Shown here one piece after another: positions 1 to 64,000 of a DNA stretch of 64,000 nucleotides (within the stretch, counting starts at the first letter, position 1; every line of letters begins with the position of its first letter). A model generated the notes under the pieces. It saw only the letters and a list, made by a program, of their open reading frames with translations. It did not search any database and had not been told where the DNA came from. This stretch comes from an uncultured Methanosarcinales archaeon (lineage in GTDB: Archaea > Nanobdellota > Nanobdellia > Woesearchaeales > CAYVYK01): assembly GCA_964455675.1 (NCBI GenBank), contig CAYVYK010000007.1, forward strand, positions 40,166 to 104,165. The letters are read 5' to 3'. A program made the translations under genes and the position numbers.

Positions 1-91
1 AATGACCTTCTTCATGGCATACACAAGTTCCTGGTCGCCATAAATATCTTTCGCCACAACACATAAAAACATCGAGTCATTCAGTTGGTGT

Positions 92-820
92 ATGCGCACT
101 GTGGCAATCATTCCTGCATATAATGAAGAACGACGGATAGAGGAAGTGATCAAGGGAGCCCGCAAACACGTTGACAAGGTTGTCGTCGTCGATGATGGAA
201 GCAGTGATGGAACTGCACGCCTCGCAGAGAAACTCTGCATGGTCATCCAACATCCACGCAATAAGGGCAAGGGCGTGGCCATACGGACAGGCATATCTTA
301 CGCATGCCGCAAGTTTGACGCGATCATACTGATCGATGCTGATGGAGAACACGATCCTTCGGATATCCCGGCACTCCTTCGCGCACTTTCGAATCATGAT
401 CTGGTTGTTGGACGACGAGGGCAGTACCGCAGCCCGGCGCGAGCACTCCTCAATAGGTTCGGAGACCTCTGGTTTGGCATCCTCCTCCCCAAACACATCG
501 ATGTCCATTCAGGATTTCGAGCTATGCGCTCTGGCCTAGCTCGAACCATGCACCTCTCAAGCAGAGGATTTGAAGTTGAGGTAGACATGCTCCTTGAAGC
601 ACGATACCATGACGCACGCATGGCCAGCGTCCCCATTAGTACCAAGCGCGCAAACAAAAGTGGAGTGAAGTTTAAGGATTATGTGAAGATCAACAATTTC
701 TTCGACCGGTGGATACTTCAAAAGGGAAAATCTTTAAATATCAACCCGGCAAAAAAAACAATGCTCATCATCGGAGCAGGTCTCGGATTGTTTTTTGGTT
801 CAATCCTTGAGAGAGTATAA
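92..820 (+). CDS. family 2 glycosyltransferase (GT-A fold), C-terminal TM helix
   Basis: ATG ORF of 242 aa. Motifs IIPAYNEE, VVVDDGSSDGT and DADGEHD are typical of GT2 enzymes. Hydrophobic C-terminus. Confidence 0.8.
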   Translation: MRTVAIIPAYNEERRIEEVIKGARKHVDKVVVVDDGSSDGTARLAEKLCMVIQHPRNKGKGVAIRTGISYACRKFDAIILIDADGEHDPSDIPALLRALSNHDLVVGRRGQYRSPARALLNRFGDLWFGILLPKHIDVHSGFRAMRSGLARTMHLSSRGFEVEVDMLLEARYHDARMASVPISTKRANKSGVKFKDYVKINNFFDRWILQKGKSLNINPAKKTMLIIGAGLGLFFGSILERV

Positions 821-1313
821 GAGAGTATACTTATGGGAATCATCACGGATCACGCACTCGCGTTCACACATCTCGCATATGTATTTCTATTAATCATACT
901 CCTCATCTTTGCGCGCAACACGTATCGCACACTAAGGCAGATCAATGAGAGGTTATAACCTTGGGCACAACAGCACTTGCCATCTATCTTACACAAATTC
1001 CGATTGGTATCGGCATATTCATCGGCGCATATTATTTGCATCGATGCAGAAAGGAACTTGTGGAGATACTGCAGAAGCTTGGGAGATTAAAATAGTCCAG
1101 AATACTACCAAGCTATTGCTCACTTAAGTTGCTCAAGAACTGCCGCTTTCGAGGGAAATTTCTTCTGACAGGAACTGCAGACATAACGCTTCTTGTATTG
1201 ATGGTCCTTAATCACAGTTCCCACTACCTTTTTCAGGAATGTCTCAGCAATCTTTTCCCGGCAGATATCGCACTTCATATAAGAATGGAGTAAGTAGGCG
1301 TTTATATCCTTTG

Positions 1314-2111
1314 CTACTTGCCTAGCATTGCAGGGTAATAGCGCTTGACGAAATCAACGCACGCAATGCCTGTGCAATTCATCCTCGTGATCATTCCCTC
1401 GAGAATCTTCCAGGCATTCTCACCAGTGTTTCTCCGAGAGAGATTATCAACAACAAAACCCGCATGATCGGGAACATTATTTCCCAAGAATTCATGAGGA
1501 TGCATGTTGAACACGGCGAGACGACCAACCTTGCCAAATGGGTACATTGGATGGAAGGCACGCATGAACGAAAGGCCGAAGGGGATCTTGAACATTGAGT
1601 AACTGGTGATCGGGATTTCCAAGAAGTAGTTACCTTGTTCCTTAAGCGACGCGACAGAGCAGAGGTATGGCCGGTTTGGAATGTCCCGGTTATTATATCT
1701 GCCAGGGAAGTATGCTCGCGCAAGGCTGGCGTCATAGACATAGCCAGCCTTCTTCAAACCTATCACATCAGCAGGATCAATCATGTTGTAGGGTGCTCGA
1801 AAACCATGCACAGGAATCCTTAGTTCCTCAATAGCCTCCTTTGATGCTACAAGCTCCTTCATGACTTCAGCTTTCGTGAGCCTTGTCATATCACGATGCG
1901 AAAAACTATGCGAGGCCACCTCGTGCTTCCTTGATATCTCAAGCAGTTCATCCTCAAAAGAGTGTACAATGCTTGCCTGAACAAAAAACGTGCAGCGAAT
2001 GTGATGATTGTCAAGGAAATCCAGAATTTTCGGGAGCACCTCTTCAAGAGCTTGCGTATCCTGGGTTTCCCAATCAGGTTCCAAATCGCAGGTAAAAATG
2101 ATCGTTCGCAT
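1314..2111 (-). CDS. polysaccharide deacetylase family protein (CE4-like)
   Basis: 265 aa ORF. Motifs TCDLEPDW and HSFSHRD resemble the NodB/polysaccharide-deacetylase metal site. A TATA-like element lies about 20 nt upstream on the minus strand. Confidence 0.7.
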   Translation of the reverse strand: MRTIIFTCDLEPDWETQDTQALEEVLPKILDFLDNHHIRCTFFVQASIVHSFEDELLEISRKHEVASHSFSHRDMTRLTKAEVMKELVASKEAIEELRIPVHGFRAPYNMIDPADVIGLKKAGYVYDASLARAYFPGRYNNRDIPNRPYLCSVASLKEQGNYFLEIPITSYSMFKIPFGLSFMRAFHPMYPFGKVGRLAVFNMHPHEFLGNNVPDHAGFVVDNLSRRNTGENAWKILEGMITRMNCTGIACVDFVKRYYPAMLGK

Positions 2112-2235
2112 GACACTGCAAAGGAGCGTGTTCTATAAATACTTACTGCTAGAATTTTTCTATCACCCGGTGGTTGCTTTTGGTTGTGATCCTGATGACA
2201 ATTTTTTTAAAGGCGAGGCAAGTCTTCATATATAT

Positions 2236-2310
2236 ACGCCCCTGTAGCATACACAGCAACACACTGCTGGTCGCTACATGTGCTCCGCTTCGCTACGCCC
2301 CTGTAGCATA
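2236..2310 (+). repeat. 16-17 nt direct repeat acgcccctgtagcata (2236-2251 and 2295-2310) flanking an imperfect hairpin (2244-2277)
   Basis: Exact repeat read in the sequence; the second copy forms the 5' end of the tRNA-like element. A TATA-like atatatata sits at 2227-2235. Confidence 0.6.
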
Positions 2311-2369
2311 GTAGCTATTGCGTCTGCCTCGTAAGCAGAAGGTCGAGGGTGCAAGTCTCTCCAGGGGCT
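2297..2369 (+). tRNA. tRNA-Thr(CGU)-like element with degenerate D and T loops (possible pseudo-tRNA or att-site tRNA)
   Basis: 7-bp acceptor GCCCCTG/CAGGGGC, TA at positions 8-9, anticodon arm TCTGC-CTCGTAA-GCAGA (anticodon CGT), variable AGGTC, T arm GAGGG-TGCAAGT-CTCTC. D loop lacks GG and T loop lacks TTC. 73 nt. Confidence 0.35.
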
Positions 2370-2617
2370 TATTTCTTTTTTATCCGCCGCAGGACATATC
2401 TACCAACAAAGAGCACAAGAATACCGAGGCATGAGATCCACAAACCAAAAATGATGGAATCAAGGTAGAGATACCGGCAAATATACGGTGCCGACTTTGC
2501 AGCAAACGGCCCACTGATACCACAGATGACCACTTTCGTACGCAGAAAGTACCATACCGAGGATGCGATCAGCAACACAAAAAAAAGAATCAGCGCAGTC
2601 AATGTGAATCGTTTCAT
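2369..2617 (-). CDS. small two-TM membrane protein, hypothetical
   Basis: 82 aa ATG ORF with two hydrophobic helices. Minus-strand TATA-like ttttatat about 25 nt upstream. Confidence 0.35.
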   Translation of the reverse strand: MKRFTLTALILFFVLLIASSVWYFLRTKVVICGISGPFAAKSAPYICRYLYLDSIIFGLWISCLGILVLFVGRYVLRRIKKK

Positions 2618-3401
2618 GCATTCAAGATTATCACTAGAGGATATAAAATTTGTGCGGTGACTGCGCCTACCTATAACCGCTAATTCACGCTAAAACCACC
2701 CCCGGCGTACACCGAAGAGGATCATAGCACAGCATCTTCCCCTTGTTCTCGCCATCGATGATCTAGCGCGGTCTGAACCGGCAAGTTCACCAAACGCATA
2801 CTCCCACCTCCCATGTAAAAAGTAAGCACACGATTATAATACCCTTATCAACATGGAATCTGTACATCAGATGCATAAGGGTTTTAACGGGTACAACGGG
2901 CAGGCGGAGTACATTACCAATGTGTTCTCTGTGCTTTACGTCGGTGATTTAAGGATAGTATCCGCGCTGATGTGTATCATTTATAAATAAATAAAGAGTT
3001 ATATCTACTAGCAAGTAGTGTATTAATACAAACAAAGGCATCACTAGTGGTGTTCATAATCACCACATTTGATTAAATCGTTTTGAAGACTATCAATACC
3101 ATACTACATAACAACCAGCCACACCACGAATCTTTACGCGTGCTCAACCATTGAGCCAAAAACCTTTGGCGGGTCATGCGCAAGGATCAACCCTTCGCCA
3201 TCATCGCACGGCATCTGTGGACTATCACATGACGATGTGCGGGATGAGAAACACTATGGAGGAGCCGGAATACGGGAACAAACGCGTATTTCGATGGTGA
3301 AACGGACACCATAAGACGTAGCGAAAGCTCTTTCTTGGAAATTTCCCTCGTTGGGAACAAATATTCTCACTATTCGGCGCGGCCGAGAAAGGTAGGATTC
3401 C

Positions 3402-4517
3402 ATGGCACGAAAAGCAGTAGCAGACAGAAGCGATGTACGTGAAGTCGTGTTCTGCTTCGACACGACTGGATCAATGTATCCTTGCATCGCACAGGTGAAG
3501 CGCAAGGTTGAGAGGATGGTTCGCCACCTGATGCAGGAAGTTCCCGGCATCCGAATCGGGTGCATGTGGCACGGCGACTACATCGACATGCCGAACATGT
3601 TCGGTAAGCTCGAGCTCACGACGGACATCGAGAAGATCTGCGCGTTCATCCGGAACGCACCCCAGACGGACGGAGGCGACACGGCCGAATGCTACGAGCG
3701 GATGCTCCATGAGGGCCTCGGTTTTCGGTGGACACCCGGCGCTCGACGAGTGTTCGTCCTGATCGGCGACGATGTCCCACACGAGCCCTCGTATCCGCAG
3801 AACAAGCAACGCCTCAACTGGCGCGATGAGCTCGATCGGTACACGGAAGCAGGCACGCAGGTGTATGGCGTGCAGTGCCTCGGACGGCATCACGCGGATC
3901 CGTTCTACATGGAAATCGCACGGCGCACGGGTGGCGTTCGCATCCAGCTCAGTCAGTTCCACCTCGTGGAAGACCTGATCTTCGCGATCTGCATGAAGCA
4001 GATTGGCGACGATCGCGTGGCGATATTCGAGCAGGACCTCATCCGCGAGGGCAGAATGAGCCGCGCCGCCGAAACGATCTTCGACGGGCTGCTCGGTCGC
4101 ACCGCACGGAAGTCGCGCTGGGGAGAGGCAGGCCTTGAAGCGGTCGACCCTGCGCGGTTCCAAGTGCTCAGTGTTGACAGCGACCAGGCCATCCGCGAAT
4201 TCGTCCAGAACAACGGTCTGCGCTTCAAGACGGGACGCGGATTCTACGAGTGGACGAAGCGGGAGACGGTGCAGGAGAAGAAGGAGGTCGTTCTCGTCGA
4301 CCGCAACACGGGAGACATGTTCACGGGCGGGCACGCGCGCGAGCTGATCGGCCTACCCTACGGCAACCGCGCGGACATCAACCCGAACGATCTTCCGGCC
4401 GAGCTGCGCAATCGGTTCAAGTTCTTCATCCAGAGCACGAGCTACAACCGCAAGCTCAAAGCTGGCACGCAGTTCCTGTACGAGGTCGAGGACTGGGATC
4501 GCGCTGACGCAGCGTAA
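3402..4517 (+). CDS. cytoplasmic von Willebrand factor A (vWA, MIDAS) domain protein with about 170-aa C-terminal domain of unknown function
   Basis: 371 aa. MIDAS-like DTTGS (VVFCFDTTGSM), later TDGGDT and GDDVPH. Very GC-rich (about 65-70%). SD gaaaggtagg upstream. No signal peptide. Confidence 0.75.
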   Translation: MARKAVADRSDVREVVFCFDTTGSMYPCIAQVKRKVERMVRHLMQEVPGIRIGCMWHGDYIDMPNMFGKLELTTDIEKICAFIRNAPQTDGGDTAECYERMLHEGLGFRWTPGARRVFVLIGDDVPHEPSYPQNKQRLNWRDELDRYTEAGTQVYGVQCLGRHHADPFYMEIARRTGGVRIQLSQFHLVEDLIFAICMKQIGDDRVAIFEQDLIREGRMSRAAETIFDGLLGRTARKSRWGEAGLEAVDPARFQVLSVDSDQAIREFVQNNGLRFKTGRGFYEWTKRETVQEKKEVVLVDRNTGDMFTGGHARELIGLPYGNRADINPNDLPAELRNRFKFFIQSTSYNRKLKAGTQFLYEVEDWDRADAA

Positions 4518-4539
4518 ATCTGCGCGGCAATCATCCTTC

Positions 4540-4573
4540 CGAGGAGGCGCAAAGCCATTGCTTTGCGCCTCCT
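4540..4573 (+). promoter_or_regulatory. perfect 14-bp stem hairpin (gaggaggcgcaaag-ccattg-ctttgcgcctcctc) between vWA gene and downstream gene
   Basis: Inverted repeat read directly. No trailing T-run. Abuts the ATG at 4575. Confidence 0.5.
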
Positions 4574-4574
4574 C

Positions 4575-5093
4575 ATGGAGGAATTCATGACAAGAATTAA
4601 GACGTACGTGTTCAACGCTGCCGTCGCAACATGGACAGGCATTCCCCTCGGCGTGCTGCTCGGCATCGCACACATGCACATGAAACTTGTTGACGACGAC
4701 GAGTGGCTGTCGCTAGCTACGTTTGCGACGATTGCGGTTGCGATTCTCTGCACCGTCGTTCTCCACGAGGCAGTGCACAGTATCGTTGCCCGGTCATACG
4801 GACTTCGCGCGAAGTACGGCGTCAAGTACATCTTCGCATACGTCACATTCACCGAGAAGATGCCACGCAATACGTTCCTTGTGATCGCACTTGCGCCACT
4901 CATCATCCTAAGCCCAGGGCTATTCCTCCTCTACTATCTCGACGTGCTCCGCGTGTTCAGCTGGTTCTGCTTCGTCACGAACACGTTCGGAGCGATCGGT
5001 GATATCTGGATGGCAGCGAACGCACTGCGGCACCCACGAAAATGCATAATACAAGACACGGGGGTTGGCTTTGAAATCTGGGAAGGAGAATAA
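4575..5093 (+). CDS. polytopic membrane protein with HExxH motif (putative zincin-like metallopeptidase, DUF3267-like)
   Basis: Longest ORF starts at TTG 4563. In-frame ATGs at 4575 and 4587, with GGAGG before 4587. Motif LHEAVHSIV lies between hydrophobic helices. About 170 aa. Confidence 0.5.
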   Translation: MEEFMTRIKTYVFNAAVATWTGIPLGVLLGIAHMHMKLVDDDEWLSLATFATIAVAILCTVVLHEAVHSIVARSYGLRAKYGVKYIFAYVTFTEKMPRNTFLVIALAPLIILSPGLFLLYYLDVLRVFSWFCFVTNTFGAIGDIWMAANALRHPRKCIIQDTGVGFEIWEGE

Positions 5094-5098
5094 CTGCC

Positions 5099-6166
5099 AT
5101 GCCCAAGATGGAGATCACATCACTCCTTGACGCGTGCATCAGGATGGACGCGTCAGACATCCACATCTCACCCGGGAAAGCACCGTGCCTTCGTCTGCAC
5201 GGCGAGATCACACCCCTCGAAACGATACCTGTCACAGAGGAGATCGCCGTCCAGCTCATGAAGGCGATTACGCCGGAGCGACATCAACAAGAGCTCATGG
5301 AAGAGGGGACAACTGAGTTCGGTTTCGACTATACTGAGGCAGCGCGCAGATTTCGCTGCTCGATTTACAAGACACGTCAGGGAACGTGCATGGTCCTGCG
5401 CCTCGTGCCAAAGGACATCCTCACATGCCAGGAACTTGGGCTTCCGCCCAAGGTTTCTGAGATCGTACTCAGCAAGGCGCGAGGCATCTTCTTTGTCACC
5501 GGACCCACGGGCTCGGGCAAGTCCACGACGCTTGCGGCGCTCATCCACCTAATCAATTCCACGCAAGCGTGCAAGATTGTGACGTTCGAGGATCCGATCG
5601 AATACGTGCACACACACCGCAGGGCGATCATCGAGCAGCGAGAAGTGGGAACACACCTAGTCGGGTACATCGACGGCATCCATAGGGTGCTGCGACAGGA
5701 TCCGAACGTCATCCTTCTCGGAGAACTGCGCAACCTCGATACGATGGAGGCTGCACTGCGCGCTGCCGAGACAGGCCACCTCGTGTTCGCGACGCTGCAT
5801 ACGAGGGGTTGTTCGAGCGCGATCAACAGAGTCATCGATGCGTTCCCAGAGATCCAGCAGAACCAAATCAAGACGCAACTCGCCATGTCGCTCCTTGGCG
5901 TGCTCAGCCAGATCCTCGTCCCCCGAAAAGGGCCAGGACGCGTCGCCGCGTTCGAATTCATGTACACGGACAACGGCATCCGAAGCATGATCATGCAGGA
6001 CAAGCCCGTGCAGATCGACAGCCACATCCGCACGCACACAGGTAAGGGCATGATGCTCATGGATGATCATCTCTTCCGGATGGTTGAGGCGAAAGTCATC
6101 ACGAGGGAAACCGCGATCGAATACGCGCGGAACACTGCCGAAATGGAGGAACGGCTCAGTCGGTAG
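5099..6166 (+). CDS. pilT: PilT/PilU-family type IV pilus retraction-type ATPase
   Basis: 355 aa. Walker A GPTGSGKST, Walker B ILLGEL, His box FATLHT, and C-terminal GIRSMIMQDKPVQIDS resembling the PilT AIRNLIRE motif. SD ggaaggaga 9 nt upstream. GC about 58%. Confidence 0.85.
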   Translation: MPKMEITSLLDACIRMDASDIHISPGKAPCLRLHGEITPLETIPVTEEIAVQLMKAITPERHQQELMEEGTTEFGFDYTEAARRFRCSIYKTRQGTCMVLRLVPKDILTCQELGLPPKVSEIVLSKARGIFFVTGPTGSGKSTTLAALIHLINSTQACKIVTFEDPIEYVHTHRRAIIEQREVGTHLVGYIDGIHRVLRQDPNVILLGELRNLDTMEAALRAAETGHLVFATLHTRGCSSAINRVIDAFPEIQQNQIKTQLAMSLLGVLSQILVPRKGPGRVAAFEFMYTDNGIRSMIMQDKPVQIDSHIRTHTGKGMMLMDDHLFRMVEAKVITRETAIEYARNTAEMEERLSR

Positions 6167-6201
6167 CGCGTGTGTGCACGTCTGGACAGCACGTTCTCCA
6201 G

Positions 6202-6232
6202 GGTACGACGACTGTTGTCGTACCCTTTTTTT
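6202..6232 (+). terminator. intrinsic-type terminator hairpin (ggtacgacgactgttgtcgtacc) followed by a T7 run
   Basis: Read directly, 36 nt after the pilT stop. Confidence 0.6.
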
Positions 6233-6344
6233 ATCTTATATCATTACCATATAGTAAATATATTTGAGAAAATACCAATGACTTAAGGTGACGCATAAAG
6301 ATAAAAAAAAATCAGAAAATCAAGAGTGAAGCAGTAGAAAAGGA

Positions 6345-6410
6345 TTACTTCTTCTTCGTGGGCTTCTTCTTCATGGAAGCACAGGAACCGCCACAGCAGC
6401 AACCAGCCAT
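6345..6410 (-). CDS. 21-aa Cys-rich, Lys-tailed micro-ORF (MAGCCCGGSCASMKKKPTKKK)
   Basis: Strong SD GGAGGTGA 5 nt upstream of the ATG. Located 68 nt downstream of the last ABC permease gene. Followed on the minus strand by a T9 run (plus-strand 6305-6313) that would end the operon. Confidence 0.35.
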   Translation of the reverse strand: MAGCCCGGSCASMKKKPTKKK

Positions 6411-6478
6411 TCAATCACCTCCATAAACTGATGACACGCTTCTCTTTTTAACCTCTTCGTTTAACAGAATCCCTAGCG

Positions 6479-7690
6479 TTATTCCCAGCGCAGTGCATCG
6501 ACGGGATTGAGCTTTGCCGCCTGCCACGCTGGCCAGGAGCCAGACGCCGCACCCATGATAAACGCGAACGCTAGTGTTCCTGCGACCAGCCACCAGGGGA
6601 AGTGAGGAACAATGATTGTGTAGCCGGCAACCGCCGCACCCTTGGACAATCCGACAGAGATTGAATACCCGAGAAGCACGCCAAGAATTCCTCCCACAAG
6701 TCCCAAGAATCCGGATTCGATCAGGAATATCCCAAAGATATCACCGTTCTTGGCGCCAATTGCTTTCATGACACCAATTTCCTTTGTGCGTTCCAGAACA
6801 GCAGTGTACATGGTGTTCAGAATTCCGATTGCACCAACAATCAAGGAGATACATGCGATCATGAAAAGTATTCCCTGCATGACGAGCAGCACAACAGTAA
6901 ACTGCTGGATAAGTTCCTCAAGTGTCTGGACAAAAAATGTCTCCTTTCCCTTCTCCTCACCTCGATGACGACGGAGCTTTTCAGCAACGACGTCCGCCAT
7001 CTCAGAGGGGTTCTGATCAGGAGCAACGCGGGCATAGAGCATATAATACGTTTTTGATTCTCCAAAAATCTCCTCATACCCCTCCTCTGAAATGTACACC
7101 TGCGCGTCGTCATTTGGATTCCCGATCTGCTTGTATATACCAACAACATCCGCGCGATTGTCATTGATAAGCACGTGGTCACCAACTTTGACGGGCCGAG
7201 TAAATATCTTATTTGGCTGACCATAATTATATCCAAGAATCACCTTCATCTTGTCGCCCTGCCGCAGCTCGCGACCCTCGATGATCTCGAGCTGGAATGA
7301 CTCTCTCACGAAGAAACGCTCTTGGCCCGTAGGCATTGCAAGCACAAAGACATACTTGAACTGATCATCCTTTTCTATCTTAACAGAATTGAAGCGAAAA
7401 CCAACTGCCTCAGAAATCCCATTGATCCGACGCACAAAGCTCACATCACTATCCGAAAGATTGAAAGGCAGCGATGTTCCAGGAGCCGCAAATCCACGCC
7501 CTTGAATCATGAGCTTATCTCCCCCCATCTTCTCGAATTGCTTGTTTAATTCCGTGCTGAGTCCTTGTCCCAGACTCACGAGCGCAACAACGGCAGCAAC
7601 TCCAATAGTTATCCCAAGGACAGTAAGCCAAGAGCGCAGCCTCCGATGTAGCAAATTTCCAATTGCGTACGTAAAATAGTCAGTGATCAT
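6479..7690 (-). CDS. ABC transporter permease, FtsX/MacB-like (4 TM plus large extracytoplasmic domain)
   Basis: 403 aa. N-terminal MITDYFTYAIGNLLHRRLRSWLTVLGITIGVAAV TM1, large extracellular domain, C-terminal FtsX TM bundle. ATGA overlap with the upstream paralog. Confidence 0.8.
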   Translation of the reverse strand: MITDYFTYAIGNLLHRRLRSWLTVLGITIGVAAVVALVSLGQGLSTELNKQFEKMGGDKLMIQGRGFAAPGTSLPFNLSDSDVSFVRRINGISEAVGFRFNSVKIEKDDQFKYVFVLAMPTGQERFFVRESFQLEIIEGRELRQGDKMKVILGYNYGQPNKIFTRPVKVGDHVLINDNRADVVGIYKQIGNPNDDAQVYISEEGYEEIFGESKTYYMLYARVAPDQNPSEMADVVAEKLRRHRGEEKGKETFFVQTLEELIQQFTVVLLVMQGILFMIACISLIVGAIGILNTMYTAVLERTKEIGVMKAIGAKNGDIFGIFLIESGFLGLVGGILGVLLGYSISVGLSKGAAVAGYTIIVPHFPWWLVAGTLAFAFIMGAASGSWPAWQAAKLNPVDALRWE

Positions 7691-8910
7691 TTGATTGCCC
7701 TCAACGCGTCAACGGGTTTTAGTTTGGACGCCTGATATGCGGGAAGAGCACCGGAAGCGAGTCCAACTAAGAAGGAGAATAGAAGAGCACCTGGAACAAG
7801 GTACCAAGCGATATTAGCGCGCACCAAATCCGAGGCAAGGTATGCAGCACCAGCGAAGGCCAAACCTTTTGCGAGTGAAACACCAATCCCAACACCGATG
7901 AGGCCTCCAAGCATGCCAAAAAAACCAGACTCGATTGCGAATAGCAGAAATATGGTTCCATTCGTTGCACCGAGAGACTTCATGATGCCAATCTCCTTCG
8001 TACGCTCAAGAACAGAGGTGTACATCGTATTCATGATACCAATGCCACCAACCATGAGCGAGATGAATGCGATGAATACAAAGAAAACTTGAACCGCGAG
8101 AAGAACAGTATTCAGCTGGCGTAGAGCGGCCTCAGGTGTCTGCACCGTAAAATCTTCCTCACCTTCCTTCACGTCCCGCTCCTTTCGCAGCACGCGCTCC
8201 ACTTCCGCTTCGACAGAGTTGAGATTGTCAACATTCGCGACTTCTACAACGATGGAATCATACCGGTCAGGAATGCCATATAGATCTCTCATGTCCTCCT
8301 CGTTCATACTGACAATATCGTCAACGATAAATGATCCTTTACGTTCCAGAATCCCAATAACCTGAAATTCTCTGTCATTAACGAGGATTCGATCGCCTGT
8401 CGATACAGCGCGTCCGTACTCATTGTCTGCCTTAGCGAAGTTCGCGCCAACAATCACCTTGCTTCTATCGCCATCACGAAGAAATCTTCCCTGCATGATC
8501 TCAAGATTATCGGAACCTTGTATCAACCTACGTTCCTCACCGTCAGGCAGGCTGGCCACATACGTGTAGGACAGTTTGTTGTTAAATTCTGTCTTTGATA
8601 AGGTAATTATCCTTCCAGCAACGCCGGAGACACCTCTCACTGATGAAATCTTATTCACATAACTTTTATCCAAAGGAACGACCGCACCTGCTCCGGGCGG
8701 ACCTTGACCGGTACCTGACGCTTGCACAGTAAGTTTATCCGCATCGAGAAGAGCAAACTGCGAGGTAATAGCATTCCTCATTCCATCCCCAAGCGCGATG
8801 AGACTTACAACAGCTGCTATACCTATGAATATCCCGATAAGAGTAAACCAGGAGCGAACCTGACGCTTCCGGATACTTGCCCAAGCATACTGGAAATAGT
8901 CCGTGATCAT
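7687..8910 (-). CDS. ABC transporter permease, FtsX/MacB-like (paralog)
   Basis: 407 aa, same architecture and about 40% identical to the downstream permease. 4-nt overlaps on both sides. Confidence 0.8.
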   Translation of the reverse strand: MITDYFQYAWASIRKRQVRSWFTLIGIFIGIAAVVSLIALGDGMRNAITSQFALLDADKLTVQASGTGQGPPGAGAVVPLDKSYVNKISSVRGVSGVAGRIITLSKTEFNNKLSYTYVASLPDGEERRLIQGSDNLEIMQGRFLRDGDRSKVIVGANFAKADNEYGRAVSTGDRILVNDREFQVIGILERKGSFIVDDIVSMNEEDMRDLYGIPDRYDSIVVEVANVDNLNSVEAEVERVLRKERDVKEGEEDFTVQTPEAALRQLNTVLLAVQVFFVFIAFISLMVGGIGIMNTMYTSVLERTKEIGIMKSLGATNGTIFLLFAIESGFFGMLGGLIGVGIGVSLAKGLAFAGAAYLASDLVRANIAWYLVPGALLFSFLVGLASGALPAYQASKLKPVDALRAIK

Positions 8911-10184
8911 CGTGACTTTTCGCTACGCTTTTTGCGAACTGCGCGGAAGATGAGGAAGCCGATCACGACAATCACCACGACAATAATGACGCCAATCCAG
9001 GGATTGGTCTTACCATTATTGTATTGCTTTGCCTTCAACGCAGAGATTATAGGGACTTTCACCGAGGAAGTCATTGTATACTGCTTGTTCGTGGAGTCAC
9101 TGTACGTCATCTGTACCGGAATCGAAAGTTCCTCAGTAGCCGAAGGATGGACAAAGATCTCCAGATCGGCAGTCTGATAGTCATCAGAGTCAATCTCACC
9201 GATATAATTTTCTGCTGGCGAGAGTATATCATATTGCACAGTATTCCCGATTGTAGTGTACAAGAATTTGACACCCGTCGGTCCCTTGTTGATGTAGCGC
9301 AAACTCAGTTTCGCTTTCTGACCGGGCGTAATCATTCCGTCAGGCTCAGCAGTAACGATGAGATCGGGAGTTCCTCCTACAATGAGCGATGTGAGTACCT
9401 CTTTTGTATAGTTGCTCTCCAGGGAATCAATATACTCTATAGAGATTGGTACACGATAAATCTTAGCGATAGCGTCACTTTCTGCTATCAGATGAAATTG
9501 TACTTGCATCGTCTGCCCAGGATCAAGGAACTGTATTGTTTTTTCGTTAATAGAATCAACTGGCGCGAAAGGAGTCGTGTCTGAGAGATCCAAGCGAACA
9601 CGTACGTCCCTCACATAGGTACCTGCTTGGTTATTCACCTCAAGCGTGAGGAAGGTCTCGCCCCCGGGTTGCACCCGAGAGGGATCGGACTTTACGCCAC
9701 TGATCTCAACATTCGCTCTGCTTACCTGAACAACAACATAGAACGGCGTCAGATCAGCCCATGTATTGCCACCATCCTTAGAATAGCGCAAATCCAAACG
9801 GTGGTTTCCCTGAGGAGCGTTCTTATCGACTTGCAAACGATAACGTATGATGTACGCATCCCGCCCTGTATTCAAATTGTCCACAGTTCCAAGGCGTACC
9901 TCTGCAGGTGTTGAGGGATCAATAGTAAAAGGATACTCAGGATCAAGAGCGACAACGAGATTGCTGATTTCACCACTCAAGACCTGCACCTTGAAACGCA
10001 CATCGACAAAGGCACCAGGACGCACAGGATCAGGATCCTGATTTACAAAGTATGTCGGCAGATCCCCAGTGTTATAATTGGAATCATGACGAATGTCAAC
10101 ATACCCTGACGCTTCGGCAAGCACAACCGGCGCTAGTATGAGCATAACACTGATTATTCCAATGGATGACAGTACATTTTTCAT
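8907..10184 (-). CDS. secreted surface protein with cleavable signal peptide and C-terminal TM anchor (ABC-transporter-associated)
   Basis: 425 aa. N-terminal signal ...VVLA/EASG. C-terminal hydrophobic helix IGVIIVVVIVVIGFLIF followed by RAVRKKRSEKSR. Embedded in the ABC operon. Confidence 0.5.
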   Translation of the reverse strand: MKNVLSSIGIISVMLILAPVVLAEASGYVDIRHDSNYNTGDLPTYFVNQDPDPVRPGAFVDVRFKVQVLSGEISNLVVALDPEYPFTIDPSTPAEVRLGTVDNLNTGRDAYIIRYRLQVDKNAPQGNHRLDLRYSKDGGNTWADLTPFYVVVQVSRANVEISGVKSDPSRVQPGGETFLTLEVNNQAGTYVRDVRVRLDLSDTTPFAPVDSINEKTIQFLDPGQTMQVQFHLIAESDAIAKIYRVPISIEYIDSLESNYTKEVLTSLIVGGTPDLIVTAEPDGMITPGQKAKLSLRYINKGPTGVKFLYTTIGNTVQYDILSPAENYIGEIDSDDYQTADLEIFVHPSATEELSIPVQMTYSDSTNKQYTMTSSVKVPIISALKAKQYNNGKTNPWIGVIIVVVIVVIGFLIFRAVRKKRSEKSR

Positions 10185-10200
10185 AGATATCCCTCCAGGT

Positions 10201-10899
10201 TCATGATTTCACCATGACTGATCTCTCAATCTGACCATCCTTCAAATATTCGATACGATGCGCAAAGTGGGCAACGTTATCATCATGCGTCACGAGAATA
10301 ATTGTTTTTCCCTCTTCCAAATGCAGTTTCTTAAGGAAATCCATCACGATCTTCCCTGTTTTTGAATCAAGATTTCCTGTTGGCTCGTCCGCGAGGATCA
10401 CTTCAGGATCGTTCGAAAGCGCCCGTGCGATCGCCACACGCTGCTGCTGACCACCTGACAACTCCGTAGGACGGTGATGCATCCGATCCTGAAGTTCCAC
10501 AAGCTTGAGAAGCGCGGTCGCCTTTTTAATCCGCTCATCCCTTGGCACACCCTGAAATGTCATGGGCAGCATCACATTCTCAAGAGCTGAAAGCGTAGGA
10601 ATGAGATTAAAACTCTGGAAGATAAAACCGATCATCCTCCCCCTAATCTGAGCAAGGTCTGACTCATGCAGCTGGGAGATGTCCTTGCCATCCAAAAAGA
10701 TCCTACCCTTTGTTGGAACATCAAGACAGCCAACCATATTCACTGCGGTGGACTTGCCACTTCCTGAAGGGCCCATGATGCTGATGAAGTCACCCCGCGT
10801 TACTTCAAGGTTCAAGCCTTGCAGGGCAGCTACCTCAACAGCGCCCATTGTATAAATCTTCCACACATTCTCAAGCTTGATGACTACATCTTTCTTCAT
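10201..10899 (-). CDS. ABC transporter ATP-binding protein (MacB/LolD-type)
   Basis: Walker A GPSGSGKST, signature LSGGQQQRVAIARAL, Walker B ILADEPTGNLD, H-loop VTHD. Likely start at MKKDVVIKLENVWKIY (ATG 10899) rather than the track start at 10935. Confidence 0.85.
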   Translation of the reverse strand: MKKDVVIKLENVWKIYTMGAVEVAALQGLNLEVTRGDFISIMGPSGSGKSTAVNMVGCLDVPTKGRIFLDGKDISQLHESDLAQIRGRMIGFIFQSFNLIPTLSALENVMLPMTFQGVPRDERIKKATALLKLVELQDRMHHRPTELSGGQQQRVAIARALSNDPEVILADEPTGNLDSKTGKIVMDFLKKLHLEEGKTIILVTHDDNVAHFAHRIEYLKDGQIERSVMVKS

Positions 10900-11062
10900 A
10901 GCAGCAACCACTCTCACGTATTCTATATGCATCACAATTCCTTACTTATAAAGATTTGGTCATAGATTCAAGATATGTATGAGAAAATACGTTCTCGGTA
11001 CAAGAAGAGTCGATTCTTCTCACGAGTTTTTCCGACGGCTCGGGGAAGCTTTGACACAAGAT

Positions 11063-11069
11063 TTATAAG
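11063..11069 (+). promoter_or_regulatory. TATA box (tttataa) 23 nt upstream of cdc48 ATG
   Basis: Read directly. Same TATA-to-start spacing recurs at 13637, 35215 and 39204. Confidence 0.45.
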
Positions 11070-11092
11070 GGAAGTTTCATCCCCCAGGAGGC

Positions 11093-13600
11093 ATGACAGA
11101 CAAGCAAATAAAGCTCAAAGTGGCAGAAGCAGTACAGGACGATGTCAATAAAGGCATTGCTAGGATAGACAACACCTATCTTCGCGAAATTGGTGTCAAG
11201 GCAGGAGAAATTGTCGAGATTGAAGGCGACCGTAAGACTGTCGTCATCGCAGACAGAGCATACCCAGGCGACATCGGGCTGAACATTATCAGAATGGATG
11301 GTATTTCCCGTAGAAACGCAAAGGCAGGAATAGGAGACCTGATCACCATACGGAAAGTTGAAGTTAAGGAAGGTAAAAAAATTGTCATTGCCCCTGTGAG
11401 AAAGGGGATCATCGTCAAAGCAAACCCACTCATATTCAAACATGGCCTCCTCGGAAGAGCCCTTGTCAAAGGAGACATCGTCGCGCTTGGGGGAACGTCA
11501 CGGCGCAGAACAGCTATGTCAGCATCACCATACTTTCCTGAACTCTTCGACATCCTTGAGGACGACACCCTCGGGATGGGATTTGGTTTTGGAGATCTCA
11601 AATTTGTCGTTATCGATGCGCAACCCGCAAAGACTCCAGTGTTTGTCAGTGAGGGCACGGAAATTGAGCTCAGCCCAGAAGCTGCGGAAGTCAAGGACGA
11701 AAAAACATTTGCAGAAGTCAGCTATGAGGACATCGGCGGTCTTTCTGAGGAGATTAAAAAAGTCCGCGAGATGGTCGAGCTACCGCTCAAGCATCCTGAG
11801 ATATTCGAACGGCTTGGCATCGACCCACCAAAAGGAGTACTACTCCACGGCCCACCAGGAACAGGAAAGACACTCCTTGCGAAAGCTGTCGCAAATGAGA
11901 CGAATTCGCATTTCATTCTCATCAATGGCCCCGAGATCATGAGCAAGTTCTACGGACAGAGCGAAGAGAACATCCGCAAGAAGTTTGAGGAAGCGGAAAA
12001 AAGCGCCCCAAGCATCATATTCATCGACGAAATCGACGCGATCAGCTCGAAGCGCGAAGAGACTCACGGTGAAGTGGAACGACGCGTCGTTGCACAACTC
12101 CTCGCACTCATGGACGGCCTTCAGAGCAGAGGCAAGGTCGTTGTAATCGCGGCAACGAACATTCCAAACTCGCTTGATCCAGCGCTTCGAAGGCCAGGAC
12201 GGTTCGACCGCGAGATTGAGATAGGCGTGCCCGACAAGATCGGCAGGCACAACATCCTCAAGATCCACACGAGAAACATGCCACTCGCTGATGATATTTC
12301 CGTACTCCGCGACAAAAAAGACGTCGACAAAGAATATCGCGACGCCCTCGCTGACCTTTTCCAATATAGCAAAGGGAAAAATCTCAAGGGAATGGAAAAG
12401 CGCATCAGTGCGTACCTAGCTGATAATCCTGGAAAATCAGAAATGTTCACAAAACTCGACGCAAAGAAACTTAAGAAAATCTATGAAGAAGTTGTCAGCG
12501 ATCCAAAATCAGTGAACATGCATGAAGTTGCCAGCATCACGCACGGATTCGTCGGAGCAGATCTCTCTGCACTGAGCAAGGAAGCCGCGATGATCGTGCT
12601 GCGTAAGGTCCTGCCGGACCTCGTGCTCAAGGAAGAGGAATCGATCCCGCAAGAACTCCTCGACAAACTCCTCATTACCATGGATGACTTTAAGGAAGCA
12701 CTCAAAGTCGTTCGGCCGAGCGCTCTTCGCGAGGTACTGATCGAGATGCCGAGCATCAAATGGGAACAAGTTGGGGGACTAGCCGAAGCAAAACGCGAAC
12801 TCAAGGAAGCAGTAGAGTGGCCCCTCCAAAATCCAGTCATGTTCACACGGCTTGGGGTACGTCCGCCAAAAGGGATTCTGCTTTATGGACCGCCGGGAAC
12901 AGGAAAGACACTCCTTGCGAAAGCTGTTGCGACAGAAAGCCAGGCAAATTTTATTTCGGTCAAGGGTCCGGAACTTCTCAGCAAATGGGTCGGAGAGAGC
13001 GAAAAAGCAGTGCGAGAAGTATTCAAGAAAGCCAGGCAGGCAAGTCCAAGCATCATATTCTTCGACGAATTTGACAGCATTGCACCACGGAGAGGAGCAC
13101 ACCAGGACTCAGCCGCGACGGAACGCGTCGTGAACCAACTGCTCACTGAGATCGATGGTATCATTGACATGGAAGATGTGGTCATTATTGCCGCCACGAA
13201 TAGACCAGATATGATCGATCCAGGATTACTGCGACCAGGACGGTTCGACAGGATCATATTTATTGGCATGCCAAACGAAGAGGCACGCAGAGCAATCTTT
13301 GATGTCCATAGCTCAAAAATGAAGCTTGGAAAAGACGTCGACCTGAAATCTCTTGCAGAACGAACAAGCGGTTATGCGGGAAGCGATATTGAAGCTGTGT
13401 GCAGAGAGGCAGCGATGATGGCATTACGCGAAAACCTCAATGCTAGCGCAGTCATGATGAAGCATTTTGAGGAAGCGATGGGAAAAGTCCCTCCATCACT
13501 CAACGAGGATATCGAGAAGCAGTACTCCGAACTCAAGGATAAACTCACATCGGCGCGAGCACGACAAATGAAGGAAGAAAAGCCTAGCTATTTTGGCTAA
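11093..13600 (+). CDS. cdc48: Cdc48/VAT-type AAA+ ATPase with two AAA domains and a lineage-specific insertion of about 70 aa in D1
   Basis: 835 aa. Two Walker A motifs [15 protein letters not shown], two DEID/DEFD Walker B motifs, N-domain double-psi barrel region. Extra segment between MPLADDISV and [17 protein letters not shown]. Confidence 0.9.
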
Positions 13601-13636
13601 CTGTTGTCACTATTTAGTGGTTATTTTCCGAAAGGT

Positions 13637-13644
13637 TTATAAAG
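13637..13644 (+). promoter_or_regulatory. TATA box (tttataaa) 23 nt upstream of ATG 13667
   Basis: Read directly. Confidence 0.45.
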
Positions 13645-13666
13645 GAGTACTACCATTTACTTTACA

Positions 13667-14671
13667 ATGGGCAAGCGTTATCGCATCGGTGTCGTTGCAG
13701 ATATCCATGAGCATCCTGAATACTTAGCTCCAATTCTCTCGAAAATGAAAGCAGCAGGAATAGACGCACTCATCGGCAACGGAGACCTAGGGCAGGGCGC
13801 AGAGATGATCACCGATACCGTTCGGCAACTCGGTGAAACCGGGAAGCAGCTAAACATTCCCGTGCGATGGCACGAGGGAAGCCACGAATCAATTCTCGAC
13901 CACCTGCGCGTTCGCGGCGCACTAGGCGAGGCTTATGAACAGATGAAACATAGTATGGAAGCCCCACTCATTTCATTCGGCGATGAATTCCAGGTTCTCA
14001 CGATACCAGGATCAGACATTCTCTCAGGAAGCGGACAGTTTAAGCTGGATAATAGACTTGCAACAGGACTCTACGAAACAACACAGGGAGAACCGCAACG
14101 CATCGCACCTGAGCAACTTCAACTCATGCTCCAGAACGGATACGGACAGTACCTCATGCAAGTCTACAACATCAACGACGTCGACCAGGTTCTTGCGGGA
14201 AGCAACATCCCGTCGCGCAACACGCTCGCAGTATGTCACGTCCCTGCAGCATTTGAAGACCTAGAACATGGAGTTGACAGGGCATATTACTCAACATTCA
14301 ACACGGCACAAGGAAGAAGCCTTCGACCTGCAGACGCGGTGGAAGCACTCGTCGTGGAACTGTGGGGAGACCTTGGAAGCCTGGACTATCGAGCATATGA
14401 GACAGGCCACAGCCTTGAACACGGAAATGTCGGAAACAAAGCGCTCCGAAGATCCCTCAAAAAGAATAGAGTGCCATCCGCAGTGAACTCCCACATCCAC
14501 GAGAGCGGATGGAACGCACACACTGCTGATGGAACACGTGCGAATGAACGCACAGCATACAAAACACTTTTCCACAATACCGGAAGCGTCGATCAAGGAA
14601 AAGCCGCGATCTATACGGCAGAGGTCACCGACAGAGGAGTCACATTCTCATACGAGAACATCCAAGTTTAG
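13667..14671 (+). CDS. metallophosphoesterase (calcineurin-like phosphoesterase) family protein
   Basis: 334 aa. Motifs GVVADIHEH and GNGDLG match the MPE signatures D-x-H and GD-x-x-D. Confidence 0.7.
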   Translation: MGKRYRIGVVADIHEHPEYLAPILSKMKAAGIDALIGNGDLGQGAEMITDTVRQLGETGKQLNIPVRWHEGSHESILDHLRVRGALGEAYEQMKHSMEAPLISFGDEFQVLTIPGSDILSGSGQFKLDNRLATGLYETTQGEPQRIAPEQLQLMLQNGYGQYLMQVYNINDVDQVLAGSNIPSRNTLAVCHVPAAFEDLEHGVDRAYYSTFNTAQGRSLRPADAVEALVVELWGDLGSLDYRAYETGHSLEHGNVGNKALRRSLKKNRVPSAVNSHIHESGWNAHTADGTRANERTAYKTLFHNTGSVDQGKAAIYTAEVTDRGVTFSYENIQV

Positions 14672-14849
14672 AAGTGACAGAATATCGTACTCGCAGGTTT
14701 TATAAAACACAGGATACTCAAACAGCGCATGAAGCGAATGCTCCAGCAGACAATCACCCTCAATGCACACTGTGCAATATCAAGTGGCACACGACAGTCA
14801 CATCAAGGTCCCTATCTTACACCTTGGACCGCTAAAAAAGAGGAGACCA

Positions 14850-15566
14850 ATGGCACGACATGAAATCTCCGTCATATTCCCAACATACAACGAAAGGGGA
14901 AACATCAAGGAGCTACTGGCGGAAACAAAAGCAGCGCTCACCAAGATTGGAACAACGTACGAAATCCTTGTCGTTGATGACAACAGCCCGGACGGAACAA
15001 GTGATGCAGTGCGAACAATTATGAAGAAGGAGAAGCATGTCCACCTACTGCATCGGAAAAACAAACGAGGACTAGCAACCGCGATCAGGGATGGCATCGA
15101 ACGAACGGATGGCAACACCATCATTATATTTGACACCGATCTCTCGCAGCACCCAAGATACATCCCATCACTCTACCGAAAGATGCAGCAGACGAACGCA
15201 GACATGGTTGTCGCATCCCGATACCTGCCTAAAGGAGACATGGAAGGGAACGCATACCGACATACCCTCAGCGCCATGCTCAATCGGGCACTCCGCATGA
15301 TCCTAGGCATCAAACTGACTGACCTTACGGGCGGCTTTTTCATCATCAAGCGCGACTCCCTCTCGGCAATCGATCTGCAAACATCGTTCGTCGGGTATGG
15401 TGACTACTTCTTTACCATGACATACAATCTCAAAAAAGCAGGCAGGGACAACTTCCAGGAGATACCGTATGTATATGAACCTAGAAAGTATGGACAAAGC
15501 AAGACAAAAGTGCTGCGTGTTGGAATAGCATATCTCACAACAGCCTTACGAATTCGGTTTACCTAA
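14850..15566 (+). CDS. GT2 dolichol-phosphate mannosyl/glucosyltransferase-like protein (Dpm1/AglJ-like)
   Basis: Longest ORF begins at 14763. The start is likely ATG 14850 (MARHEISVIFPTYNE) with aggaga SD. Motifs VVDDNSPDGT and FDTDLSQHP. Confidence 0.75.
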   Translation: MARHEISVIFPTYNERGNIKELLAETKAALTKIGTTYEILVVDDNSPDGTSDAVRTIMKKEKHVHLLHRKNKRGLATAIRDGIERTDGNTIIIFDTDLSQHPRYIPSLYRKMQQTNADMVVASRYLPKGDMEGNAYRHTLSAMLNRALRMILGIKLTDLTGGFFIIKRDSLSAIDLQTSFVGYGDYFFTMTYNLKKAGRDNFQEIPYVYEPRKYGQSKTKVLRVGIAYLTTALRIRFT

Positions 15567-16307
15567 AGACCTCGAGCTCCAGCGATCCATGAACGCAGGG
15601 ACAAGGTTGTTCAGTTGAGCAAGACGCTTGACAGAAAATAAAGGATCATTCTCCTCATCGCGCTTCTGCACGGGCGGGTGTTCATAATCGACGCTCACAG
15701 ACACGACGCGCCTCCCATCGATGATGGCGTCCAACACAGGCACATGCAGTGAGTCCCAGAGATCACCGTATTTTCCGTCGTATTCCAGAAAGTATCTTGA
15801 TGATTCACGACTCCATGTGCGCGGCCCAAACCACATGTCGAGAGGAACTCCCGTGATCTGATGCCATACTAGGTTACCGAGAAGCTCAGCATACGCTTGA
15901 GCAGTGGGATACGACTGCAGAGATACCCTCGCAGGAACGACAAGGTCTGCGCGACCCTGCACTATGGGAGAAGCAGTACTGGGCAGAAAAGGAACGTATG
16001 AGAATTTCTCTGGTTCTGCCCATGCGATAACTGACCTATGTGTATCATACGCGGCGCGAATACCCTGACGCCGGCCAGCACCCATTCCTTTGTCTTGCTC
16101 CTCAAATACCCGCGCGCCTGCCAAGGAGAAATGGTGCCTTGTATTATCATCTGATGCATCGATCACCACGCACTCAATACCTGATGCCACCGCAGACTGC
16201 ACTGTTTGAATGGCGCACTGATACCTATTCAGGTCAATACTTGCAGAAGAGTATTTTGTGGCAGTTACCAGAACGATTCTCTCTCCGATCGAATCTGCTG
16301 ATTGCAT
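15546..16307 (-). CDS. hypothetical protein, possible nucleotide-sugar transferase-like fold
   Basis: 253 aa ORF. Motif CVVIDASDDNT is weakly GT-A-like. Convergent 21-nt overlap with the Dpm1-like gene. Confidence 0.3.
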   Translation of the reverse strand: MQSADSIGERIVLVTATKYSSASIDLNRYQCAIQTVQSAVASGIECVVIDASDDNTRHHFSLAGARVFEEQDKGMGAGRRQGIRAAYDTHRSVIAWAEPEKFSYVPFLPSTASPIVQGRADLVVPARVSLQSYPTAQAYAELLGNLVWHQITGVPLDMWFGPRTWSRESSRYFLEYDGKYGDLWDSLHVPVLDAIIDGRRVVSVSVDYEHPPVQKRDEENDPLFSVKRLAQLNNLVPAFMDRWSSRSLGKPNS

Positions 16308-16472
16308 TTACCCATAGGGGGAACAAGGGAGATATAAAGTTAACCTTTTTTTCATCATCTGTTAGTAGTAATCCCCCGAACCCGTAATTTTTTAGTCCTG
16401 ATCCTATTCGTAGGATTATGCTCTATAAGGTTTTAATAGTACCATACCACAACCACAGAAAGGTGATTATGC

Positions 16473-17573
16473 TTGATACACATCCCCGTGCTTGAACCAG
16501 ACATTGGCAAAGATGAACAAGAAGAACTCATGGACGTCATACGGACACGGTGGGTCACTGAGGGGCCTAAGACCAAGCTCATGGAGCAGAAGTTTTCGGA
16601 GATGGTTGGAGTCACTCATGCCATTGCGTACGCGAACGGAACACTCGCGCTCTATGCACTCCTCAAAGCGCATGGCATCAAGGAGGGCGATGAAGTCATC
16701 GTGCCGGATCTCACATTCATCGCAACAGCAAATGCAGTCATTCTCGCAGGAGCAACACCAGTCTTTGTGGATGTTCATCCCTACACATATTGTATCATGC
16801 CAGAAGCAATCGAGCGCGCAATCACAGCACGAACGAAAGCGATCATGCCCGTGCACCTCTACATCCAAATGGCAGACATGCCACGAATCATGGACATCGC
16901 GAAGAAGCATGCGCTCATCGTCATCGAAGACGCCGCCCAGGCAATCGGCATGAAGATTGCGGGAAAACATGCTGGAAGCTTCGGGCATTCAGGAATGATC
17001 AGTTTCTATGGCAATAAAACAATAACCACAGGAGAAGGAGGAATCGTCCTCACGAACGATGACGAGATCGCACGATCATGCTATCGCCTCAAAAACCATG
17101 GAAGGGACAGAAAGGGAATTTTTGTCCATGAACATATCGGGTACAATTTTAGCTTTACCGATCTCCAGGCAGCGGTCGCACTTGGCCAGCTCAAAAAGCT
17201 ACCTCAAGAACTTGAACGAAAAAACCAGATACGAGCGTACTATGAACGTAAGCTCCATGGCATCGTCAAATTCGCATCGGTCGATCCACAATGTACACCT
17301 GTGCACTGGCTAACAAACGTACTCGTCGATGACCCAGGAGCACTCGCGCAGCACCTCGAAACCCTTGGAATCCAAACGCGAAGATTCTTCCTCCCACTTC
17401 ATCAGCAGCCATGCTACAAGCATCTGAAGATCAAAAACAAATTTCCAAACGCAGATGCGGCATACGATCACTGTCTCTCGCTCCCTTCGGGAACAAGACT
17501 AAGCCAAAAGGAACTGGACGAAGTGTGCACGGCAATACAAAAGTTCTATGCACGAACCGCCACCAAGAGATGA
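16473..17573 (+). CDS. DegT/DnrJ/EryC1/StrS-family PLP-dependent sugar aminotransferase
   Basis: 366 aa. TTG start with SD aaaggtga. Conserved PLP lysine in SFYGNKTITTGEGG. N-terminal IPVLEPDIGKDEQEEL is typical. Confidence 0.8.
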   Translation: MIHIPVLEPDIGKDEQEELMDVIRTRWVTEGPKTKLMEQKFSEMVGVTHAIAYANGTLALYALLKAHGIKEGDEVIVPDLTFIATANAVILAGATPVFVDVHPYTYCIMPEAIERAITARTKAIMPVHLYIQMADMPRIMDIAKKHALIVIEDAAQAIGMKIAGKHAGSFGHSGMISFYGNKTITTGEGGIVLTNDDEIARSCYRLKNHGRDRKGIFVHEHIGYNFSFTDLQAAVALGQLKKLPQELERKNQIRAYYERKLHGIVKFASVDPQCTPVHWLTNVLVDDPGALAQHLETLGIQTRRFFLPLHQQPCYKHLKIKNKFPNADAAYDHCLSLPSGTRLSQKELDEVCTAIQKFYARTATKR

Positions 17574-19444
17574 TCCTTGGAATATACAATCCTCCAATTG
17601 GGAGAATCTCGTACTTCACTGCGCAAATCCTCAAGGGGCCTACGTACAACGCTCTCTTGATGGGCACTCTCTATAAAACCCAAGAAACGATCATTCCGAA
17701 TAATTTTCCCAATACCATGAGAGACACTCGCGAGAAAGCGGGATCTCTCGTCACTTGACTCAAGAATTATGACGGTGTTTACGTCCTGCGCTTCAAGTAC
17801 ATCTTGATGCTGTGAAAAATTATTTCTCATTGCGAGATACAGGTTATGCAGCTCCAGCCACTTCGTATCAAGCTCAATCGTATGGCCGACACTTTCTGCG
17901 TAGAGTACGTTATGAGCTGCAATCAAGGGCACAAGCCGTCCATCAGGGTACACAAGATCATAACCACGAGAAGGAACATTGTCCCTAACCCAACGCAAGG
18001 CCTCATAGTCATTGTAGGACAAGGAAAAATATTTCTCAGAGTAAGAGAAAAGGAAGAGACTCAGGAAGACACCATACACGACAAGCAGGATGATCAAATG
18101 GAGTCTCCAATGTCGTGCCTCGAGAAACATCCGCGCAGCAAGCACGGATATTACTGGCGAGAGAAGCATGAGATAGTAACTCCCTATCAAAGGGTAGATC
18201 ACAATGTAATCGATACCCATGCCGATTGAAAGCAGAGCGGCTGCAATACATACCAGAACGACCGGCATCATAAAATCAGCGTCCTTTCGAATCCGTGGGA
18301 TACATACTAAGAGGAGAGCAGGAATCAACAATAGGCCATACCTGATAAGATTACGCTCAATCCCACCACCCTCATTCCACTGGTCAACATCGAGCGACAA
18401 AGAACCCTGGTCGTGAGAGACTATGGCCATATAGTTATCACCGTTTTTTACGAGGAATGGAACAAGAAGAATCAGAACACCAAGCAGGACAGCAGCGCCG
18501 TATTGGATAACCTTCCTACTCGCCAATGCTCTCATGCCCACTCCATTTCTCACCCACATCCCAAGATAAGCCATGATCAAGCACACCACCGCGACAGTCG
18601 CCATATAATCATGAATCGCTATCATCGCACTCACTAGTAAACCGACGAAAAACGCAGACGCCCGATCGAACGGGTCATGCATCAGATACACACACGCAAA
18701 GAAAAGCAGGATAACAACAAGGCGCATGCCGTTCGAGTAGAGAAGTATCGTCTCTGTAACACTGAGGAACGCAACAAACCCCGCGCTCCAAAGGGCCCAT
18801 GTCACATTTCGTGACCAGACCAATACCATGCAATACATCACGAGAGGCAGGAGTGCTGCGAGGCAATGTATCAGAACACCAAAAACGAGTTCTGGAGGAA
18901 GATGAAAACCAATAGCAGGGAACGCTGCAAGGTAGCTCATGCCAGGGGGTATGACCTGCGGCCTCTCAATTGAGAAGCCAAGGGATGAAGTGATGGTTCC
19001 ATCGTTGACGAGCCCTGCCATGACGAGCTGCGAAAAGCTCATGTCGCCGGACGATACTGGCGTGCGAACATAGCTTGCCGCATGAAGCAGGAAACCTCCC
19101 AGAACAAGCAGAGCAATCCATTTCAATCCTTGCGGCCTCCTCAGCGTCCTTAACTCCAAAGAGTACTTCCAGAGACAGAACAATGACAAGAGGATCAGAA
19201 TCAGGTACAGAAGCAGAATGATCGGCTGACGAAACGATGCTGCGAGATCAAGCATCAATCCAAGGAAGATGAACAAAGGCAAAGGGAGCACGGCAGCAAG
19301 GAGAAGAACTCTTTCCCAGTGCTTCTGAACGAATCGTTTCCTTACCAGGGGAAGAAGAAACGGAATGAACAGGATGTAGTGAGCAAGCAACACAACCAAT
19401 ATAAGAATACACTGAAGGACCACGCCTACTGCAAAGTTTGTCAT
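17546..19444 (-). CDS. large polytopic membrane protein (more than 12 TM), putative GT-C-type glycosyltransferase or glycan polymerase
   Basis: 632 aa, almost entirely hydrophobic helices. Located in a glycosylation cluster. No recognisable WWDYG motif. Confidence 0.4.
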   Translation of the reverse strand: MTNFAVGVVLQCILILVVLLAHYILFIPFLLPLVRKRFVQKHWERVLLLAAVLPLPLFIFLGLMLDLAASFRQPIILLLYLILILLSLFCLWKYSLELRTLRRPQGLKWIALLVLGGFLLHAASYVRTPVSSGDMSFSQLVMAGLVNDGTITSSLGFSIERPQVIPPGMSYLAAFPAIGFHLPPELVFGVLIHCLAALLPLVMYCMVLVWSRNVTWALWSAGFVAFLSVTETILLYSNGMRLVVILLFFACVYLMHDPFDRASAFFVGLLVSAMIAIHDYMATVAVVCLIMAYLGMWVRNGVGMRALASRKVIQYGAAVLLGVLILLVPFLVKNGDNYMAIVSHDQGSLSLDVDQWNEGGGIERNLIRYGLLLIPALLLVCIPRIRKDADFMMPVVLVCIAAALLSIGMGIDYIVIYPLIGSYYLMLLSPVISVLAARMFLEARHWRLHLIILLVVYGVFLSLFLFSYSEKYFSLSYNDYEALRWVRDNVPSRGYDLVYPDGRLVPLIAAHNVLYAESVGHTIELDTKWLELHNLYLAMRNNFSQHQDVLEAQDVNTVIILESSDERSRFLASVSHGIGKIIRNDRFLGFIESAHQESVVRRPLEDLRSEVRDSPNWRIVYSKDHLLVAVRA

Positions 19445-19477
19445 GCACCAAGGGTTCAGGATTCACTATAAAATCCT

Positions 19478-20662
19478 TTAGGATGAAATGCCCAGCAAAG
19501 CAGATTTTATAGTGGAAAGATCTTCTTTTGACATCTCCGGATTATTCCCGCAATAGAACCCGCAAGCATGAACCACCGAGGCATTGGGCAAAGAACTCCT
19601 ATCCTTCACGTACTTTCGATAGAATGGGTGACTTGCAATGTTTCCGGCAATCACAGGACGAATCTCGACATCCCTTGACTGGAAAGATTCCTTCAAACGC
19701 CTAAATGAAGCATCCGACTTGCATACAAAGGGGTATGCAAAGTTGGATATAATATCCATACGATCGTTCTTCAACGGAAAGATATCCCGATCAGTGCAAC
19801 ACTTCCTGATATACATGAAGTTATCGTGCCGTTTCTTCACGATCTCATCCCAATACGGGAGCTGCACATTACCAATGAAACCGTTGATTTCCGTCGGACG
19901 AGCGTTATACGCAAGATCATAGAAGGTGTACAGAGCGAAGAAGTCATCAATCTTATGTTTGCTCCGAATCCTTTGCTGCGACTCACGACTCAGGTTACGA
20001 TCCCAGCCATGAGCGCGGACGATCACGAGCATTTCGGCGAGGTCTTCATCATCTGTGCACACCATCCCTCCCTCAATCGTTGAGAGATGATGCCCCACAA
20101 AAAAGGAGAACGTTGACGCAACACCAAAATTTCCAAGCAGAGTCCCCTTATATTTCGAACCAAGAGATTCACAGTTGTCCTCGAGCAGAATAATCCCTTG
20201 GTCTTTGCAATACAAAGCAATCTTGTCAATGTCAGAACACAAGCCAAGAACATTAGTCAGGAACAAGGCCTTCAATCCCTTGCCAGCAGATTTTAATGTT
20301 GCACTACTGACATTCAAAGTATCCAATTCGCAGTCGATAAGAACAGGATCCAGGCCGAGCTGAATGACTGGCATTACATTTGTCGCCCAGGTGACACTTG
20401 ATACTCCCACGCGGTCTCCCTTCTTCAGACGACCTAAGTTAAGCAATGCCTGCAGAAGAACAAGGTTTGCCGAACTACCGCTCGATACAAAGACAGAGTA
20501 TTTACGCTGCTGCTTTTGCGCAAACGCTGCTTCAAACTTTTTACACTCGGCGCCCATGCTCAGCTGACCAGCCTTCCTGATGAAGTCACACAAGAGATTC
20601 TTTGTCTCGGATTCATGATAAAATGTAGACTTGATGAGTTTGACTACCATGGGATTCACCAC
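19478..20662 (-). CDS. DegT-family enzyme with His replacing the PLP lysine (ColD/E1-like sugar 3-dehydratase candidate)
   Basis: 394 aa. SSGSSANLVLLQAL, and FFVGHHLSTIEGGMVCTDD where the canonical K is replaced by H, as in ColD and E1. Adjacent to gmd. Confidence 0.65.
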   Translation of the reverse strand: MVNPMVVKLIKSTFYHESETKNLLCDFIRKAGQLSMGAECKKFEAAFAQKQQRKYSVFVSSGSSANLVLLQALLNLGRLKKGDRVGVSSVTWATNVMPVIQLGLDPVLIDCELDTLNVSSATLKSAGKGLKALFLTNVLGLCSDIDKIALYCKDQGIILLEDNCESLGSKYKGTLLGNFGVASTFSFFVGHHLSTIEGGMVCTDDEDLAEMLVIVRAHGWDRNLSRESQQRIRSKHKIDDFFALYTFYDLAYNARPTEINGFIGNVQLPYWDEIVKKRHDNFMYIRKCCTDRDIFPLKNDRMDIISNFAYPFVCKSDASFRRLKESFQSRDVEIRPVIAGNIASHPFYRKYVKDRSSLPNASVVHACGFYCGNNPEMSKEDLSTIKSALLGISS

Positions 20663-20815
20663 GGTTCTCTAGCTTGGATTCGATATTTAATGGTTATGCT
20701 AGAGTAAGGCTGCAGAAAAAGAGAAGGACTCTTGGCATATCAGAGCGGAATCCATAAACCTTATAAAGAGCCCTGCGCTCCTTGAGGCTATTGCTACTAC
20801 TGTAGGATAGGTAAA

Positions 20816-21868
20816 ATGAAGAAGCGTGCGTTAATCACGGGGATTACAGGGCAAGACGGTCCATACCTCGCCCAGCTGCTGCTTTCAAAAGGGTACACAG
20901 TCTATGGCACCTACCGACGCAATTCAACCCCTAATTTCTGGAGACTGCAAAGTCTCAAACTCATGGACAAGATCATCCTCATTCCAGCAGATCTTGCAGA
21001 CATGAGTTCGCTCCTAGAAGCCGTGACAATCGCAGATCCTCACGAGATCTACAATCTTGCCGCACAAAGCTTCGTTGAAGCATCTTTTGACCAACCGCTC
21101 CTAACAACAGAAATTGACGGCGCAAGCCCACTCAAATTCCTTGAGATCATCAGGCATCTCAACAAGAACATCAAGTTCTACCAGGCATCAACAAGCGAGC
21201 TGTACGGAACAACACCACAGATGCCACAAAATGAGAAGACCCCATTCAATCCTAATTCCCCATACGCTGCGGCAAAGCTTTACGCATTCCATCAAGTCAG
21301 GATCTACAGGGAATCGTATGGCATTTTCGCAACAAACGGAATCCTATTCAACCATGAGTCACCCTTGCGAGGACTTGACTTCGTCACACGAAAGATCACG
21401 AACTCAGTCGCACGGATCAAGCTCGGACTGCAAAAAGACCTGAACCTTGGAAACCTGCAGGCAAAACGAGACTGGGGGTTTGCACCTGAGTACGTTGAGG
21501 CGATGTGGAGAATCCTTCAGCATAATCGCCCGGACGATTTTGTAATTGCCACAGGAGAAACACATACAGTTCAGGAGTTTGCAGAACAGGCATTTGCTGA
21601 AGTAGGACTCAACTGGAAAGACCATGTCAAATTCGACCAGAACCTCTGCAGGCCGCTTGACGTACCAGTCCTTTGCGGGGACCCAAGCAAAGCACAACGC
21701 GTACTTGGGTGGAAACCAAAAGTTACGTTCAAAAAACTCGTGGCAGTCATGGTAAACGCAGACCTTGACCGGTGGCAACGTTATCTCAATGGTGAATCCG
21801 TAACATGGGATGCCCCAACACACCCCCATGAGATGTATATCCGCAGAAGAAGCGGAAAACGCAAGTAG
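20816..21868 (+). CDS. gmd: GDP-mannose 4,6-dehydratase
   Basis: 350 aa. N-terminal ALITGITGQDGPYLAQLLLSKGY Rossmann motif. SDR extended-family catalytic region with STSELYG. Confidence 0.85.
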   Translation: MKKRALITGITGQDGPYLAQLLLSKGYTVYGTYRRNSTPNFWRLQSLKLMDKIILIPADLADMSSLLEAVTIADPHEIYNLAAQSFVEASFDQPLLTTEIDGASPLKFLEIIRHLNKNIKFYQASTSELYGTTPQMPQNEKTPFNPNSPYAAAKLYAFHQVRIYRESYGIFATNGILFNHESPLRGLDFVTRKITNSVARIKLGLQKDLNLGNLQAKRDWGFAPEYVEAMWRILQHNRPDDFVIATGETHTVQEFAEQAFAEVGLNWKDHVKFDQNLCRPLDVPVLCGDPSKAQRVLGWKPKVTFKKLVAVMVNADLDRWQRYLNGESVTWDAPTHPHEMYIRRRSGKRK

Positions 21869-21923
21869 GAGGCCCTTTTGCCTGCCATAAGGTTTTTATA
21901 CACTCTTCCATGCATGAAGACTC

Positions 21924-22535
21924 ATGGTAAAAAAGTTCTCACTTACGGCGGAATGGATTGTACTTCTCCTCGCATCCGCAGTAATCCTTGCCGGACTCCT
22001 CTGGAGCATTGGTATCTATAACAGCCTCATCTCGCTCCAATCCAATATTGAAGGCCAATGGACCCAAGTTGAAGCGGAATACCAGCACCGGGCAGACCTC
22101 ATCCCAAATCTCGTCAGTACAATCCAAGGTTTTACGGATCAGGAGAGAGTAATCATACGTGATGCCAACACTCTCCGCGCGCAATGGGAGACGGCGAGAA
22201 CACGCGAGGAGAAAATTCGAGCGGCAGAACGAATCGATCAAGAGCTTGACGGCAGGAACGGAGAGAGCATTTTGGGCAAAATCATCTCCGTCGCCGACAA
22301 TTATCCCCAACTCAAGAACGGGGAAAACTTCCTCGCGCTGCAAGCAGAGCTATTCAACACAGTCAACAAAGTCGCAGAAGAGCGCAGGATCTATAACGAC
22401 GCAGTCATCCAATACAATACGAAGATTAGCACGTTTCCCTCAAACATTATTGCAATACTTTTTGGATTTAAGGATCAGGCAAGCTTTGCCAATGGTATTA
22501 TACCAGGAACAACACCGCAGGATATTCCCCCATAG
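21924..22535 (+). CDS. lemA: LemA family protein
   Basis: 203 aa. N-terminal TM then conserved LemA region (YNSLISLQSNIEGQWTQVEAEYQHRADLIPNLV). Confidence 0.8.
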   Translation: MVKKFSLTAEWIVLLLASAVILAGLLWSIGIYNSLISLQSNIEGQWTQVEAEYQHRADLIPNLVSTIQGFTDQERVIIRDANTLRAQWETARTREEKIRAAERIDQELDGRNGESILGKIISVADNYPQLKNGENFLALQAELFNTVNKVAEERRIYNDAVIQYNTKISTFPSNIIAILFGFKDQASFANGIIPGTTPQDIPP

Positions 22536-22538
22536 GAA

Positions 22539-23840
22539 ATGATCATGGACCTCACTACACCACGTACGGGAGACAGAGTAGCAATAACCACCTTTGATGA
22601 AAGACTTGAGGGTATGCTCATGCCACGACCAGAACTCCTCCCAACAGGGTTTACCGTTCTCAAACTCGACAACGGATACAATATCGGAATCCAGGATTCC
22701 AAGATACGGAACGTGGAGATTATCCGAAAGAGAGTAGTTGCAACTCCGCGAATCCACACATCAGAACACAACCCAAAACTGCCCACCGTCGCGATGTTTA
22801 GTACAGGAGGTACAATCGCCTCGCGCATCGATTATGCTACAGGAGGGGTCGCAGCTGACTACTCAAGTGAAGAACTCCTCGACCTCGTACCGGGCCTTCG
22901 AAAAATTGCTAACATTCAGACAACAAGCATCATGAACGCCATGAGCGAGGATATGACACCAGAGCACTGGAAACAGATTGCACAATCAATCTTACCAGCG
23001 CTCAAGAATCCCAAGATCAGCGGAATTGTGATCACACACGGAACGGATACCATGCATTACACAAGCGCCGCGCTCTCATTCTTCATCAAGAACCTTAACA
23101 AACCAGTGATAATAACAGGATCACAACGCAGCATCGACCGCGGAAGCAGCGATGCATTCCTCAACGTCTATTGCAGTGTGACAGCCGCTGCACAATGGGA
23201 CGGAGCTGAAGTCGCCATCTGCATGCATACGAACATCAACGACAACACTTGCGACCTCCACCGCGGGACCAAGGTTAGGAAAATGCATACCTCACGCAGG
23301 GACGCGTTTAAAACAGTCAATGATACCCCGCTCGCACGTATTGATGACGCTGGAGAGATAAAAGTACTCAATCAAGAGTATTCCAGAAGACGGGAACTGT
23401 CGCCAGAACTTCTTGCCGCATTCGAAGAGAAGACAGCGCTCCTCCAAGTGTATCCAGGCATGGACCCTCTCCTCATAACTACACTTGCTGACCATGGATA
23501 TCGAGGGATAGTACTCTCAGCAACAGCTTTGGGCCACATCTGCACCAGCGGAAAGACAAACCTCCTTCCCGCCATCGAGCACGCCCAGAAGAAAGGAGCG
23601 CATATCATTATTGCTTCACAAACACTGTATGGCAGAACGCATCCTTACGTTTATACTAACCTACGTAAACTGTCCATCGGGCGAGGCTGCCTATTCGCGG
23701 ATGACATGCTCCCGGAAGTCGCATACGTGAAACTTGGTTGGCTGCTTGGAAGGAAGCTTACCCGAGAAGAAGTAAGTTTGCAGCTCACCACAAATATTGC
23801 GCATGAGATCAACCACCGACATCAGCCATGCATGTTCTAA
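22539..23840 (+). CDS. gatD: Glu-tRNA(Gln) amidotransferase subunit D
   Basis: 433 aa. N-terminal GatD domain plus asparaginase-like domain (FSTGGTIAS, HGTDTM). Followed by gatE. Confidence 0.85.
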   Translation: MIMDLTTPRTGDRVAITTFDERLEGMLMPRPELLPTGFTVLKLDNGYNIGIQDSKIRNVEIIRKRVVATPRIHTSEHNPKLPTVAMFSTGGTIASRIDYATGGVAADYSSEELLDLVPGLRKIANIQTTSIMNAMSEDMTPEHWKQIAQSILPALKNPKISGIVITHGTDTMHYTSAALSFFIKNLNKPVIITGSQRSIDRGSSDAFLNVYCSVTAAAQWDGAEVAICMHTNINDNTCDLHRGTKVRKMHTSRRDAFKTVNDTPLARIDDAGEIKVLNQEYSRRRELSPELLAAFEEKTALLQVYPGMDPLLITTLADHGYRGIVLSATALGHICTSGKTNLLPAIEHAQKKGAHIIIASQTLYGRTHPYVYTNLRKLSIGRGCLFADDMLPEVAYVKLGWLLGRKLTREEVSLQLTTNIAHEINHRHQPCMF

Positions 23841-23857
23841 ATACCGAATACGAGAAA

Positions 23858-24670
23858 CTAATTCCTCACATTCTCAAAGGGAGGAGTACCAAGATATTGC
23901 CGGACTCTCTCTTCGGTGCGCTTCGCAAAGATGTTGTCCTTCCGATTAAGTCCAGTGCCCTTCAATGGAAGCTTATCCGCGTGATAGAATTCAATCCCCT
24001 TGCGGTGCAACTCAAACCGATACGTTGCCAAGTCATCAAAAGAGGAGAAATAAACTTGCGAAAAATCATCGTGATAGTGCGGATTTGACCGGATCACAAG
24101 ACTATCTTTCTCCTTTAAGAAAAAATATCGCGCACCTCTTCGGAGCTGGAGCATGAGGTTATCGGCGGGAACCCTTGTCCTTAGCTCATGATCAACAAGC
24201 TCACCGAGAACAAGAGGGCAGTTGCCAAAATTATATATCGAATGCGCAAAGCCGCCAGGCACGACCATCTTGTCCCCAGCTTTTGCGATAATCAATTGAC
24301 ACTTCTTGTCTCCTTGAATGAGCATCCCGCACAATCCATAATACACTTGGTATATCTCGGGAAAATTCTGGAAATGCCCTAAAGTCTTGTTAAACTCGGA
24401 ACCGAGAAGCCGCTTATCAAACACAAAAACATTGTGATAGATTGTAGACTCGGTATCCTTCCTTTGTACGAGATCCTGATAGCATACATACGGAACAGCT
24501 GGAGCACATACCCCTCGATCGGCAAGCACATACCGCATGTCCAAGATGTCCCTCCGCAGCTCAGCACGCCACTTCCACAATCCATTATCAAGAACAAGAG
24601 AATCCTCCTCCAGCTCCAAGGGAATACCAGAGTATTTCTGCAGAGAAACCATACTCCCAAGAGAGCCCAT
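23858..24670 (-). CDS. cupin-fold protein of unknown function
   Basis: 270 aa ORF on the opposite strand between gatD and gatE. Motif KMVVPGGFAHSIYNFG is cupin-like. Confidence 0.4.
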   Translation of the reverse strand: MGSLGSMVSLQKYSGIPLELEEDSLVLDNGLWKWRAELRRDILDMRYVLADRGVCAPAVPYVCYQDLVQRKDTESTIYHNVFVFDKRLLGSEFNKTLGHFQNFPEIYQVYYGLCGMLIQGDKKCQLIIAKAGDKMVVPGGFAHSIYNFGNCPLVLGELVDHELRTRVPADNLMLQLRRGARYFFLKEKDSLVIRSNPHYHDDFSQVYFSSFDDLATYRFELHRKGIEFYHADKLPLKGTGLNRKDNIFAKRTEERVRQYLGTPPFENVRN

Positions 24671-24725
24671 ATTTTATTTAAAGGTTGCCGAAAGCTTATT
24701 AAGCAGAGATTTCATTCTCGACTCA

Positions 24726-26147
24726 GTGGTATTTGACTATAAAGAACTGGGATTCAAGTGCGGACTTGAAATTCATCAACAGCTCGAGGGTCTAAAACTA
24801 TTCTGCAACTGCAAGACACTCAATTCGGCTGAGGGAACAGAGAACAAAGCACAACGAAGACTCCAAGCAGTAGCGGGAGAGATGGGGGACATTGATATTG
24901 CAGTAAGCCATGAGTTATCCAAAGAGCGCAAATTCTTCTACGAGAGCTCATCTGCGGACACCTGCATCATGGAATACGATGAGGAACCGCCACACTCCAT
25001 GAATAGAGAAGCGGTGAAGACATGCCTACAACTTTGCAAGCTCATGAACTGCACAATCGTGGACGAGATCCACACAATGAGAAAGGCAGTTATTGATGGG
25101 AGCAACGTGACAGGATTTCAGAGAACCGCGCTCGTCGGAAGGAACGGATGGATCGAGACAAGCCAGGGGCGCGTCGGCATCGCCACCGTACTCCTTGAAG
25201 AAGAGGCAGCACAAAAAATCAAGCAAGCAAAAAAATATACCAAGTACCGGCTTGACCGCCTCGGGATGGGCATGATCGAAATCGCAACGCAAGCAGAGAT
25301 CAAAGATCCTGATCATGCAAAAGAGACAGCAGAAAGAATTGGGCTGATGTGCAGAAGCCTTCCAAGCGTGAAGCGAGGCATCGGAACCATCCGGCAGGAT
25401 GTCAATGTCTCGATCAGCAAGGGAGCGCGCGTCGAAATCAAGGGATTCCAGGATCTACGGAGCATACCAAAGGTAATCGACAACGAAATAGCCCGACAGC
25501 TTGACCTCATCACGAAAGGCAAAGCAGTACCAAAAGAAGTACGAAAGGCAGAGTCCGATTTCTCAACAAGTTTCCTTCGCCCCATGCCAGGAGCTGCACG
25601 ACTTTATCCCGAAACTGACGTGCTCCCCTTCGTCCCCCAAAAGGAAAGCATTGAGGTGCCCGAGACCATTGAAGATGCAGGAAAGCGCATCAAAGCACGC
25701 GGCATAGATCAAGAGCTTGCCAAACAGATAGCAAAAAAAGGTCGCACTGACTTCTTCGAGAAGGTCATTACCGACCACCCAACACTCAATCCTGCCTTCG
25801 TCGCAGAAACCATCATCTCACTTCCGAAGGAAATACGCCGCAAACACAATGTGGATGTTGAGACCCTTAGCGAGGAGCAATGGATGACAATCTTTAGGCA
25901 CCTTGCCAGTGGAACACTTTCAAAAACAGTATTGTCCGATGCGCTTGTTGACCTTTGCAAGGGAACTTTTGACATAAAGAAATACCAGAGCGTGAGCGAT
26001 GAAGATATTGAACGAGAAATAAAAAAGAGTATTGCGGAAAACCCGACTATCACAGATGGCGCTCTCATGGGCAGAATCATGGGCGCATTTAAAGGAAGAG
26101 CTGATGGAAAGAGAGTAAATGAGCTCGTAAGGAAACTGAAGAGTTAG
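24726..26147 (+). CDS. gatE: Glu-tRNA(Gln) amidotransferase subunit E (short form)
   Basis: Track ORF starts at 24537 but would overlap the divergent cupin gene by 134 nt. GTG 24726 gives the typical N-terminus VVFDYKELGFKCGLEIHQQL. C-terminal YqeY/GatB-like tail. About 473 aa, versus about 620 aa for a typical GatE. Confidence 0.8.
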   Translation: MVFDYKELGFKCGLEIHQQLEGLKLFCNCKTLNSAEGTENKAQRRLQAVAGEMGDIDIAVSHELSKERKFFYESSSADTCIMEYDEEPPHSMNREAVKTCLQLCKLMNCTIVDEIHTMRKAVIDGSNVTGFQRTALVGRNGWIETSQGRVGIATVLLEEEAAQKIKQAKKYTKYRLDRLGMGMIEIATQAEIKDPDHAKETAERIGLMCRSLPSVKRGIGTIRQDVNVSISKGARVEIKGFQDLRSIPKVIDNEIARQLDLITKGKAVPKEVRKAESDFSTSFLRPMPGAARLYPETDVLPFVPQKESIEVPETIEDAGKRIKARGIDQELAKQIAKKGRTDFFEKVITDHPTLNPAFVAETIISLPKEIRRKHNVDVETLSEEQWMTIFRHLASGTLSKTVLSDALVDLCKGTFDIKKYQSVSDEDIEREIKKSIAENPTITDGALMGRIMGAFKGRADGKRVNELVRKLKS

Positions 26148-26851
26148 CGAACCGGAACATACTCTTGCTTTCTTGGCCAAAAAAAACCAGAAAATGTCTG
26201 CCAGACAAAGCGCAAGAAACCATGCTGACGCTGCCTTCTCATGGACGTACGGATAAAAGAACTTGAGATATACTTAAGCCGCCCCCTCTTCCTCAAAGCC
26301 AAGAGAAAGTATGTATCCTCCGCGATATCCTTGGATTCGTCATATGGAATGAAGAAGTTCTTCCGGCAAAAACAGAACCCGCTCGCAGCGGGAAAAAAAG
26401 CACGGCCAATGTTTCCTAAAAACCACATGAGAGAAGTCGGAAGAGAGGAGTCATCGCCACGAGTCCTCGTGTAGCCACCGACAGCCCCACGCGAAACAGC
26501 GAGCACAACTTCCCCCAGCAGATCAGGCGACAATTCACTATCAGCATCGAGAAAACAGAGTATCTCTCCTTTTGCCGCACGAGCCCCGATATTGCGAGCG
26601 CGCGAAACCCCGCGTTTTTTCGTCGAGATGGCGTGACAACCAAGCTTCCTAGAAACAAGCAAGGTATCATCCTTGCAATCGTTACAGACAACGATCACTT
26701 CAACGTTCTTCCAGGAAGATTTTTTCACAGACACAACTGCCCGTGCCACGTACTTTTCCTCATTATGCGCTGGTATGATTACTGAAATGAGAGGACAAAA
26801 ATCCCTTGATGACATCGAAAACCTCCTCCGGCTTCTTAAACACGCCCTCAT
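26144..26851 (-). CDS. family 2 glycosyltransferase
   Basis: LISVIIPAHNEEKYV, VVCNDCKDDT and FLDADS motifs. True start probably the internal ATG (MSSRDF, about 26815). Confidence 0.75.
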   Translation of the reverse strand: MRACLRSRRRFSMSSRDFCPLISVIIPAHNEEKYVARAVVSVKKSSWKNVEVIVVCNDCKDDTLLVSRKLGCHAISTKKRGVSRARNIGARAAKGEILCFLDADSELSPDLLGEVVLAVSRGAVGGYTRTRGDDSSLPTSLMWFLGNIGRAFFPAASGFCFCRKNFFIPYDESKDIAEDTYFLLALRKRGRLKYISSSFIRTSMRRQRQHGFLRFVWQTFSGFFWPRKQEYVPVR

Positions 26852-27620
26852 GATTCATCTCACCAATGCGAACAAGCTTGGATTTAGGAATCAACCTAGC
26901 CATCTCTAGCGACGCACTTGGATTCAGAACCCAGTCTCTACCTCCAGTAATGAGGAGCACTGGCATCTCCAAAGAATCAAGCATACCTGTCACGTCATAA
27001 TCAAACAACGAAATCGTGTGGTAAGCGTAGGAATCAAGCCCGGCGTTCTGAAGATCATAAAAGAACAAGAAGAGTTCAGGAGTCTTTTCATGCTTTGCAT
27101 AATCAACATACCGAGAAAGAACTCGATGGAATGGTTTTCCGACGATTGCACAGAATCCTAGCAGCGACTCTGCGATCAATCGAGGAGCTCGCGGTATCAC
27201 AAAGTGATTCAACGGCGACGTGTGGCTCGAACTTACGAGCACCATCCCGAGCGGCTTTTTTCTCGAGTGCAACGCATGACCAAGAGCGATCATACCACCT
27301 GATGAAAGTCCACAGACAATGAATTTTGAAACTCGCTCCTTTGCCAGAACCGCATCAACATCCTCATAGTAGCGCTCCATCGAAAATGAACGCTGAGCCT
27401 GAACAGTGCGGGATCTGCCATGACCCCTCGCATCAATGAGCAAAGAGCGATAACCCATGGCGGCGCAACGCTTCGCAACCGGGACCCAAGATGTCATGTT
27501 ACCACCGAGGCCATGAAGGAACACAAGCCATGGCTTACTGGAATATTTTTCAGGCAGGAGCTTCTCGTAATATATCGAAGAAAGATCCTTACTTGTCACG
27601 AATTCCTGCCTTCTCTCCAT
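26763..27620 (-). CDS. alpha/beta hydrolase fold protein
   Basis: About 285 aa. LVFLHGLGGN oxyanion region, GLSSGG nucleophile elbow (GxSxG), HxG near the C-terminus. Confidence 0.7.
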   Translation of the reverse strand: MERRQEFVTSKDLSSIYYEKLLPEKYSSKPWLVFLHGLGGNMTSWVPVAKRCAAMGYRSLLIDARGHGRSRTVQAQRSFSMERYYEDVDAVLAKERVSKFIVCGLSSGGMIALGHALHSRKKPLGMVLVSSSHTSPLNHFVIPRAPRLIAESLLGFCAIVGKPFHRVLSRYVDYAKHEKTPELFLFFYDLQNAGLDSYAYHTISLFDYDVTGMLDSLEMPVLLITGGRDWVLNPSASLEMARLIPKSKLVRIGEMNHEGVFKKPEEVFDVIKGFLSSHFSNHTSA

Positions 27621-27724
27621 GATGATCACAAAAAAAAGCGCACCTGGGGGGATTTTCGTAACTTTTCGAACCCCCGACCTACAGCTTAGGAGGCTGCCGC
27701 GCTATTTGCCCTGCCCGAAAGCAT
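27619..27724 (-). tRNA. tRNA-Arg(CCU) candidate with two putative non-canonical introns (D-loop about 19 nt, T-loop about 12 nt)
   Basis: On the minus strand: acceptor GCACCTG/CAGGTGC (7/7 pairs), TA, D stem GCGC..GCGC, anticodon arm GCAGC-CTCCTAA-GCTGT, variable AGGTC, T arm GGGGG-TTCGAA..-CCCCC, discriminator G, then a T8 run. Mature length 75 nt after removing the two insertions. Confidence 0.5.
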
Positions 27725-27814
27725 CCAGGCTGCGCTACAGGTGCACTCTTCCCATGAATTCTTGGAGCTTTTATAAAGTTTGATGTTTTACGAATGAGAT
27801 TGATGAGGGTACTC

Positions 27815-30058
27815 TCAGAATCCAGAAATGTTACCCGTCTGGCTTAAAATTGTTCCGGCAATCAGATTGAACAGTATCATGATCACCCCGGTCGTAATCA
27901 CATAAAAGACCGTACAACGGATCAAGTTTTTTCCTAGCAAATAGCGCTCGCTGATGCGGTCAGGACCGTTATCAATCCCATTCATCAGGATAGTGAGAAT
28001 GTACACGATCTGCACAACATAAATTCCGACAACAATCTGAAAGAAAAATGTGGGAATACCATCACCACCACCAATAAGAGAAGCACTCGCAAACCCCCCA
28101 AAACCTGCGGACGAACCAGAATCGCCGCCAATCTGGCTTATCATCTTTGCCTGATTTGACAAGAGCCCAAGGATGTTTGTGATCATAGACGTGATACCAA
28201 CTACAACTCCAGAGATGATTGGCGTGAGGAAATTAATTTGCGACTGCATGGAGCTCACAACATCCTCAAGAATGTCCTTTAAACGCTCATTCACAAGGTG
28301 GATCTCCTTGATGTAGCGAGAGACATTCATCACAGCCTGCGCAGCAATCGCTGGACCTTTCTTCACACCCTGGACGAGCACCTCCATGGAGCTCTCAATT
28401 AGGTTTGAAGGGAAATACGCAAGCGCACCATTCCTTGAACTGAAGATCGCCTCATGGACACTAAGACCCAGGCGGCGGATATTATTGTCCACAATCGCGA
28501 AGAATCTTCCCGATTCCGTGCCCTGCATGACATCTGATACTCGCCCAAAGGCAATCTCCGCAGGTATGCGGTCACCAAGACGGTTACCGAGCTGGAATAG
28601 GGCGGAGGCAAACTCCTGCTCAAGTTTCTTCGTTTTCTCACGAATATCGATCACGTTCTCCGAACGCATCTTGTAGTACACACCTAAACCCAAGCCAAAC
28701 GCCAGTGTCACGCATAAGCTTAAAAGAGCAGCACCGAGGCCAAACGGACCAACCTTATCGTCACGAGTGGTCTCCTCAAGACCTGCACGGTATTCCAGCA
28801 GGCAGAACTGCTGCTTGCACGCACTGATCTTCTCAAACGCCTGAGCGTTTGCCGCAGAAAATGTGATACCAAAATCAAAATCAGGAGCAACAAGATGGAT
28901 CAGCAAAGGAGAGAGACCAAGCAAGAGCAATATGACGAATACAGCCCAACCAACAGAGGCAGGTGACATCGTCCTCTTCTTCCCAAAAAAGTTGAACTTG
29001 TACTCGCGCTCTTTTACGACAGCAGAGCTCTCCGAGATATCCGTGCTGCCATACCCTGTTGGCCTTGTCGCAAGAATATTCTTTCCCATGTAGAACACAA
29101 CGAGTGGAAGCAGAACGTTATAGAGCATGGCAATATGATACCAGCGAATGCCACCCATAAAACTCACCATGAGCGGAAGCATGACAAGACCAAGGATTGG
29201 CAGTACGACTCCAAGCATGTTCAAGGTGGAAATCGGGGACTTGAGATTATGCGCAAAATGCAGCATCTTCTCGTATGTTTCCTCAAGAATTATCTCAAGA
29301 GACTTGTCAAGCAACGCAAGCCTTCGCTCCTCAGCAGACTCATAGAGCGATGAAATAATGAGATGGAATGACTCTAAAAACTCTGGATTGTCCTTGCGCC
29401 ACGTCTCAAGATAGGTATCAATCGCGTCCTTTACCGTATCATACTTTTGCGCCTCAACGTCCCAGAGAATCTTACGAAAGTCAAGACTTAAGGGCGGAGC
29501 CATGTGTTGAGAGGCAAACTCAATCGCGAGCTCAAGGTTTGAGGTGTGCCGCATATACGTGACAAGATAAAAAATGCAAACAACCATCTGATTGGAAGCC
29601 TTCATCCGCCAACCATTCGCCATATACTCAGGAAGCTTTTGCAGAGGGTAGAGTAGGATTACCGCGAAAAGAAGCGCAAACATGCTAAAGAAGAGCGTCG
29701 TCTTATCTAGGATAAGGGCCGGAATCAAGTATCCGAGAAGCCCTCCGAAGAACGCGATCATGATCGGCGCAAGATACGCAAAACTTATCGCGCCAGAGGG
29801 AGTGATGTCGAGATGACAAATATTGATATTCTCCTGCAATCGCTCCGCCTGCTTTGGATCTGGCTTAATCCCGGCGATCTTCTCGCTCCATGCGCAAAGC
29901 TTCTCATAGATGGAGAGATTCTTTGGCATGAACTCCCGCTTGAAAATCTGATACTCAGAACTGTACACCGGCCTAACCGTCTCCTTCTCACCCGAAAGGT
30001 CCTTCTTTAGCTGAGACTTATACTTTCGAGCAATCTCCTCATACGATGCGTTTGCCAT
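27815..30058 (-). CDS. FlaJ/TadC/PilC-like polytopic membrane platform protein (enlarged)
   Basis: 747 aa. Alternating cytoplasmic helical domains and TM clusters. Immediately downstream of (2-nt gap) the secretion ATPase. Confidence 0.55.
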   Translation of the reverse strand: MANASYEEIARKYKSQLKKDLSGEKETVRPVYSSEYQIFKREFMPKNLSIYEKLCAWSEKIAGIKPDPKQAERLQENINICHLDITPSGAISFAYLAPIMIAFFGGLLGYLIPALILDKTTLFFSMFALLFAVILLYPLQKLPEYMANGWRMKASNQMVVCIFYLVTYMRHTSNLELAIEFASQHMAPPLSLDFRKILWDVEAQKYDTVKDAIDTYLETWRKDNPEFLESFHLIISSLYESAEERRLALLDKSLEIILEETYEKMLHFAHNLKSPISTLNMLGVVLPILGLVMLPLMVSFMGGIRWYHIAMLYNVLLPLVVFYMGKNILATRPTGYGSTDISESSAVVKEREYKFNFFGKKRTMSPASVGWAVFVILLLLGLSPLLIHLVAPDFDFGITFSAANAQAFEKISACKQQFCLLEYRAGLEETTRDDKVGPFGLGAALLSLCVTLAFGLGLGVYYKMRSENVIDIREKTKKLEQEFASALFQLGNRLGDRIPAEIAFGRVSDVMQGTESGRFFAIVDNNIRRLGLSVHEAIFSSRNGALAYFPSNLIESSMEVLVQGVKKGPAIAAQAVMNVSRYIKEIHLVNERLKDILEDVVSSMQSQINFLTPIISGVVVGITSMITNILGLLSNQAKMISQIGGDSGSSAGFGGFASASLIGGGDGIPTFFFQIVVGIYVVQIVYILTILMNGIDNGPDRISERYLLGKNLIRCTVFYVITTGVIMILFNLIAGTILSQTGNISGF

Positions 30059-30060
30059 AT

Positions 30061-32343
30061 CTATTGTGACTCAGTCATCCGAATCTTCTTAACCTGGCGC
30101 GAAAACCAAGAGTCCCACTCTTCATAGATGCGACGGGAGTCAAGAGCGCCAACCTCCTCCCTCACTTGGTCCGAGATGCGGTGGAACTGATCATTTGCCT
30201 GCACGATAAACGCGGCCTCCATTAACTCAGGCATGTTCGTTGAATCTGCAACTTCCACTATCCGCTGCTTCATGTTCGCGCGAAGCATGATATTATCCCA
30301 CACCGCATCCCACTTCCCTGCCCATTCCCGAACGTTACCCGCGATCGACTTGAGGATGTCACTTTCGCCCTGGATGAAATCCTTCGTAGGCTCAAGCTTG
30401 TCAATCAGGGGATTGTACTTCATAAGGTCACCAAAGCCACCCTCACGAAGAGGATCATCCACCCAGAACTTTCGCACCTCGGTAACCTGCGTGACCCGAC
30501 GGAAACGATGCATGCCATCGGCACTCTTGATCGGATTTGCGACAATGATAATATCAGTCGCCTTGAAACTCGTGCGGGGAACCTTAAGATCATTCACAAC
30601 ACGATCGAATACACCATAGGGCGAATCACCGTGGATCGTACCCGCAACAACGTTCGCAAGCGCGCCAACACGCATCGCTTCATAGAGAGCAGTAGCCTCT
30701 TTGCTGCGAACCTCGCCAACGATAAGGCAAGAATCACCAAGGCGCAAGGTCGTGCGAATCCCGGTCTCGGCGTCAACCTCAGACGTTGCAGCACCGATAG
30801 CGGAACTCACCTTCATGGGCTGAATGTTATAGCCGAGCGCGCGCATCGAGCCAACAGGAAGCTCAAGCGTGTCCTCAATCGTGATGATACGATACTTGCG
30901 CATAATCTCAATCAAGAGCGCGCTCAATAAAGAGCTCTTACCCGCAGAGCGAGTACCTGCAACAAGCATCGTCCTTGAGCCGTCAATAAGGAAACTCATC
31001 AGCCCTGCGGAAAGTGGGGAGATCATTCCCTGCTTGATGAACAAAGGAAGCGTCCAAGGACGGTCACGATGACGCCTGAAAGCATACGCTAGACCTGAGG
31101 GGTTGAGCGGGGGAGAGATGACTGCGATACGCGCCTTTGATCCAGGAAGCTCAAGTTCAGTGTCAAGAATGGGATTTGCCTCATCCAAGGGGCGGCCAGA
31201 GATCAAACGCAGCTTTGTCGCCCATGAATCGGACTCGTTTGGCGTCGGATAAATGTTGGTGCGACAATCCTCAAAATCCTGATGAACGATAAATATGGGA
31301 ATCTGGCCCATGGGAGAATTAATCGTAATATCCTGAACCTTTTCGTCCTGTAGTAGTACCTCAACAAGCCCAAAACCAATCGTGTACCGTACAAGAATCT
31401 GCGTCAACTCATCCCAATCCTTTTCCTTTAGATGCACGCCCTTGAAGTCAGATAGCTCGCCAAGAAGGTCACGACCAACATTTGAGAACACCTGACGCAT
31501 ACGTTCAGGATCGATAAATTCGGCTCGCTTTGGCTTATGATCGGCAAGGATGTTTCGTGCCATATCAAGAAGCTCATACTTATCTTCACTTAAGCGAAAC
31601 TCTGGAGGCATCATGTGATAGAGGTACTGTACCGTCTCTGGAATACTGAAGATGGTCACTTCAGTCGAACCAACCTCATAGCTCTCAAGCTCCTCACCGT
31701 CAGATGGATAGTTCGCCATGAGCTTTGTGTACATGAAGTCAGGCTTAATCGTCGGCGCAAACAATTTCCGATAGATCTCGCGATCCCCGATGTGATAGTC
31801 AGAGAGATACGGCTTAGCCATAATGACAAGCTTTGTCTTGTCCAGCATGAGAAGAATGTAATTCAGCAGTTTCACCCAACGCTCCAAATGCTCCTTTCGC
31901 GATTTTTGCTCCTCGACCTCATAGTTGATCTTCACATGACGGTAGATCCGCTTGAGCTCGACGTACGCAGAAATCGGATCTCCCTTCAACCTACTGAACA
32001 CGATGTGCTGCAGCTGAGTGTATGTGGAGCTATCCTTTGATAGCCCCCGCATCTGGAATGAGAGAAGCCGCTGCCTCACAATATTTGCGTAGATACGCGC
32101 GATCTCAGCGACCATCTGCGTCTGATCATAATCATACTCAAAGTCTCGCTTCTGAGCAAACACGATTTTTGTCGCGGCACCAGCCTCCGCGAGAATCTCC
32201 ACCGTCTTTGACATACATAAGGAGTCGTCCTCAAGCGATGGAGTCTTCGTGTACGCCTCAAGGTCGATGCGAAGAATGATCTCCTGCCCTTCGCGGACCA
32301 CTTCATACTCAAAAGGCTTCTTACTTGACGTGGTCCCTGCCAT
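30061..32343 (-). CDS. type II/IV secretion-system ATPase (FlaI/TadA/VirB11/GspE family), enlarged N-terminal region
   Basis: 760 aa. Walker A LVAGTRSAGKSSLLSAL at about aa 450, Asp box, Walker B IIVGEVR, His-box-like region. Confidence 0.85.
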   Translation of the reverse strand: MAGTTSSKKPFEYEVVREGQEIILRIDLEAYTKTPSLEDDSLCMSKTVEILAEAGAATKIVFAQKRDFEYDYDQTQMVAEIARIYANIVRQRLLSFQMRGLSKDSSTYTQLQHIVFSRLKGDPISAYVELKRIYRHVKINYEVEEQKSRKEHLERWVKLLNYILLMLDKTKLVIMAKPYLSDYHIGDREIYRKLFAPTIKPDFMYTKLMANYPSDGEELESYEVGSTEVTIFSIPETVQYLYHMMPPEFRLSEDKYELLDMARNILADHKPKRAEFIDPERMRQVFSNVGRDLLGELSDFKGVHLKEKDWDELTQILVRYTIGFGLVEVLLQDEKVQDITINSPMGQIPIFIVHQDFEDCRTNIYPTPNESDSWATKLRLISGRPLDEANPILDTELELPGSKARIAVISPPLNPSGLAYAFRRHRDRPWTLPLFIKQGMISPLSAGLMSFLIDGSRTMLVAGTRSAGKSSLLSALLIEIMRKYRIITIEDTLELPVGSMRALGYNIQPMKVSSAIGAATSEVDAETGIRTTLRLGDSCLIVGEVRSKEATALYEAMRVGALANVVAGTIHGDSPYGVFDRVVNDLKVPRTSFKATDIIIVANPIKSADGMHRFRRVTQVTEVRKFWVDDPLREGGFGDLMKYNPLIDKLEPTKDFIQGESDILKSIAGNVREWAGKWDAVWDNIMLRANMKQRIVEVADSTNMPELMEAAFIVQANDQFHRISDQVREEVGALDSRRIYEEWDSWFSRQVKKIRMTESQ

Positions 32344-32497
32344 GCTTCACCTCTTTTCTTCGCTGTTCCCTGTACTGCTCAAGGGCCACTTCAATCAAGT
32401 GCGACTTATTCCGAAATTCCCGAGAATTCTTAGCGCTCTCCTCAATCCAACGGACAAGGCCTTCATCAATCGTCGCGGAAATAACCTTCTTGGGCAT
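32321..32497 (-). CDS. ribbon-helix-helix (CopG/Arc/MetJ-like) DNA-binding protein
   Basis: 58 aa (MPKKVISATIDEGLVRWIEESAKNSREFRNKSHLIEVALEQYREQRRKEVKHGRDHVK); beta-strand then two helices. Overlaps the ATPase start by 23 nt. Below the 60-aa track cut-off. Confidence 0.6.
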   Translation of the reverse strand: MPKKVISATIDEGLVRWIEESAKNSREFRNKSHLIEVALEQYREQRRKEVKHGRDHVK

Positions 32498-32520
32498 CCC
32501 GCTTCTCCACAGTGCAGTGG

Positions 32521-32530
32521 ATTTATAATA
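32521..32530 (-). promoter_or_regulatory. TATA box (minus-strand tattataaat) 24 nt upstream of the RHH gene, within a 140-bp AT-rich repeat-rich intergenic region
   Basis: Read directly. Region 32521-32637 is about 80% AT with tatat/attgta repeats. Confidence 0.4.
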
Positions 32531-32637
32531 GTTTCTATTAGTAAATATTATATACTATATTTTATATTGTATTGTATATCTTATAATAGTCTCATTTGGA
32601 TAGTGAGTTTATAGGCATACCATTGGATGGAATTATA

Positions 32638-33462
32638 TTAGATGGAACCATAATACTGCTGCATAAGCAACGCGTCCCCTTCAATACTCGGGGACTCGGA
32701 AATAACGATGCCTTTCACACGATAGGTTCTCAGAACGCGCAACAGATCCTTCCATTCCAAGTCACTTTCTTCTAGGTTCAGATGATAGCGCTCACCTTTC
32801 TCAGAGTACTCAATACCGGAAACGTGGATGTGCATATTGTCTAGCCCGCCACGACCAAGGTAGCGCTCAATCGTCTCCAGAACCACGCAAAACTCCTTTT
32901 CAGAATTATATTTCCCCTCACGCGCATGAATATGCGAAAAATCAACGCAGGGCATCACCTGCTCCACTTCAGAACTCAAACGGCACAGCTCGATAAACGA
33001 CCCAAACTGAGATGCCTTGCCCGTCGTCTCAGGCCGCACCATTATGGGAATCGAACGATCACGAAGTATGCCCACGATGGAACGCAGACGCTGCTTGACT
33101 GCATCATACACGAGCGCTGGATCACGCTTTTGGTAAAACGCAGCGTGAAAACACATACTCACTGCGCCACACTCATATGCCCGAGCGGCGGCATCAACCA
33201 CCCTTTGCATGCTCGCAGAAGTGATTTTCGGATCAAGAGAAAAAAGATTGATAAAATACTGGCCGTGACACGTGAGCATCAAGTCATGCTGGCGCGCTAG
33301 AGTACACACGAGCGGAGCTTTGCTCGCGGAAATATTGATTGACCGCACAAACTCCAATTCCATTCCGCCAAGCCCAAGTTCAGATAGGCGCGCAAACGCA
33401 TTCTCAAGCGAGCGCGGAACTGTGGATAGCGGAGCACCAGCAGTACCAAAGCGTAGCATCAT
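32638..33462 (-). CDS. nfo: endonuclease IV (AP endonuclease family 2)
   Basis: 274 aa. TIM-barrel AP-endonuclease-2 signatures (CFHAAFY, HIHAREG and DNMHIHVSGIEYSEKGE metal-binding His/Glu clusters). Confidence 0.8.
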   Translation of the reverse strand: MMLRFGTAGAPLSTVPRSLENAFARLSELGLGGMELEFVRSINISASKAPLVCTLARQHDLMLTCHGQYFINLFSLDPKITSASMQRVVDAAARAYECGAVSMCFHAAFYQKRDPALVYDAVKQRLRSIVGILRDRSIPIMVRPETTGKASQFGSFIELCRLSSEVEQVMPCVDFSHIHAREGKYNSEKEFCVVLETIERYLGRGGLDNMHIHVSGIEYSEKGERYHLNLEESDLEWKDLLRVLRTYRVKGIVISESPSIEGDALLMQQYYGSI

Positions 33463-33471
33463 GCAACGAAT

Positions 33472-35124
33472 CTAGCTGATCACAATCTCTGGAGGCAGAT
33501 TATTGCTATCCTCCGCTGTTGGCTCCACCGTAGGAGCGGGCGTCACAACCGGGGTTACCGAAGGTGCTTGACCAGCTGGGGCCTCTTCTGCCAAGAGAGT
33601 GTCCAGAATCAGCTCAAATTCTGCCTTCTCCTTGCCGAGGTCGTCCTCCTGCTCATAACCTGTGCCAACGCGCACATACCTGCAACCGAAGATGAATGTC
33701 GGGATTGATCCATCGGGATTGTATTTCTGGTACACTGCCATTTCCGCATCAGGCACAGTTCCTTCTTGACCAGTCACCAATTCTTTCCCGGTATCAACCT
33801 CCCAATGGTATGCTGTAATCAAATCACGGTCTGCGTAGTCCTTGAGAACCGCGTCAACTGTGTCCTTTATCCACTGGCAATGCGGGCACCAGCTTGTCGT
33901 AAACACACGCGCAATTGGCTTACCCTCTGCATCACGGCAGATCGGATCGCTATTCATCATGAATGTCAGATCACCGACGGGAGCCGACTCCACAACAGAG
34001 GGTGTTGGCGTCGCAACCATCGATTGCGAGAAGACAATCTTTGCTGTGGATCTCAATTCAGAGATGTAATCATCGATCGCCTGGCGCTGCCCCGCAATCG
34101 CAAGTACGCGCTCAGAAGGATCTGAGATGTCGGTCAGGAGCTTCTGCTCTGCCTCTAGGTGGCTTGAGACTTTGATGATGTGAAAACCAAATTGGGTCTG
34201 TACAACATCAGATACCTGACCTTCCTGTAGAGCAAACGCAGCATTCTCAAACTCTGGAACCATCTGACCTCGCACGAAATAGCCAAGGTCACCAGCAGTC
34301 TCTTTCGTAGCATCCATGTTATACTGAGATGCCAAAGCTTCAAAGCTTGTGCCCGATTTCAACTGCTGCAAGAGATCAGCGGCAATGGTCTCATTTCGCA
34401 CGTATATATGGCTTGCCCGGATACGTTCAGGAAGCTCAACAGGCTTTACCTTAAAGACCGTCTCATTAATCAGGATTGCAAGCCTATTCGTGTCCTGGTA
34501 AAACGTAATAAAATCTGTCCTAGATATGTTCCTGCTCGAGAGCTCCATCTCAATCTGCGAGAACGGAATCGGGGAAGCATTGAACAGACGGCTCACAAAC
34601 GCCTCAGCGTCCGCGTAACTGTAGTCAACACCCTGCTTTTCCGCCTCCTCTGACAGAAGCTTTTGCACCACAAGGTATTCCGACAAAAATTGTGATTTTG
34701 GCAGCATATCCTTCTGGGAATCCGGAATACCCGACAGGAAGAAATAAAGTTCATATTGCTTGTTCAATTCCTCCTCTGTTATCGGCTGACCATTCACTGT
34801 CGCTGCAATACCAGCTTTCAGGTCACCAACGTCTGATCCTGGTGGTTCGGCCGTTTGAGGAGTGAGCAACCTTGGAAATACAACCATGACAAGTACTGCC
34901 ACGACAATCAATACTGCAACAAGAATAGTGATAATAATCCAAGCGGGAGTCTTTTTCTCATGCTGATGGTGGGAGTGGTTCTTCTTTACCTCAGCATCCT
35001 TTGATCCGTTATGCTTGTGACCCTCATGATGCTTGAAAGACGCACTTTCCTTACGATCGTCCAGCGGCATGTCATCATTATCCTCATCCATCTCTTCAGT
35101 TTCTGTAGGATCCTTTTCATTCAT
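33472..35124 (-). CDS. membrane-anchored fusion of PpiC/parvulin PPIase domain and thioredoxin-like CxxC domain, with His-rich cytoplasmic N-terminus
   Basis: Start likely ATG 35124 (MNEKDPTE), not track 35244. N-terminal HHEGHKHNGS...NHSHHQHEKK, one TM helix, then parvulin core SHIYVRNE...GDLGYFVRGQMVPEFENAAF...GFHIIKV. C-terminal WCPHCQ thioredoxin motif. Confidence 0.7.
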   Translation of the reverse strand: MNEKDPTETEEMDEDNDDMPLDDRKESASFKHHEGHKHNGSKDAEVKKNHSHHQHEKKTPAWIIITILVAVLIVVAVLVMVVFPRLLTPQTAEPPGSDVGDLKAGIAATVNGQPITEEELNKQYELYFFLSGIPDSQKDMLPKSQFLSEYLVVQKLLSEEAEKQGVDYSYADAEAFVSRLFNASPIPFSQIEMELSSRNISRTDFITFYQDTNRLAILINETVFKVKPVELPERIRASHIYVRNETIAADLLQQLKSGTSFEALASQYNMDATKETAGDLGYFVRGQMVPEFENAAFALQEGQVSDVVQTQFGFHIIKVSSHLEAEQKLLTDISDPSERVLAIAGQRQAIDDYISELRSTAKIVFSQSMVATPTPSVVESAPVGDLTFMMNSDPICRDAEGKPIARVFTTSWCPHCQWIKDTVDAVLKDYADRDLITAYHWEVDTGKELVTGQEGTVPDAEMAVYQKYNPDGSIPTFIFGCRYVRVGTGYEQEDDLGKEKAEFELILDTLLAEEAPAGQAPSVTPVVTPAPTVEPTAEDSNNLPPEIVIS

Positions 35125-35214
35125 GAATAATCCCCCCTTGTGATACCCCCGTGGAGTCCTTCCACGATTAATAAACTTTGTGCATTTTTCCCACCGAGAG
35201 AGATTACCGATAAG

Positions 35215-35222
35215 TATAAATA
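35215..35222 (+). promoter_or_regulatory. TATA box (tataaata) 23 nt upstream of ATG 35245
   Basis: Read directly. Confidence 0.45.
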
Positions 35223-35244
35223 GAAAGCAACCGGCCTTTCTCAT

Positions 35245-36570
35245 ATGTATGAGATTGTTGTGGGGCGGAGCGATAGCGATAAAAAACAGTACGGAATGGC
35301 CGGCACGATACTTCTAGGTAAACATTATGTCAAGATGGGCCAGACAACATCACTCTCAAACGAAGTCTACATGGATGTAACGAGAAGCCATATTGTCTTT
35401 GTCTGCGGAAAACGCGGCGGGGGAAAGAGCTACACCATGGGAGTGATTGCAGAAGGCATGTCAAACCTCCCTGACAGCATCTCCCACAACATTGCCATCG
35501 TCATGCTTGACACGATGGGAATCTACTGGACAATGAAATTCCCGAACATGCGGGATGAAGAACTCCTTAAAGAGTGGGGGCTCAAACCCCAAGCCCTTGG
35601 CATCAACATATATACACCGGCAGGATACTACTCGATCTACAAAAAGAAGGGCATTCCAACCGACAAACCATTCTCGATCATACCATCAGAACTCTCGCCG
35701 ATGGAGTGGATGATGACATTCAATGTTGACATATCGACACCCCTCGGTGTTGCTATAGAGAAAGTTGTCATGAAACTCAAGGATGAGCGCGAAAAGTTCT
35801 CCATCAAGGATATCATCATGGAACTGCGCAAAGATGAGGAGATCGATGCGGCAACAAAGCTATCCGCAATCAACCGATTTAAAAGTGCGGAGCGATGGGG
35901 GCTATTCTCAGATGAAGGAACACCACTAGCCGACCTCGTGCGCGGAGGCCAGGTCACAGTACTTGATGTCAGCTGCTATGCAACAATACCTGGCACTGAA
36001 GGTATTAAGGCACTCGTCATCGGGCTCGTCGCACAAAAACTATTCATCCAGCGCATGATAGCGCGAAAGAACGAAGAATTCCAACAAATCCATCAATCCA
36101 TGAACTTCCTCTCTGAGGACGCTGACAGCACGAAAGAAATACCTCTCGTCTGGCTAATCATCGATGAGGCACACGAGTTCCTACCAAGGGAAGGCAAGAA
36201 CGCGTCAACTGACCCACTTATCACCATACTGCGGGAAGGTCGACAGCCAGGAATATCACTCATATTAGCCACACAGCAACCTGCAAAAATCCACACCGAT
36301 GTTATGACCCAGAGCGACATCGTCATCAGCCACAGGCTCACAGCAAAAGTTGACACGGACAGTCTTGGGCTTCTCATGCAAAGCTACATGCGCGAAGGCC
36401 TTGACACTCAGCTGTCAAATCTTCCAAGCTCCAGCGGATCGGCGCTCATATTTGACGACAACAATGAGCGAGTGTACCCCATGCGGATCAGACCAAGATT
36501 CACGTGGCACGGAGGATCAGCACCAACAGCGATCCCAGAGAAGAAAGAGATTTTCGAAAACCAAATCTAG
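35245..36570 (+). CDS. HerA-like (DUF87) P-loop ATPase, orphan (no NurA/Mre11/Rad50 nearby)
   Basis: 441 aa. N-terminal HAS-barrel-like region, Walker A VCGKRGGGKSYTMG, Walker B LIIDEAHEFLP (DEAH), LILATQQPAKI...SHRLTAKVD matching the HerA/FtsK C-terminal motifs. Confidence 0.7.
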   Translation: MYEIVVGRSDSDKKQYGMAGTILLGKHYVKMGQTTSLSNEVYMDVTRSHIVFVCGKRGGGKSYTMGVIAEGMSNLPDSISHNIAIVMLDTMGIYWTMKFPNMRDEELLKEWGLKPQALGINIYTPAGYYSIYKKKGIPTDKPFSIIPSELSPMEWMMTFNVDISTPLGVAIEKVVMKLKDEREKFSIKDIIMELRKDEEIDAATKLSAINRFKSAERWGLFSDEGTPLADLVRGGQVTVLDVSCYATIPGTEGIKALVIGLVAQKLFIQRMIARKNEEFQQIHQSMNFLSEDADSTKEIPLVWLIIDEAHEFLPREGKNASTDPLITILREGRQPGISLILATQQPAKIHTDVMTQSDIVISHRLTAKVDTDSLGLLMQSYMREGLDTQLSNLPSSSGSALIFDDNNERVYPMRIRPRFTWHGGSAPTAIPEKKEIFENQI

Positions 36571-36579
36571 AATGATCAT

Positions 36580-38037
36580 ATGACAAAGACATTCAGCCCC
36601 CGAACGGTCTACGCGCTCGTATTCCTGAGCCATTTTACCATGATTACGCTCGAGATCGCAGGATTTCGGCTGCTTGGCCACACGTTCGGCGTCTCACTCT
36701 ACTCGTGGGGCGCCATGATCGGGATTATCATGGTCGCGATGGGCATTGGAAGCCTCCTTGGGGGGTGGCTTGCAGACCGGAACAATGGCAGAGAATGGCT
36801 TGCAACACTTAGCCTCCTATCGGGAATTCTCCTCTCCTTTACCGTGATCGGCCATGACTATATCCTCGCTGTGGTCTCAAACCTAGCGACTATCGAGGGA
36901 GTGCTCTTATCCAGCCTCATTTTATTCTTCCCTCCAGTCGTACCGCTCGCGATGATTCCACCGCTCGTGATCAAACGACAAGCAAAGAGCGCACAACTTG
37001 GCTACAGCGCGGGCAGCGTATGGAGCCTTGCAACATGCGGCGATCTCTTTGGCATCCTCATCTCGGTATTATACCTCATCCCACACTTTGGAAGCCGCGC
37101 AGTGCTATATCTCTGCTTTGTCATCATCCTCGCATTTGGCGTTGTGGGCATGATGAAATCACACAAGGCGTACATCATCGCGCTTCTGCTCCTCCTCCTT
37201 CCACTTATCTTCACAACACCATCACTTCCGGGGATCGTCTACGAGAATGAATCGTTTTACAATTACATCTATGTGCAGAATGTCAACGGATATCTCCATC
37301 TCAAACTTAACCAAGCAGACCTCGTGCACTCAAGGCTGCCAACTCCTGCAACAGAATACATGGCAGGTGGATACACGGACCATGTACTCGTCAGCAGGTA
37401 TTACCATAACAGACCAAGCAATGTTCTGTTCCTCGGATCTGGAGCAGGCAATATGATCATCCAGTGGCAGCATTACTTCCCGGACGACCGGATCACTGGT
37501 GTGGAAATCGATCCAAAAGTCGTGCACGTTGCGCGGTCGATCTTCAACGTAACGGAGAATGAGAAAACCATCATGGTGGTTGATGATGGGAGGCCATTCC
37601 TCCATCGCTCGAATGAGGTTTACGACATTATCATCATTGACGTCTATCAAGGCAGCGCGTATGCCCCATTCTACATGATGACCAAGGAATTCTTCGCAGA
37701 TGTCTCGCGGCATCTCACGTCTGACGGCGTCCTCGTCATCAACGTCTTTGACTTGGGCGAAGGGGAACTTGCTGACGCAGTCGCAAACAGCGTTCAGCCA
37801 TCATTTGCATCAGTCCACATCGTGCAGGCAGGTAACCGGATCCTCTTTGCGACAAAACTACCCTCAGAACCACAAGACATTGGGGAATCAATACCGCCCG
37901 ATTATCCGATCGACACCAATTACGCGCAGATGTATACATTCTCGGCGAGCCCGTCCATTCCCACATTCACGGATGACGACTCCAACATTGAAGCGTTGAC
38001 GTACCGAATGCTCAAGAAGTACCGCAATGCCAGGTAG
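36580..38037 (+). CDS. spermidine synthase-like (aminopropyltransferase fold) protein fused to N-terminal 7-8 TM domain
   Basis: 485 aa. C-terminal VLFLGSGAGNM...GVEIDPKVV...IIIDVY Rossmann-type methyltransferase/PABS motifs after a polytopic N-terminus. Confidence 0.75.
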   Translation: MTKTFSPRTVYALVFLSHFTMITLEIAGFRLLGHTFGVSLYSWGAMIGIIMVAMGIGSLLGGWLADRNNGREWLATLSLLSGILLSFTVIGHDYILAVVSNLATIEGVLLSSLILFFPPVVPLAMIPPLVIKRQAKSAQLGYSAGSVWSLATCGDLFGILISVLYLIPHFGSRAVLYLCFVIILAFGVVGMMKSHKAYIIALLLLLLPLIFTTPSLPGIVYENESFYNYIYVQNVNGYLHLKLNQADLVHSRLPTPATEYMAGGYTDHVLVSRYYHNRPSNVLFLGSGAGNMIIQWQHYFPDDRITGVEIDPKVVHVARSIFNVTENEKTIMVVDDGRPFLHRSNEVYDIIIIDVYQGSAYAPFYMMTKEFFADVSRHLTSDGVLVINVFDLGEGELADAVANSVQPSFASVHIVQAGNRILFATKLPSEPQDIGESIPPDYPIDTNYAQMYTFSASPSIPTFTDDDSNIEALTYRMLKKYRNAR

Positions 38038-38049
38038 CACAGTCAGTTG

Positions 38050-38703
38050 TCAAGACTTTCTTAAAGATCTCCACGCATTAATCGTGGCATCAACCATCAC
38101 GTCCATCGTATCCATTCCTTTGAAGGAGGACTTTCGCGCAATGCATGATAATTCAGTACACGCAATAAGCACCTCGTCAACAGGATATTTACGGCTTATT
38201 TTCCGAAGCGTTGAACCCATCGATGGCGAGTATGCCCCATTGTTGTACACCAATATGATATCATCAATCTCCTGTGCATCCCTCTTTGAAAGAGCAACTT
38301 TTCTGATGTCCTCATAGTTGAATAGCAACCGTTCGGTTTTCATAGATCCAAGAACGATGAAAGATTTTACTTTCTTTTTCAACAGACGGACATGAACCTC
38401 CTTCTCAATATCGAGCAATGGAATGCTTACATACTTGCTCAATTCGTCCAAATACGCGTGAGCAGTATTACAGACAATCACAATAAAAGAGCACCCGACC
38501 TTGTCCAAGTCCCTCAACCCAGCAACATACATGGAGAGATCGGGATTATGCACGACAACTGGCTCAGCCGGGATACTATTGATGACCAGATGAGGATAAT
38601 CCTGATTAGCCCGAATCATTCCTCGAGACTGAACCTCCCGGATCATTCGGGCATAGAAATCAACAGATGACTCAGGACCAAGCCCACCAAGCACGCCTAT
38701 CTT
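38050..38703 (-). CDS. Asp/Glu/hydantoin racemase family protein (aspartate racemase-like)
   Basis: Track start 38757 is a TTG overlapping the SET gene. GTG 38703 yields the typical N-terminus VKIGVLGGLGPESSVDFY. CNTAHAY cysteine motif. Confidence 0.75.
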   Translation of the reverse strand, partial: KIGVLGGLGPESSVDFYARMIREVQSRGMIRANQDYPHLVINSIPAEPVVVHNPDLSMYVAGLRDLDKVGCSFIVIVCNTAHAYLDELSKYVSIPLLDIEKEVHVRLLKKKVKSFIVLGSMKTERLLFNYEDIRKVALSKRDAQEIDDIILVYNNGAYSPSMGSTLRKISRKYPVDEVLIACTELSCIARKSSFKGMDTMDVMVDATINAWRSLRKS

Positions 38704-38711
38704 CACGTCCT

Positions 38712-39086
38712 TTACTCGATCCTGTGAAATTTTTTCCTGCACCTTAGACTTCCGCAATTGCAGTTCACCTCCGACTCGCTCATCTCCGTACGATCATAAT
38801 CACAGGTGATCTCCTCTCCAGCAAAAATATTTCTCAGCGCGACAAGCCGAGGCTGCTCATGCGCAATGTCAAACAAAGCGTTTGGATCACAAGAGTGGTT
38901 AATCCAGTTCAAAACTTTCGGATCATTCAACCAACGCTCATTACCAATAAAAGCACATCTGCGTTTTGGAGCGGGGAGAATCGAATCCATTGGGGCTTTG
39001 TACAATACCTCACCTTTGAGAATATTACTTGCGGCAAATATACCAAACCCATGAATGGCACTATGCTTCCTAATAAGATTGGCCAT
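38712..39086 (-). CDS. SET-domain protein (lysine methyltransferase-like)
   Basis: 124 aa. GFGIFA, NHSCDPN, EEITCDY and post-SET CNCGSLRCR motifs. Confidence 0.8.
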   Translation of the reverse strand: MANLIRKHSAIHGFGIFAASNILKGEVLYKAPMDSILPAPKRRCAFIGNERWLNDPKVLNWINHSCDPNALFDIAHEQPRLVALRNIFAGEEITCDYDRTEMSESEVNCNCGSLRCRKKFHRIE

Positions 39087-39129
39087 ACGACGACACTAAA
39101 CAGATGAAGATATTAAAACTATCTACTTG

Positions 39130-39165
39130 ATATCGTCATATCGTTGATATCATCATTATATCGTT
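39130..39165 (+). repeat. three direct copies of ATATCGT in the SET/thyX divergent promoter region
   Basis: Copies at 39130-39136, 39138-39144 and 39158-39164. TATA atataaat at 39204-39211. Confidence 0.4.
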
Positions 39166-39233
39166 AAGAATCATTCCACCGAATACGAAGTCACCCATAA
39201 GGCATATAAATCGGATGCACTTCCCATTGCACC

Positions 39234-40841
39234 ATGGGGGATGAATTTTCTTTAGAGGAACAGGAACTTCTCAAACCGTTCGTGAGCAATATTGACAGTC
39301 CCATATTTGTGCTTCGAAATCTTCCTGAAGTCATCAAGGGAGCGCTTTTTTCAAGATACAGCAGAAGCACGAAAGGCCTTCGCAGACTGCTGCTTGATGA
39401 ATTCATCCAGGGAACAGAAAGCGGATTTAACGCACGAGCAACGGATACGGAAGACCTCCTTGATATCCAGAGAGCGCAAGCATTCTATGACAGAATTCTC
39501 GATGGATACGGCGACGACTCTATTGGAGAACTTGGGGGAGCACACTTGGCGCTCGAAAACGTGAGCATCCTTGCCACCAAGAACCTGGAAAATCCACGCA
39601 TCGGAGGAAGCCCCCTTGAGAAATCAACAAGATATGTCTATTTCGACCAGCAAGTCCATGGGGACTATCTGTACTACAAGGAACCAAGAATCATGGATTC
39701 AAGATTTGCTGACGACTATGTCCGCATCAACCGGCTCCTCTTTAGCACGTACAGCAGACTCATCCCTGACATGATGAAATTCCTTGAAACAACATATCCA
39801 AAAGACGCCAATATCCCGGAGAGCGCATACAGGTTCACGCTCCGCGCAAAAGCATGCGATGCACTGCGCGCGCTCCTACCGGCCTCAACGCTCACCAATA
39901 TGGGAATCTTCGGAAACGGAAGGTTCTTTGAGTCGCTGATCGTCCAGATGGAATGCAATGAGCTGACAGAGATGAGGAACATCGCAACAGACATGCGCCA
40001 AGAACTCGGAAAGGTCATACCCTCATTCATCAGAAGATCTGACCCCCAGCATATGTTTTTCGAGCCATTCCAGCGGTTCATCGGGCAAACACGAGAAGAT
40101 GTACGCGACCTTTCAAGAGAGATCACAAGCACTGAACAATCACGGCCAGCAGATGAAGTCAGACTCCTCCACTTTGATACGGATGCAGAAGAGCGCGTCC
40201 TTATGGCAATCATCTATCCACACTGCACGCTTGACCGAAGCCACTTAAAAAAGGTAATTGCACGACTGACACCAATCAAGCGGCAGGAGATCATCGACGC
40301 ATACTGCAGACAGCGCACCAACAGACGGCACAAGCCAGGACGCGCTTTCGAGAACGCAGTCTACAGTTTCGACCTTCAGGCGGATTATGGAGTGTACCGT
40401 GACCTTCACAGGCACCGGATGCTCACCCAGGAAAGACAGGAACTTGGAGTCCAGCACGGGTACATCATTCCTCCAGAAATAATCGCTGCCGGAATGGAAA
40501 AAGATTTTGTCCACTGCATGGATGAAGCTGCACACGTATACCAGAAGATCTATGAACAATTCCCTCGAGAAGCGCAATACGTCGTGCCGCTCGCATACAA
40601 GATCAGGTGGTATGTCACGCTCAACCTTCGGGAACTCTACTGGCTGTGCGAACTTCGTACTGTGCCGCAAGGACATCCCAACTACCGGAGAGTCGTGCAG
40701 AACATGTTCAAGCAGGTCCAGAGCGTTCATCCGAACCTTGTGAAAAACATGACATACGTCGATATGAATGATTATTCGCTAGGCCGGCTGAAATCTGAAA
40801 TCGAGAAAGAACAGCGCAAGATGGACCTACAACACCAGTAA
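39234..40841 (+). CDS. thyX: flavin-dependent thymidylate synthase (ThyX)-like protein, double-length (tandem-domain) form
   Basis: 535 aa. N-terminal GALFSRYSRS (ThyX R-x-x-Y-S-like). C-terminal-half YRDLHRHRMLTQERQ matches the ThyX RHR motif. Length about twice a canonical ThyX. Confidence 0.5.
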   Translation: MGDEFSLEEQELLKPFVSNIDSPIFVLRNLPEVIKGALFSRYSRSTKGLRRLLLDEFIQGTESGFNARATDTEDLLDIQRAQAFYDRILDGYGDDSIGELGGAHLALENVSILATKNLENPRIGGSPLEKSTRYVYFDQQVHGDYLYYKEPRIMDSRFADDYVRINRLLFSTYSRLIPDMMKFLETTYPKDANIPESAYRFTLRAKACDALRALLPASTLTNMGIFGNGRFFESLIVQMECNELTEMRNIATDMRQELGKVIPSFIRRSDPQHMFFEPFQRFIGQTREDVRDLSREITSTEQSRPADEVRLLHFDTDAEERVLMAIIYPHCTLDRSHLKKVIARLTPIKRQEIIDAYCRQRTNRRHKPGRAFENAVYSFDLQADYGVYRDLHRHRMLTQERQELGVQHGYIIPPEIIAAGMEKDFVHCMDEAAHVYQKIYEQFPREAQYVVPLAYKIRWYVTLNLRELYWLCELRTVPQGHPNYRRVVQNMFKQVQSVHPNLVKNMTYVDMNDYSLGRLKSEIEKEQRKMDLQHQ

Positions 40842-40884
40842 GCGACAGTAAAAATTAATAAAGAGAGAGCACAACAACAGAAGG

Positions 40885-41337
40885 ATGCAGCGCACCGGCA
40901 TTCTCGTGGCACTTCTCGGCGTCCTCTTCATAGGCCTTCTCATGATCGGACGAGGAATCACAGGGATGGTCATCTCGGGACAAGAAGTCAGCAGTGACTG
41001 CAGTAGCAGCATCGAATGCGGAAGCGGACAGGTATGCTGCAAATTCTACGGAAAAGAGTTTGGCGTCTGCCACCTGCAAAGCCAGTGCCTCAAGATCACC
41101 GAGATAACGCGAGAAGAACAGGAGAATTACGCAGACTTTCTCAACATCATAAACACGGAAGGTATAACCGTCGAGGAGCCGGCACAACTCTATGTTCACA
41201 CCATCGTTCGGGATCCAGAGGAGACACCACACCTCACACTTACTGAAGGAATGCTCGGGCTCATCATCGCGATGCTCGCATTCATCGGGCTGTACCTCTT
41301 TCTCCACTACGATCAACATCTCATGAAGACACATTGA
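40885..41337 (+). CDS. small membrane protein with extracytoplasmic Cys-rich segment (two terminal TM helices)
   Basis: 150 aa. SD agaagg. DCSSSIECGSGQVCCKFYGKEFGVCHLQSQC between N- and C-terminal helices. Confidence 0.4.
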   Translation: MQRTGILVALLGVLFIGLLMIGRGITGMVISGQEVSSDCSSSIECGSGQVCCKFYGKEFGVCHLQSQCLKITEITREEQENYADFLNIINTEGITVEEPAQLYVHTIVRDPEETPHLTLTEGMLGLIIAMLAFIGLYLFLHYDQHLMKTH

Positions 41338-41426
41338 TAATACTCATTCTAAGCGACGAAGAATGCAGAGCACTAGGAAAAAGATAATTGGAGAATACAA
41401 GATAGAAAATAAAGAGAAAAAGGAAG

Positions 41427-42245
41427 CTACTTCTTCACAACTTCCTTAGATACTCTCATCGCCTTCCAGGCAAGCTCGAAGAGCTCTTCTACTGCGCTTG
41501 CAAAGAATGGAGTATTCACCCAGATTCCAATATCATATGTCGGATGAACCTCAGTATCATCGAGCACCATGAAGATAATCTCCTTGCCATCAACAACGAT
41601 AAAGCGAGCACGGCTGTCCGAATGGCGCACTTCCGCAACATCACCCAAGTCCTTCACGGCATTGTGAGTTTCTTTTGTGAGCGGAGCTGCGATGCGGATC
41701 TTGACACCGCGTTTCTTGAGTTTCTCAAAAACGGGTTTTAAACCCTCGATCTTTCGCATCAGACCTTGGGATGTCGTCATTATGGTCACCGTCTCCTCGG
41801 CATTCCTGATGGTGAGCTCAATATGATTGTAGAGATTATGCCTCCCACGCAGGCTTCCGGAAATATCGGCTGGTTCCACGAGTTCGACACCTTGAGTGTG
41901 GAGAGAGTTCAACTCGCCAAGCACATCAGTACTCTTCAAGTCCTCGAGGCGCTTGACTTTCTCGTCAGCTTCCGACTTCATATTCTTCTTCACGCGTTCA
42001 ACAACTTCATTTGGCGGAACCGCAATGTACTTGATCGGCTTACCAAGCTTCATAATCACAAATCCTTTTTTTTCGAGGCTTTCGAGCACATCATAACTGC
42101 GTGAGCGGGGAACATTCGCAATATCGCTTAATTCACCAGCAGTAGAAACCCCACGGGACAATAACGCAGCCCATATCTTCACCTCATAAAGGTTCAACGA
42201 GAAATACCGTCTCAATTTGCTTAAAAACTCCTCCTTAACAATCAT
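41427..42245 (-). CDS. TrmB-family transcriptional regulator
   Basis: 272 aa. N-terminal wHTH LNLYEVKIWAALLSRGVSTAGELSDIANVPRSRSYDVLESLEKKGFV plus TrmB C-terminal domain. Confidence 0.8.
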   Translation of the reverse strand: MIVKEEFLSKLRRYFSLNLYEVKIWAALLSRGVSTAGELSDIANVPRSRSYDVLESLEKKGFVIMKLGKPIKYIAVPPNEVVERVKKNMKSEADEKVKRLEDLKSTDVLGELNSLHTQGVELVEPADISGSLRGRHNLYNHIELTIRNAEETVTIMTTSQGLMRKIEGLKPVFEKLKKRGVKIRIAAPLTKETHNAVKDLGDVAEVRHSDSRARFIVVDGKEIIFMVLDDTEVHPTYDIGIWVNTPFFASAVEELFELAWKAMRVSKEVVKK

Positions 42246-42278
42246 CGTTCCATCCCCCTCTTTTTTTAACCAAAATGA

Positions 42279-42297
42279 GTAGTTTCGAACGAACTAC
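42279..42297 (+). promoter_or_regulatory. inverted repeat GTAGTT-N7-AACTAC immediately upstream of trmB (candidate operator)
   Basis: Read directly, 34 nt upstream of the trmB start on the minus strand. Confidence 0.35.
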
Positions 42298-42669
42298 ATC
42301 CCCCGACCCAGGTTAATCAACATGGTACTACTATTAAAACATTACGGTTTATTACTCCACTCCAGTACTTCCAAAACTGATCCCTTGGTAAGTACTAGCA
42401 GGTGATTAACCCCACTCTCTGGTAACACCTTCACAAATGCAGACTATATAAATTTTGTCATTTGGGCGCAATAGTAACGACTTCCCTATGTGTGTTCCCA
42501 TGCCGCACATTTTCTGTTCAAGTATATGTTCTGTTGTTCACTATAATGTACAATATCATTTTCTAGTAAATAAACCCTGTTTTTTCCCCAATAATTATAA
42601 ATACGTGAAGATTGTTTGTTCAATTTTATATACAATTGTATTAATAAATAATATGCAGGCTAGAACACC

Positions 42670-43185
42670 GTGCTTGTCGAATCAAACATCTGGAGAATCC
42701 TGGAATTATTCTTTGAAAACCCCGCACGAGAGTTCTACCTGCGGGAAATATCGCGTATTACGCGCATTCCCGCAGCGAGCGTGCACGTCACGATGAAAAA
42801 ACTTGAGAAGATAAACCTCGTGACACGTGAAAAAACTCCGGCCGTTGACAAGTTCAAAGCACGAATTGATGAGCGGAGATTCATCGCACTCAAGCGGGCC
42901 CACAATCTTCACAAGATCCTTCAGAGCGAGGGTCTCGCACAGCTCATCACGTATGCAGATCCAAAAGCAGTCTGGATGACCGGGCCATATTCACAGGGAA
43001 GAAATGAGACGACCGATAACCTCACGATCTATTGCATGGATAGCAAAAAAGAAAGTTTCCAGCAAAAAAATTGGGAGAAGGAGATTGGCACCGCAATCAC
43101 CATCACGCATATCCCGAAACGAAGAATTCTCGCTTATGCGAATATCCTTATGGAGGGGGCACTAGTCTATGGACATGTCGACTAA
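42670..43185 (+). CDS. putative wHTH DNA-binding protein, hypothetical
   Basis: 171 aa. GTG start. N-terminal WRILELFFENPAREFYLREISRITRIPAASVHVTMKKLEKINLV resembles a MarR/ArsR-like winged helix. First gene of a 3-gene overlapping operon. Confidence 0.4.
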   Translation: MLVESNIWRILELFFENPAREFYLREISRITRIPAASVHVTMKKLEKINLVTREKTPAVDKFKARIDERRFIALKRAHNLHKILQSEGLAQLITYADPKAVWMTGPYSQGRNETTDNLTIYCMDSKKESFQQKNWEKEIGTAITITHIPKRRILAYANILMEGALVYGHVD

Positions 43186-43954
43186 ACGAGCAGCTATCAT
43201 CGGAATTCTAGTTGCAATCGCAAGCTCAATGCATGCATACGCCTTTGGCATAGACTCATTTCGAAACGGACTTTCAAAGATCGGAGAATCCGCGCATGCC
43301 GTCGTGAGTGATGATTATGCAGCACTTGCGATCGTCGTTATCCTTGGTATACTCCTTGAGATCGCAGCGATCAATTCTGCGATAAAAAAAGTAAAGATCT
43401 TCGAAGGGCAGGGAGGAGCTGGCGTTAGCAACGGAGGAAAAGTCATCTCGATCGTGCTTTCAGTCTTCACATGGGTTGCGATACTACGATTCACCAATGT
43501 AGGAATCATCATCGGAGCGGTGCAAAGCATCCTTGGAAAATTCGGAATCATCGTTGGCATCATCATCGGTGTAGTGAGCTACCTCGCATGGCGAAAAGCA
43601 TTCCCAAAACATCCATACTTTGGATTCATGATCATTGGACTACTGGAGACACTCCTTGGGATCTTCCTCATCGAAAGCCCAATCATCGCGCTTCTTGGCA
43701 TCGCAAGCATAATCCTTGGACTCCTCCTCATGTTCCGCGCACGCCGCAGCGGGCAAACAGGAAGAGATACCACAGAGCTAGGGCGCACTGTTGACCGAGG
43801 AAGAGATAGAGCAGCACGTGATTCTGCACGCGATGAACAAAGCAGACGGGAAGCTTCGCGAGCGCGGCAGCAGGAACAGCAAGCAGGCCTTGCCGAGGAA
43901 TCAGCCGCACAGGATGGCAACACCATTGCACGAATTCTGAGGGAGCAACGATGA
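43169..43954 (+). CDS. polytopic membrane protein with Gly-rich TM repeats and Arg/Asp/Glu-rich C-terminal tail, hypothetical
   Basis: 261 aa. About 6 TM. Tail RDTTELGRTVDRGRDRAARDSARDEQSRREASRARQQEQQ. 17-nt overlap upstream and ATGA overlap downstream. Confidence 0.45.
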   Translation: MDMSTKRAAIIGILVAIASSMHAYAFGIDSFRNGLSKIGESAHAVVSDDYAALAIVVILGILLEIAAINSAIKKVKIFEGQGGAGVSNGGKVISIVLSVFTWVAILRFTNVGIIIGAVQSILGKFGIIVGIIIGVVSYLAWRKAFPKHPYFGFMIIGLLETLLGIFLIESPIIALLGIASIILGLLLMFRARRSGQTGRDTTELGRTVDRGRDRAARDSARDEQSRREASRARQQEQQAGLAEESAAQDGNTIARILREQR

Positions 43955-44559
43955 CTAACTACAGAGCACTCCGGACGGCGCTGCAATCACAGCTCGAAAA
44001 GCTCGAATTCAGCATCCATGGCATGGATAATTCACGCATCATCGACCAACGAGTCGCGCTAAGAGAACGATCGATCGAAGGCGATGATGACCGTCAGGCA
44101 GCGCAGGAAACCGGATGGATGTACCGCGTTCGACGAGATATCAACAAGGGATGGGCTGCGGTAACATGGCAGGTCCTCCTTGATCGTATCAGTGACGCAG
44201 AACGACTGCGAAAAAAGATCCATGACGCACGCACAAACATCCAAGCCACGGAACGAGATCTTGCAAGCTTGCGAGACGAGAAGTATAAGATTCTTGAGCG
44301 CATTGCTCTCAAGACTCAGGAACAACTCAGACTCTGCGACGCAGGGGAAGAGACAAGATCCCCTGTGTATATCCAGAAGATGCTCAAGCTCGAAATGGAA
44401 AAAAGAAACCTCTTCGTGCTTTCAGCGCAACTCAACATCCAAATCAGATCAGTTGAAGAAATCATCGCACGAAGCATGCAGAGTATCAGAATTTCTGAAC
44501 AGGAGCTTTTGAACAAGCTCAGCCAAGTATCCCGCGACAAGAACAGATGGGGGCTGTAA
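43951..44559 (+). CDS. coiled-coil protein, hypothetical
   Basis: 202 aa, heptad-rich, charged. Confidence 0.4.
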   Translation: MTNYRALRTALQSQLEKLEFSIHGMDNSRIIDQRVALRERSIEGDDDRQAAQETGWMYRVRRDINKGWAAVTWQVLLDRISDAERLRKKIHDARTNIQATERDLASLRDEKYKILERIALKTQEQLRLCDAGEETRSPVYIQKMLKLEMEKRNLFVLSAQLNIQIRSVEEIIARSMQSIRISEQELLNKLSQVSRDKNRWGL

Positions 44560-44653
44560 GAACCGATTTTCTTCAGATAATCACAAGAGAATATTAACAA
44601 GAGCGTTCACAAAGCCCGCGGCAGCCATTGCGCATTACAAAAGAAGGCAACAG

Positions 44654-45706
44654 TCAGTTCATTCGAAATCTCAGAAAGGCAGCAATCCCAGAAATTCCAT
44701 CAAGACGCTTCCCACCATCGTGGTCAGAAGAAACCATATGAACCGTTCCCTTCTTTATCTCAACGCCACGAAGCAAGGACTCAAGCTTCGCATAGGAACC
44801 AAGCTCACGCTGTTCCTTGATAAAATTCGTGGAGATGAGCAAGGTCTCGACAGCGGACGCTGCATCCGCAGCCACCACATCAGAAAAACCATACGCAACA
44901 GCCTTGTTCTTCGCAATGGACGCGAGGAGTTCCTCCACAAGAAATGATTCCTGACTCACACGGCTTTGCTTCAATGCTTTTCGAACCTCGGGACGCTTCA
45001 AGAGCTCATTAAAGGAGGAAGGAGTCACATCACTCACGGAAGCAAGAATCCATCTCTTCTTTATCTCAGGATTCTGAACACGCTTGAGCAGCTCCTCTTT
45101 CCAAAAAGACGGAGAAGCCACAACAACCGCCGATGGTACCAGACGCTGCTGGTATTCATCAATTACTTGCACTATTCGCGCAAAGAAATCTTTTGTCATG
45201 GCATTGTCAAACCCCTTCTTTTGCACAAGCCCCTCCTCGTGAACGAGAACTTCATAGCCCGAGCGCTTGAGCTTTGCCACATAGAGTTCCTCGCGATCGA
45301 ATATGACGAGCAGAATAGGGCTGGTAATCTCTGATGTAGCTTCCAGAAGGCGATCCTTCTGCACCTTCAGCCATGATTCCTTATTTAGGGTGAAGGTGGA
45401 ATTGGGCTCGAGCGCGAACGTGTGGTGCGCGCCATGAGGAATATCCTCAGGACCTTGAGTGATCGTGCCGTTCACGCGAATGCTTATGGCATCAGGACTC
45501 CACTCAACTTTTTCCACGCGGATCTCAAGGAAGATGGACTTACGAACACCAGACTCACCTTCCCTTCCCGTGGTCATTTTCCGGAATGTCTTACCCTTGA
45601 TAAGGTCACCTTTGTCAATCATCTGCGACAAGTACCAGAGATCATCAAGGTTTTCAGCCTTGAGCGTAACCTCTCCCTTCTTGAAATTCTCGGAAATCAG
45701 CTGCAT
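44654..45706 (-). CDS. pelA: Pelota/Dom34 ribosome-rescue factor
   Basis: Track ORF extends to 45913. Homology begins at MQLISENFKKGEVTLKAENLDDLWYLSQMIDKGDL (ATG 45706). About 351 aa with an eRF1-like domain arrangement. Confidence 0.85.
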   Translation of the reverse strand: MQLISENFKKGEVTLKAENLDDLWYLSQMIDKGDLIKGKTFRKMTTGREGESGVRKSIFLEIRVEKVEWSPDAISIRVNGTITQGPEDIPHGAHHTFALEPNSTFTLNKESWLKVQKDRLLEATSEITSPILLVIFDREELYVAKLKRSGYEVLVHEEGLVQKKGFDNAMTKDFFARIVQVIDEYQQRLVPSAVVVASPSFWKEELLKRVQNPEIKKRWILASVSDVTPSSFNELLKRPEVRKALKQSRVSQESFLVEELLASIAKNKAVAYGFSDVVAADAASAVETLLISTNFIKEQRELGSYAKLESLLRGVEIKKGTVHMVSSDHDGGKRLDGISGIAAFLRFRMN

Positions 45707-45848
45707 AGCCAGGCTGTAATGCGAGGTCTCTAATAAATTACTCGAAAAAAACCTCACGGGCACATCAGGTACAAGAACTTTGCAACAGCAACATTTATAT
45801 ATACTAGGAGCCAAGAAATGCCCATAGATTTTTGTAACAGGTGACAAG

Positions 45849-47123
45849 GTGTTCCGAGGAAGACGAGGCCAGGAAGGAACCAGTGGAAAGACAGCCAGCC
45901 TCATCGCCATCATACTCGCGTGTATTATCCTCTACATTCTCTTCCTTCCGCCGGACGAAAGGGAGGAGCTTCTCAAGGAGAACACGACGGATAGTGATGA
46001 TGACGATGACATTAGGTACAAGAGCGAGCAGATACTCCTGCGCGAATACATTGGATCTCTAGAATACTTCAACCAGAGGGTGTGCGACTATGATGACACA
46101 AATAGGTATTGCGAGCATCCCGTTCCGAATATCAATCTGTTTGAGACCAGGTCAGCAATCGAGCTAGGAAAAATGAACGCTGTTTATGTGAAAAGCGGAA
46201 CATTCGAGAAAGAACACAAAACCATGACATTTGCCATCGAGGACCTTGAGAAGACAAGCAACGTCCAACTCAGCTTTGTTGCAGAACAGCGGGAAGGCCG
46301 ACTCGTCATCAAGCTCAACGAAGAGGTAATATTCGAGAATGAGATTGACAAAAGCAATCCAGAACCTATTGCGCTACCGGATGACTTGCTCCAGACCACG
46401 AACAAGCTCGAATTTGCAGTATCAGGAGTTGGAGGAGCCTTCTGGGACACGAACGAATACCTGCTATCCAATCTCAAGGTCATAGGAGAAGTGCAAAACA
46501 ACGACCGCCAAACAGGAACGTACTCATTCTCCATAAATCCAACTGAAAATGAAAACCTCGAGCGTGCATGGCTTGAGTTCTACCCTGTCTGCAATCCACG
46601 AAACGTTGGAGTGCTCTACGGCTATGTGAATGGCAATCGCGTGTTTAGCGCAGTACCAGAGTGCGAAGTACGCAACAAGCAGGAGATCAGGATCGGATAC
46701 CTTGACTCAGGAAGCAACGACATCAGTTTCACGACAGAAAAAGGATCATACCTCATTGAAAAGATACAAGTCCTGACGGAGATTAAGGAAGTAGACAAGG
46801 CAACGTTCTACTTCGAACTAAACTCAACGGAATATGACAATGTACTCGACGGAGAGCGACAGGTCAATATCACATTCTTTTTTGTTCATGACGATGACTA
46901 TGTTGATGATATCGAATTCAAGCTCAACGTGAACGGCCACCTCGCATACATCGACAACAGGTATCTTGAAGGCCGCAGCCGAAACGGAGAGAGGATAACA
47001 CGAGGGTATTACTCACGAATCATCGATGAATGGGTAGAAGAAGGAAACAACTACATCCAAATCGAACCCAAAAGCACACTCGAGATCAAAGAAATGCGAG
47101 TCTCTATCTATGATGTCGATTAA
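45849..47123 (+). CDS. N-terminally membrane-anchored extracellular protein, hypothetical (operon gene 1)
   Basis: 424 aa. GTG start with SD aggtga. TM helix ASLIAIILACIILYILF, then acidic DSDDDDD linker and an about 380-aa extracellular domain. TATA tttatata at 45795-45802. Confidence 0.5.
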   Translation: MFRGRRGQEGTSGKTASLIAIILACIILYILFLPPDEREELLKENTTDSDDDDDIRYKSEQILLREYIGSLEYFNQRVCDYDDTNRYCEHPVPNINLFETRSAIELGKMNAVYVKSGTFEKEHKTMTFAIEDLEKTSNVQLSFVAEQREGRLVIKLNEEVIFENEIDKSNPEPIALPDDLLQTTNKLEFAVSGVGGAFWDTNEYLLSNLKVIGEVQNNDRQTGTYSFSINPTENENLERAWLEFYPVCNPRNVGVLYGYVNGNRVFSAVPECEVRNKQEIRIGYLDSGSNDISFTTEKGSYLIEKIQVLTEIKEVDKATFYFELNSTEYDNVLDGERQVNITFFFVHDDDYVDDIEFKLNVNGHLAYIDNRYLEGRSRNGERITRGYYSRIIDEWVEEGNNYIQIEPKSTLEIKEMRVSIYDVD

Positions 47124-47125
47124 CC

Positions 47126-49108
47126 ATGGCACGGGACAGCAGCGCGATTACGCCAAGACTCAGAAAAGAAGTAGATGAAAGACTTAGCAGAGCTCTTGGC
47201 AGACCAGCCCGTGAGGAAATAAACGTTGAAGTGCAGAGCCCAAAACCAGACCCGCGCGACGATGAATTACGGCGACGAGAAGCAGAAATCGCCAGACGAG
47301 AACAACAAATTCTTGATGAACAACGGAGGGTTCGGGACGACATCCGTGAAAGGGATATCGAAGCCAAGAGAACCCTCGATACGGCAGGCGATGCCCCACC
47401 AAAGAGAGGATTTTTAAGCAGAATTGGAGGCGCAGCAAATTGGACGGGAGGAGCGGCAAAGACCACCCTTCGAACAACCGTGAATGTCGCGCAAGGAACC
47501 ACGCAGGTCCTTTCTAAAAATTACACCGCACTCTTCATCGCGGCAATGCTTATCAACTTTGTCGACGGCCTCATGAACTATGGACGGCCGTACTGGAGAT
47601 TTTCCATGTACCTCCTCCTTGCCGTGCTCAGCTGGGCGTTTGTCATCAGGCATCCAGGGGACAATTTCAAGGGCCATCTCTTCACATTTGGTGAATCGCT
47701 TGTCATGGCAGCAGCAGCGTTCTTCTGGCCCCTCTTCTGGTTCCGGGTTGCAGGGTACACACCAATCGACATAGAAGTATTCCGCATACTCGTCAATATC
47801 TTCCCGTTCTATCTCATCTATATCTTCATGTCAAATGACCCGGATTGCAGAAAAAGCACATTCATCCGGATATTCAAATGGGTCTACTTCATCACAATCA
47901 TCCTCCTTATCGTCTCATTCTTCCCAGCACTCGCGGAAGCACGAACACTCCAAAACATCCCATTCCTCCATCCAGCCGAGAATGCTGATGTGTACGGCAC
48001 ATACTCACGATACATCAGCCTCGTCTCCAACGGATGGAACTGGATCAAGGGGACAACCAAAACAACCATCTCAGATATCGACAAGTTCTGGGAGTTACAG
48101 CAAAAAGCGGCACTTGGAGACCTCTATATAGGTGATGTTGACAATGAAGCTGACAAACCGCTGGGCGTCGTACTCAGGGATGTCAAGATGAGCCAGAAGA
48201 TATACACCACATTTGATGACGTGGAGATCCAAGGCCAAATAGACTCAATCAGCCTTGACAGAGATGTCGCGGTAATCATTGGCTGCATTGCAGACAAAGG
48301 CAGCAAGACGCCGATCGAAGCAGTAAGCTACCCCGCAGGAAAGGAACTCGAACTATCAAGAAGCGAAAGCGCAAGTGTCAACTGCATATTCCCCGCAGGA
48401 ACGCTCCCCAGCGGATCGCACAGACTCGCGATGACAAGCAGATTCGGATTCACAACATCAGCGTACATGCCAGCATACTTCATCGATAAAAACCGGGCAG
48501 ACGCCCTGCGCGAGGAAGGAGACAACATCTACAAGCAGCTTCGCATCACAGAACCACTTTCCGACAACAAGATATCAAACGGAGAGCCAAAAACCGTCAC
48601 TACGAGCGGACCTGTCAATATTGGCATGGGAATACCAAACGTGCTTACTGAAGTTGATATCCAGAAAGACCAGAAAGTGTTCAACCTCAAGATCACATTC
48701 ACCAACTCCTGGGGCGGAGGAGAATTCCCTGGAAAGATCAAGAATGTCCGAGAATGGTACATCCAAGTACCAAAGGAAATGGAGATCGCGGCGGACACGA
48801 CAGGAAACACGAAATGTTCGGGCAAGAAATTCATCGCCACAAGATGTCCATCGGGTGATAAGAGATGTGACGATGTGAATTACAAGACCTATAAGCTTGA
48901 CCCAAGTGTCAAACTCACAGAAATCGACTTTCTTGATAGTATTGCATGCACGATCGTCATTCATGGCAACAGCTTCAATGATCTTCTCGGCACAGGACCC
49001 CTCGCCGCAAAGCAGTTCCGCACATGGATGACGTACGATTATGAATACGAGCGCGGCAACCTGAACATCAACATCAAAAAGGAGGAAACAAACGATGCCG
49101 TCACGTAA
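47126..49108 (+). CDS. membrane protein with charged coiled-coil cytoplasmic N-terminus, about 5 TM helices and about 380-aa extracellular domain, hypothetical (operon gene 2)
   Basis: 660 aa. ATG 2 nt after the upstream stop. RRREAEIARREQQILDEQRRVRDDIRERD, then a hydrophobic cluster at aa 170-330. Confidence 0.5.
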   Translation: MARDSSAITPRLRKEVDERLSRALGRPAREEINVEVQSPKPDPRDDELRRREAEIARREQQILDEQRRVRDDIRERDIEAKRTLDTAGDAPPKRGFLSRIGGAANWTGGAAKTTLRTTVNVAQGTTQVLSKNYTALFIAAMLINFVDGLMNYGRPYWRFSMYLLLAVLSWAFVIRHPGDNFKGHLFTFGESLVMAAAAFFWPLFWFRVAGYTPIDIEVFRILVNIFPFYLIYIFMSNDPDCRKSTFIRIFKWVYFITIILLIVSFFPALAEARTLQNIPFLHPAENADVYGTYSRYISLVSNGWNWIKGTTKTTISDIDKFWELQQKAALGDLYIGDVDNEADKPLGVVLRDVKMSQKIYTTFDDVEIQGQIDSISLDRDVAVIIGCIADKGSKTPIEAVSYPAGKELELSRSESASVNCIFPAGTLPSGSHRLAMTSRFGFTTSAYMPAYFIDKNRADALREEGDNIYKQLRITEPLSDNKISNGEPKTVTTSGPVNIGMGIPNVLTEVDIQKDQKVFNLKITFTNSWGGGEFPGKIKNVREWYIQVPKEMEIAADTTGNTKCSGKKFIATRCPSGDKRCDDVNYKTYKLDPSVKLTEIDFLDSIACTIVIHGNSFNDLLGTGPLAAKQFRTWMTYDYEYERGNLNINIKKEETNDAVT

Positions 49109-50195
49109 CACCCAGCTTATCTTCCTCGTAGTACTCACAATTCTCAGCGGGTGCGGATCAACAACCCGCACCGTCTATGACGAGAGTGTCCATACGGGAA
49201 CGAAGGGGCTCGAGATGACGTTCCTTAAGAACTATCCAGCAAACAGAATCGATGAACAAAGCGTTTTTGACATCGCATTTGAAATGGAAAATGCAGGAGC
49301 GAGCGACATCGAGGATGGCATGATTCAAATCATCGTTGACCCTCCGCTCTCATTCATCGGATGGGATTGGGGATCACTCACGACACAAGGACAGGACCCC
49401 TCAACACCGTTCTATCTTGAAGGACGATCAAAAAGCAACCTTGTCGGGGACAGGGGAATCGTCACCGCTCGCCTTCGATCAGCCGCGCTACCGCTGAATA
49501 CACAAATCATGCACCCAAAAATATTCATCAATACATGCTACGCATACGAAAGCATATTCAGCAAAGAAGTCTGCATTGACCCAAATCCCCTCCCAGGATC
49601 GATCGGAGAGGAGACATGCACGGTAAAAGATGTAACCAGTTCAGGACAGGGAGGGCCTGTAGGCGTGAGCAAGGTTGAAGTCCTCCTCTTTGATCCGAAC
49701 AACGGCGACCGGTTTTTAGGATACAGTGGTGAAAGCGACAGGTATACTGACGTCGGAACAGAGCTCGTACAGCCAGAGTTTAGGATCTACATCAAGAACT
49801 TCGATGACGGTAACGTCATCAACGCACAGCATGTAAGCCTTGCATGCGGCGAAGGAAGCGAAGGAATCGAGTTCAACAAGGTTGACGTTCAAGCATTCAT
49901 CTTTGACAATGAACTAGAATGCAGCGAGCCAACCGTCTACCTCTCGCGCGACGACAACAGCTATCTCTCATGCTGGCCGCGCGATGGCGTCAGGAGAAAA
50001 CAAAGCAGTTACTACGCCCCCCTCGTCGTCAAGATGCAGTATGGATACGTTGACTACATCTCAAAAAGCGTTGATGTACACAGAAAGTTCTACGAAGATG
50101 AAGATGATGAACCAATACGGCCAGTCGGTGAAGCAGACTACCATCCAGAGCCAACCATAAATGATCCAACATGGAATGTGGACAGCAACATTTAA
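49095..50195 (+). CDS. putative lipoprotein, paralog A (operon gene 3)
   Basis: 366 aa. SD aggagg. Signal plus lipobox-like LSGC. Shared motifs with the next two genes (GTKGLEMTFLKNYPA, CYAYESIFSKEVCIDPNPLPG, PLVVKMQYGYVDYISKSV). Confidence 0.55.
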   Translation: MPSRNTQLIFLVVLTILSGCGSTTRTVYDESVHTGTKGLEMTFLKNYPANRIDEQSVFDIAFEMENAGASDIEDGMIQIIVDPPLSFIGWDWGSLTTQGQDPSTPFYLEGRSKSNLVGDRGIVTARLRSAALPLNTQIMHPKIFINTCYAYESIFSKEVCIDPNPLPGSIGEETCTVKDVTSSGQGGPVGVSKVEVLLFDPNNGDRFLGYSGESDRYTDVGTELVQPEFRIYIKNFDDGNVINAQHVSLACGEGSEGIEFNKVDVQAFIFDNELECSEPTVYLSRDDNSYLSCWPRDGVRRKQSSYYAPLVVKMQYGYVDYISKSVDVHRKFYEDEDDEPIRPVGEADYHPEPTINDPTWNVDSNI

Positions 50196-50220
50196 TAACT
50201 TTGAAACGAAGGTGAAAACC

Positions 50221-51219
50221 ATGAAGCCAAAACTTACGGTGGTATTCATTCTTATGCTTCTTGGCATAATGGCCTGTACCTCGACAACGAGACCAACACA
50301 GGACCAGGAACGCTTTCGGATCGGAACTGAAGGACTTCATATCGAATTCCTCCAGAACACTCCTGCCGCAAAAATATATGACGACCAGGAACTGAATGTC
50401 CTCATCCAGATACAGAACAAAGGAGCATCAGATCTCGACGGGACTGCGAACAGGATATACCTCGACGGATTCAGCACTGACGTCATCACGGGAACCCCGA
50501 TCAGCGGCAAGCAGATCGGACGACTCGAAGGAAAAGACAGGTACAACCTCGATGGAGATCTCACAATCATTGATTTTCAAGGAAATATCCGCAACCTTGG
50601 CTCACGAGGAATTGACAGGCTCCCGCAAACGATTAAAGCGACTGTCTGCTATGGGTATGAGACCATCGCAAGTATCCCAGTCTGCATCGATCCTAACCCC
50701 TTCTCAACACGCAGCGAAGAAATCGTATGTACGGGAGGAAGAGGAACGTTCTCCTCAGGAACCGGCGCTGGCATCGGGAGCACGAATCTTGCCGGAGGGC
50801 AGGGAGCGCCTGTTGCAGTAACAGACGTACAGACAGAATCTCTCCCTGGACGAACAAAGTTCCGCATCACAATCAAAAATACCGGAGGACAGAACGGCAA
50901 GGGCGTTGCATTTCGCGATGGATTCGCGTACCTTGACCGATGCAATCCTTACGACCCGACCGGCCTCGATGCATTCAGAGACGCGGGATACGTATACCTT
51001 GAAGATGTTGACATCGATGGCATGTCCATTGCGGGAAGCTGCACACCTATGAAGCCAGATGGCCACATCCAGCTTTTCAGCAACCAAGCGATTATCTTCT
51101 GTGAGTACAGCAACATGCCACAATCAAACCCGTATGTCACACCACTCACGATCAAGCTTCGGTACGGATACCGAGACTCCATTGTGAAGCAAGTCACGCT
51201 CCTCTCCCTACCTGACTAG
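50221..51219 (+). CDS. putative lipoprotein, paralog B (operon gene 4)
   Basis: Start at ATG 50221 (MKPKLTVVFILMLLGIMAC) with SD aaggtga; the track start 50161 overlaps the upstream gene. Motifs GTEGLHIEFLQNTPA, CYGYETIASIPVCIDPNPFS, PLTIKLRYGYRDSIVKQV. Confidence 0.55.
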   Translation: MKPKLTVVFILMLLGIMACTSTTRPTQDQERFRIGTEGLHIEFLQNTPAAKIYDDQELNVLIQIQNKGASDLDGTANRIYLDGFSTDVITGTPISGKQIGRLEGKDRYNLDGDLTIIDFQGNIRNLGSRGIDRLPQTIKATVCYGYETIASIPVCIDPNPFSTRSEEIVCTGGRGTFSSGTGAGIGSTNLAGGQGAPVAVTDVQTESLPGRTKFRITIKNTGGQNGKGVAFRDGFAYLDRCNPYDPTGLDAFRDAGYVYLEDVDIDGMSIAGSCTPMKPDGHIQLFSNQAIIFCEYSNMPQSNPYVTPLTIKLRYGYRDSIVKQVTLLSLPD

Positions 51220-51354
51220 GAATACGGCCTAGAAGACTTGTATTCTCACCAACAAATGGCATGAAGCACGCCTCATTTCCAAAAAGTTTAAATAAGTAGC
51301 CTACTCGGGGGTGAGGTATATCAGTATATATATTCATTGCACGGAGGAATCATC

Positions 51355-52281
51355 ATGAAGAGGATTGCATTGCTCTTATTACTCGTTCTTATGGCAGCGT
51401 GCGCTGGCGAACAGCAGACACCCATCGGAGCGAACCCCTACGTTGGAGGCGATATCGGCATCGAGGCAGAGTTTGAGCCATTCGGTGTCAGAGACCAAGA
51501 CAGCAGCCTCTATGAAATTTTTGAAGGAGAGGCGTTCCCCATTGAAATCACCCTTAAGAACAAGGGAGAATTCAAGATAGAACCGGGTATGGTAACTGCC
51601 ACGCTCAAAGGAATCAATATTCAGGACTTTGCAAATATTGCGCAGGACGGCATCCTCCAGAACACCGAAAGCATTGATGAAGTCACGGAACACAACCTTG
51701 ATGGAGGAGAATCAACCCTTGATTTCACGTCAGCAGCAGAAGACGCAAAATATCTCATTCCAATCAGCGGAAGCTCAATGGACGTCAGTGTGTATGGTGA
51801 AGTGGTATTTGAATACAAGACATACGCCATCGTCCCACAAGTCTGCTACAAGCAGGATCTCAAGGATGAACGAATCTGCGACCCTGAAGAAACAAAGACC
51901 GTGTACTCCTCATCAGGACCAATCCAAGTACGTGTCGCAGAAGAAAAACTTGCAGGGCATAACAAAATTGCTATGGAATTCCAAATTGAAGATATGCATC
52001 ACAAGGATGATTACACGACTGTCGCAAAACCCACCGAGGAGTTTGATAGCCGGTTTGACCAGCTCTCATTCACCGTGGAGCCAGCCGCGGACTGGGAATG
52101 CAAGAGCAGCGGAAAAGTTAACGAAGCAAGGCTTGACGATTCCGGAAAGGCAACCATCAGATGCGTCCTCAAGAACGAACTCGAGGATGGAACACTCTTC
52201 ACACGACAGATGGACCTTATCCTGCACTACAAATACCGTGACTTGATCAAAGAAGTGGTGCGCATCAACTCAGAGGATTAG
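51355..52281 (+). CDS. putative lipoprotein, paralog C (operon gene 5)
   Basis: Start ATG 51355 (MKRIALLLLLVLMAAC) with SD ggagga. Motifs VCYKQDLKDERICDPEE and LILHYKYRDLIKEVVRIN parallel paralogs A and B. Confidence 0.5.
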   Translation: MKRIALLLLLVLMAACAGEQQTPIGANPYVGGDIGIEAEFEPFGVRDQDSSLYEIFEGEAFPIEITLKNKGEFKIEPGMVTATLKGINIQDFANIAQDGILQNTESIDEVTEHNLDGGESTLDFTSAAEDAKYLIPISGSSMDVSVYGEVVFEYKTYAIVPQVCYKQDLKDERICDPEETKTVYSSSGPIQVRVAEEKLAGHNKIAMEFQIEDMHHKDDYTTVAKPTEEFDSRFDQLSFTVEPAADWECKSSGKVNEARLDDSGKATIRCVLKNELEDGTLFTRQMDLILHYKYRDLIKEVVRINSED

Positions 52282-52304
52282 CGCTTCTAATATTTTTCTC
52301 TTTT

Positions 52305-53267
52305 TTACTTTTCGTGAGCAGCTAGAACTACGCTTGCGAGTAGGGTCTCAAGCTGAAGGTACTCGTCGCTCCCTTCCGTCATGCGAAACTCTATCTCACC
52401 GCAGCGCTCGATGAGCTGCATCTTCTTCCGGTTATCGATCTCAAGATTTAGGATCTCACGGTATAACTGCTTGATCATGTCAAGACCCGAAAGACCATTA
52501 TTCAGCATAACCTCAAGGAGCTTCTTCCTTGCGTCCACAAACTTACCCTTAACACACAACGCCAAGATATCAGCAACCTCCTTGGGCTTTGCAAAAGAGA
52601 TTGTGGAAAAGACTTCCTTCTCAGAAATCTTGCCATTCGCCGTCGAAGCAACAGACTGGAGCACGTTTTCCATGCGCCGCACGTCACCACCAGAGACTTC
52701 AAAGAGCGCGTCCCTTGCGGCTCCGTCAAGATGAAGACCCTCATCCTTCGCGATACGGTCTACGAGCACAAGCATATCATCCTTTTGCAGAGGCTTGAAA
52801 TGAAAGATGGCGCACCTTGACTGAATAGGATCAATGATCTTTGATGAATAATTGCAGCTTAGAATGAAGCGGCATGATGTAGCATAATTCTCCATTGTGC
52901 GACGCAAGGCCTGCTGGGCTTCCCTCGTCAGTGCATCGCACTCATCAAGGTAGATAATCTTGAATGGCACATCACCCATTGCCATGGTCCTTGCAAAATC
53001 CTTGACCTTCACTCGAACAACATCAATACCTCGTTCATCACTTGCGTTCAGCTCAAGAAAATTCTGCCGCCAGGATTCGCCAAACAACTGCTTTGCAACA
53101 ACAAGAGCAAGAGTAGTCTTACCAATACCAGCGGGACCTGCAAAGAGAAGGTGAGGGATATTCTTTTTTTCCACAAAAGATTTTACCCGATCAACAATGT
53201 CCTTCTGACCGGCCACATCCGAAAACGTTTTCGGACGGTATTTTTCAGTCCAGATCTCGCTCGTCAT
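52305..53267 (-). CDS. rfcS: replication factor C small subunit
   Basis: 320 aa. WTEKYRP, Walker A GPAGIGKTT, DEADAL-type Walker B (LDECDAL), SRC motif (SRCAIF). No intein. Confidence 0.9.
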   Translation of the reverse strand: MTSEIWTEKYRPKTFSDVAGQKDIVDRVKSFVEKKNIPHLLFAGPAGIGKTTLALVVAKQLFGESWRQNFLELNASDERGIDVVRVKVKDFARTMAMGDVPFKIIYLDECDALTREAQQALRRTMENYATSCRFILSCNYSSKIIDPIQSRCAIFHFKPLQKDDMLVLVDRIAKDEGLHLDGAARDALFEVSGGDVRRMENVLQSVASTANGKISEKEVFSTISFAKPKEVADILALCVKGKFVDARKKLLEVMLNNGLSGLDMIKQLYREILNLEIDNRKKMQLIERCGEIEFRMTEGSDEYLQLETLLASVVLAAHEK

Positions 53268-53334
53268 GATTCCTGTGGGGTGCTGGACAGTATAAATTAC
53301 TTACGATTCAGACGCAGAGAATACACAATCGTTC

Positions 53335-53598
53335 TCAGATGATGTCTTCTTCACTAATGACAACGAAGTCGCCAACAGCCATCACAGCGCTGAATGGCAC
53401 GAGCAAGCGGCCTTCCTTGTTCTTCTCAAGCTCAAGCTTGTCTGTGTACACGGTCGGATTATGAAGCACAATATGGATGAGCTCGCCACTGCGCGTCTCA
53501 AACACAATGTCACCAACCTCACCGAAGCGCTTGCCGCTCTTAGAAACAACTGTCTTACCGATGATCTGCTTGGAAAACTTTTTTTCATCTTCGGGCAT
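53335..53598 (-). CDS. PRC-barrel domain protein
   Basis: 87 aa. Typical archaeal stand-alone PRC barrel (GKTVVSKSGKRFGEVGDIVFE...GDFVVISEE). Confidence 0.6.
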   Translation of the reverse strand: MPEDEKKFSKQIIGKTVVSKSGKRFGEVGDIVFETRSGELIHIVLHNPTVYTDKLELEKNKEGRLLVPFSAVMAVGDFVVISEEDII

Positions 53599-53774
53599 GA
53601 TTTCCCCCCTTCGTGAGCAACTGATAAGGCTAAATTATAACTCTTCTTGAGTAAACACAGTGGATCACCAAAATGGCCATGAGTATTTAAAGTTTTCTCC
53701 CTGCGAAATTTACGAAGTAGAAGCCTGCAAAAGCTCAAAAACCTTTTATACTAGCAATTTCAAAGGAAACACAG

Positions 53775-54551
53775 GTGAACTCTATGACCTATCTCGAAAA
53801 AGCAGTCCAGCCAAAGCATGTTGCCAACCTCAAACTCATCCCCACTGGAATTCCGGGGCTTGACGAAATATTCAACGGAGGCATAAGGGAGCGAAGCAAA
53901 GTCCTTGTCACAGGAGGCCCAGGAAGCGGAAAAACGGTCCTTTGCATCCAATTCCTCTATGAGGGGGCAAAACGAGGAGAAGCTGGAGTGTACATCACGG
54001 TCGAAGAGGATCCGGACCAGCTTCGCTTGAACGCTCGAGAGCTCGGCATGGACATCGAGAAATTCGAAAAGAATGGCCTCATCACCATCATAAAACAGAA
54101 TATCACCGGAAGAAAGCTCATCGCCATTGGAGCACCAATGGGCCTTATCCGGAAAAATAATGTAAAACGAGTCGTCCTTGACAGCCTCACGCTCTTTAAG
54201 TATATGCTGTTCAATTCCGAGACTGACTTTAGGAGAGAACTCATCGGATTCCTTGACAGCCTGAAAGACATAACGGTGCTCGCAACCTCGGAACGATCCC
54301 TGCCAAGCCTTGACAACATCAACTGGATGGCAGAAGACTTCCTGTTTGAGGGAGTGGTCATCCTTACCAAGATTCGCAAAGAACAGAACTATGAACGTAC
54401 CATCGTGATCTCCAAAATGCGCGGGCAGGACCACAAGCTTGACGTATTCCCATTCACGATCGAAAATGGAGGCATCAAAGTCTTCAGCAAGGAGGTACCA
54501 TTCTCACTCATTGAACAGGACATACGAGCACAACGCCGAGGAGGATCATGA
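53775..54551 (+). CDS. KaiC-like/RecA-superfamily single-domain ATPase
   Basis: 258 aa. GTG start 23 nt after TATA ttttatac (53745-53752); alternative ATG at 53784. GIPGLDEIFNGGI, Walker A TGGPGSGKT, Walker B VVLDSLT. Confidence 0.8.
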   Translation: MNSMTYLEKAVQPKHVANLKLIPTGIPGLDEIFNGGIRERSKVLVTGGPGSGKTVLCIQFLYEGAKRGEAGVYITVEEDPDQLRLNARELGMDIEKFEKNGLITIIKQNITGRKLIAIGAPMGLIRKNNVKRVVLDSLTLFKYMLFNSETDFRRELIGFLDSLKDITVLATSERSLPSLDNINWMAEDFLFEGVVILTKIRKEQNYERTIVISKMRGQDHKLDVFPFTIENGGIKVFSKEVPFSLIEQDIRAQRRGGS

Positions 54552-55237
54552 GTCGAGTAAAGACAGGCATCAACAATCTCGACCCTCTCGTGAGCGGGGG
54601 GTTCAAGAAAAACAGCGTGAACCTCATTGTTGGGATGCCCGGCTCAGGAAAGAGTATATTCGCCGCGCAGTTCGCGTGGGAAGGTATCCAAAGCGGCGAG
54701 GGGGCTATCTTCATCTCCTTTGAGGAGAAGAAAAAGAAGTTCTACGATGACATGAACTCATTCGGCTGGGACTTTGAGGAGGCTGAGAAAAAGAAGAAGT
54801 TCACGATGCTCGAATACACTCCAGAACAGGTGAAGAAGATGCTTACAGAAGGAGGAGGCATCGTTGAATCAATCATCGAAAAAACAAAAGCGAAACGCGT
54901 AATCATCGACAGCATCACCTCGTTCACCTTACTTTATGAGGACGAACTTACGCGAAGGGAAGCGAGCCTTGCGCTCTTTGAGCTCATCGATAGCTGGGAC
55001 ACAACTGCACTACTGACTAGCCAGGGAGCGGGGGAATCATCAGATATCGTGGAGGCAGCGATGGAGTTTGAAGCAGACAGCATCATCTTCCTTCACCACG
55101 TACGAAGAAAATCAGAACGAGTGAGAGCACTCGAAATTCTCAAAATGCGCGGCACGGAAATACCGGAGAAAGTCTTTGATCTCAAGATCGACAAGCACGG
55201 GATTACGGTCGATCCCCACAAGTTCGTAGAGCTCTAA
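54548..55237 (+). CDS. KaiC-like/RecA-superfamily single-domain ATPase (second paralog)
   Basis: 229 aa. ATGA overlap with the upstream gene. INNLDPLVSGGF, Walker A GMPGSGKS, Walker B VIIDSIT. Internal EEKKKKF repeats. Confidence 0.8.
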   Translation: MSRVKTGINNLDPLVSGGFKKNSVNLIVGMPGSGKSIFAAQFAWEGIQSGEGAIFISFEEKKKKFYDDMNSFGWDFEEAEKKKKFTMLEYTPEQVKKMLTEGGGIVESIIEKTKAKRVIIDSITSFTLLYEDELTRREASLALFELIDSWDTTALLTSQGAGESSDIVEAAMEFEADSIIFLHHVRRKSERVRALEILKMRGTEIPEKVFDLKIDKHGITVDPHKFVEL

Positions 55238-55312
55238 CGTCTCCACACCTGATTCTCAGTATCAAAGCCAGGAAGTTTTAAATAGCGTTTTACCTGATTT
55301 TATCGAAAAGAG

Positions 55313-58300
55313 GTGCAGGATTTGCGACAATCACAGATCAGTATATTCTTACTTGTTGTCATCGTCGTCATGATCGGAGCAGGAATCCTGTATGTCGAAG
55401 TCATCAGGAATGCAGACCAGCCGATCACAACAATCCAGAGCAGTAAGGACGTCCTCACAAATCTCAAGGGATATGTCGAATCTTGCATCGAAGCGGAAGG
55501 TATCCCGCTCATCCACGCAATGGCTCTTGGGGGAGGGAGAGTGTCTATTCCAGCAAACACGAGCGTCCTCTATCGCGGCCAAACATACCATGTCATCTGC
55601 ACACCAACAGAATCAAAACGATGCGCCCCAACACTGTGGCTTAGACAAGATGCGGAAGATGACATCAGCAGACAGCTCGAAACAAGAATCGATTCCTGCC
55701 TCAACCTCAGCTACCTTGCCAGCATCTACGACGTAACCAAAGGAACACCACACGTGCAGACAAAGATAGGAAGGGAAGATATCGTTTTTGAGCTCACATA
55801 CCCAATCACGATCAGCGGAGAAGGAAAAACACAGCAGGCTGAGACGTATGAGAAGAGAATCGCCATCCCTGTGGGGAGAGCGTATGAAGTCGCACATGAA
55901 ATACTCGAGCACGAGACAACCCAAGGATTATTCGAACAAGATCTGTGGATGCAAACGCATGAGGGATGGATGATCACAAAACATAAACCGTTTCCTTACA
56001 TCGTCTATAATGTCACCTTTATAGAACCAGAGCGAACCATTACCTGGCTCTTTGCCCTTCAAGAACAGGACAGCGCAGGAGATATACGGTTTCACACATT
56101 ACCAGAGATGGCACACCCATGCTGCATGAATCACTATGACAAACTCGTCTATGCAAACACACCGTACGACCTCTGCATCATGAAGGGAGGCACTCCAAGC
56201 AGCTCGTGCACGATGGAGCTAGTACCAAATATTCAACAACAGTTCTGTAATGGGCTACCATGCAAACCTTGCGAACATACATATGAATACAAAACAGGAC
56301 GCTCCAGCGGAGAATCACGAATGCACGGCGAATCATGGTGCGCATACGACAGCGTCGTAAAAAGCAAAATCGGCGAAGGAGGATACAGCTACGTTGGCAG
56401 CAGGCACTACAAGCATTACTGCCTCGATGGGAAAGAATACATCGAGGAATGCGCTGACTACCGAGAGGAATTGTGCACAGAACAAGAATATCCGAGCGGG
56501 ATGACCCATGCCGTCTGCAGAGACAACCGTTGGAGGGACTGCTCCCAATGTGAAACACAGGAATGCTGCGAGAATGCAGAGTATCGCGACTGCAGCTGGA
56601 GTCCCTGGACACTTGCAGAACACAAGTGCGTCCCTCAAGTTCCACCAGGACTACGATTCTGGATGGGAGATGGCCTTGGCGTGTGCAATCTCGCGAATGA
56701 GTACCAAGAATGCGAAGGATTCAGCTGCCCGTACCGATATGTGCAAGGAACAGCGGCAAGCTGCTATCGGCACGGGGACTGTGGCAACTACCGAAATATG
56801 GACGACAAACTCACCATGGAAGGATACTTTGAAAGCGACTTCAAAGACCAAGTGAAAGAGATCACGTACCAGCAGGAAGGCCTTAACAAAAACCCGACGG
56901 AAATCGGACGCGACGGACTGCACGCCCCACTGTACGGCCTTGACACTCAGCAGCTCGCACAAGGGGAGATGCCTGACACGTTCAGCGCGTTTTACCAATA
57001 CCTCATATTACTTGGAACAAACCTCGATCGGCTATCGGGAATCTCGGTTACTGATTTCCTGCCGTGGAACAAGAGACCTGCCATCACTATGAATACGATG
57101 AGCTACTGTGGGCTCTGGCAACCCCCAACAGGAGGAGATCGATGCCACATCTGCGGCGAAGGAAGAATCTGTACAGAATACCGCTGCAAGAGCCTTGGAA
57201 CACTCTGCACGTATGAAGAACGAAACGGATACGGAATCTGCACTGCAAGCGTTCCGAAAGGAGAAGTCATCATCGATCTTGACAAAGCAGCCATAAGCCG
57301 TGGGTACACTGCGGAAAAAGCTGCGCTTGTCCTGAACGGAAAGGAATTCAAAGGATATCGCATCACTCCTGCACTCGAACCATACCGACTCTTTCGCCTT
57401 GGGATTATCAGCAATCAGGACGTACGATGCAAGATGAGCTATCTACCCGAAGGAAAGTTCAGCACACTCATCCCTATGTTCGAAGAGCGGGGGTATCAGC
57501 GCGCACACAACTACAGCATCCGAGTGCCAGAAGCACTACAAGTGCCTTCAAACATCAAAGACTCACTTGACGTTGAACACCTAGAGGAGGTTATGGACTG
57601 GGCAGAGCACCCCATCGTCAAATATGATGAGCTCAAAGCACAGCATCAGACGATAATGGCGCTGTACGACGCGTTCACCGGAAAAAATTCGCAACAGGAG
57701 TCTGACACCTTCTTCTATACAACATTTGTCCCGCTCCTTACGGGGTACAAGACAATGTACCCCTACTCGTTTGCTGCAATGCGGCACATCCTTCGAGGAC
57801 TTGAGGAACACAGGTACTACATCTTCTTCGCGTGCCAAGACAAAGCAGGAAATCAGAACAAGGACTACATGTTCGTCGAACTCTCCATCGGGCCACGCAA
57901 TGAGAGTCGAGAACCCGAGCTCCTCGGGTATGACCCATCAACAGAAGTCTCTGCACAACTCACAAGACTACCAGTCACACTCTATTTTGACCAACCAGTG
58001 CTGTGCAACTATGACCAGGAAGAGACGATGTATCAGAATATGAAGGCAAAGTTCGCATGCCAGACAAACAAATACAGCCTCACCCCAAAGTATGGAGGAA
58101 GTTACACGTGCACAGCACCCATTGACATGCCTGGACACGACATAGGATTACATGTGACATGCATCCCGTACTATAGCTCGCGAAAGGTGATAACCCTCAA
58201 CATCAATCCGGGAACGGAGACGAGCATTAGCGGAACGAGCAGCCCCTGGATCATCAACGCAACAAGAAATGGAGTGAGGCTCCATTTTGAGCGATATTTG

Positions 58301-58858
58301 AGCGAGAACATGATCCGAAATATAAGCATCGATGGAGCGTTCCTCAACCTCAGCATGGGCATGGAGCAGTATCCCCAATGCAGCATCGCGGTTGGCGGAG
58401 GTGATGAGCAAGCGATGGTCAATTGCTACAAGTCCCCAGACCTCTCATACGGAGTATACACCTGCCAGGAACTTATCGGAATCAGCGGAGAAACCGAGAT
58501 CCACATCATCTGCGGAGAGAAGCCAATAGCTTCGCAGCAGTATCATTATACCATCAATTTCAGCAAAACACGAACGCTACCTCCACACACTCTGCCAGTA
58601 CAAGAAGCGCACGCGGGAACCCCATTTAATGTCAGCATCATATTCACAGGGCGCGCTCCCGAAAGCCTCGTGTGCTCTTACAGCATCAGCCTGAATGAGG
58701 GATTCGTCGTCATGAAGCGGGAAGAGAAGGAAACAAGCACGATATTCTCTGCACAATACACGCAAGAAACACCAGGAATATTCAATGCCGCAATCCAGTG
58801 CACCGACGCGCACGGCAATTATCTTTTTGAGCGAAGCCAGGCTATCATCGAGAACTAA
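55313..58858 (+). CDS. giant extracellular protein with N-terminal signal-anchor and extremely Cys-rich region, hypothetical
   Basis: 1181 aa. GTG start. TM ISIFLLVVIVVMIGAGILYV. More than 60 Cys, concentrated in aa 250-620 (e.g. CSQCETQECCENAEYRDCSWSPW). Confidence 0.55.
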   Translation: MQDLRQSQISIFLLVVIVVMIGAGILYVEVIRNADQPITTIQSSKDVLTNLKGYVESCIEAEGIPLIHAMALGGGRVSIPANTSVLYRGQTYHVICTPTESKRCAPTLWLRQDAEDDISRQLETRIDSCLNLSYLASIYDVTKGTPHVQTKIGREDIVFELTYPITISGEGKTQQAETYEKRIAIPVGRAYEVAHEILEHETTQGLFEQDLWMQTHEGWMITKHKPFPYIVYNVTFIEPERTITWLFALQEQDSAGDIRFHTLPEMAHPCCMNHYDKLVYANTPYDLCIMKGGTPSSSCTMELVPNIQQQFCNGLPCKPCEHTYEYKTGRSSGESRMHGESWCAYDSVVKSKIGEGGYSYVGSRHYKHYCLDGKEYIEECADYREELCTEQEYPSGMTHAVCRDNRWRDCSQCETQECCENAEYRDCSWSPWTLAEHKCVPQVPPGLRFWMGDGLGVCNLANEYQECEGFSCPYRYVQGTAASCYRHGDCGNYRNMDDKLTMEGYFESDFKDQVKEITYQQEGLNKNPTEIGRDGLHAPLYGLDTQQLAQGEMPDTFSAFYQYLILLGTNLDRLSGISVTDFLPWNKRPAITMNTMSYCGLWQPPTGGDRCHICGEGRICTEYRCKSLGTLCTYEERNGYGICTASVPKGEVIIDLDKAAISRGYTAEKAALVLNGKEFKGYRITPALEPYRLFRLGIISNQDVRCKMSYLPEGKFSTLIPMFEERGYQRAHNYSIRVPEALQVPSNIKDSLDVEHLEEVMDWAEHPIVKYDELKAQHQTIMALYDAFTGKNSQQESDTFFYTTFVPLLTGYKTMYPYSFAAMRHILRGLEEHRYYIFFACQDKAGNQNKDYMFVELSIGPRNESREPELLGYDPSTEVSAQLTRLPVTLYFDQPVLCNYDQEETMYQNMKAKFACQTNKYSLTPKYGGSYTCTAPIDMPGHDIGLHVTCIPYYSSRKVITLNINPGTETSISGTSSPWIINATRNGVRLHFERYLSENMIRNISIDGAFLNLSMGMEQYPQCSIAVGGGDEQAMVNCYKSPDLSYGVYTCQELIGISGETEIHIICGEKPIASQQYHYTINFSKTRTLPPHTLPVQEAHAGTPFNVSIIFTGRAPESLVCSYSISLNEGFVVMKREEKETSTIFSAQYTQETPGIFNAAIQCTDAHGNYLFERSQAIIEN

Positions 58859-59049
58859 GCTTCAATATTCTCGTCATCAGTCTCGTTGTCTTCTTCACAA
58901 TCCTCAGAATCACAGGAATCACACTCACAGCACGCGTCACAATCCTCACAGTCACTACAGCCAGTCGTGGAAAGCAATGTCGTGGCGACCATCGTAACAA
59001 ACAAGACGAGAACAATCAGCGCAATCACTCGATGGGTCCTTTCCTGCAT
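58855..59049 (-). CDS. small membrane protein with Cys/Asp/Glu-rich C-terminal tail
   Basis: Start at the internal ATG 59049 (MQERTHRVIALIVLVLFVTMVATTLL), then STTGCSDCEDCDACCECDSCDSEDCEEDNETDDENIEA. Convergent 4-nt overlap with the giant gene. Confidence 0.35.
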   Translation of the reverse strand: MQERTHRVIALIVLVLFVTMVATTLLSTTGCSDCEDCDACCECDSCDSEDCEEDNETDDENIEA

Positions 59050-59089
59050 ACAAGTGCTAAGCAGAGATTGGTATATAAAGGTTTTGTGG

Positions 59090-59812
59090 CTACTTCTTCG
59101 CCTTCCGCCACGTATATTCAAAATATGTACGATAAGAATCGGCGATAGTCTTATTCTGGATAAGGATAGCAAACGGTGAATCAGTCCAAAGGACAATCAC
59201 CACTTTATTCCCATAGATGTTGACAGCCATGGGGTTTTGGAAATCCTCTGGTAGAAAGCGGATGTCAGCCAATGGAATCTTTCTCAAATATGGATTCTTA
59301 CGAGCAGAATCATCAAATAACATCCGGATCGGAATCCTCTTCTCGGATCTTGCACGGTCGAATCGCTCAAAATAGAATCTCACAATATCAGAAGCGTTCA
59401 CTGAAGCATTGATCACAAGGATTGGCTTAGCGTCTGCAACCTGGTCATCAAACACAGCTTTGAGCGCTTTCGCACCACGAAAATATGATACTTCCTGCTC
59501 TTCACGATGCGCTGAAAACAATGAGAGCATGCTGGGCAGAGATTGGCTCAGTGCTTCCTTCTTCTCATCTAGCAGATTTATCAAACGCTGTGGCGATGAG
59601 GGGGAGAAGACTGTCCTATTGTTCTGGCGGATTGTCGACACGAGACCCTTCTGCATGAGCCGCTCAAGCGCATCATACACAGATCTTCGATGAACACCTG
59701 AATGCCTTGTGAGAATGCCAGCGTGCGATGGGCCTAGCTGCAATAATGAGCTGTACACCTTGGCTTCCAAGGGGGTTAAACCCGCCTCCTCCAGTGTTGC
59801 GGTATTCATCAT
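59090..59812 (-). CDS. TrmB-family transcriptional regulator
   Basis: Start probably ATG 59812 (MMNTATLEEAGLTPLEAKVYSSLLQLGPSHAGILTRHSGVHRRSVYDALERLMQKGLV). wHTH plus TrmB C-terminal domain. Confidence 0.75.
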   Translation of the reverse strand: MMNTATLEEAGLTPLEAKVYSSLLQLGPSHAGILTRHSGVHRRSVYDALERLMQKGLVSTIRQNNRTVFSPSSPQRLINLLDEKKEALSQSLPSMLSLFSAHREEQEVSYFRGAKALKAVFDDQVADAKPILVINASVNASDIVRFYFERFDRARSEKRIPIRMLFDDSARKNPYLRKIPLADIRFLPEDFQNPMAVNIYGNKVVIVLWTDSPFAILIQNKTIADSYRTYFEYTWRKAKK

Positions 59813-59908
59813 ATTACTATTATGGAGGATCTTAATAAAGGTTATGGTGATTGATATCACCACAAATATTTAGGTAGTTCTTGTGATTACCACTCCATAC
59901 AACGGAGG

Positions 59909-60865
59909 ATGATACCTATGGTTACCACATTCAAAGTAGCAGTCATCGATCAGGATGAAACACTCGAAGAACTTACTGCACGAAACGCGCACGTATTTCT
60001 CACAGCGCAGCAATACACATTACCCGTGTACGACCTTGTACGAGAGGAATTCGAGGCAGCACTGAAAGCAAAAGCGCCAATCGACAGACGCAAGAAAACA
60101 CAGGAAAAAAAAATAATGAGCGGAGACGTGGAATTCACTCTCAAGACAAACCGAAGCGAACGAACTGCATACCAAGCTGCAGGACAAGCGCTGCAGGTAT
60201 TCCTTGCAGACCTTGCCACTGCATATGATGCGGGAAAACGCCCACAGGGGATACTCACAATCAATGATGCCCCTTACATCAAAGCAAGTGATGTCCAAGA
60301 AAAAATCTTACGGACCGAGAGGGAAAACACCGGCTTTACGTTCACCACAACAATAGAATATGACGAAGAGGATGCCGTAACCATCTCGGATGACCAGACA
60401 CTCGCGCTTCGACCAGGAGAGTACCATGATCTTACCACAGAAAACGCGCGCGACTATATCGCCGTAAGGTCACAGCAAAGCATCGTCAAGAAGAACGTGA
60501 TTGACGCGTTCAAGGATGCGGTAAAGACTCGCACGGGATACTCACGCGACAATGTGCCAGAAAAAACAGTTGTTGCACTCTACGAAGTCGGAGACACCAT
60601 CTGCAGCGTCGTCGTCTCACCGCGGGACGATATCAAGTACAAGAACGCATTCGAGGACTTTGCGCGCATGGTAGCAGGGAGCATACAAGCCGCAGACAAG
60701 ACAACCGTTGAAGACGTTGCCGTGCGCAACGGAGAAGCATACATATCACTGCGCGGACTCATCAAAACGTACGAACAATTGCTCGATCGATACAAAGGAA
60801 AGACGGTCCAGCAAGACGTGAGCATCATACCAACCCCACGATGGGATCACGTCGTTGCAGAGTGA
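59909..60865 (+). CDS. hypothetical cytoplasmic protein
   Basis: 318 aa ORF with no recognisable motif. Divergent from trmB. Confidence 0.4.
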   Translation: MIPMVTTFKVAVIDQDETLEELTARNAHVFLTAQQYTLPVYDLVREEFEAALKAKAPIDRRKKTQEKKIMSGDVEFTLKTNRSERTAYQAAGQALQVFLADLATAYDAGKRPQGILTINDAPYIKASDVQEKILRTERENTGFTFTTTIEYDEEDAVTISDDQTLALRPGEYHDLTTENARDYIAVRSQQSIVKKNVIDAFKDAVKTRTGYSRDNVPEKTVVALYEVGDTICSVVVSPRDDIKYKNAFEDFARMVAGSIQAADKTTVEDVAVRNGEAYISLRGLIKTYEQLLDRYKGKTVQQDVSIIPTPRWDHVVAE

Positions 60866-62142
60866 GCAGAAAGCAGACTTGTCCTTGACAGCATTACGCC
60901 CAGGTTCACAACATAGGCAATGATCGTCGCAACAACGCAGCCGGGAAGCCCCCAGAGAGGAAGCAAAACCACGTTCAGGACAACATTTGTTACTCCTGAG
61001 GCTGTAAGCGCAACGATATTGACGACCATCCCATCACGGCCTTGCGAACCCAGAAGGCGACCGAGCGCGACTGAAAGAAAGGAAAGTACGCCAACAATCG
61101 CGAAGAGCACAAGCAGCAAGAGGTCCTTTGGATACTCGGATCCATATACCGACAGGAAGACATACTGAACAATGAATAAACCTGGAATCCCAATGAGGAA
61201 TGATAGTGGAAAGAGCTTTAACACCCTTGCAAGGATAGGTAGCTTATTCTTATAGGATGATGACGTAGGAAAAAAGACTGTGCTAAAGATGCCTGCGGCA
61301 ACTAGCGTCATGGTAATCGAGCACGTTGCGTATGCCTGATATATGCCAGCATCCTTGGCAGTCAGAAAAGCATTCACCATAATCGCGTTGATATTCTTGA
61401 GGAGTATGCCTGCAATCCCCGTAAAAACGTTCAATGCAGAGAATACCAGGAATGCCTTCATGAGGGATGATGGCAATCCTGCAGGAGCGCCAAGTCTATA
61501 GAAGATGAAGATCGCGCCACAGAGAGCGAAAACCCCATATCCGATCATAAAAGGATAGACGAGGGACTGGAAGCTCCTGCTCTTTGCCACAATCACAATA
61601 AACGGAATGATGACAGCAATTGCATAAACAACCTCCAACACTGACAGGGAGGAGAACCACTGCAAACCGGAGAGTGCACCCTTCACATACAAATATACCG
61701 AAATACCTACACCAAAGATAATCGCGAAGAGGAACAGTTCGTCAGCCATCTTCAAGTACTGCGCAATAGGATGGCGAATGAGGAACAATAGCAAGGAGAA
61801 TACAGCAAGAGTGAACACGAAGAGGAGCGTACCAAGCGAGAGCAATGACAACTTATCGTTCTCCTTCGCAAGATAGTGAGCAATTGAGGCATGCACGCCA
61901 AATAGCATCGGAATCGCAATAAAGTAGGCAGTCGACTGGACGACAGCAAAGTAACCATACTGTTCTGGACCAAGCCAGCGGCCGCCAAGAACATTAAGCG
62001 CAAATAGAATCAGGCTTGATATTGCTGTTCCGATAAATGTAAAACTGAGATTACGAACAAAACGCTTCGCGTCAGCCGTGAGAGGCATTTTAAAATACCA
62101 TACATAGATACGCTCAAACATACTCTCTAGCGAGTTTCTCAT
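60847..62142 (-). CDS. Wzx/RfbX-like oligosaccharide flippase (MOP superfamily)
   Basis: 431 aa. About 12-14 TM with a polysaccharide-biosynthesis-protein-like N-terminus. Confidence 0.7.
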   Translation of the reverse strand: MRNSLESMFERIYVWYFKMPLTADAKRFVRNLSFTFIGTAISSLILFALNVLGGRWLGPEQYGYFAVVQSTAYFIAIPMLFGVHASIAHYLAKENDKLSLLSLGTLLFVFTLAVFSLLLFLIRHPIAQYLKMADELFLFAIIFGVGISVYLYVKGALSGLQWFSSLSVLEVVYAIAVIIPFIVIVAKSRSFQSLVYPFMIGYGVFALCGAIFIFYRLGAPAGLPSSLMKAFLVFSALNVFTGIAGILLKNINAIMVNAFLTAKDAGIYQAYATCSITMTLVAAGIFSTVFFPTSSSYKNKLPILARVLKLFPLSFLIGIPGLFIVQYVFLSVYGSEYPKDLLLLVLFAIVGVLSFLSVALGRLLGSQGRDGMVVNIVALTASGVTNVVLNVVLLPLWGLPGCVVATIIAYVVNLGVMLSRTSLLSAHSATT

Positions 62143-62182
62143 GTAATTATCAACGTCGATGCGTGTTTATAAAACTTGTCAA

Positions 62183-63037
62183 CTATCGCACGAGCATCGA
62201 TATCTCCTTTGCATACCGCACAATCTGCAAGAATGTATCTCGCTCGCGACCAGCCTTCGCTGTCCTTGATATGTTATCTACCATCTTGTCATACTCATGC
62301 CATAGCGGCAAGGCCTTCTCATAGCTCCCATTCAGAAAATATTCAACTGACCGTCTATAGTAATCCCTGGCGGCCTGCAAAGAGATTGTATCAACACGGT
62401 CCATTCCGCAGAGCAACTCTCCTATGCGCTGAATTTTCTCTGCGACCATACGCATATCCATCGCCAGAATGAGAGGAATTTGGTTTGCTTTTGTATACTT
62501 ACCCTCCGAAAGAAAACGACGGATCTGCATCACAACCATGTAATAGAAACGAGTCATTGTATCACGAAGCTCCTGCATTTTCTCCTTGTCTCTGATCTCA
62601 TCCATCATATTGAGCGAGAGAAAGAACATCCTTCCCACACACTCGGACATGGAGAGCTCCTCGATCCGAAAGCATTTGATAACAATTCTCTCTCTAGTTT
62701 CCTCAATAATCTGAGTGTTCATAAATCGCCTAATGAATATATAGAGACCCTTCTTTTCCGCGGGCTTCATACCGTCGATCCTCACCGTGATCTTCTCATT
62801 CTCATCAAAGTATTCACGGAAGAACCTTCGCTGGAAATGCTCATCGTAACGAATGGTTACCTCTTTTTGCTTTTTTTTCTCAACAAATTCCGGCGCGATC
62901 GAGAGGGAACCCTGCTCGCCAATCATTACTTGCACCTTCATCCCTTTTTCCACACCAAGAGATGTTGTCCACTCCTTGGGCAATGAGATCAGTAAGGATT
63001 TCCCAATCTCCTGAACCTTACGTTCTGAGATCTTCAT
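62183..63037 (-). CDS. AbrB/SpoVT-like swapped-hairpin domain fused to PhoU-like helical domain (phosphate-uptake-regulator-like)
   Basis: 284 aa. N-terminal KVQEIGKSLLISLPKEWTTSLGVEKGMKVQV matches the AbrB/MazE fold; the remainder is helical and PhoU-like. Confidence 0.5.
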   Translation of the reverse strand: MKISERKVQEIGKSLLISLPKEWTTSLGVEKGMKVQVMIGEQGSLSIAPEFVEKKKQKEVTIRYDEHFQRRFFREYFDENEKITVRIDGMKPAEKKGLYIFIRRFMNTQIIEETRERIVIKCFRIEELSMSECVGRMFFLSLNMMDEIRDKEKMQELRDTMTRFYYMVVMQIRRFLSEGKYTKANQIPLILAMDMRMVAEKIQRIGELLCGMDRVDTISLQAARDYYRRSVEYFLNGSYEKALPLWHEYDKMVDNISRTAKAGRERDTFLQIVRYAKEISMLVR

Positions 63038-63194
63038 GACAAATTGGAGAAGCTTAGCGTATATAAAATTATCCTAATTTAAATCGATTTATAGATTTAT
63101 AGTAATAGTTTATATCTCAAAAAAGCTCTATCTCTACTGATTAAAAAGGCATTTTGGTCGACGGAATGTACTCATTAGGTAAAGAGGCTAAAGA

Positions 63195-64000
63195 ATGAAA
63201 AAAATCGACATCCACTGCCACACCACGAACCGGGCGCTCACTGACATCGCACACCATAGAGCAGACATCCCCACCATCCGAGGACTGATGAGCAAACATG
63301 AAATTGAGACAACAGTCCTCCTTGCCACATATTTTCCACACCGAGGAACTGGGATCACCAACTTCCGACTCTTGCACTGGATACAAGGATTTCCCGAACT
63401 TGTGATGTTCGGAAGCCTGGACTTCGAGCATTATTTCTTCCAGGGAATGAATGAACTTACTGAACTTTCTCACAACGGATACATCAAGGGCATCAAAGTA
63501 TACACAGGATACCAGCACGTCGATCAGAAGAAACTGCAAGAGGTTGCGCAACTCGCTCAACGAGAAAACCTCCCAGTCATGTTCCATACTGGTTATTGTT
63601 ATTCGACTCTCCGCAGTGGAACTAGCAACACCAATATTGTCAGAGCTAGCGACCTTATACGTATCGCGAAGGAGTATGGAATCCACGTCATAGCGAGCCA
63701 CTTGAACAAGCCATTTCTCGACGACCTCATCAGATCCGTCAAGCAATGCCCAACTATGCAGGCAGACATGAGCGGCCTCCTTGATTCCGCATGGAATGCC
63801 ACGGAAAAAACTATGGATACCGAGGCGGTCCGCACGTATGTTGGAGAATGCGGACCTGCGCGCCTCCTCTTTGGGACAGACTTTCCGGTCCAAACACACG
63901 AAGACTCGATCGATTTCATTGAGAGAGCGATGCATGACTATTCTGAATCAGACAGGAGAATGGTATACTACGAGAACGCACAACGAATACTTACGAGGTG
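63195..64000 (+). CDS. amidohydrolase-superfamily (TIM-barrel metal-dependent hydrolase) protein, 3'-partial at window end
   Basis: ATG 63195 with SD gagg. MKKIDIHCHTT (HxH metal motif); frame open to the window end. Not in the ORF track because there is no stop. The antisense 63141-63935 track ORF is probably spurious. Confidence 0.6.
   Translation, partial: MKKIDIHCHTTNRALTDIAHHRADIPTIRGLMSKHEIETTVLLATYFPHRGTGITNFRLLHWIQGFPELVMFGSLDFEHYFFQGMNELTELSHNGYIKGIKVYTGYQHVDQKKLQEVAQLAQRENLPVMFHTGYCYSTLRSGTSNTNIVRASDLIRIAKEYGIHVIASHLNKPFLDDLIRSVKQCPTMQADMSGLLDSAWNATEKTMDTEAVRTYVGECGPARLLFGTDFPVQTHEDSIDFIERAMHDYSESDRRMVYYENAQRILTR

What the first reader, a model, noticed from the sequence alone, without database searches (positions are those of the whole stretch)
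2227..2369. tRNA-Thr(CGU)-like element with degenerate D/T loops, preceded by a 16-nt direct repeat of its own 5' end
2297-2369 folds as a cloverleaf with a perfect acceptor stem and an anticodon arm identical to archaeal tRNA-Thr(CGU). However, it lacks the D-loop GG and T-loop TTC that normally interact. Its first 14 nt are exactly duplicated 59 nt upstream (2236-2251), with an imperfect hairpin (2244-2277) between and a TATA-like element at 2227-2235. This pattern could be an integration scar (att duplication), a pseudo-tRNA, or a processed leader. It sits at the edge of the GC-rich cassette.
Basis: seen in the sequence. Interest (0 to 1): 0.55.

Follow-up and report, generated by a model that had tools for sequence, protein, structure and literature searches.

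The report
Working tRNA-Thr with decoy leader hairpin
This is a normal, working threonine tRNA gene of a tiny DPANN archaeon whose "odd" loops are a conserved paired substitution typical of threonine tRNAs in that group, and it is preceded by a short hairpin cassette built from a copy of the tRNA's own first 14 bases, a layout that recurs in related genomes.

Summary
ARAGORN and Rfam (61.6 bits, threshold 29) call a tRNA-Thr(CGU) at 2297-2369. A 17-nt exact repeat (2235-2251 = 2294-2310) lies 59 nt upstream.

The "degenerate" loops are not decay. They are a coupled G18->A plus U55->G change, with G19:C56 kept. All 49 archaeal (DPANN) tRNA-Thr genes with G55 that I recovered have A18. Three related tRNA-Thr genes with U55 have G18. 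Mixed states: none. About a dozen non-Thr tRNAs in the same loci are canonical.

The upstream repeat is not an att site of the GC-rich cassette. No integrase and no second tRNA fragment is in the window.

The repeat belongs to a 46-nt palindromic unit: tRNA nt 1-14, a variable inner hairpin, then an invariant GGTCGCTAC that folds back on the copy. Homologous units precede tRNA-Thr genes in two other DPANN contigs, one as a 2.6-copy tandem array. The closest relatives lack it.

The best-placed TATA box sits 26 nt before the upstream copy. So the unit is most likely co-transcribed as a self-sequestering 5' leader and trimmed off.

How the unit arose and how it is processed are inferred, not shown.

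The parts
2202..2211 (+). TATA-box-like element TTTTTTTAAA, the likely promoter. It ends 26 nt before G1 of the upstream copy.
   Evidence: It matches TTTAWAWA at 7 of 8 positions, 26 nt from copy 1. Strong TATA matches in sister loci end mostly 23-25 nt (range 23-35) before their tRNA +1. The TTTAAAGGCRAGG context is shared with the tRNA-Thr promoter of L034. No TATA-like 8-mer (best 4/8) occurs in the 50 nt printed before copy 2.
2228..2236 (+). It could be an alternative TATA box, but it abuts copy 1.
   Evidence: TATATATA scores 7/8 but ends 1 nt before copy 1. If it were used, transcription would start near 2260, inside the hairpin loop. This is not resolved.
2235..2251 (+). Direct repeat copy 1: leader nt -3..-1 (TAC) plus a decoy copy of tRNA nt 1-14.
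   Evidence: 17/17 identical to 2294-2310. 0 of 100 shuffles reached the observed count.
2238..2283 (+). Palindromic leader unit. The decoy 5' strand folds back on a degenerate inverted copy of itself.
   Evidence: Inverted repeat 2238-2248 / 2273-2283, 82% complementary. MFE -16.2 kcal/mol, z = -1.7. Homologous units in L047 and L017 adopt the same topology with z = -5.2, -4.4 and -3.1.
2254..2269 (+). Variable inner hairpin, CAGCA-ACACAC-TGCTG.
   Evidence: Folds. The stem sequence differs in every unit but always forms Watson-Crick pairs: CGAAAG/CTTTCG, CAAAAACC/GGTTTTTG, CAAGAATC/GATTCTTG.
2269..2277 (+). Invariant motif GGTCGCTAC. Its GCUAC pairs with G7-C11 (GUAGC) of the decoy copy.
   Evidence: The motif is present as GGTCGCTAC/G in all 5 units of the 3 genomes, and otherwise only once by chance in 413 kb of fetched sequence.
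2284..2293 (+). Spacer between the palindromic unit and repeat copy 2.
   Evidence: Sequence. It is not conserved between genomes. It contains no T-run that would stop archaeal transcription.
2294..2310 (+). Direct repeat copy 2: the true leader nt -3..-1 plus tRNA nt 1-14.
2297..2369 (+). tRNA-Thr(CGU) gene, 73 nt. The anticodon is at 2330-2332, the discriminator is U73, and no CCA is encoded.
   Evidence: ARAGORN. Rfam 61.6 bits, model positions 1-71 of 71.
2313..2314 (+). A18-G19 of the D-loop. G18 is replaced by A; G19 is kept.
   Evidence: Rfam alignment. Relatives differ only here and at position 55, e.g. L060 AGUGGCUA / UUCAACU versus L018 and L027 AGUAGCUA / UGCAAUU.
2351..2351 (+). 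G55 of the T-loop. U/Psi55 is replaced by G; U54, C56 and A58 are kept.
2372..2381 (+). Oligo-T tract TTTCTTTTTT directly after the tRNA, the likely terminator.
   Evidence: Sequence. Terminator-like site 2353-2370 plus T tail.

Best explanation
The locus is a functional tRNA-Thr(CGU) gene of a Woesearchaeales-type DPANN (Nanobdellota) archaeon.

(1) The non-standard loops are a lineage-typical, threonine-specific variant of the tRNA elbow. The tertiary contact G18-Psi55 is replaced by A18-G55, while G19:C56 and U54-A58 are retained. The L-shape is therefore presumably kept (inferred).

(2) The upstream repeat is part of a 59-bp cassette lying between the promoter and the tRNA. The cassette holds a copy of leader nt -3..-1 plus tRNA nt 1-14, a variable inner hairpin, and an inverted, partly decayed copy of the same tRNA 5' sequence (GGTCGCTAC + ATGTGC).

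It most likely arose by local inverted-plus-direct duplication, through template switching or slippage at the tRNA 5' end (inferred). Such events are common at tRNA-Thr genes in this clade.

The best-placed TATA box lies ~26 nt before the upstream copy. The cassette is therefore most likely transcribed as a 5' leader. During transcription it would fold first into a self-contained hairpin that locks away the decoy 5' strand, so the real acceptor stem can form. It would then be removed with the leader by 5' processing of the RNase P type (inferred).
For: tRNA reality. Its score lies in the range of canonical neighbour tRNAs (59-69 bits).

Elbow variant:
- A genome-wide scan for the G55 form found 45 loci, almost all annotated as Woesearchaeota, Nanoarchaeia or other DPANN.
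- Every archaeal one has A18-G19.
- A sample made without regard to the T-loop, through the adjacent 51-aa Zn-ribbon gene, gave A18/G55 in L017, L024, L050, L052, L053 and L057, and G18/U55 in L054, L055 and L060. None was mixed.
- Thr(GGU) in L002 and Thr(UGU) in L047 share the variant.
- Cys, Arg, Ala, Phe, Gly and Val tRNAs in the same loci are GG/TTC.

Cassette:
- 17-nt exact repeat and 11-nt inverted repeat.
- The same architecture occurs in L017 (period 76, 2.6 copies, TRF) and L047 (period 49, before a Thr(UGU) gene), with the invariant GGTCGCTAC.
- The hairpins are significantly stable in L047 and L017.
- Two compensatory stem changes separate L017 units 2 and 3.
- In each genome the upstream copy matches that genome's own acceptor sequence, GCCCCUG versus GCCUCCG.

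Promoter: TATA boxes lie 26-27 nt before copy 1 in the window and in L047, and there is none before copy 2. There is an oligo-T tract after the tRNA and no T-run inside the window's cassette.

Local duplication rather than integration:
- L024, the closest relative of L017, has an empty site. Its native upstream sequence aligns without gaps (21/32) with the 3' half of the L017 unit.
- L022 is a clean 98-bp tandem duplication of promoter plus tRNA nt 1-29.
- 13 tRNA genes (12 of them tRNA-Thr) among the 61 examined carry a partial copy of one end within 250 nt.
Against: There is no transcript data. The start site, whether copy 1 is transcribed, and how the leader is removed are all inferred.

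The AT run at 2228-2236 could be the real TATA box. Transcription would then start inside the hairpin and copy 1 would not be transcribed.

No RNase P component was looked for or seen in the window. The related Nanoarchaeum equitans lacks RNase P (PMC10100707).

Thermodynamically, the fold that uses copy 1 as acceptor strand is as good as the one using copy 2: -47.0 vs -45.0 kcal/mol in the window, -58.0 vs -59.6 in L047, -56.6 vs -55.7 in L017.

The window's hairpin alone is only marginally more stable than shuffles (z = -1.7).

Compensatory changes in a DNA palindrome can also arise by template-switch correction without selection on RNA.

The window's native promoter resembles that of L034, yet its cassette resembles that of L017. 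This is easier to explain by transfer than by purely local origin.

The Thr-specificity of A18/G55 rests on only about a dozen non-Thr tRNAs.
Confidence: 0.55

Rival explanations
1. The cassette is a footprint of, or itself is, a mobile element that targets the 5' end of tRNA-Thr genes. It would be either a site-specific-recombination (att) scar, or a miniature non-autonomous cassette that brings a replacement copy of tRNA nt 1-14 and so leaves the gene intact. It would spread between genomes and between isoacceptor genes.
For: - Patchy distribution, with empty sites in the closest relatives: L024 versus L017; L019, L022 and L029 versus the window.
- Homologous cassettes sit before different isoacceptors, CGU and UGU, and in genomes with different acceptor stems. 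The flanking repeat always matches the host tRNA.
- The left edge of the repeat lies within 0-6 nt of the tRNA start in all cases.
- The window's promoter resembles L034, while its cassette resembles L017 and L047.
- Partial copies of 3' ends flanking hairpin-bearing inserts are also common. L027 and L053 share a homologous insert.
Against: - No integrase or transposase was found near the tRNA in the window, L017 or L047.
- No other copy of the cassette is in the 64-kb window or in 413 kb of related loci.
- There are no hits in viral contigs, phage records or plasmid records.
- Units of 49-76 bp are too small to be recombining DNA circles.
- Repeat lengths vary (14, 16-19, 17 nt), unlike a fixed target-site duplication.
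- The 3' half of the L017 unit is homologous to the native upstream sequence of L024, and L017 is a true tandem array.
Confidence: 0.2
2. The promoter-proximal copy is the true 5' end of the tRNA. The 59 nt up to the second copy would be an intron-like insert in the D-loop, removed by a non-canonical pathway or retained. This would fit a lineage with leaderless tRNAs and no RNase P.
For: - The TATA box is at leaderless-type distance from copy 1 in the window and L047.
- The MFE fold of the window and L017 precursors uses copy 1 as acceptor strand.
- Sister genomes are rich in non-canonical introns in this very tRNA, including in the D-loop (L015, L032, L042).
- N. equitans lacks RNase P (PMC10100707).
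Against: - A splice junction anywhere inside the repeat would need a self-complementary 4-mer for the central BHB helix, and none exists.
- An explicit BHB search found no motif giving a correct tRNA in the window, L047 or L017. It did recover the true D-loop intron of L042 as a positive control.
- In many sister loci the tRNA starts 1-13 nt after a stop codon with no TATA box. This suggests co-transcription and therefore a 5'-processing activity in this clade.
- L017 units contain T5 runs.
Confidence: 0.08
3. The cassette is a selectively neutral relic of a duplication. It is not transcribed with the tRNA, or is irrelevant to it, and has no role in folding. The identity of the two copies would simply reflect a recent event.
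For: - Partial end-duplications of many shapes occur at 13 of the 61 tRNA genes examined (12 of them tRNA-Thr).
- In L033, L036 and L043 the upstream fragments lie before the TATA box and have diverged from the tRNA.
- The window's hairpin has a weak z-score.
Against: - In L017, units that differ by about 20-30% elsewhere keep tRNA nt 1-13 and GGTCGCTA unchanged, and both stem changes are compensated.
- The same GGTCGCTAC and the same hairpin topology persist in three genomes whose inner hairpin sequences are unrelated.
- Apart from the AT run that abuts copy 1, the only TATA-like element stands before copy 1 in the window and L047.
Confidence: 0.12
4. The tRNA is a degenerate pseudogene, or the repeat is an assembly artefact.
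For: It lacks the near-universal G18 and U55.
Against: - 61.6 bits, with all four stems intact.
- The same two substitutions are conserved and covary in about 49 archaeal tRNA-Thr genes.
- An independent assembly is identical.
- The same arrangement occurs in two unrelated datasets.
Confidence: 0.02

Closest known systems
Canonical archaeal elongator tRNA-Thr (Rfam RF00005)
   Same: Cloverleaf with a 7-bp acceptor stem, 4-bp D-stem, 5-bp anticodon and T stems, CUCGUAA anticodon loop, 5-nt variable loop and U73 discriminator. G19:C56 and U54-A58 are kept. It scores like its neighbours.
   Different: G18 is A and U55 is G. In my sample this change is coupled and isotype-specific. I found no description of an A18/G55 pair in the searchable literature.
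tRNAs that naturally lack G18/G19 and T-Psi-C (tRNAPyl, many mitochondrial tRNAs; review PMC7609411)
   Same: They depart from the conserved D-loop/T-loop contact.
   Different: Those tRNAs lose the whole motif and often have shortened loops or altered stems. Here only the 18-55 contact is exchanged, inside an otherwise standard tRNA, and G19:C56 is kept.
Partial tRNA duplications at att sites of integrated elements (genomic islands; archaeal SSV-type and pNOB8-type integration; from general knowledge)
   Same: A direct repeat of a tRNA gene segment flanks inserted DNA, and the gene stays intact.
   Different: The insert is 42 bp, not kilobases. There is no integrase. The 5' end rather than the usual 3' end is duplicated. 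The insert is itself built from an inverted copy of the tRNA 5' end.
Archaeal non-canonical BHB introns and split or leaderless tRNAs of Nanoarchaeota
   Same: Same clade. Sister tRNA-Thr genes carry BHB introns in the D-loop and anticodon stem. The promoter distance resembles that of leaderless tRNA genes (PMC10100707).
   Different: No BHB motif can remove the unit. There are no separate half-genes and no complementary leader/trailer pair as in split tRNAs.
Tandem and quasi-palindromic duplications from slippage or template switching (from general knowledge)
   Same: Short direct repeats flank a unit that contains an inverted copy of adjacent sequence. L017 holds a tandem array and L022 a clean tandem duplication.
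   Different: The unit is conserved in form across three genomes, with an invariant motif and compensated stems. That suggests maintenance beyond a one-off replication error.

Membership tests
tRNA (RF00005), functional elongator | Covariance-model score above the gathering threshold, over the full length | tested here: met
   61.6 bits versus 29, model positions 1-71 of 71. ARAGORN also calls it.
tRNA (RF00005), functional elongator | Intact acceptor, D, anticodon and T stems, and a 7-nt anticodon loop with U33 | tested here: met
   Rfam alignment and MFE fold. The only non-pair is U13-U22. It covaries to C-G or U-G in relatives.
tRNA (RF00005), functional elongator | Canonical elbow contacts G18-Psi55 and G19-C56 | tested here: not met
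   G19 and C56 are present. Position 18 is A and position 55 is G. The pair covaries with the canonical state across relatives, so the contact is probably replaced rather than lost (inferred).
tRNA (RF00005), functional elongator | Own promoter and terminator | tested here: inconclusive
   A TATA-like box lies at 2202-2211 and an oligo-T tract at 2372-2381. These are consensus matches only; there are no transcript data.
tRNA pseudogene | Low model score, broken stems, lineage-private substitutions | tested here: not met
   The score equals that of neighbouring tRNAs. The substitutions are shared by about 49 genes.
Integrase att duplication / tRNA-linked genomic island | A tyrosine or serine recombinase gene inside the flanked segment | tested here: not met
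   No recombinase domain was found in the ORFs tested across 1-24 kb, nor next to the L017 or L047 units.
Integrase att duplication / tRNA-linked genomic island | A second copy of the tRNA segment at the far end of a kb-scale insert | tested here: not met
   The only repeat partner is 59 nt away. No other match of 11 nt or more to 2200-2400 occurs beyond chance, and there is no 3'-end copy with up to 3 mismatches.
Archaeal BHB tRNA intron | Two 3-nt bulges separated by a 4-bp helix, placed so that excision gives a correct tRNA | tested here: not met
   The BHB search was negative for the window, L047 and L017, and positive for the control L042. The repeat contains no self-complementary 4-mer.
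Split or permuted tRNA gene | Separate 5' and 3' pieces, with complementary flanks that form a BHB motif | tested here: not met
   A complete, contiguous tRNA is present. The upstream copy adds nothing that the gene lacks.
MITE-like miniature transposable element | Terminal inverted repeats, a fixed-length target-site duplication, and many copies per genome | tested here: inconclusive
   The unit is palindromic, but the flanking repeat length varies (14-19 nt). No second copy is in 64 kb, and none occurs outside tRNA-Thr leaders in 413 kb. The whole genome is not available.
Known structured RNA families (Rfam 15) | The leader unit matches a curated family | tested here: not met
   Only the tRNA passes. 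Nothing credible appears in 2100-2500 at E up to 10.

The most novel reading that the evidence does not exclude
The cassette would be a member of an undescribed class of miniature, tRNA-derived palindromic elements in DPANN archaea. These would specifically invade the ends of tRNA-Thr genes and 'heal' the target by carrying a replacement copy of the displaced tRNA end. At the RNA level they would act as self-sequestering leaders or trailers. The A18-G55 elbow would be a threonine-specific recognition feature, for the DPANN ThrRS, for a modification or processing enzyme, or against a nuclease. That feature would make tRNA-Thr genes the shared target.
Probability: 0.15. Interest if true: 0.75.

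Novelty: new variant of a known kind. Interest (0 to 1): 0.5.

Why it matters
G18-Psi55 is one of the most conserved tertiary contacts in cytosolic tRNAs. Here it is exchanged for A18-G55 in one amino-acid family across a large archaeal clade, with clean covariation and apparent switches between states.

This is a natural experiment on how the tRNA elbow can be rebuilt. It predicts that these tRNAs lack Psi55 and any modification of G18 (such as Gm18). It also hints at an isotype-specific recognition role.

The recurrent palindromic leader, built from the tRNA's own 5' end, shows how a small-genome archaeon tolerates insertions inside a tRNA transcription unit. It gives a testable case of a decoy strand neutralised by its own hairpin.

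There is a practical lesson for annotators. These genes are genuine tRNAs rather than pseudogenes, and ARAGORN mis-assigns the isotype of the intron-containing ones.

Tried and rejected
- **BHB intron.** An explicit search found no motif that removes the unit correctly, while the L042 control was recovered. A relaxed search on L030, L033 and L043 gave only noise, apart from re-finding the known anticodon-stem introns of L033 and L043.
- **Insert as a decayed copy of the rest of the tRNA.** Local alignments were no better than shuffles.
- **A second tRNA-like fold upstream.** Rfam found nothing at E up to 10.
- **att partner or island boundary.** There is no further copy of either tRNA end in the window and no integrase.
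- **Orthologous locus through the neighbouring deacetylase gene.** The 70%-identical homologue (L048) and a 32% homologue (L049) have no tRNA nearby, so no empty-site comparison exists for the window's own lineage.
- **Viral, phage and plasmid collections.** No related tRNA or cassette was found.
- **Literature.** No description of A18/G55 or of these leader units was found.
- **Organism name through the protein cluster.** No name is recorded. Taxonomy is inferred from the titles of related loci and from archaeal marker genes.
- **Thermodynamics.** It does not decide which copy forms the acceptor stem.

Full report
**What is in the sequence**

ARAGORN finds one tRNA in the 64-kb window, tRNA-Thr(CGU) at 2297-2369 on the + strand. 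Rfam's tRNA model matches the same coordinates over its full length with 61.6 bits, against a gathering score of 29.

The acceptor, anticodon and T stems are perfect. The D-stem has one U-U opposition.

The D-loop is AGUAGCUA and the T-loop UGCAAGU.

The direct repeat is real and one base longer on the left than reported: TACGCCCCTGTAGCATA at 2235-2251 and 2294-2310, spacing 59. No shuffle of the window reached the observed number of matches.

A Logan assembly of run SRR12133403 is identical over 1150-3280. The window is archaeal: it encodes CDC48, GatE/GatD and a FlaI-like ATPase.

**The loops are a conserved, covarying variant**

I scanned one genome per species for the anticodon loop plus a G55 T-loop. 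This returned 45 loci. All but one bacterial hit are MAGs annotated as Woesearchaeota, Nanoarchaeia or Nanobdellota (most of them), or as Micrarchaeota, Aenigmatarchaeota, an unclassified archaeon, or 'uncultured Methanosarcinales' (most likely a mislabel).

In every archaeal hit the D-loop reads ...A-G-Y... instead of ...G-G-Y.... D-loops of other lengths all place an A immediately 5' of the single G: AGUUAGCA, AGCUAGUA, AGCUUAGUA, AGUCAGUA. The simplest numbering is therefore A18-G19. G19 can still pair with C56, and only the 18-55 contact is changed.

That scan was selected for G55, so I also sampled without regard to the T-loop. I used the 51-aa Zn-ribbon gene that precedes tRNA-Thr(CGU) in many of these genomes.

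- A18/G55: L017, L024, L050, L052, L053, L057.
- G18/U55: L054, L055, L060.
- Mixed: none.

L060 (GCACAGUGGCUAGUGC ... GGGUUCAACUCCC) and L018/L027 (GCACAGUAGCUAGUGC ... GAGUGCAAUUCUC) have identical D-arms except at position 18. This suggests more than one switch (inference).

Thr(GGU) in L002 and Thr(UGU) in L047 carry the variant. The Cys, Arg, Ala, Phe, Gly and Val tRNAs found in the same loci are canonical.

A18/G55 tRNA-Thr genes score 63-66 bits, against 59-69 for their canonical neighbours. I therefore read the 'degenerate loops' as a threonine-specific elbow variant of this clade.

That A18 contacts G55 in place of G18-Psi55 is an inference from covariation. I found no paper describing it. 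Known tRNAs lacking these motifs, such as tRNAPyl and mitochondrial tRNAs, lose the whole motif.

**Anatomy of the upstream element**

The upstream copy is followed by an inner hairpin, CAGCA-ACACAC-TGCTG. Then comes GGTCGCTAC, whose GCUAC pairs with G7-C11 of the copy. Then comes ATGTGC, a decayed complement of nt 1-6.

Together 2238-2283 is an 11-nt inverted repeat (82% complementary) around a small stem-loop. It is a palindromic unit made from the tRNA's own 5' end. A 10-nt spacer and the second repeat copy follow.

The insert is not a decayed copy of the rest of the tRNA and matches no Rfam family.

**The architecture recurs**

L017 (Nanoarchaeia MAG, JBMCCQ010000010) has 2.6 tandem units of 76 nt ending in the tRNA (TRF, 80% matches). 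A metagenome scan for GGTCGCTA upstream of this D-arm found one more case, L047. There a 49-nt unit precedes an intron-containing tRNA-Thr(UGU).

All five units share several features.

- They begin with tRNA nt 1-13 or 1-14, and these always match that genome's own acceptor sequence.
- They keep the internal-loop bases AUAC / GUC.
- They carry the invariant GGTCGCTAC/G.
- They adopt the same predicted topology.

The inner stems differ in sequence but are always Watson-Crick paired. Units 2 and 3 of L017 differ by two fully compensated pairs. GGTCGCTAC/G occurs only in these leaders, plus one chance hit, in 413 kb.

Hairpin stability is significant in L047 and L017 (z = -5.2, -4.4, -3.1) but weak in the window (z = -1.7).

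**Where transcription probably starts**

In sister loci with strong TATA matches, the box ends mostly 23-25 nt (range 23-35) before tRNA +1. In the window TTTTTAAA ends 26 nt before G1 of copy 1. In L047 TTTATAAA ends 27 nt before copy 1. Neither has anything TATA-like in the 50 nt printed before copy 2.

The window's promoter context (TTTAAAGGCGAGG) resembles that of the unit-less tRNA-Thr gene in L034. The window's unit has no T-run, and an oligo-T tract follows the tRNA.

So the unit is most likely transcribed as a leader.

One caveat: the AT run at 2228-2236 also scores 7/8. If it were used, transcription would start near 2260.

**Is it an intron?**

Sister genes have genuine BHB introns in the D-loop and anticodon stem. 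Removing this unit, however, would need a splice junction inside the repeat. That requires a self-complementary 4-mer for the central helix, and there is none.

A BHB search found no solution giving a correct tRNA in the window, L047 or L017. It did recover the L042 control.

Many sister tRNAs start 1-13 nt after a stop codon with no TATA box. This suggests co-transcription and hence a 5'-processing activity in the clade (inference). No RNase P component was examined here.

**Is it an att scar?**

- No integrase was found in the ORFs tested.
- No other copy of either tRNA end is in the window.
- Nothing matched in viral, phage or plasmid collections.
- The repeat partners are 59 nt apart, so they cannot delimit 2236-6235.

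The GC-rich cassette (53-59% GC) does look foreign. Its ATPase is about 50% identical to PilT of Planctomycetota. It lies downstream of the tRNA and nothing links it to the repeat.

**Origin**

L024 is the closest relative of L017 (Zn-ribbon protein 82% identical) and has no unit. Its native upstream sequence aligns without gaps (21/32) with the 3' half of the L017 unit.

A survey of the 61 tRNAs in all fetched loci found partial copies of a tRNA end within 250 nt at 13 of them.

- Twelve are tRNA-Thr genes and one is a tRNA-Val.
- Seven carry 5' copies and six carry 3' copies; L017 has both.
- L022 is a clean 98-bp tandem duplication.
- L003 has a 38-nt repeat flanking a 45-nt palindrome.

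Local duplication at tRNA-Thr ends, both direct and inverted, is therefore common in this clade. I take it as the most likely origin (inferred).

Some observations are easier to explain by transfer or mobility. The cassette family has a patchy distribution. It occurs before two different isoacceptor genes. The window's promoter resembles L034 while its cassette resembles L017. I keep mobility as the main rival.

**How it most likely works**

The steps below are inferred, not shown.

1. Transcription starts a few nucleotides before copy 1.
2. The 5' palindrome folds first and sequesters the decoy strand.
3. The real 5' strand pairs with the 3' acceptor strand.
4. The leader is cleaved at 2296/2297.

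The two alternative acceptor pairings are within 2 kcal/mol of each other in all three precursors. Any preference must therefore be kinetic. This is the weakest link, and 5'-end mapping would settle it.

**Verdict**

The finding is real, but it is neither a degenerate tRNA nor an island boundary. It is a lineage-typical tRNA-Thr with a coupled G18A/U55G elbow variant, preceded by one member of a small family of tRNA-derived palindromic leader units.

Both features appear undescribed in the literature I could search. Both are variants of known kinds. Their functional meaning is untested.

Noticed in passing
window 3402-6166: A GC-rich cassette (53-59% GC against about 47% in the flanks) encodes a VWA-domain protein, a DUF3267 putative zincin peptidase, and a bacterial-type PilT ATPase. 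The closest relatives of the ATPase (about 50% identity) are annotated as PilT of Phycisphaerae/Planctomycetota. This looks like a bacterial acquisition in a DPANN genome, or a mis-join. The independent assembly L001 stops at 3280, so it does not verify the junction.
   Followed up: partly
window 2620-3400: About 780 bp has no ORF of 60 aa or more and no Rfam hit. The stretch is AT-rich in part and holds a perfect 6-bp hairpin at 3047-3066. It separates the tRNA from the GC-rich cassette.
   Followed up: no
L003, L017, L022, L027, L030, L033, L043, L047, L053, L054, L055 (positions): Partial copies of a tRNA end lie 49-217 nt from the gene at 12 tRNA-Thr genes and one tRNA-Val. The DNA between the copies usually contains hairpins. 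L022 is a clean 98-bp tandem duplication of promoter plus tRNA nt 1-29. L003 has a 38-nt repeat around a 45-nt palindrome.
   Followed up: partly
L027 and L053, about 20-90 nt downstream of tRNA-Thr: The inserts between the tRNA and its 3'-end copy are homologous. They share a hairpin with a compensatory change (CCATCGAACGTAGTGAGATGG versus CTATCGAGCGTAGTGAGATAG). A related motif, TTGAGCGAA...GTGA, recurs in the 3' inserts of L017, L043 and L055. This may be a second family of tRNA-linked small elements.
   Followed up: no
L002, L015, L025, L032-L034, L036, L040, L042, L043, L045, L052, L053, L057, L060: tRNA-Thr(CGU) genes of this clade often carry introns at canonical and non-canonical positions (D-loop, anticodon stem). 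ARAGORN then mis-assigns the isotype, calling them Ser, Leu, Val or Lys. The D-loop intron of L042 uses the AGCU palindrome of the variant D-loop as the central BHB helix.
   Followed up: partly
L033, L036, L043, about 50-65 nt upstream of tRNA-Thr: A diverged tRNA 5' fragment (GCCYC..TAGCTCAG) plus a conserved AAACTAAG lies upstream of the TATA box of the full gene. In L033 it overlaps the 3' end of an upstream ORF. In L036 the 3' acceptor strand of the full tRNA does not match its 5' strand.
   Followed up: no
L038 (Candidatus Endomicrobiellum, bacterium) 4154-4226: A bacterial tRNA-Thr(CGU) also has G55 (GGTGCAAATCC) but keeps GG in its D-loop. It is the only G18/G55 combination seen.
   Followed up: no
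L053 tRNA T-loop: The T-loop reads UGCAGUU, so position 58 is G instead of the conserved A, in addition to G55.
   Followed up: no
L004, L011, L022, L029, L031, L036, L037, L040 (record titles): TPA MAGs titled 'uncultured Methanosarcinales archaeon' carry the DPANN-type tRNA-Thr, and several also carry the Zn-ribbon gene typical of Woesearchaeales. The taxonomic label is probably wrong.
   Followed up: no
L017 6336-6488 and homologues P0004-P0015: A conserved 50-52-aa Zn-ribbon ORF (MKCEICGKK...CxxCQ...) with no Pfam family sits immediately upstream of tRNA-Thr(CGU) in many Woesearchaeales. Its stop codon is often only 1-13 nt before the tRNA, which suggests co-transcription.
   Followed up: partly
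window 2218-2225 and 2351-2358: The 8-nt sequence GCAAGTCT occurs both in the promoter-proximal region and in the T-loop/T-stem of the tRNA. This is probably chance.
   Followed up: no

Follow-up and report, generated by a model that had tools for sequence, protein, structure and literature searches.

A bacterial-type three-gene island carrying a PilT-family ATPase gene in the genome of an uncultured archaeon

The PilT family of ATPases has been reported absent from archaea (PMC4858521, PMC11178785). A PilT-like gene in a GC-rich cassette of an uncultured archaeon, behind genes for a vWA-domain protein and a membrane HExxH protein, raises the question of whether this DNA is foreign to its host and whether the three genes belong together. 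A sequence-only reading of the window (the whole stretch of 64,000 nucleotides analysed) had suggested yes to both, proposing a cassette of bacterial affinity and a possible vWA, HExxH and PilT module. The first proposal stands, and the second is not supported.

Extent, composition and surroundings of the island

Three intact, co-oriented ORFs lie on the + strand (3402-4517, 4563/4587-5093 and 5099-6166), with gaps of 69 nt between gene 1 and gene 2 and 5 nt between gene 2 and gene 3. The GC content of 3402-6166 is 58.2%, compared with 48.2 ± 1.1% (maximum 50.6%) in all other 2765-nt windows, and 300-nt windows from 3450 to 6150 range between 53 and 64%. When GC was fitted with two change points, the island was placed at 3480-6225, with 58.5% inside and 46.9% outside (logLR 57). 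GC3 is 0.78, 0.68 and 0.73 in genes 1, 2 and 3, against 0.531 ± 0.031 (maximum 0.62) in 46 other genes (z = 4.6-7.9), and the dinucleotide signature distance of the island is 0.118 compared with 0.048 ± 0.015 for host windows (z = 4.6). The cassette is compositionally foreign, with GC, GC3 and dinucleotide signature all outliers, which bears out the GC-rich island that had been noticed earlier. Some of the values then quoted need correction: the immediate intergenic flanks have 27-38% GC and the whole window about 48%, not 33-45%, and the highest value in the 100- or 300-nt windows examined is 64%, not 70%.

On the left, GC rises in 100-nt windows from 32-38% (2951-3150) to 47-53% (3101-3450). 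The leader at the island's left edge (3100..3401, + strand), directly upstream of the vWA gene, is non-coding with about 47-53% GC, and neither an ORF of note nor a sigma-70-like promoter was found in it. On the right, close to the GC change-point at 6225, a terminator scan recovered the previously described hairpin and T7 at 6200..6232 (+ strand; 12 pairs; fold -18.3 kcal/mol). The island edges coincide with a gene start and a terminator, not with repeats.

The surroundings are archaeal, as had been claimed, with a GatE equivalog (506 bits, cut-off 456), Cdc48 and a FlaI-like ATPase. Next to the insertion are tRNA-Thr and a gene for a small membrane protein on one side and a MacB-type ABC exporter operon on the other, and six window proteins that were looked up are each alone in their own 90%-identity cluster. 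The long non-coding stretch seen earlier is real (2620-3400); its folding signal is weak (z about -1.9 on either strand), and an Rfam search of it gave no match. The tRNA-like element proved to be a real tRNA-Thr(CGT) at 2297-2369, but it is not adjacent, lying 1 kb upstream of the island with an 82-aa ORF of host-like GC on the opposite strand in between. Anomalous composition and a tRNA gene at most 1 kb to the left are shared with tRNA-associated genomic islands and integrative elements. Unlike these, the locus has that host-composition ORF in between. It has no att-type direct repeats pairing both island edges across 2200-6700, and the tRNA is not directly repeated at the flanks; the ORFs listed for 1-10000 and the ten neighbouring proteins scanned against Pfam (to 15.6 kb) include no integrase or transposase. 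The idea of a genomic island beside a tRNA keeps its compositional part and is weak overall.

The three genes and their relatives

Gene 1 (3402..4517, + strand) encodes a cytoplasmic protein of 371 aa (Pfam VWA_4/VWA_2) with the vWA (Rossmann-like alpha/beta) fold and, beyond the vWA domain, a C-terminal domain of roughly 130 aa. Its MIDAS is a DxTxS variant (D20-T21-T22-G23-S24) of the classical DxSxS...T...D, and T89 and D123/D124 are invariant. Because all of these residues are hydroxyl or carboxyl ligands, the variant site appears compatible with metal binding. The protein keeps all 99 invariant columns of a 27-sequence alignment, including FDTTGSMYPC, GGD and IGDD, and departs from 16 of 130 near-invariant columns (relatives' median 1). 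Its best relatives are 50-54% identical over 95% of the length, the named sources being cyanobacteria, Myxococcota, Planctomycetota and Thioploca; of 315 GTDB loci, the 80 best are without exception bacterial, and IMG/VR holds 334 loci. The same two-domain layout is found in an uncharacterised stand-alone vWA family (VWA_4, PF25106), hosted by cyanobacteria, Myxococcota, Planctomycetota, jumbo phages (for example Virus Rctr197k and Rhizobium phage RHph_I1_18) and giant-virus MAGs, some members of which carry a WGR domain. Gene 1 stands apart from this family as the sole copy observed in archaeal surroundings and the sole one beside a PilT or DUF3267 gene. In cyanobacteria, the conserved neighbour of its relatives is ligA, a DNA ligase gene (36 loci), not an ATPase or protease gene. 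As in vWA-MoxR (AAA+) pairs, a gene for a MIDAS-type vWA protein lies close to one for a ring ATPase, but the ATPase of the island is a PilT/secretion-type (FtsK-HerA-like) hexamer. No MoxR-type gene was found beside the vWA gene here or in homologous loci with annotated neighbours, and a working mode like that of the MoxR pairs is not supported, since the vWA family was not seen beside any ATPase in the other loci examined.

Between gene 1 and gene 2, a repeat search identified a perfect 15-bp inverted repeat, GAGGAGGCGCAAAGC / GCTTTGCGCCTCCTC (4541..4574, + strand; fold -32.8 kcal/mol), with no T-run after it. This hairpin could be a processing site, stabiliser or attenuator, and it could also separate gene 1 from genes 2 and 3 into different transcripts. 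Shine-Dalgarno (SD)-like motifs precede gene 2 (GGAGG, 5 nt before ATG 4587) and gene 3 (AAGGAGA, 8 nt before ATG 5099, inside the end of gene 2), while that of gene 1 is weak. Such motifs are in use by archaea too, so the sites reported earlier exist, weakly in the case of gene 1, but are no sign of bacterial style.

Gene 2 (4587..5093, + strand) encodes a DUF3267 protein (PF11667, 73.2 bits, cut-off 27.1) of 168 aa, a predicted S2P-clan zinc protease that carries HExxH and is embedded in the membrane. The database gene call has the same length, and an alternative start, TTG 4563, would fall inside the hairpin. All family-invariant residues are present (H60, E61, H64, P104, N132, G135, D139 and W141), and H60, E61, H64, P104 and D139 are invariant or nearly so in alignments with the 12 closest relatives. 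A simple hydropathy scan, which is not a topology predictor, gave four hydrophobic segments (residues 11-28, 43-59, 98-115 and 114-130 onward); four TMHs are found in 88% of DUF3267 members (PMC13252029). The sole characterised member is TmcP, the intramembrane leader peptidase for the RiPP TMcin (PMC13252029). Gene 2 resembles TmcP and other DUF3267 proteases in its HExxH after TMH2, conserved Pro, distal Asp, four hydrophobic segments and size of about 170 aa. It differs in context, as the island has no RiPP precursor, TmcE-like escort, disulfide enzyme or transporter and the gene adjoins a PilT-family ATPase gene, and it is at most 42% identical to other family members. That value belongs to its best non-self relative, and DUF3267 relatives have bacterial-looking neighbours.

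Gene 3 (5099..6166, + strand), which starts 5 nt past the gene 2 stop codon, encodes a divergent PilT-family hexameric ATPase of 355 aa. It matches TIGR01420 (pilT_fam) at 380.8 bits (cut-off 319.1), with protein residues 6-348 covering positions 2-343 of the 343 in the model, and its best PDB matches are PilT proteins (257-280 bits), with PilU (184-191), DotB and PilB behind. The match is full-length, as in the PilT/PilU retraction ATPases of Aquifex aeolicus (2ewv), Geobacter metallireducens (6ojx) and Pseudomonas aeruginosa (3jvu), and alignment to Aquifex PilT showed four intact motifs: Walker A (GPTGSGKST), Asp box (FEDPIEY), Walker B (ILLGELRN) and His box (GHLVFATLHT). AIRNLIRE is an invariant PilT signature and is needed for retraction in vivo. 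In gene 3 this stretch reads GIRSMIMQDK, compared with AIRNLIRENK in Aquifex PilT and A-I-x-N-L-I-R-E-N-K in 119 relatives, so that 3 of the 8 residues of AIRNLIRE are kept. Of the 175 columns that are near-invariant (conserved to at least 95% in the 119 nearest relatives), gene 3 departs from 56, where relatives differ at no more than 21 and typically at 5-7. Its best relatives are 48-52% identical, and the named ones belong to Phycisphaerae or other Planctomycetota. The closest PilT relatives sit in canonical pilB-pilT-pilB-pilC-pilin operons; gene 3, unlike them, lies in an archaeal genome and is probably coupled in translation to a DUF3267 protease gene, and no pilB, pilC or pilin gene was found in the island or its immediate flanks. 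Altogether, the domain calls made from sequence were confirmed for the three proteins (VWA_4/VWA_2, DUF3267 and T2SSE/TIGR01420), and regarding PilT as foreign to archaeal machinery agrees with the reported absence of the family. The doubt raised in advance, that PilT-specific motifs might be missing, proved partly justified by GIRSMIMQ, yet the family model is passed.

Possible roles of the trio

Neither of the other two genes was found near vWA relatives in 80 bacterial loci (±10 kb; the best 80 of 315) or 80 viral loci (±8 kb), and no PilT or vWA gene was found near DUF3267 relatives in 25 metagenomic loci, so that any two of the three genes are paired in 0 of these 185 related loci. Since the three genes were not found together elsewhere, and PilT relatives occur in ordinary pilus operons, there is no evidence of the trio as a system. 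The explanation that accounts best for the locus as a whole, to which we give a probability of roughly 0.6, is an inter-domain transfer without a conserved system, in which the vWA gene came along as a passenger and the other two products are made together, the ATPase being a non-classical motor. Under this explanation, a bacterial-type segment of about 3.1 kb (about 3100-6232) would have entered an intergenic region of the archaeon. The three genes probably form one transcription unit, because they are intact and co-oriented and end at one terminator-like hairpin. Gene 1 belongs to a very mobile stand-alone vWA family, with members in jumbo phages and some giant-virus MAGs as well as in cyanobacteria, myxobacteria and planctomycetes. 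The DUF3267 protease and the PilT-family ATPase are probably made together, as suggested in this single genome by the 5-nt gap and by the SD motif of gene 3, which overlaps the 3' end of gene 2. The ATPase may act at the membrane next to the four-TM protease instead of driving pilus retraction in the classical way, because AIRNLIRE and one third of the near-invariant positions are lost, the hydrolysis motifs are kept and no bacterial pilus genes lie alongside. Joint transcription, the pairing of protease with ATPase and any benefit to the host are inferred.

Neutral cargo, that is, a trio transferred by accident, of no use to the archaeon and now drifting, with the changes at conserved sites as first decay, is an unlikely alternative. 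It would fit the departures at near-invariant columns in both PilT (with loss of the signature motif) and vWA, the lack of partner pilus genes, the failure of the trio to recur in the related loci, and the status of the cassette as a singleton among about 5.8 billion clustered proteins. Against it, all three genes are full length compared with their homologues, without frameshift or stop, and every catalytic or metal-binding residue examined is kept (MIDAS-type, HExxH/Asp, and Walker, Asp-box and His-box residues). Moreover, decay toward the 48% GC of the host would lower GC3, which is still 0.68-0.78, and because it has not fallen to the host level, much of the divergence is probably older than the transfer.

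It is quite improbable that the island is an undescribed conflict, defence or signalling module, in which the vWA-MIDAS protein would sense or recruit a target, the PilT-like hexamer would replace MoxR for mechanical work and the membrane zincin would be the effector. The vWA family turns up often in jumbo phages and giant-virus MAGs, as is common for conflict-related genes; the co-orientation, tight spacing and single terminator of the genes and the absence of a MoxR partner also suit such a module. What argues against it is that the trio never co-occurs in the 185 loci, that the vWA gene stands alone in all loci examined (with ligA as its cyanobacterial neighbour), and that the -32.8 kcal/mol hairpin parts it from the other two genes. 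PADLOC-DB v2 gave no system-level match either, with no match for the vWA and DUF3267 proteins and weak generic P-loop matches for PilT (E of 3e-6 or worse).

A third alternative, in which the acquired PilT is the retraction motor of an archaeal type IV filament of the host, whose ATPase and platform are encoded 22-26 kb downstream, is very unlikely. The window does contain a FlaI/TadA-like ATPase of 760 aa (30061-32343, - strand) and an adjacent 747-aa protein with about 8-9 TM segments (27815-30058, - strand), and the ATPase core of PilT is intact. Archaeal pili are able to retract, by means of a motor that is not known (PMC11178785). However, AIRNLIRE is degenerate in gene 3, which is unlinked to the pilus locus (about 22 kb away) and is a singleton, not a lineage trait, and bacterial PilC is no more than a distant relative of the archaeal platform proteins.

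Finally, an assembly or binning artefact, in which a piece of bacterial DNA was misjoined to archaeal sequence, might be suspected from the metagenome-assembled source, the sharply different composition and a host genome without close relatives for a synteny check, but is extremely unlikely, as the island lies inside the contig, between genes of host composition, its edges are not repeats, and two other assemblies from different runs reproduce one junction each. For the left junction, a contig from run SRR12133404 (Logan L001) equals window positions 1740-5105 at 99.97%, and for the right junction one from run SRR12133403 (L091) equals 7884-5744 at 100%; because these independent assemblies cover both junctions with host DNA, the island is not a chimera.

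Origin and significance

The inter-domain transfer is genuine: the composition, the junctions, the family memberships, the intact catalytic motifs and the non-recurrence of the trio are all observed, and the transfer was probably fairly recent. The bacterial affinity proposed from sequence has held, as each of the three genes has its nearest relatives in bacteria or viruses (42-54% identity) and no close ones in archaea. Because of this low identity and the un-ameliorated GC, the true donor is unsampled, and its bacterial nature is deduced from the nearest relatives. Third-position choices between C and G in the island (CTC over CTG, ACG over ACC, GCG over GCC) are nearer to the host than to sampled Phycisphaerae and Myxococcota loci, and, given host usage, its synonymous codons are not improbable (z = +0.5 to +1.0). 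Such usage could be a sign of an intermediate donor among archaea or archaeal viruses.

The main significance of the locus is that a PilT-family gene is placed in an archaeon; a new system is not demonstrated. A bolder reading, that the archaeon has domesticated a bacterial PilT-type motor, either as a membrane machine with the protease or as a retraction motor for the archaeal filament in the window, is improbable. In its membrane-machine version, the hexameric ATPase would dock on the co-translated, four-TM S2P-like protease and feed it membrane-helix substrates such as pilin-like proteins, a division of labour similar to that of FtsH and built from unrelated parts. If either version were true, gene 3 would encode the first functional PilT-family ATPase in Archaea.

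Composition and setting of the island

The best-supported reading of the GC-rich island (about 3100-6232, +) is that a 3.1-kb fragment with three intact genes was transferred between domains, a genuine and probably recent event. Its composition is clearly foreign. GC content is 53-64% in 300-nt windows between 3450 and 6150, and a two-change-point fit sets the limits of the anomaly at 3480 and 6225 (logLR 57), GC being 58.5% within them and 46.9% beyond. From 3402 to 6166, GC is 58.2%, compared with 48.2 ± 1.1% (maximum 50.6%) in all other 2765-nt windows, and 1-kb stretches elsewhere in the window reach at most 52.7%. GC3 of genes 1-3 is 0.78, 0.68 and 0.73, against 0.531 ± 0.031 (maximum 0.62) in the 46 other genes of the window. 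The dinucleotide relative-abundance distance, a measure independent of GC, is 0.118 from island to host and 0.048 ± 0.015 for host windows (z = 4.6), with CpG enriched and CC/GG and TA depleted in the island. The GC-rich foreign segment proposed by the sequence-only reading is thus borne out, as sliding-window GC, GC3 and dinucleotide signature are all outlying, but the flanks of 33-45% GC that it described correspond only to the AT-rich intergenic DNA touching the island (2951-3150 and 6201-6350, 27-38% GC). The codon-usage check it put forward did not flag the island, likelihood under host usage giving z = +0.5 to +1.0; in this comparison it was GC3 and the dinucleotide signature alone that did so.

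The surroundings are archaeal, as had been claimed, and include a GatE equivalog (506 bits, cut-off 456) and a Cdc48-type protein that has two AAA domains and a CDC48_N domain. At 27815-32343 (-), two genes together look like the core of an archaeal type IV filament. One encodes a 760-aa FlaI/TadA-like ATPase, which has a T2SSE domain and scores 122 bits against the archaellum FlaI model, short of the cut-off. The product of the other, adjacent gene is 747 aa long, has no Pfam match and about 8-9 predicted TM segments, and is presumably a platform protein of the FlaJ/TadC type. The GatE, Cdc48-type and filament-core genes share host composition. Six window proteins that were looked up are each alone in their 90%-identity cluster, and the host genome was absent from the GTDB species representatives that the scan returned.

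Gene layout and protein families

The three genes are ORFs in the same orientation (+) spanning 3402-6166: gene 1 (3402-4517) encodes a vWA protein of 371 aa, gene 2 (4587-5093) a DUF3267 protein of 168 aa, and gene 3 (5099-6166) a PilT-family ATPase of 355 aa. Genes 1 and 2 are separated by 69 nt containing a perfect 15-bp inverted repeat at 4541-4574 (-32.8 kcal/mol), the arms of which carry SD-like GAGGAGG and its complement CCTCCTC (CCUCCUC in RNA), with no U-run after it. The stability of this perfect hairpin is unusual. An alternative TTG start of gene 2 at 4563 (+), which would give 176 aa, falls within the hairpin; the ATG at 4587 has GGAGG ahead of it and fits the length of 168 aa called in the database. 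Only 5 nt lie between the stop codon of gene 2 and the start of gene 3, and the SD-like AAGGAGA of gene 3 sits inside the end of gene 2, an arrangement that suggests coupled expression of protease and ATPase. The putative unit ends at a terminator-like hairpin of 12 pairs followed by T7 (6200-6232), coinciding with the GC change-point. SD-like motifs, earlier taken as a mark of bacterial-style expression, cannot tell bacterial from archaeal. A bacterial promoter for gene 1 was rejected, with no sigma-70-like promoter upstream of the gene and a count of such sites across the region no better than in shuffles. The ORFs and flanking proteins that were examined include neither an integrase nor a transposase, and the two edges of the island are not joined by any repeat.

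Gene 1 only just clears the threshold of Pfam VWA_4 (27.7 bits, cut-off 27), and its structure is predicted with confidence (pLDDT 89, pTM 0.88). At the putative metal site the motif takes the variant form DxTxS (D20, T22, S24), T89 and D123/D124 are invariant, and no TM segment is predicted. The C-terminal domain of the family has no solved structural relative, and some homologues carry a C-terminal WGR domain. Of the scored candidates, 946 are relatives; the best are 50-54% identical over 95% of length, and the named ones among these come from cyanobacteria, Myxococcota, Planctomycetota and Thioploca. A GTDB scan (one genome per species) yielded 315 vWA loci, the best 80 of which are all bacterial, and IMG/VR yielded 334, the best 45-50% identical and located on contigs of 180-470 kb, some of them giant-virus MAGs. 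Viral relatives in GenBank include Virus Rctr197k (48.7%), a 595-kb phage and Rhizobium phage RHph_I1_18 (41.5%), in which the vWA gene is surrounded by genes for nucleotide metabolism and one for an RNA ligase. In annotated examples, the gene is solitary amid unrelated genes. The one gene that recurs beside it is ligA, for the NAD-dependent DNA ligase, which follows it directly at 36 cyanobacterial loci from several orders, and there are hints that the role of the family may be tied to nucleic acids or ligases. Gene 1 itself is unusually divergent, at 16 of 130 columns compared with a median of 1, yet less so than the PilT gene. The vWA family is large, highly conserved, highly mobile and stand-alone, and gene 1 is best treated as a passenger.

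Gene 2 matches PF11667 at 73 bits and retains H60, E61, H64, P104, N132, G135, D139 and W141, all (nearly) invariant family-wide. It has four hydrophobic segments; four TMHs are found in 88% of the DUF3267 family (PMC13252029), of which one member, TmcP, is an S2P-clan intramembrane leader peptidase (2026 preprint, PMC13252029). Unlike DUF3267 RiPP systems, the intramembrane protease of the island stands outside any RiPP context. A word-indexed search gave one weak relative; with HMMER run in full over 1.84 billion representatives, 849 were found, the best at 42% identity. Neighbours of DUF3267 relatives, sought in metagenomes by a scan with a 5-sequence alignment, look bacterial (HrpB helicase, beta-lactamase-family proteins, BamD-like TPR lipoproteins). 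A viral origin of the gene was rejected, as the IMG/VR scan gave only one 22-residue match, at a contig end.

Gene 3 is of PilT type as proposed, scoring 380.8 bits against NCBIfam TIGR01420, the PilT/PilU family (cut-off 319.1). Its best PDB matches are PilT of Aquifex, Geobacter, Thermus and Pseudomonas (257-280 bits), followed by PilU (184-191), DotB (130) and PilB/PilF/GspE (about 90-112). With respect to PilT-specific motifs the claim holds in part: Walker A, Asp box, Walker B and His box are all intact, but the signature A-I-x-N-L-I-R-E-N-K is altered to G-I-R-S-M-I-M-Q-D-K, where Aquifex PilT has AIRNLIRENK. In an alignment with the 119 nearest relatives, gene 3 is off consensus at 56 of 175 columns conserved at ≥95%; the next most divergent sequence is off at 21, and 5-7 is typical. 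The best relatives are 48-52% identical, those with names belonging to Phycisphaerae or other Planctomycetota, and the closest sit in ordinary pilB-pilT-pilB-pilC-pilin operons. A viral origin was rejected here also, an IMG/VR scan with gene 3 having found nothing; matches in phage databases are at most 44% identical and mostly fall on unannotated 'Bacteriophage sp.' contigs or on assemblies with bacterial pilT/gspE annotation.

DNA flanking the island

The neighbouring element described as tRNA-like is a real tRNA gene, tRNA-Thr(CGT) at 2297-2369 (61.6 bits), but it lies 1 kb upstream of the island, beyond an 82-aa ORF. This two-TM ORF (2369-2617, -) has host-like GC, and its stop codon adjoins the 3' end of the tRNA gene. 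The product starts MKRFTLTALIL, loosely like a bacterial pilin N-terminus (G/FTLIE), from which it differs in having no Gly at -1 and no Glu at +5. An exact 17-nt direct repeat, TACGCCCCTGTAGCATA, occurs at 2235-2251 and 2294-2310, so that the first 14 nt of the tRNA gene are copied 59 nt upstream of it, on the side away from the island. An element that once integrated at, or was excised from, tRNA-Thr may have left this repeat as a scar. Integration of the island at the tRNA was rejected, this copy on the far side being the sole tRNA-related repeat. A structured RNA in the 780-nt non-coding stretch was likewise rejected (no Rfam match; folding z about -1.9, both strands).

On the right, a 21-codon ORF encoding MAGCCCGGSCASMKKKPTKKK (6345-6410, -) lies just outside the island in host-composition DNA, with a strong SD, GGAGGTGA, just upstream of its ATG. 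A possible product is a small, Cys-rich peptide that is exported or binds metal. Immediately upstream of the ORF, and in the same orientation, is a MacB-type ABC operon. It encodes an ATPase (10201-10935), two MacB/FtsX permeases (6479-8910) and a protein of 425 aa (8907-10184) whose N-terminus is a signal/anchor and whose C-terminus carries a TM segment. The adjacent permease has no relatives in metagenome contigs (8-mer scan) for an empty-site comparison.

Origin of the fragment and possible role of its genes

Each of the three genes has its nearest relatives in bacteria or viruses, in agreement with the bacterial affinity suggested earlier, and no archaeal relatives were found in the searches. 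All identities are only 42-54%, so no donor can be named. Because GC3 has not shifted to the host value, much of the PilT and vWA divergence probably predates the transfer and existed already in an unsampled donor instead of accumulating in the archaeon. Despite its much higher GC3, the island shows host-like and unusual preferences (CTC>CTG, ACG>ACC, GCG>GCC), and its choice of C or G at third positions is nearer to the host than to the sampled Phycisphaerae and Myxococcota loci. CTC/(CTC+CTG) is 0.71 in the island, 0.69 in the host and 0.42-0.54 in those loci, with corresponding values of 0.73, 0.67 and 0.41-0.52 for GCG/(GCG+GCC) and of 0.88, 0.58 and 0.44-0.57 for ACG/(ACG+ACC), the bacterial ratios coming from crude ORF sets that possibly include shadow ORFs. 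An intermediate donor of higher GC, either an archaeon or an archaeal virus, might account for this likeness.

Other readings of the island are argued against. Neutral cargo drifting toward loss is at odds with intact ORFs and retained catalytic residues. A dedicated three-component module would entail the conserved vWA + HExxH + PilT neighbourhood envisaged by the sequence-only reading, yet co-occurrence is totally absent: tblastn detected PilT or DUF3267 relatives at none of 80 bacterial (±10 kb) and none of 80 IMG/VR viral (±8 kb) vWA loci, and PilT or vWA relatives at none of 25 metagenomic loci of DUF3267 relatives. A defence system was rejected as well, PADLOC having given no match to a system-specific model. 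The evidence thus speaks against the trio being a system; the families (PilT-family ATPase, DUF3267 protease, VWA_4-type vWA) are known, and it is their host and juxtaposition that are unusual. A retraction motor for the archaeal filament of the host is disfavoured by the degenerate motif of gene 3 and its lack of linkage to that filament. The island is no assembly chimera, as its exact proteins are present on a 109.6-kb NCBI contig and both junctions are covered by independent Logan assemblies, one (L001, run SRR12133404) equal to window 1740-5105 at 99.97% and spanning the host deacetylase gene, tRNA, non-coding stretch, vWA gene and DUF3267 gene, the other (L091, from a different run, SRR12133403) equal to 7884-5744 at 100% and spanning the host MacB permease, intergenic region and last 423 nt of the PilT gene.

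Under the preferred reading of an inter-domain transfer, the three genes of the 3.1-kb insert would probably form one transcription unit, in which the vWA gene would ride as a passenger and protease and ATPase would probably be produced together. Gene spacing in this one genome tentatively places the ATPase at the membrane beside the protease, where, since gene 3 is without the signature motif and bacterial pilus partners, it might act other than as a classical retraction motor.

Two further results may prove to be of wider use: a DUF3267 intramembrane protease without RiPP context, and a vWA family common to cyanobacteria, myxobacteria, planctomycetes, jumbo phages and giant-virus MAGs. The literature on archaeal pili, reviews and primary papers alike, confines PilT to bacteria (PMC4858521, PMC11178785), and how archaeal pili retract without PilT is an open question in the field. 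An intact PilT-family gene in an archaeon is therefore a notable exception, by family membership, and one open to experimental test. As a single, divergent, horizontally acquired copy without pilus context, it is a record of gene flow from bacteria to archaea and leaves the overall picture unchanged. Its interest would rise sharply if other archaea carried the same pair, or if the protein acted on archaeal filaments or with the protease.

What the first reader, a model, noticed from the sequence alone, without database searches (positions are those of the whole stretch)
6345..6410. SD-led 21-aa Cys-rich/Lys-tailed micro-ORF as terminal gene of a MacB-type ABC exporter operon
MAGCCCGGSCASMKKKPTKKK has a near-perfect GGAGGTGA Shine-Dalgarno site 5 nt upstream. 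It is 68 nt downstream of the second FtsX permease and is followed by a T9 run that would terminate the ATPase, surface-protein, permease, permease operon. MacB/FtsX exporters frequently export peptides, and the CCCGGSC motif suggests metal binding or thioether/disulfide chemistry. It is too short for ORF callers.
Basis: partly seen in the sequence, partly recalled or inferred. Interest (0 to 1): 0.5.

Follow-up and report, generated by a model that had tools for sequence, protein, structure and literature searches.

The report
Orphan Cys-rich micro-ORF after archaeal transporter operon
A 21-codon reading frame with an unusually strong ribosome-binding site really does sit at the tail of a transporter operon in a DPANN-like archaeon, but it occurs nowhere else we could look, so it is best read as a lineage-specific, probably young small gene of unproven function, not a conserved part of the exporter.

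Summary
On the minus strand, 6410..6345 encodes MAGCCCGGSCASMKKKPTKKK. It lies 68 nt after the second MacB/FtsX permease. A 9-nt Shine-Dalgarno match (GGAGGTGAT) ends 3 nt before the ATG. T4, T4 and T9 runs follow the stop codon.

A 9-nt SD plus ATG plus ORF of at least 15 codons arises in only 0.6% of resampled intergenic sequence from this window. Other genes in the window use the same SD, so translation is plausible.

Every test for conservation failed:
- No similar or compositionally analogous ORF in 80 related loci, including 41 mapped ends of the same four-gene operon.
- None in the nearest relative (59% identical permease).
- None in a JGI metagenome pattern scan, the 5.8-billion-protein collection, plasmids, phages, Pfam, NCBIfam, PHROGs or PDB.

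The Lys tail is an in-frame 15-nt tandem duplication. The ORF sits at the junction with a high-GC, bacterial-like PilT block.

No signal peptide, maturase or conserved linkage supports export by the transporter.

Verdict: a real, probably translatable orphan micro-ORF. Its function is unknown; a thiol/metal-binding cationic peptide is the best guess. Interest is low to moderate.

The parts
6345..6410 (-). 21-codon micro-ORF, ATG..TAA, encoding MAGCCCGGSCASMKKKPTKKK
   Evidence: GC is 51.5%, against 41% in the upstream spacer and 26% downstream.
6414..6422 (-). Shine-Dalgarno sequence GGAGGTGAT, a 9 of 10 match to GGAGGTGATC (the complement of the 16S 3' tail). The GGAGG core is 7 nt from the ATG.
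   Evidence: No other site in the window matches the 10-nt anti-SD complement over more than 8 nt. The same motif precedes real genes at 38050-38757, 30061-32343 and 16473-17573.
6411..6478 (-). 68-nt spacer between the permease-2 stop codon and the micro-ORF. It has no oligo-T run, so read-through from the operon is expected. The in-frame TGA at 6413-6411 closes the ORF upstream.
6303..6341 (-). Oligo-T tract cluster (T4 6341-6338, T4 6319-6316, T9 6311-6303). This is the probable archaeal-type terminator of the operon transcript.
   Evidence: That oligo-T tracts act as archaeal terminators is established knowledge, not tested here.
6348..6376 (-). In-frame 15-nt tandem duplication, TCC ATG AAG AAG AAG / CCC ACG AAG AAG AAG, that builds the SMKKK-PTKKK tail
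   Evidence: family D9 (14-nt copies, 93% identical, spacing 15).
6370..6427 (-). Local hairpin with a 12-bp outer stem (6427-6416 pairs with 6381-6370) that would sequester the SD. It is not statistically distinguishable from shuffled sequence.
   Evidence: -23.4 kcal/mol, z = -1.3, and 20 of 200 shuffles fold as well. The wider region gives z = -0.27.
6479..7690 (-). MacB/FtsX-type permease 2 (403 aa)
   Evidence: PF12704 and PF02687. Homologs are DPANN archaeal, and the best non-self match is 59% identical.
7687..8910 (-). MacB/FtsX-type permease 1 (407 aa)
   Evidence: PF12704 and PF02687.
8907..10184 (-). Surface protein (425 aa) with a hydrophobic N-terminal segment, weak CARDB/NPCBM-associated matches, and a C-terminal hydrophobic (likely transmembrane) segment followed by a basic tail
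   Evidence: domain matches are below the Pfam cut-offs. It is conserved in the same operon position in relatives.
10201..10935 (-). MacB/LolD-type ABC ATPase, first gene of the operon. The true start is probably the internal ATG at M13.
   Evidence: Homolog alignments begin at residues 13-18.

Best explanation
This is a genuine, translatable micro-ORF that is restricted to this lineage. It is read from the 3' end of the transporter operon's transcript through a near-perfect Shine-Dalgarno site, the initiation mode seen at several other genes in this window.

The product would be a soluble, strongly cationic 21-mer. Its N-terminal half carries a five-thiol cluster (CCCGGSC), and its C-terminal half is a poly-Lys tail made by an in-frame 15-nt duplication.

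It is evolutionarily young or fast-evolving. It sits at the junction between the native DPANN operon and a horizontally acquired, bacterial-like, high-GC block. It is not a conserved component or substrate of the MacB-type transporter.

If it has a function, the most likely one is thiol-based binding of soft metals (Zn, Cu(I), Cd, Fe-S) or redox buffering, with the Lys tail holding it on anionic surfaces such as membrane or nucleic acid.

Shown: the ORF, the SD, the spacing, the position in the operon, the statistical rarity, and the absence of homologs. Inferred: co-transcription, translation, youth, and any chemistry.
For: - SD strength and use: the 9-nt SD with optimal core spacing is the longest anti-SD match in the window. 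Other window genes use GGAGG, AGGTGA or GAGGTGA at 3-9 nt.
- Rarity: a 9-nt SD + ATG + ORF arises in 0.6% of intergenic resamples, and an 8-nt SD in 3.2%. For SDs of at least 7 nt, 2 were observed against a null mean of 0.14.
- Co-transcription: there is no T-run between the permease stop and the ORF, and T4, T4 and T9 follow it.
- Coding-like composition: ORF GC is 51.5%, inside AT-rich flanks of 41% and 26%.
- Reading frame: the duplication that built the tail is 15 nt, so it preserves the frame.
- Not an RNA element: the region shows no significant RNA structure.
- Rare composition: 3 distinct ORFs among 28,024 small-ORF candidates.
- Reproducibility: identical sequence occurs in two SRA assemblies, and one of them spans permease, micro-ORF and PilT.
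- Foreign neighbour: the adjacent block has 55-63% GC against about 47% elsewhere, and its PilT is closest to Phycisphaerae sequences at about 50% identity.
Against: - There is no conservation anywhere. That covers 80 GTDB loci, of which 41 have mapped operon ends, the nearest relative L083, the metagenome pattern scan, the protein collection, plasmids and phages, viral contigs, and Pfam, NCBIfam, PHROGs and PDB.
- All available relatives are distant (permease identity 59% or less), so purifying selection cannot be measured.
- Both halves of the ORF are low-complexity DNA, which can arise by slippage without selection.
- The SD can pair into a local hairpin.
- Scaled to a whole genome of about 1 Mb, a chance SD-ORF of this quality is no longer very improbable (roughly 0.1 by extrapolating).
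- There are no expression data.
Confidence: 0.45

Rival explanations
1. It is a chance ORF in low-complexity 3'-UTR DNA. The SD-like string and the ATG are fortuitous, or are a relic of the rearrangement that brought in the neighbouring foreign block. No stable or functional peptide is made.
For: - The ORF is a complete orphan.
- It is composed of short DNA repeats: TGC/TGT/GGC/GGT and a duplicated AAGAAGAAG.
- GGAGGT as a hexamer is not enriched in the window (25 observed against 23 expected).
- The SD can be sequestered in a hairpin.
- Extrapolated to the whole genome, the chance probability is about 0.1.
Against: - At the window level, p is 0.006-0.03.
- The SD spacing is optimal and matches the genes in this window that use an SD.
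- The ORF is a GC-rich island inside AT-rich spacer.
- The duplication preserves the frame.
Confidence: 0.3
2. The peptide is a cargo, or a RiPP-like precursor, that the co-encoded MacB-type ABC system exports to the cell surface or outside. There it would act as a metallophore, an antimicrobial or a host-interaction factor.
For: - The ORF is co-oriented with the operon and probably co-transcribed with it.
- The ATPase's best NCBIfam match is the darobactin exporter ATPase DarD (254 bits).
- Cationic Cys-rich peptides are a common antimicrobial type (general knowledge).
Against: - The DarD match is far below its cut-off of 375 bits, and LolD and MacB score nearly as well, so it is generic.
- The operon is conserved in at least 41 loci without any such ORF.
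- There is no leader, signal peptide or double-Gly motif in the 21 residues.
- No radical-SAM enzyme, cyclase or protease lies in the operon or nearby.
- From established knowledge, MacB-family transporters work by mechanotransmission on extracytoplasmic substrates.
Confidence: 0.05
3. It is a cis-acting sensor ORF. Ribosomes would pause at the UGC-UGC-UGU run when Cys-tRNA is scarce, or at the AAG runs. This would change the stability or termination of the operon's 3' end, or change read-through antisense to the convergent pilT gene. The peptide itself would be irrelevant.
For: - Three consecutive Cys codons are enough for Cys-responsive attenuation in mycobacterial poly-Cys short ORFs (10.1101/834739).
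- The ORF ends 33 nt before a T9 terminator and faces a convergent gene.
- A hairpin links the SD to codons 10-14.
Against: - The known attenuators lie 5' of the genes they control. Here no open reading frame of 60 codons or more lies on the same strand for about 3.7 kb downstream.
- The operon has no link to cysteine metabolism.
- The hairpin is not significant.
- The feature is not conserved.
Confidence: 0.07

Closest known systems
Unannotated SD-led small ORFs / micro-proteins of prokaryotes, as found by ribosome profiling in Haloferax volcanii (PMC10117724, PMC7261190; listed, not read in detail)
   Same: It is below gene-caller length limits, has its own ribosome-binding site, lies within a polycistronic transcript, and is often lineage-specific.
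   Different: There is no expression evidence here and no paralogs or orthologs. The archaeal Cys-containing micro-proteins studied so far are mostly CPxCG zinc fingers (from memory), and that motif is absent here.
Polycysteine leaderless short ORFs that act as cysteine-responsive attenuators in mycobacteria (Canestrari et al., 10.1101/834739)
   Same: It is a very short ORF with at least 3 consecutive Cys codons in an operon transcript. RNA pairing involving a ribosome-binding site is possible.
   Different: Those ORFs are leaderless and are the first ORF of the transcript. They sit upstream of the cysteine-metabolism genes they regulate. This one is SD-led, is the last ORF, and has nothing downstream on its strand. 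It is also archaeal.
Metallothioneins and short Cys-cluster metal-binding peptides (for example the Cox17 CCxC Cu(I) site and bacterial SmtA or MymT; from general knowledge)
   Same: It has 24% Cys with adjacent Cys-Cys and C-x-x-x-C spacing, Gly/Ser linkers, and no aromatic residues.
   Different: It is 21 aa, against 50 aa or more for bacterial metallothioneins. It has no sequence match to any Pfam or NCBIfam metallothionein model. It carries a poly-Lys tail, and no metal-homeostasis genes are nearby.
Peptide or RiPP cargo genes linked to MacB-type (type VII) ABC exporters, such as darobactin DarA-E, the lactococcin-972 ABC system, and MacAB with enterotoxin STII
   Same: A small peptide gene is co-oriented with an ATPase and FtsX/MacB-PCD permeases.
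   Different: There is no leader peptide, no maturase and no conservation of the linkage across 41 homologous operons. The transporter here belongs to the archaeal ATPase / surface-protein / two-permease type, whose substrate is unknown.
FeoB-associated Cys-rich membrane protein (PF12669)
   Same: It is a tiny protein with a Gly/Cys-rich cluster encoded next to a transporter.
   Different: That family has an N-terminal transmembrane helix, and this peptide has no hydrophobic segment. There is no HMM match for the peptide. The only PF12669 hit in the region is a sub-threshold match to the surface protein's transmembrane tail.

Membership tests
MacB-type (type VII) ABC transporter operon (context) | Permeases with a MacB periplasmic core domain (PF12704) plus the FtsX C-terminal 4-TM domain (PF02687), together with a MacB/LolD-like ABC ATPase | tested here: met
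   Both permeases hit PF12704 (83-91 bits) and PF02687 (74-75 bits) above their cut-offs. The ATPase hits PF00005, with LolD, MacB and DarD as its best NCBIfam neighbours.
Conserved terminal gene of this operon type | A homologous or analogous micro-ORF follows the last permease in related operons | tested here: not met
   There are 41 operon ends mapped by tblastn. None has an SD-led Cys-rich or Lys-tailed small ORF. A tblastn search with the peptide against 840 kb of loci gave only chance fragments.
Exported peptide / RiPP precursor of an ABC exporter | An N-terminal leader or signal sequence, or a recognisable cleavage motif | tested here: not met
   The peptide has only 21 residues and no hydrophobic or leader segment. 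The Cys cluster starts at residue 4.
Exported peptide / RiPP precursor of an ABC exporter | An adjacent maturation enzyme (radical SAM, cyclodehydratase, lanthionine synthetase, or peptidase) | tested here: not met
   The operon has only the ATPase, the surface protein and two permeases. The neighbours are CDC48, a metallophosphatase, PilT, a DUF3267 zincin and a vWA protein, on other transcription units.
Poly-Cys attenuator short ORFs (mycobacterial 'Cys ribulon') | At least 2 consecutive Cys codons in a short ORF | tested here: met
   UGC UGC UGU at codons 4-6, plus Cys10. The criterion is from 10.1101/834739.
Poly-Cys attenuator short ORFs (mycobacterial 'Cys ribulon') | It is the first (leaderless) ORF of the transcript and lies upstream of the regulated cysteine-metabolism genes | tested here: not met
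   The ORF is the last on the transcript and is SD-led. It is followed by T9 and a convergent gene. No open reading frame of 60 codons or more lies on the same strand for about 3.7 kb downstream.
Metallothionein-like peptides | High Cys content in CC / CxC / CxxxC clusters and few or no aromatic residues | tested here: met
   5 of 21 residues are Cys, in the pattern CCCGGSC, and there are no aromatic residues.
Metallothionein-like peptides | Sequence membership in a described metallothionein family | tested here: not met
   There is no Pfam or NCBIfam hit at E <= 1. The only PDB match is one weak hit to a scorpion potassium-channel toxin (E = 7.3).
Metallothionein-like peptides | Stoichiometric metal-thiolate cluster formation | not testable with these tools
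   This needs synthetic peptide and spectroscopy or mass spectrometry.
Archaeal CPxCG zinc-finger micro-proteins | One or two pairs of C(P)xCG motifs | tested here: not met
   There is no CPxCG or CxxC motif in the sequence.
Translated small protein (generic) | Evidence of translation or purifying selection | not testable with these tools
   There are no expression data. No relative is closer than 59% permease identity. Only identical copies are available.

The most novel reading that the evidence does not exclude
A DPANN archaeon has recently evolved a 21-residue peptide with a thiol cluster and a poly-Lys tail. The peptide is co-expressed with a MacB-type surface transporter and is handled by it. 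It would act outside the cell as a metallophore, an antimicrobial, or a factor that sticks to the host's anionic envelope. That would be a de novo micro-gene recruited to an episymbiont's cell-surface machinery.
Probability: 0.05. Interest if true: 0.6.

Novelty: new member of a known kind. Interest (0 to 1): 0.25.

Why it matters
If translated, this would be one more example of the unannotated small proteome of uncultured DPANN archaea. It could also be a case of a young micro-gene arising by in-frame duplication at a horizontal-transfer junction. That is mildly useful for studies of small-ORF annotation and de novo gene birth.

It does not reveal a general accessory of archaeal MacB-type transporters, because the homologous operons lack it. 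The practical value of this check is negative. The attractive idea of a peptide cargo of the exporter has no comparative support, so the ORF should not be propagated as a transporter component.

Tried and rejected
1. Family and structure libraries for the peptide (Pfam, NCBIfam, PHROGs, PDB sequences) gave nothing.
A tandem-duplicated 42-aa query was accepted, but only 5 candidates shared words with it and none scored at E <= 10. Neither the exact peptide nor the overlapping 43-aa ORF is in the 15-billion-sequence collection. Gene callers rarely call ORFs this short, so these databases could only have shown longer homologs.
3. A genome-contig scan with a permease alignment returned 80 loci. 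Checks for Cys-rich small ORFs downstream of the match, tblastn with the peptide, a composition filter, and an operon-end SD-ORF listing were all negative.
4. The nearest relative's contig (L083) has no comparable ORF.
5. A metagenome scan with the degenerate pattern for MAGCCCGGSC gave two hits. One is a eukaryote-like CAG-repeat region. The other is a longer high-GC ORF starting MMMAGCCCGGTCSC. Neither is comparable.
6. A looser viral-contig pattern returned only off-frame ORFs in GC-rich repeats. tblastn against plasmids and phages found nothing.
7. A structured RNA or riboswitch reading was rejected. There are no Rfam hits except tRNA-Thr, and the fold z-scores are -0.27 and -1.3.
8. A frameshift into the overlapping -1 frame would add a hydrophobic tail, VILFYCFTLDFLIFFYLYA. 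I rejected this on inspection: G-AAG-AAG is not a slippery heptamer, and the T9 terminator lies inside that frame.
9. I tested whether the ORF lies in an integrative island bounded by a tRNA-Thr repeat. The only tRNA-derived repeat is 59 nt upstream of the tRNA itself, not near 6200-6480.
10. An own promoter is not convincing. The only TATA-like string, TTAAAAA around 6447, would place the transcription start inside the SD (inference).
11. I asked whether the 3' UTR is unusually long. It is not: 167 nt to the first T5+ run, against a median of 71 and an interquartile range of 41-178 in relatives.
12. Literature searches for the motif strings and for the SRA run accession found nothing relevant.

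Full report
**What is there**

The feature is on the minus strand. Reading the reverse complement of 6150-6560 gives this order:
- the end of a 403-aa permease (…LRWE, TAA at 6481-6479);
- a 68-nt spacer;
- GGAGGTGAT (6422-6414), then TGA, then ATG (6410);
- 21 codons, ATG GCT GGT TGC TGC TGT GGC GGT TCC TGT GCT TCC ATG AAG AAG AAG CCC ACG AAG AAG AAG TAA, ending at 6345.

The translation is MAGCCCGGSCASMKKKPTKKK. The in-frame TGA directly before the ATG means the ORF cannot be longer.

The strand is minus. The 8-mer GGAGGTGA is 4 nt from the ATG, not 5. The GGAGG core is 7 nt away.

Downstream are T4 (6341-6338), T4 (6319-6316) and T9 (6311-6303). The 68-nt spacer has no T-run of 4 or more.

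**Context**

Pfam and NCBIfam confirm the four upstream genes:
- an ABC ATPase of the MacB/LolD type (10201-10935);
- a 425-aa surface protein with a hydrophobic N-terminal segment, weak CARDB/NPCBM-like matches and a C-terminal hydrophobic (likely transmembrane) segment (8907-10184);
- two MacB_PCD + FtsX permeases (7687-8910 and 6479-7690).

Permease homologs are almost all from DPANN archaea (Woesearchaeota, Nanoarchaeota, Pacearchaeota, Micrarchaeota). The best non-self hit is only 59% identical. The window also has an archaeal-type CDC48.

The ATPase / surface-protein / permease / permease order is conserved in dozens of DPANN genomes.

The convergent neighbour (5099-6166, plus strand) is a PilT/PilU-family ATPase that scores above its NCBIfam cut-off. 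Its nearest relatives are Phycisphaerae and other Planctomycetota at about 50% identity. It lies in a 55-63% GC block, against about 47% for the rest of the window. It ends in a bacterial-style hairpin plus T7 terminator (6200-6226).

The micro-ORF therefore sits in the 312-nt junction between a native operon and a probably horizontally acquired block. One Logan assembly contig spans permease, micro-ORF and PilT with identical sequence. A second covers the permease and the micro-ORF.

**Is it more than chance?**

The organism uses Shine-Dalgarno initiation for many genes. GGAGG, AGGTGA(T), GAGGTGA and GGAGGTGA occur 3-9 nt before the starts of long ORFs at 8907-10184, 16473-17573, 30061-32343, 38050-38757, 45849-47123, 49095-50195 and others.

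The micro-ORF's 9-nt match is the longest in the window to the 10-nt anti-SD complement; no other site exceeds 8 nt.

In Markov-1 resamples of the window's 6.4 kb of large intergenic regions, a 9-nt SD + ATG within 1-10 nt + ORF of at least 15 codons appeared in 0.6% of trials. An 8-nt SD appeared in 3.2%. With a 7-nt threshold, the window has 2 such ORFs against a null mean of 0.14.

The ORF is a 51.5% GC patch between a 41% GC spacer and a 26% GC tail.

Its composition is rare. Only three distinct ORFs, this one included, have at least 4 Cys plus at least 5 Lys/Arg in the last nine residues, among 28,024 small-ORF candidates (12-45 aa, counted from every in-frame start codon) in about 860 kb of DPANN DNA. 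This one is the only one with an SD.

The region has no significant RNA structure. The 191-nt fold gives z = -0.27. A local hairpin that pairs the SD with codons 10-14 gives z = -1.3. Rfam finds nothing here.

I conclude that the SD-ATG-ORF arrangement is unlikely to be accidental at the scale of this window. Extrapolated to a whole genome, chance is not negligible.

**Is it conserved?**

No.
- Related loci: 80 loci recovered with a permease alignment from one genome per GTDB species contain no similar sequence (tblastn) and no compositional analogue.
- Operon ends: the 41 loci whose operon end is covered show no SD-led Cys-rich or Lys-tailed ORF after the last permease.
- Nearest relative: the 59%-identical locus L083 has none.
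- Metagenomes: a scan with the back-translated MAGCCCGGSC pattern gave two unrelated hits.
- Protein collections: the 5.8-billion-cluster collection gave nothing, and the exact peptide is not on record.
- Other libraries: plasmids, phages, viral contigs, Pfam, NCBIfam, PHROGs and PDB were all negative.

There are two caveats. All available relatives are distant. Gene callers rarely report 21-codon ORFs, so protein databases are blind to them.

**How it was built**

The tail is an in-frame 15-nt tandem duplication, TCC-ATG-AAG-AAG-AAG / CCC-ACG-AAG-AAG-AAG (D9). The Cys/Gly half is also low-complexity (TGC/TGT/GGC/GGT).

All six Lys codons are AAG, against 60% AAG in the window's genes. That fits recent duplication better than long-term codon drift.

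The duplication, the lack of homologs and the position at a transfer junction together point to a young, lineage-specific ORF.

**Most likely mechanism**

I consider it most likely (about 0.45) that the ORF is translated from the operon's 3' end via its SD. The product would be a soluble, strongly cationic, thiol-rich 21-mer that is not a conserved part of the transporter.

If it is functional, the five clustered thiols separated by Gly/Ser suggest soft-metal or Fe-S binding, or redox chemistry. The Lys tail suggests electrostatic attachment to membrane or nucleic acid. This last step is inference from composition only.

**Rivals**

1. A fortuitous, untranslated or non-functional ORF in repeat-like DNA (about 0.3).
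2. A cis-acting Cys/Lys-codon stalling ORF (about 0.07). The closest precedent is the mycobacterial poly-Cys attenuators (10.1101/834739). Those lie upstream of the genes they control, whereas nothing lies downstream here.
3. It lacks a leader, a maturase and conserved linkage. It also conflicts with the extracytoplasmic substrate entry proposed for MacB-type transporters (general knowledge). The ATPase's best NCBIfam neighbour, DarD, scores far below its cut-off and is no better than LolD or MacB.
4. A -1 frameshift into the overlapping hydrophobic frame. I rejected this on inspection for lack of a slippery site.

**Verdict**

It is best filed as a new, orphan member of the known class of SD-led unannotated small ORFs. 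Interest is low to moderate (0.25). It would rise if translation, or conservation in close relatives, were shown.

Noticed in passing
window 3402-6233: This is a high-GC block (55-63% against about 47% elsewhere) with three co-oriented genes: a vWA-domain protein (3402-4517), a DUF3267 putative zincin peptidase (4563-5093), and a PilT/PilU-family type IVa pilus ATPase (5099-6166). It ends in a bacterial-type hairpin + T7 terminator (6200-6226). PilT's nearest homologs are Phycisphaerae and other Planctomycetota at about 50% identity. A bacterial retraction-ATPase block in a DPANN-like archaeal contig suggests horizontal transfer.
   Followed up: partly
window 2235-2251 and 2294-2310: A perfect 17-nt direct repeat, TACGCCCCTGTAGCATA. 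The second copy overlaps the 5' end of tRNA-Thr(CGT) (2297-2369). It may be an att-like scar of an integration event.
   Followed up: no
window 2722-2811 (minus): A second SD-led small ORF in a gene-poor stretch. GGAGGTG (2811-2805) lies 5 nt before an ATG (2799) that opens a 25-aa ORF, MRLVNLPVQTALDHRWREQGEDAVL. Its composition is unremarkable.
   Followed up: partly
window 6283-6414 (minus): An overlapping 43-aa TTG-initiated ORF in the -1 frame. It has an acidic middle and a hydrophobic tail (…HEEEAHEEEVILFYCFTLDFLIFFYLYASP). It has no SD spacing and contains the T9 tract, so it is probably an artefact of T-rich DNA.
   Followed up: partly
L023 2054-2233 and L030 7281-7451: In two DPANN loci (one labelled Nanoarchaeota, one Woesearchaeota), a small protein of about 57 aa with CxxC…CxxC motifs (MAKKCIYCGSEI…CRKCGVGVWG…) follows a permease of the same operon type. 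It is unrelated to the micro-ORF.
   Followed up: no
L085 760-1019 (minus): A high-GC metagenome contig carries a longer ORF beginning MMMAGCCCGGTCSCPSG…, directly after a small hydrophobic ORF. It shares the N-terminal motif but has a different architecture. I treated it as coincidence.
   Followed up: partly
L105 and L142 (IMG/VR contigs): An identical 35-aa ORF, MRKKSPLKRGQTSHDRRLYCCCGACCCGCCCGGCC, occurs in two viral contigs. It has a basic head and a poly-Cys tail, the mirror image of the arrangement here. No SD-like core was seen in the 18 nt printed upstream.
   Followed up: no
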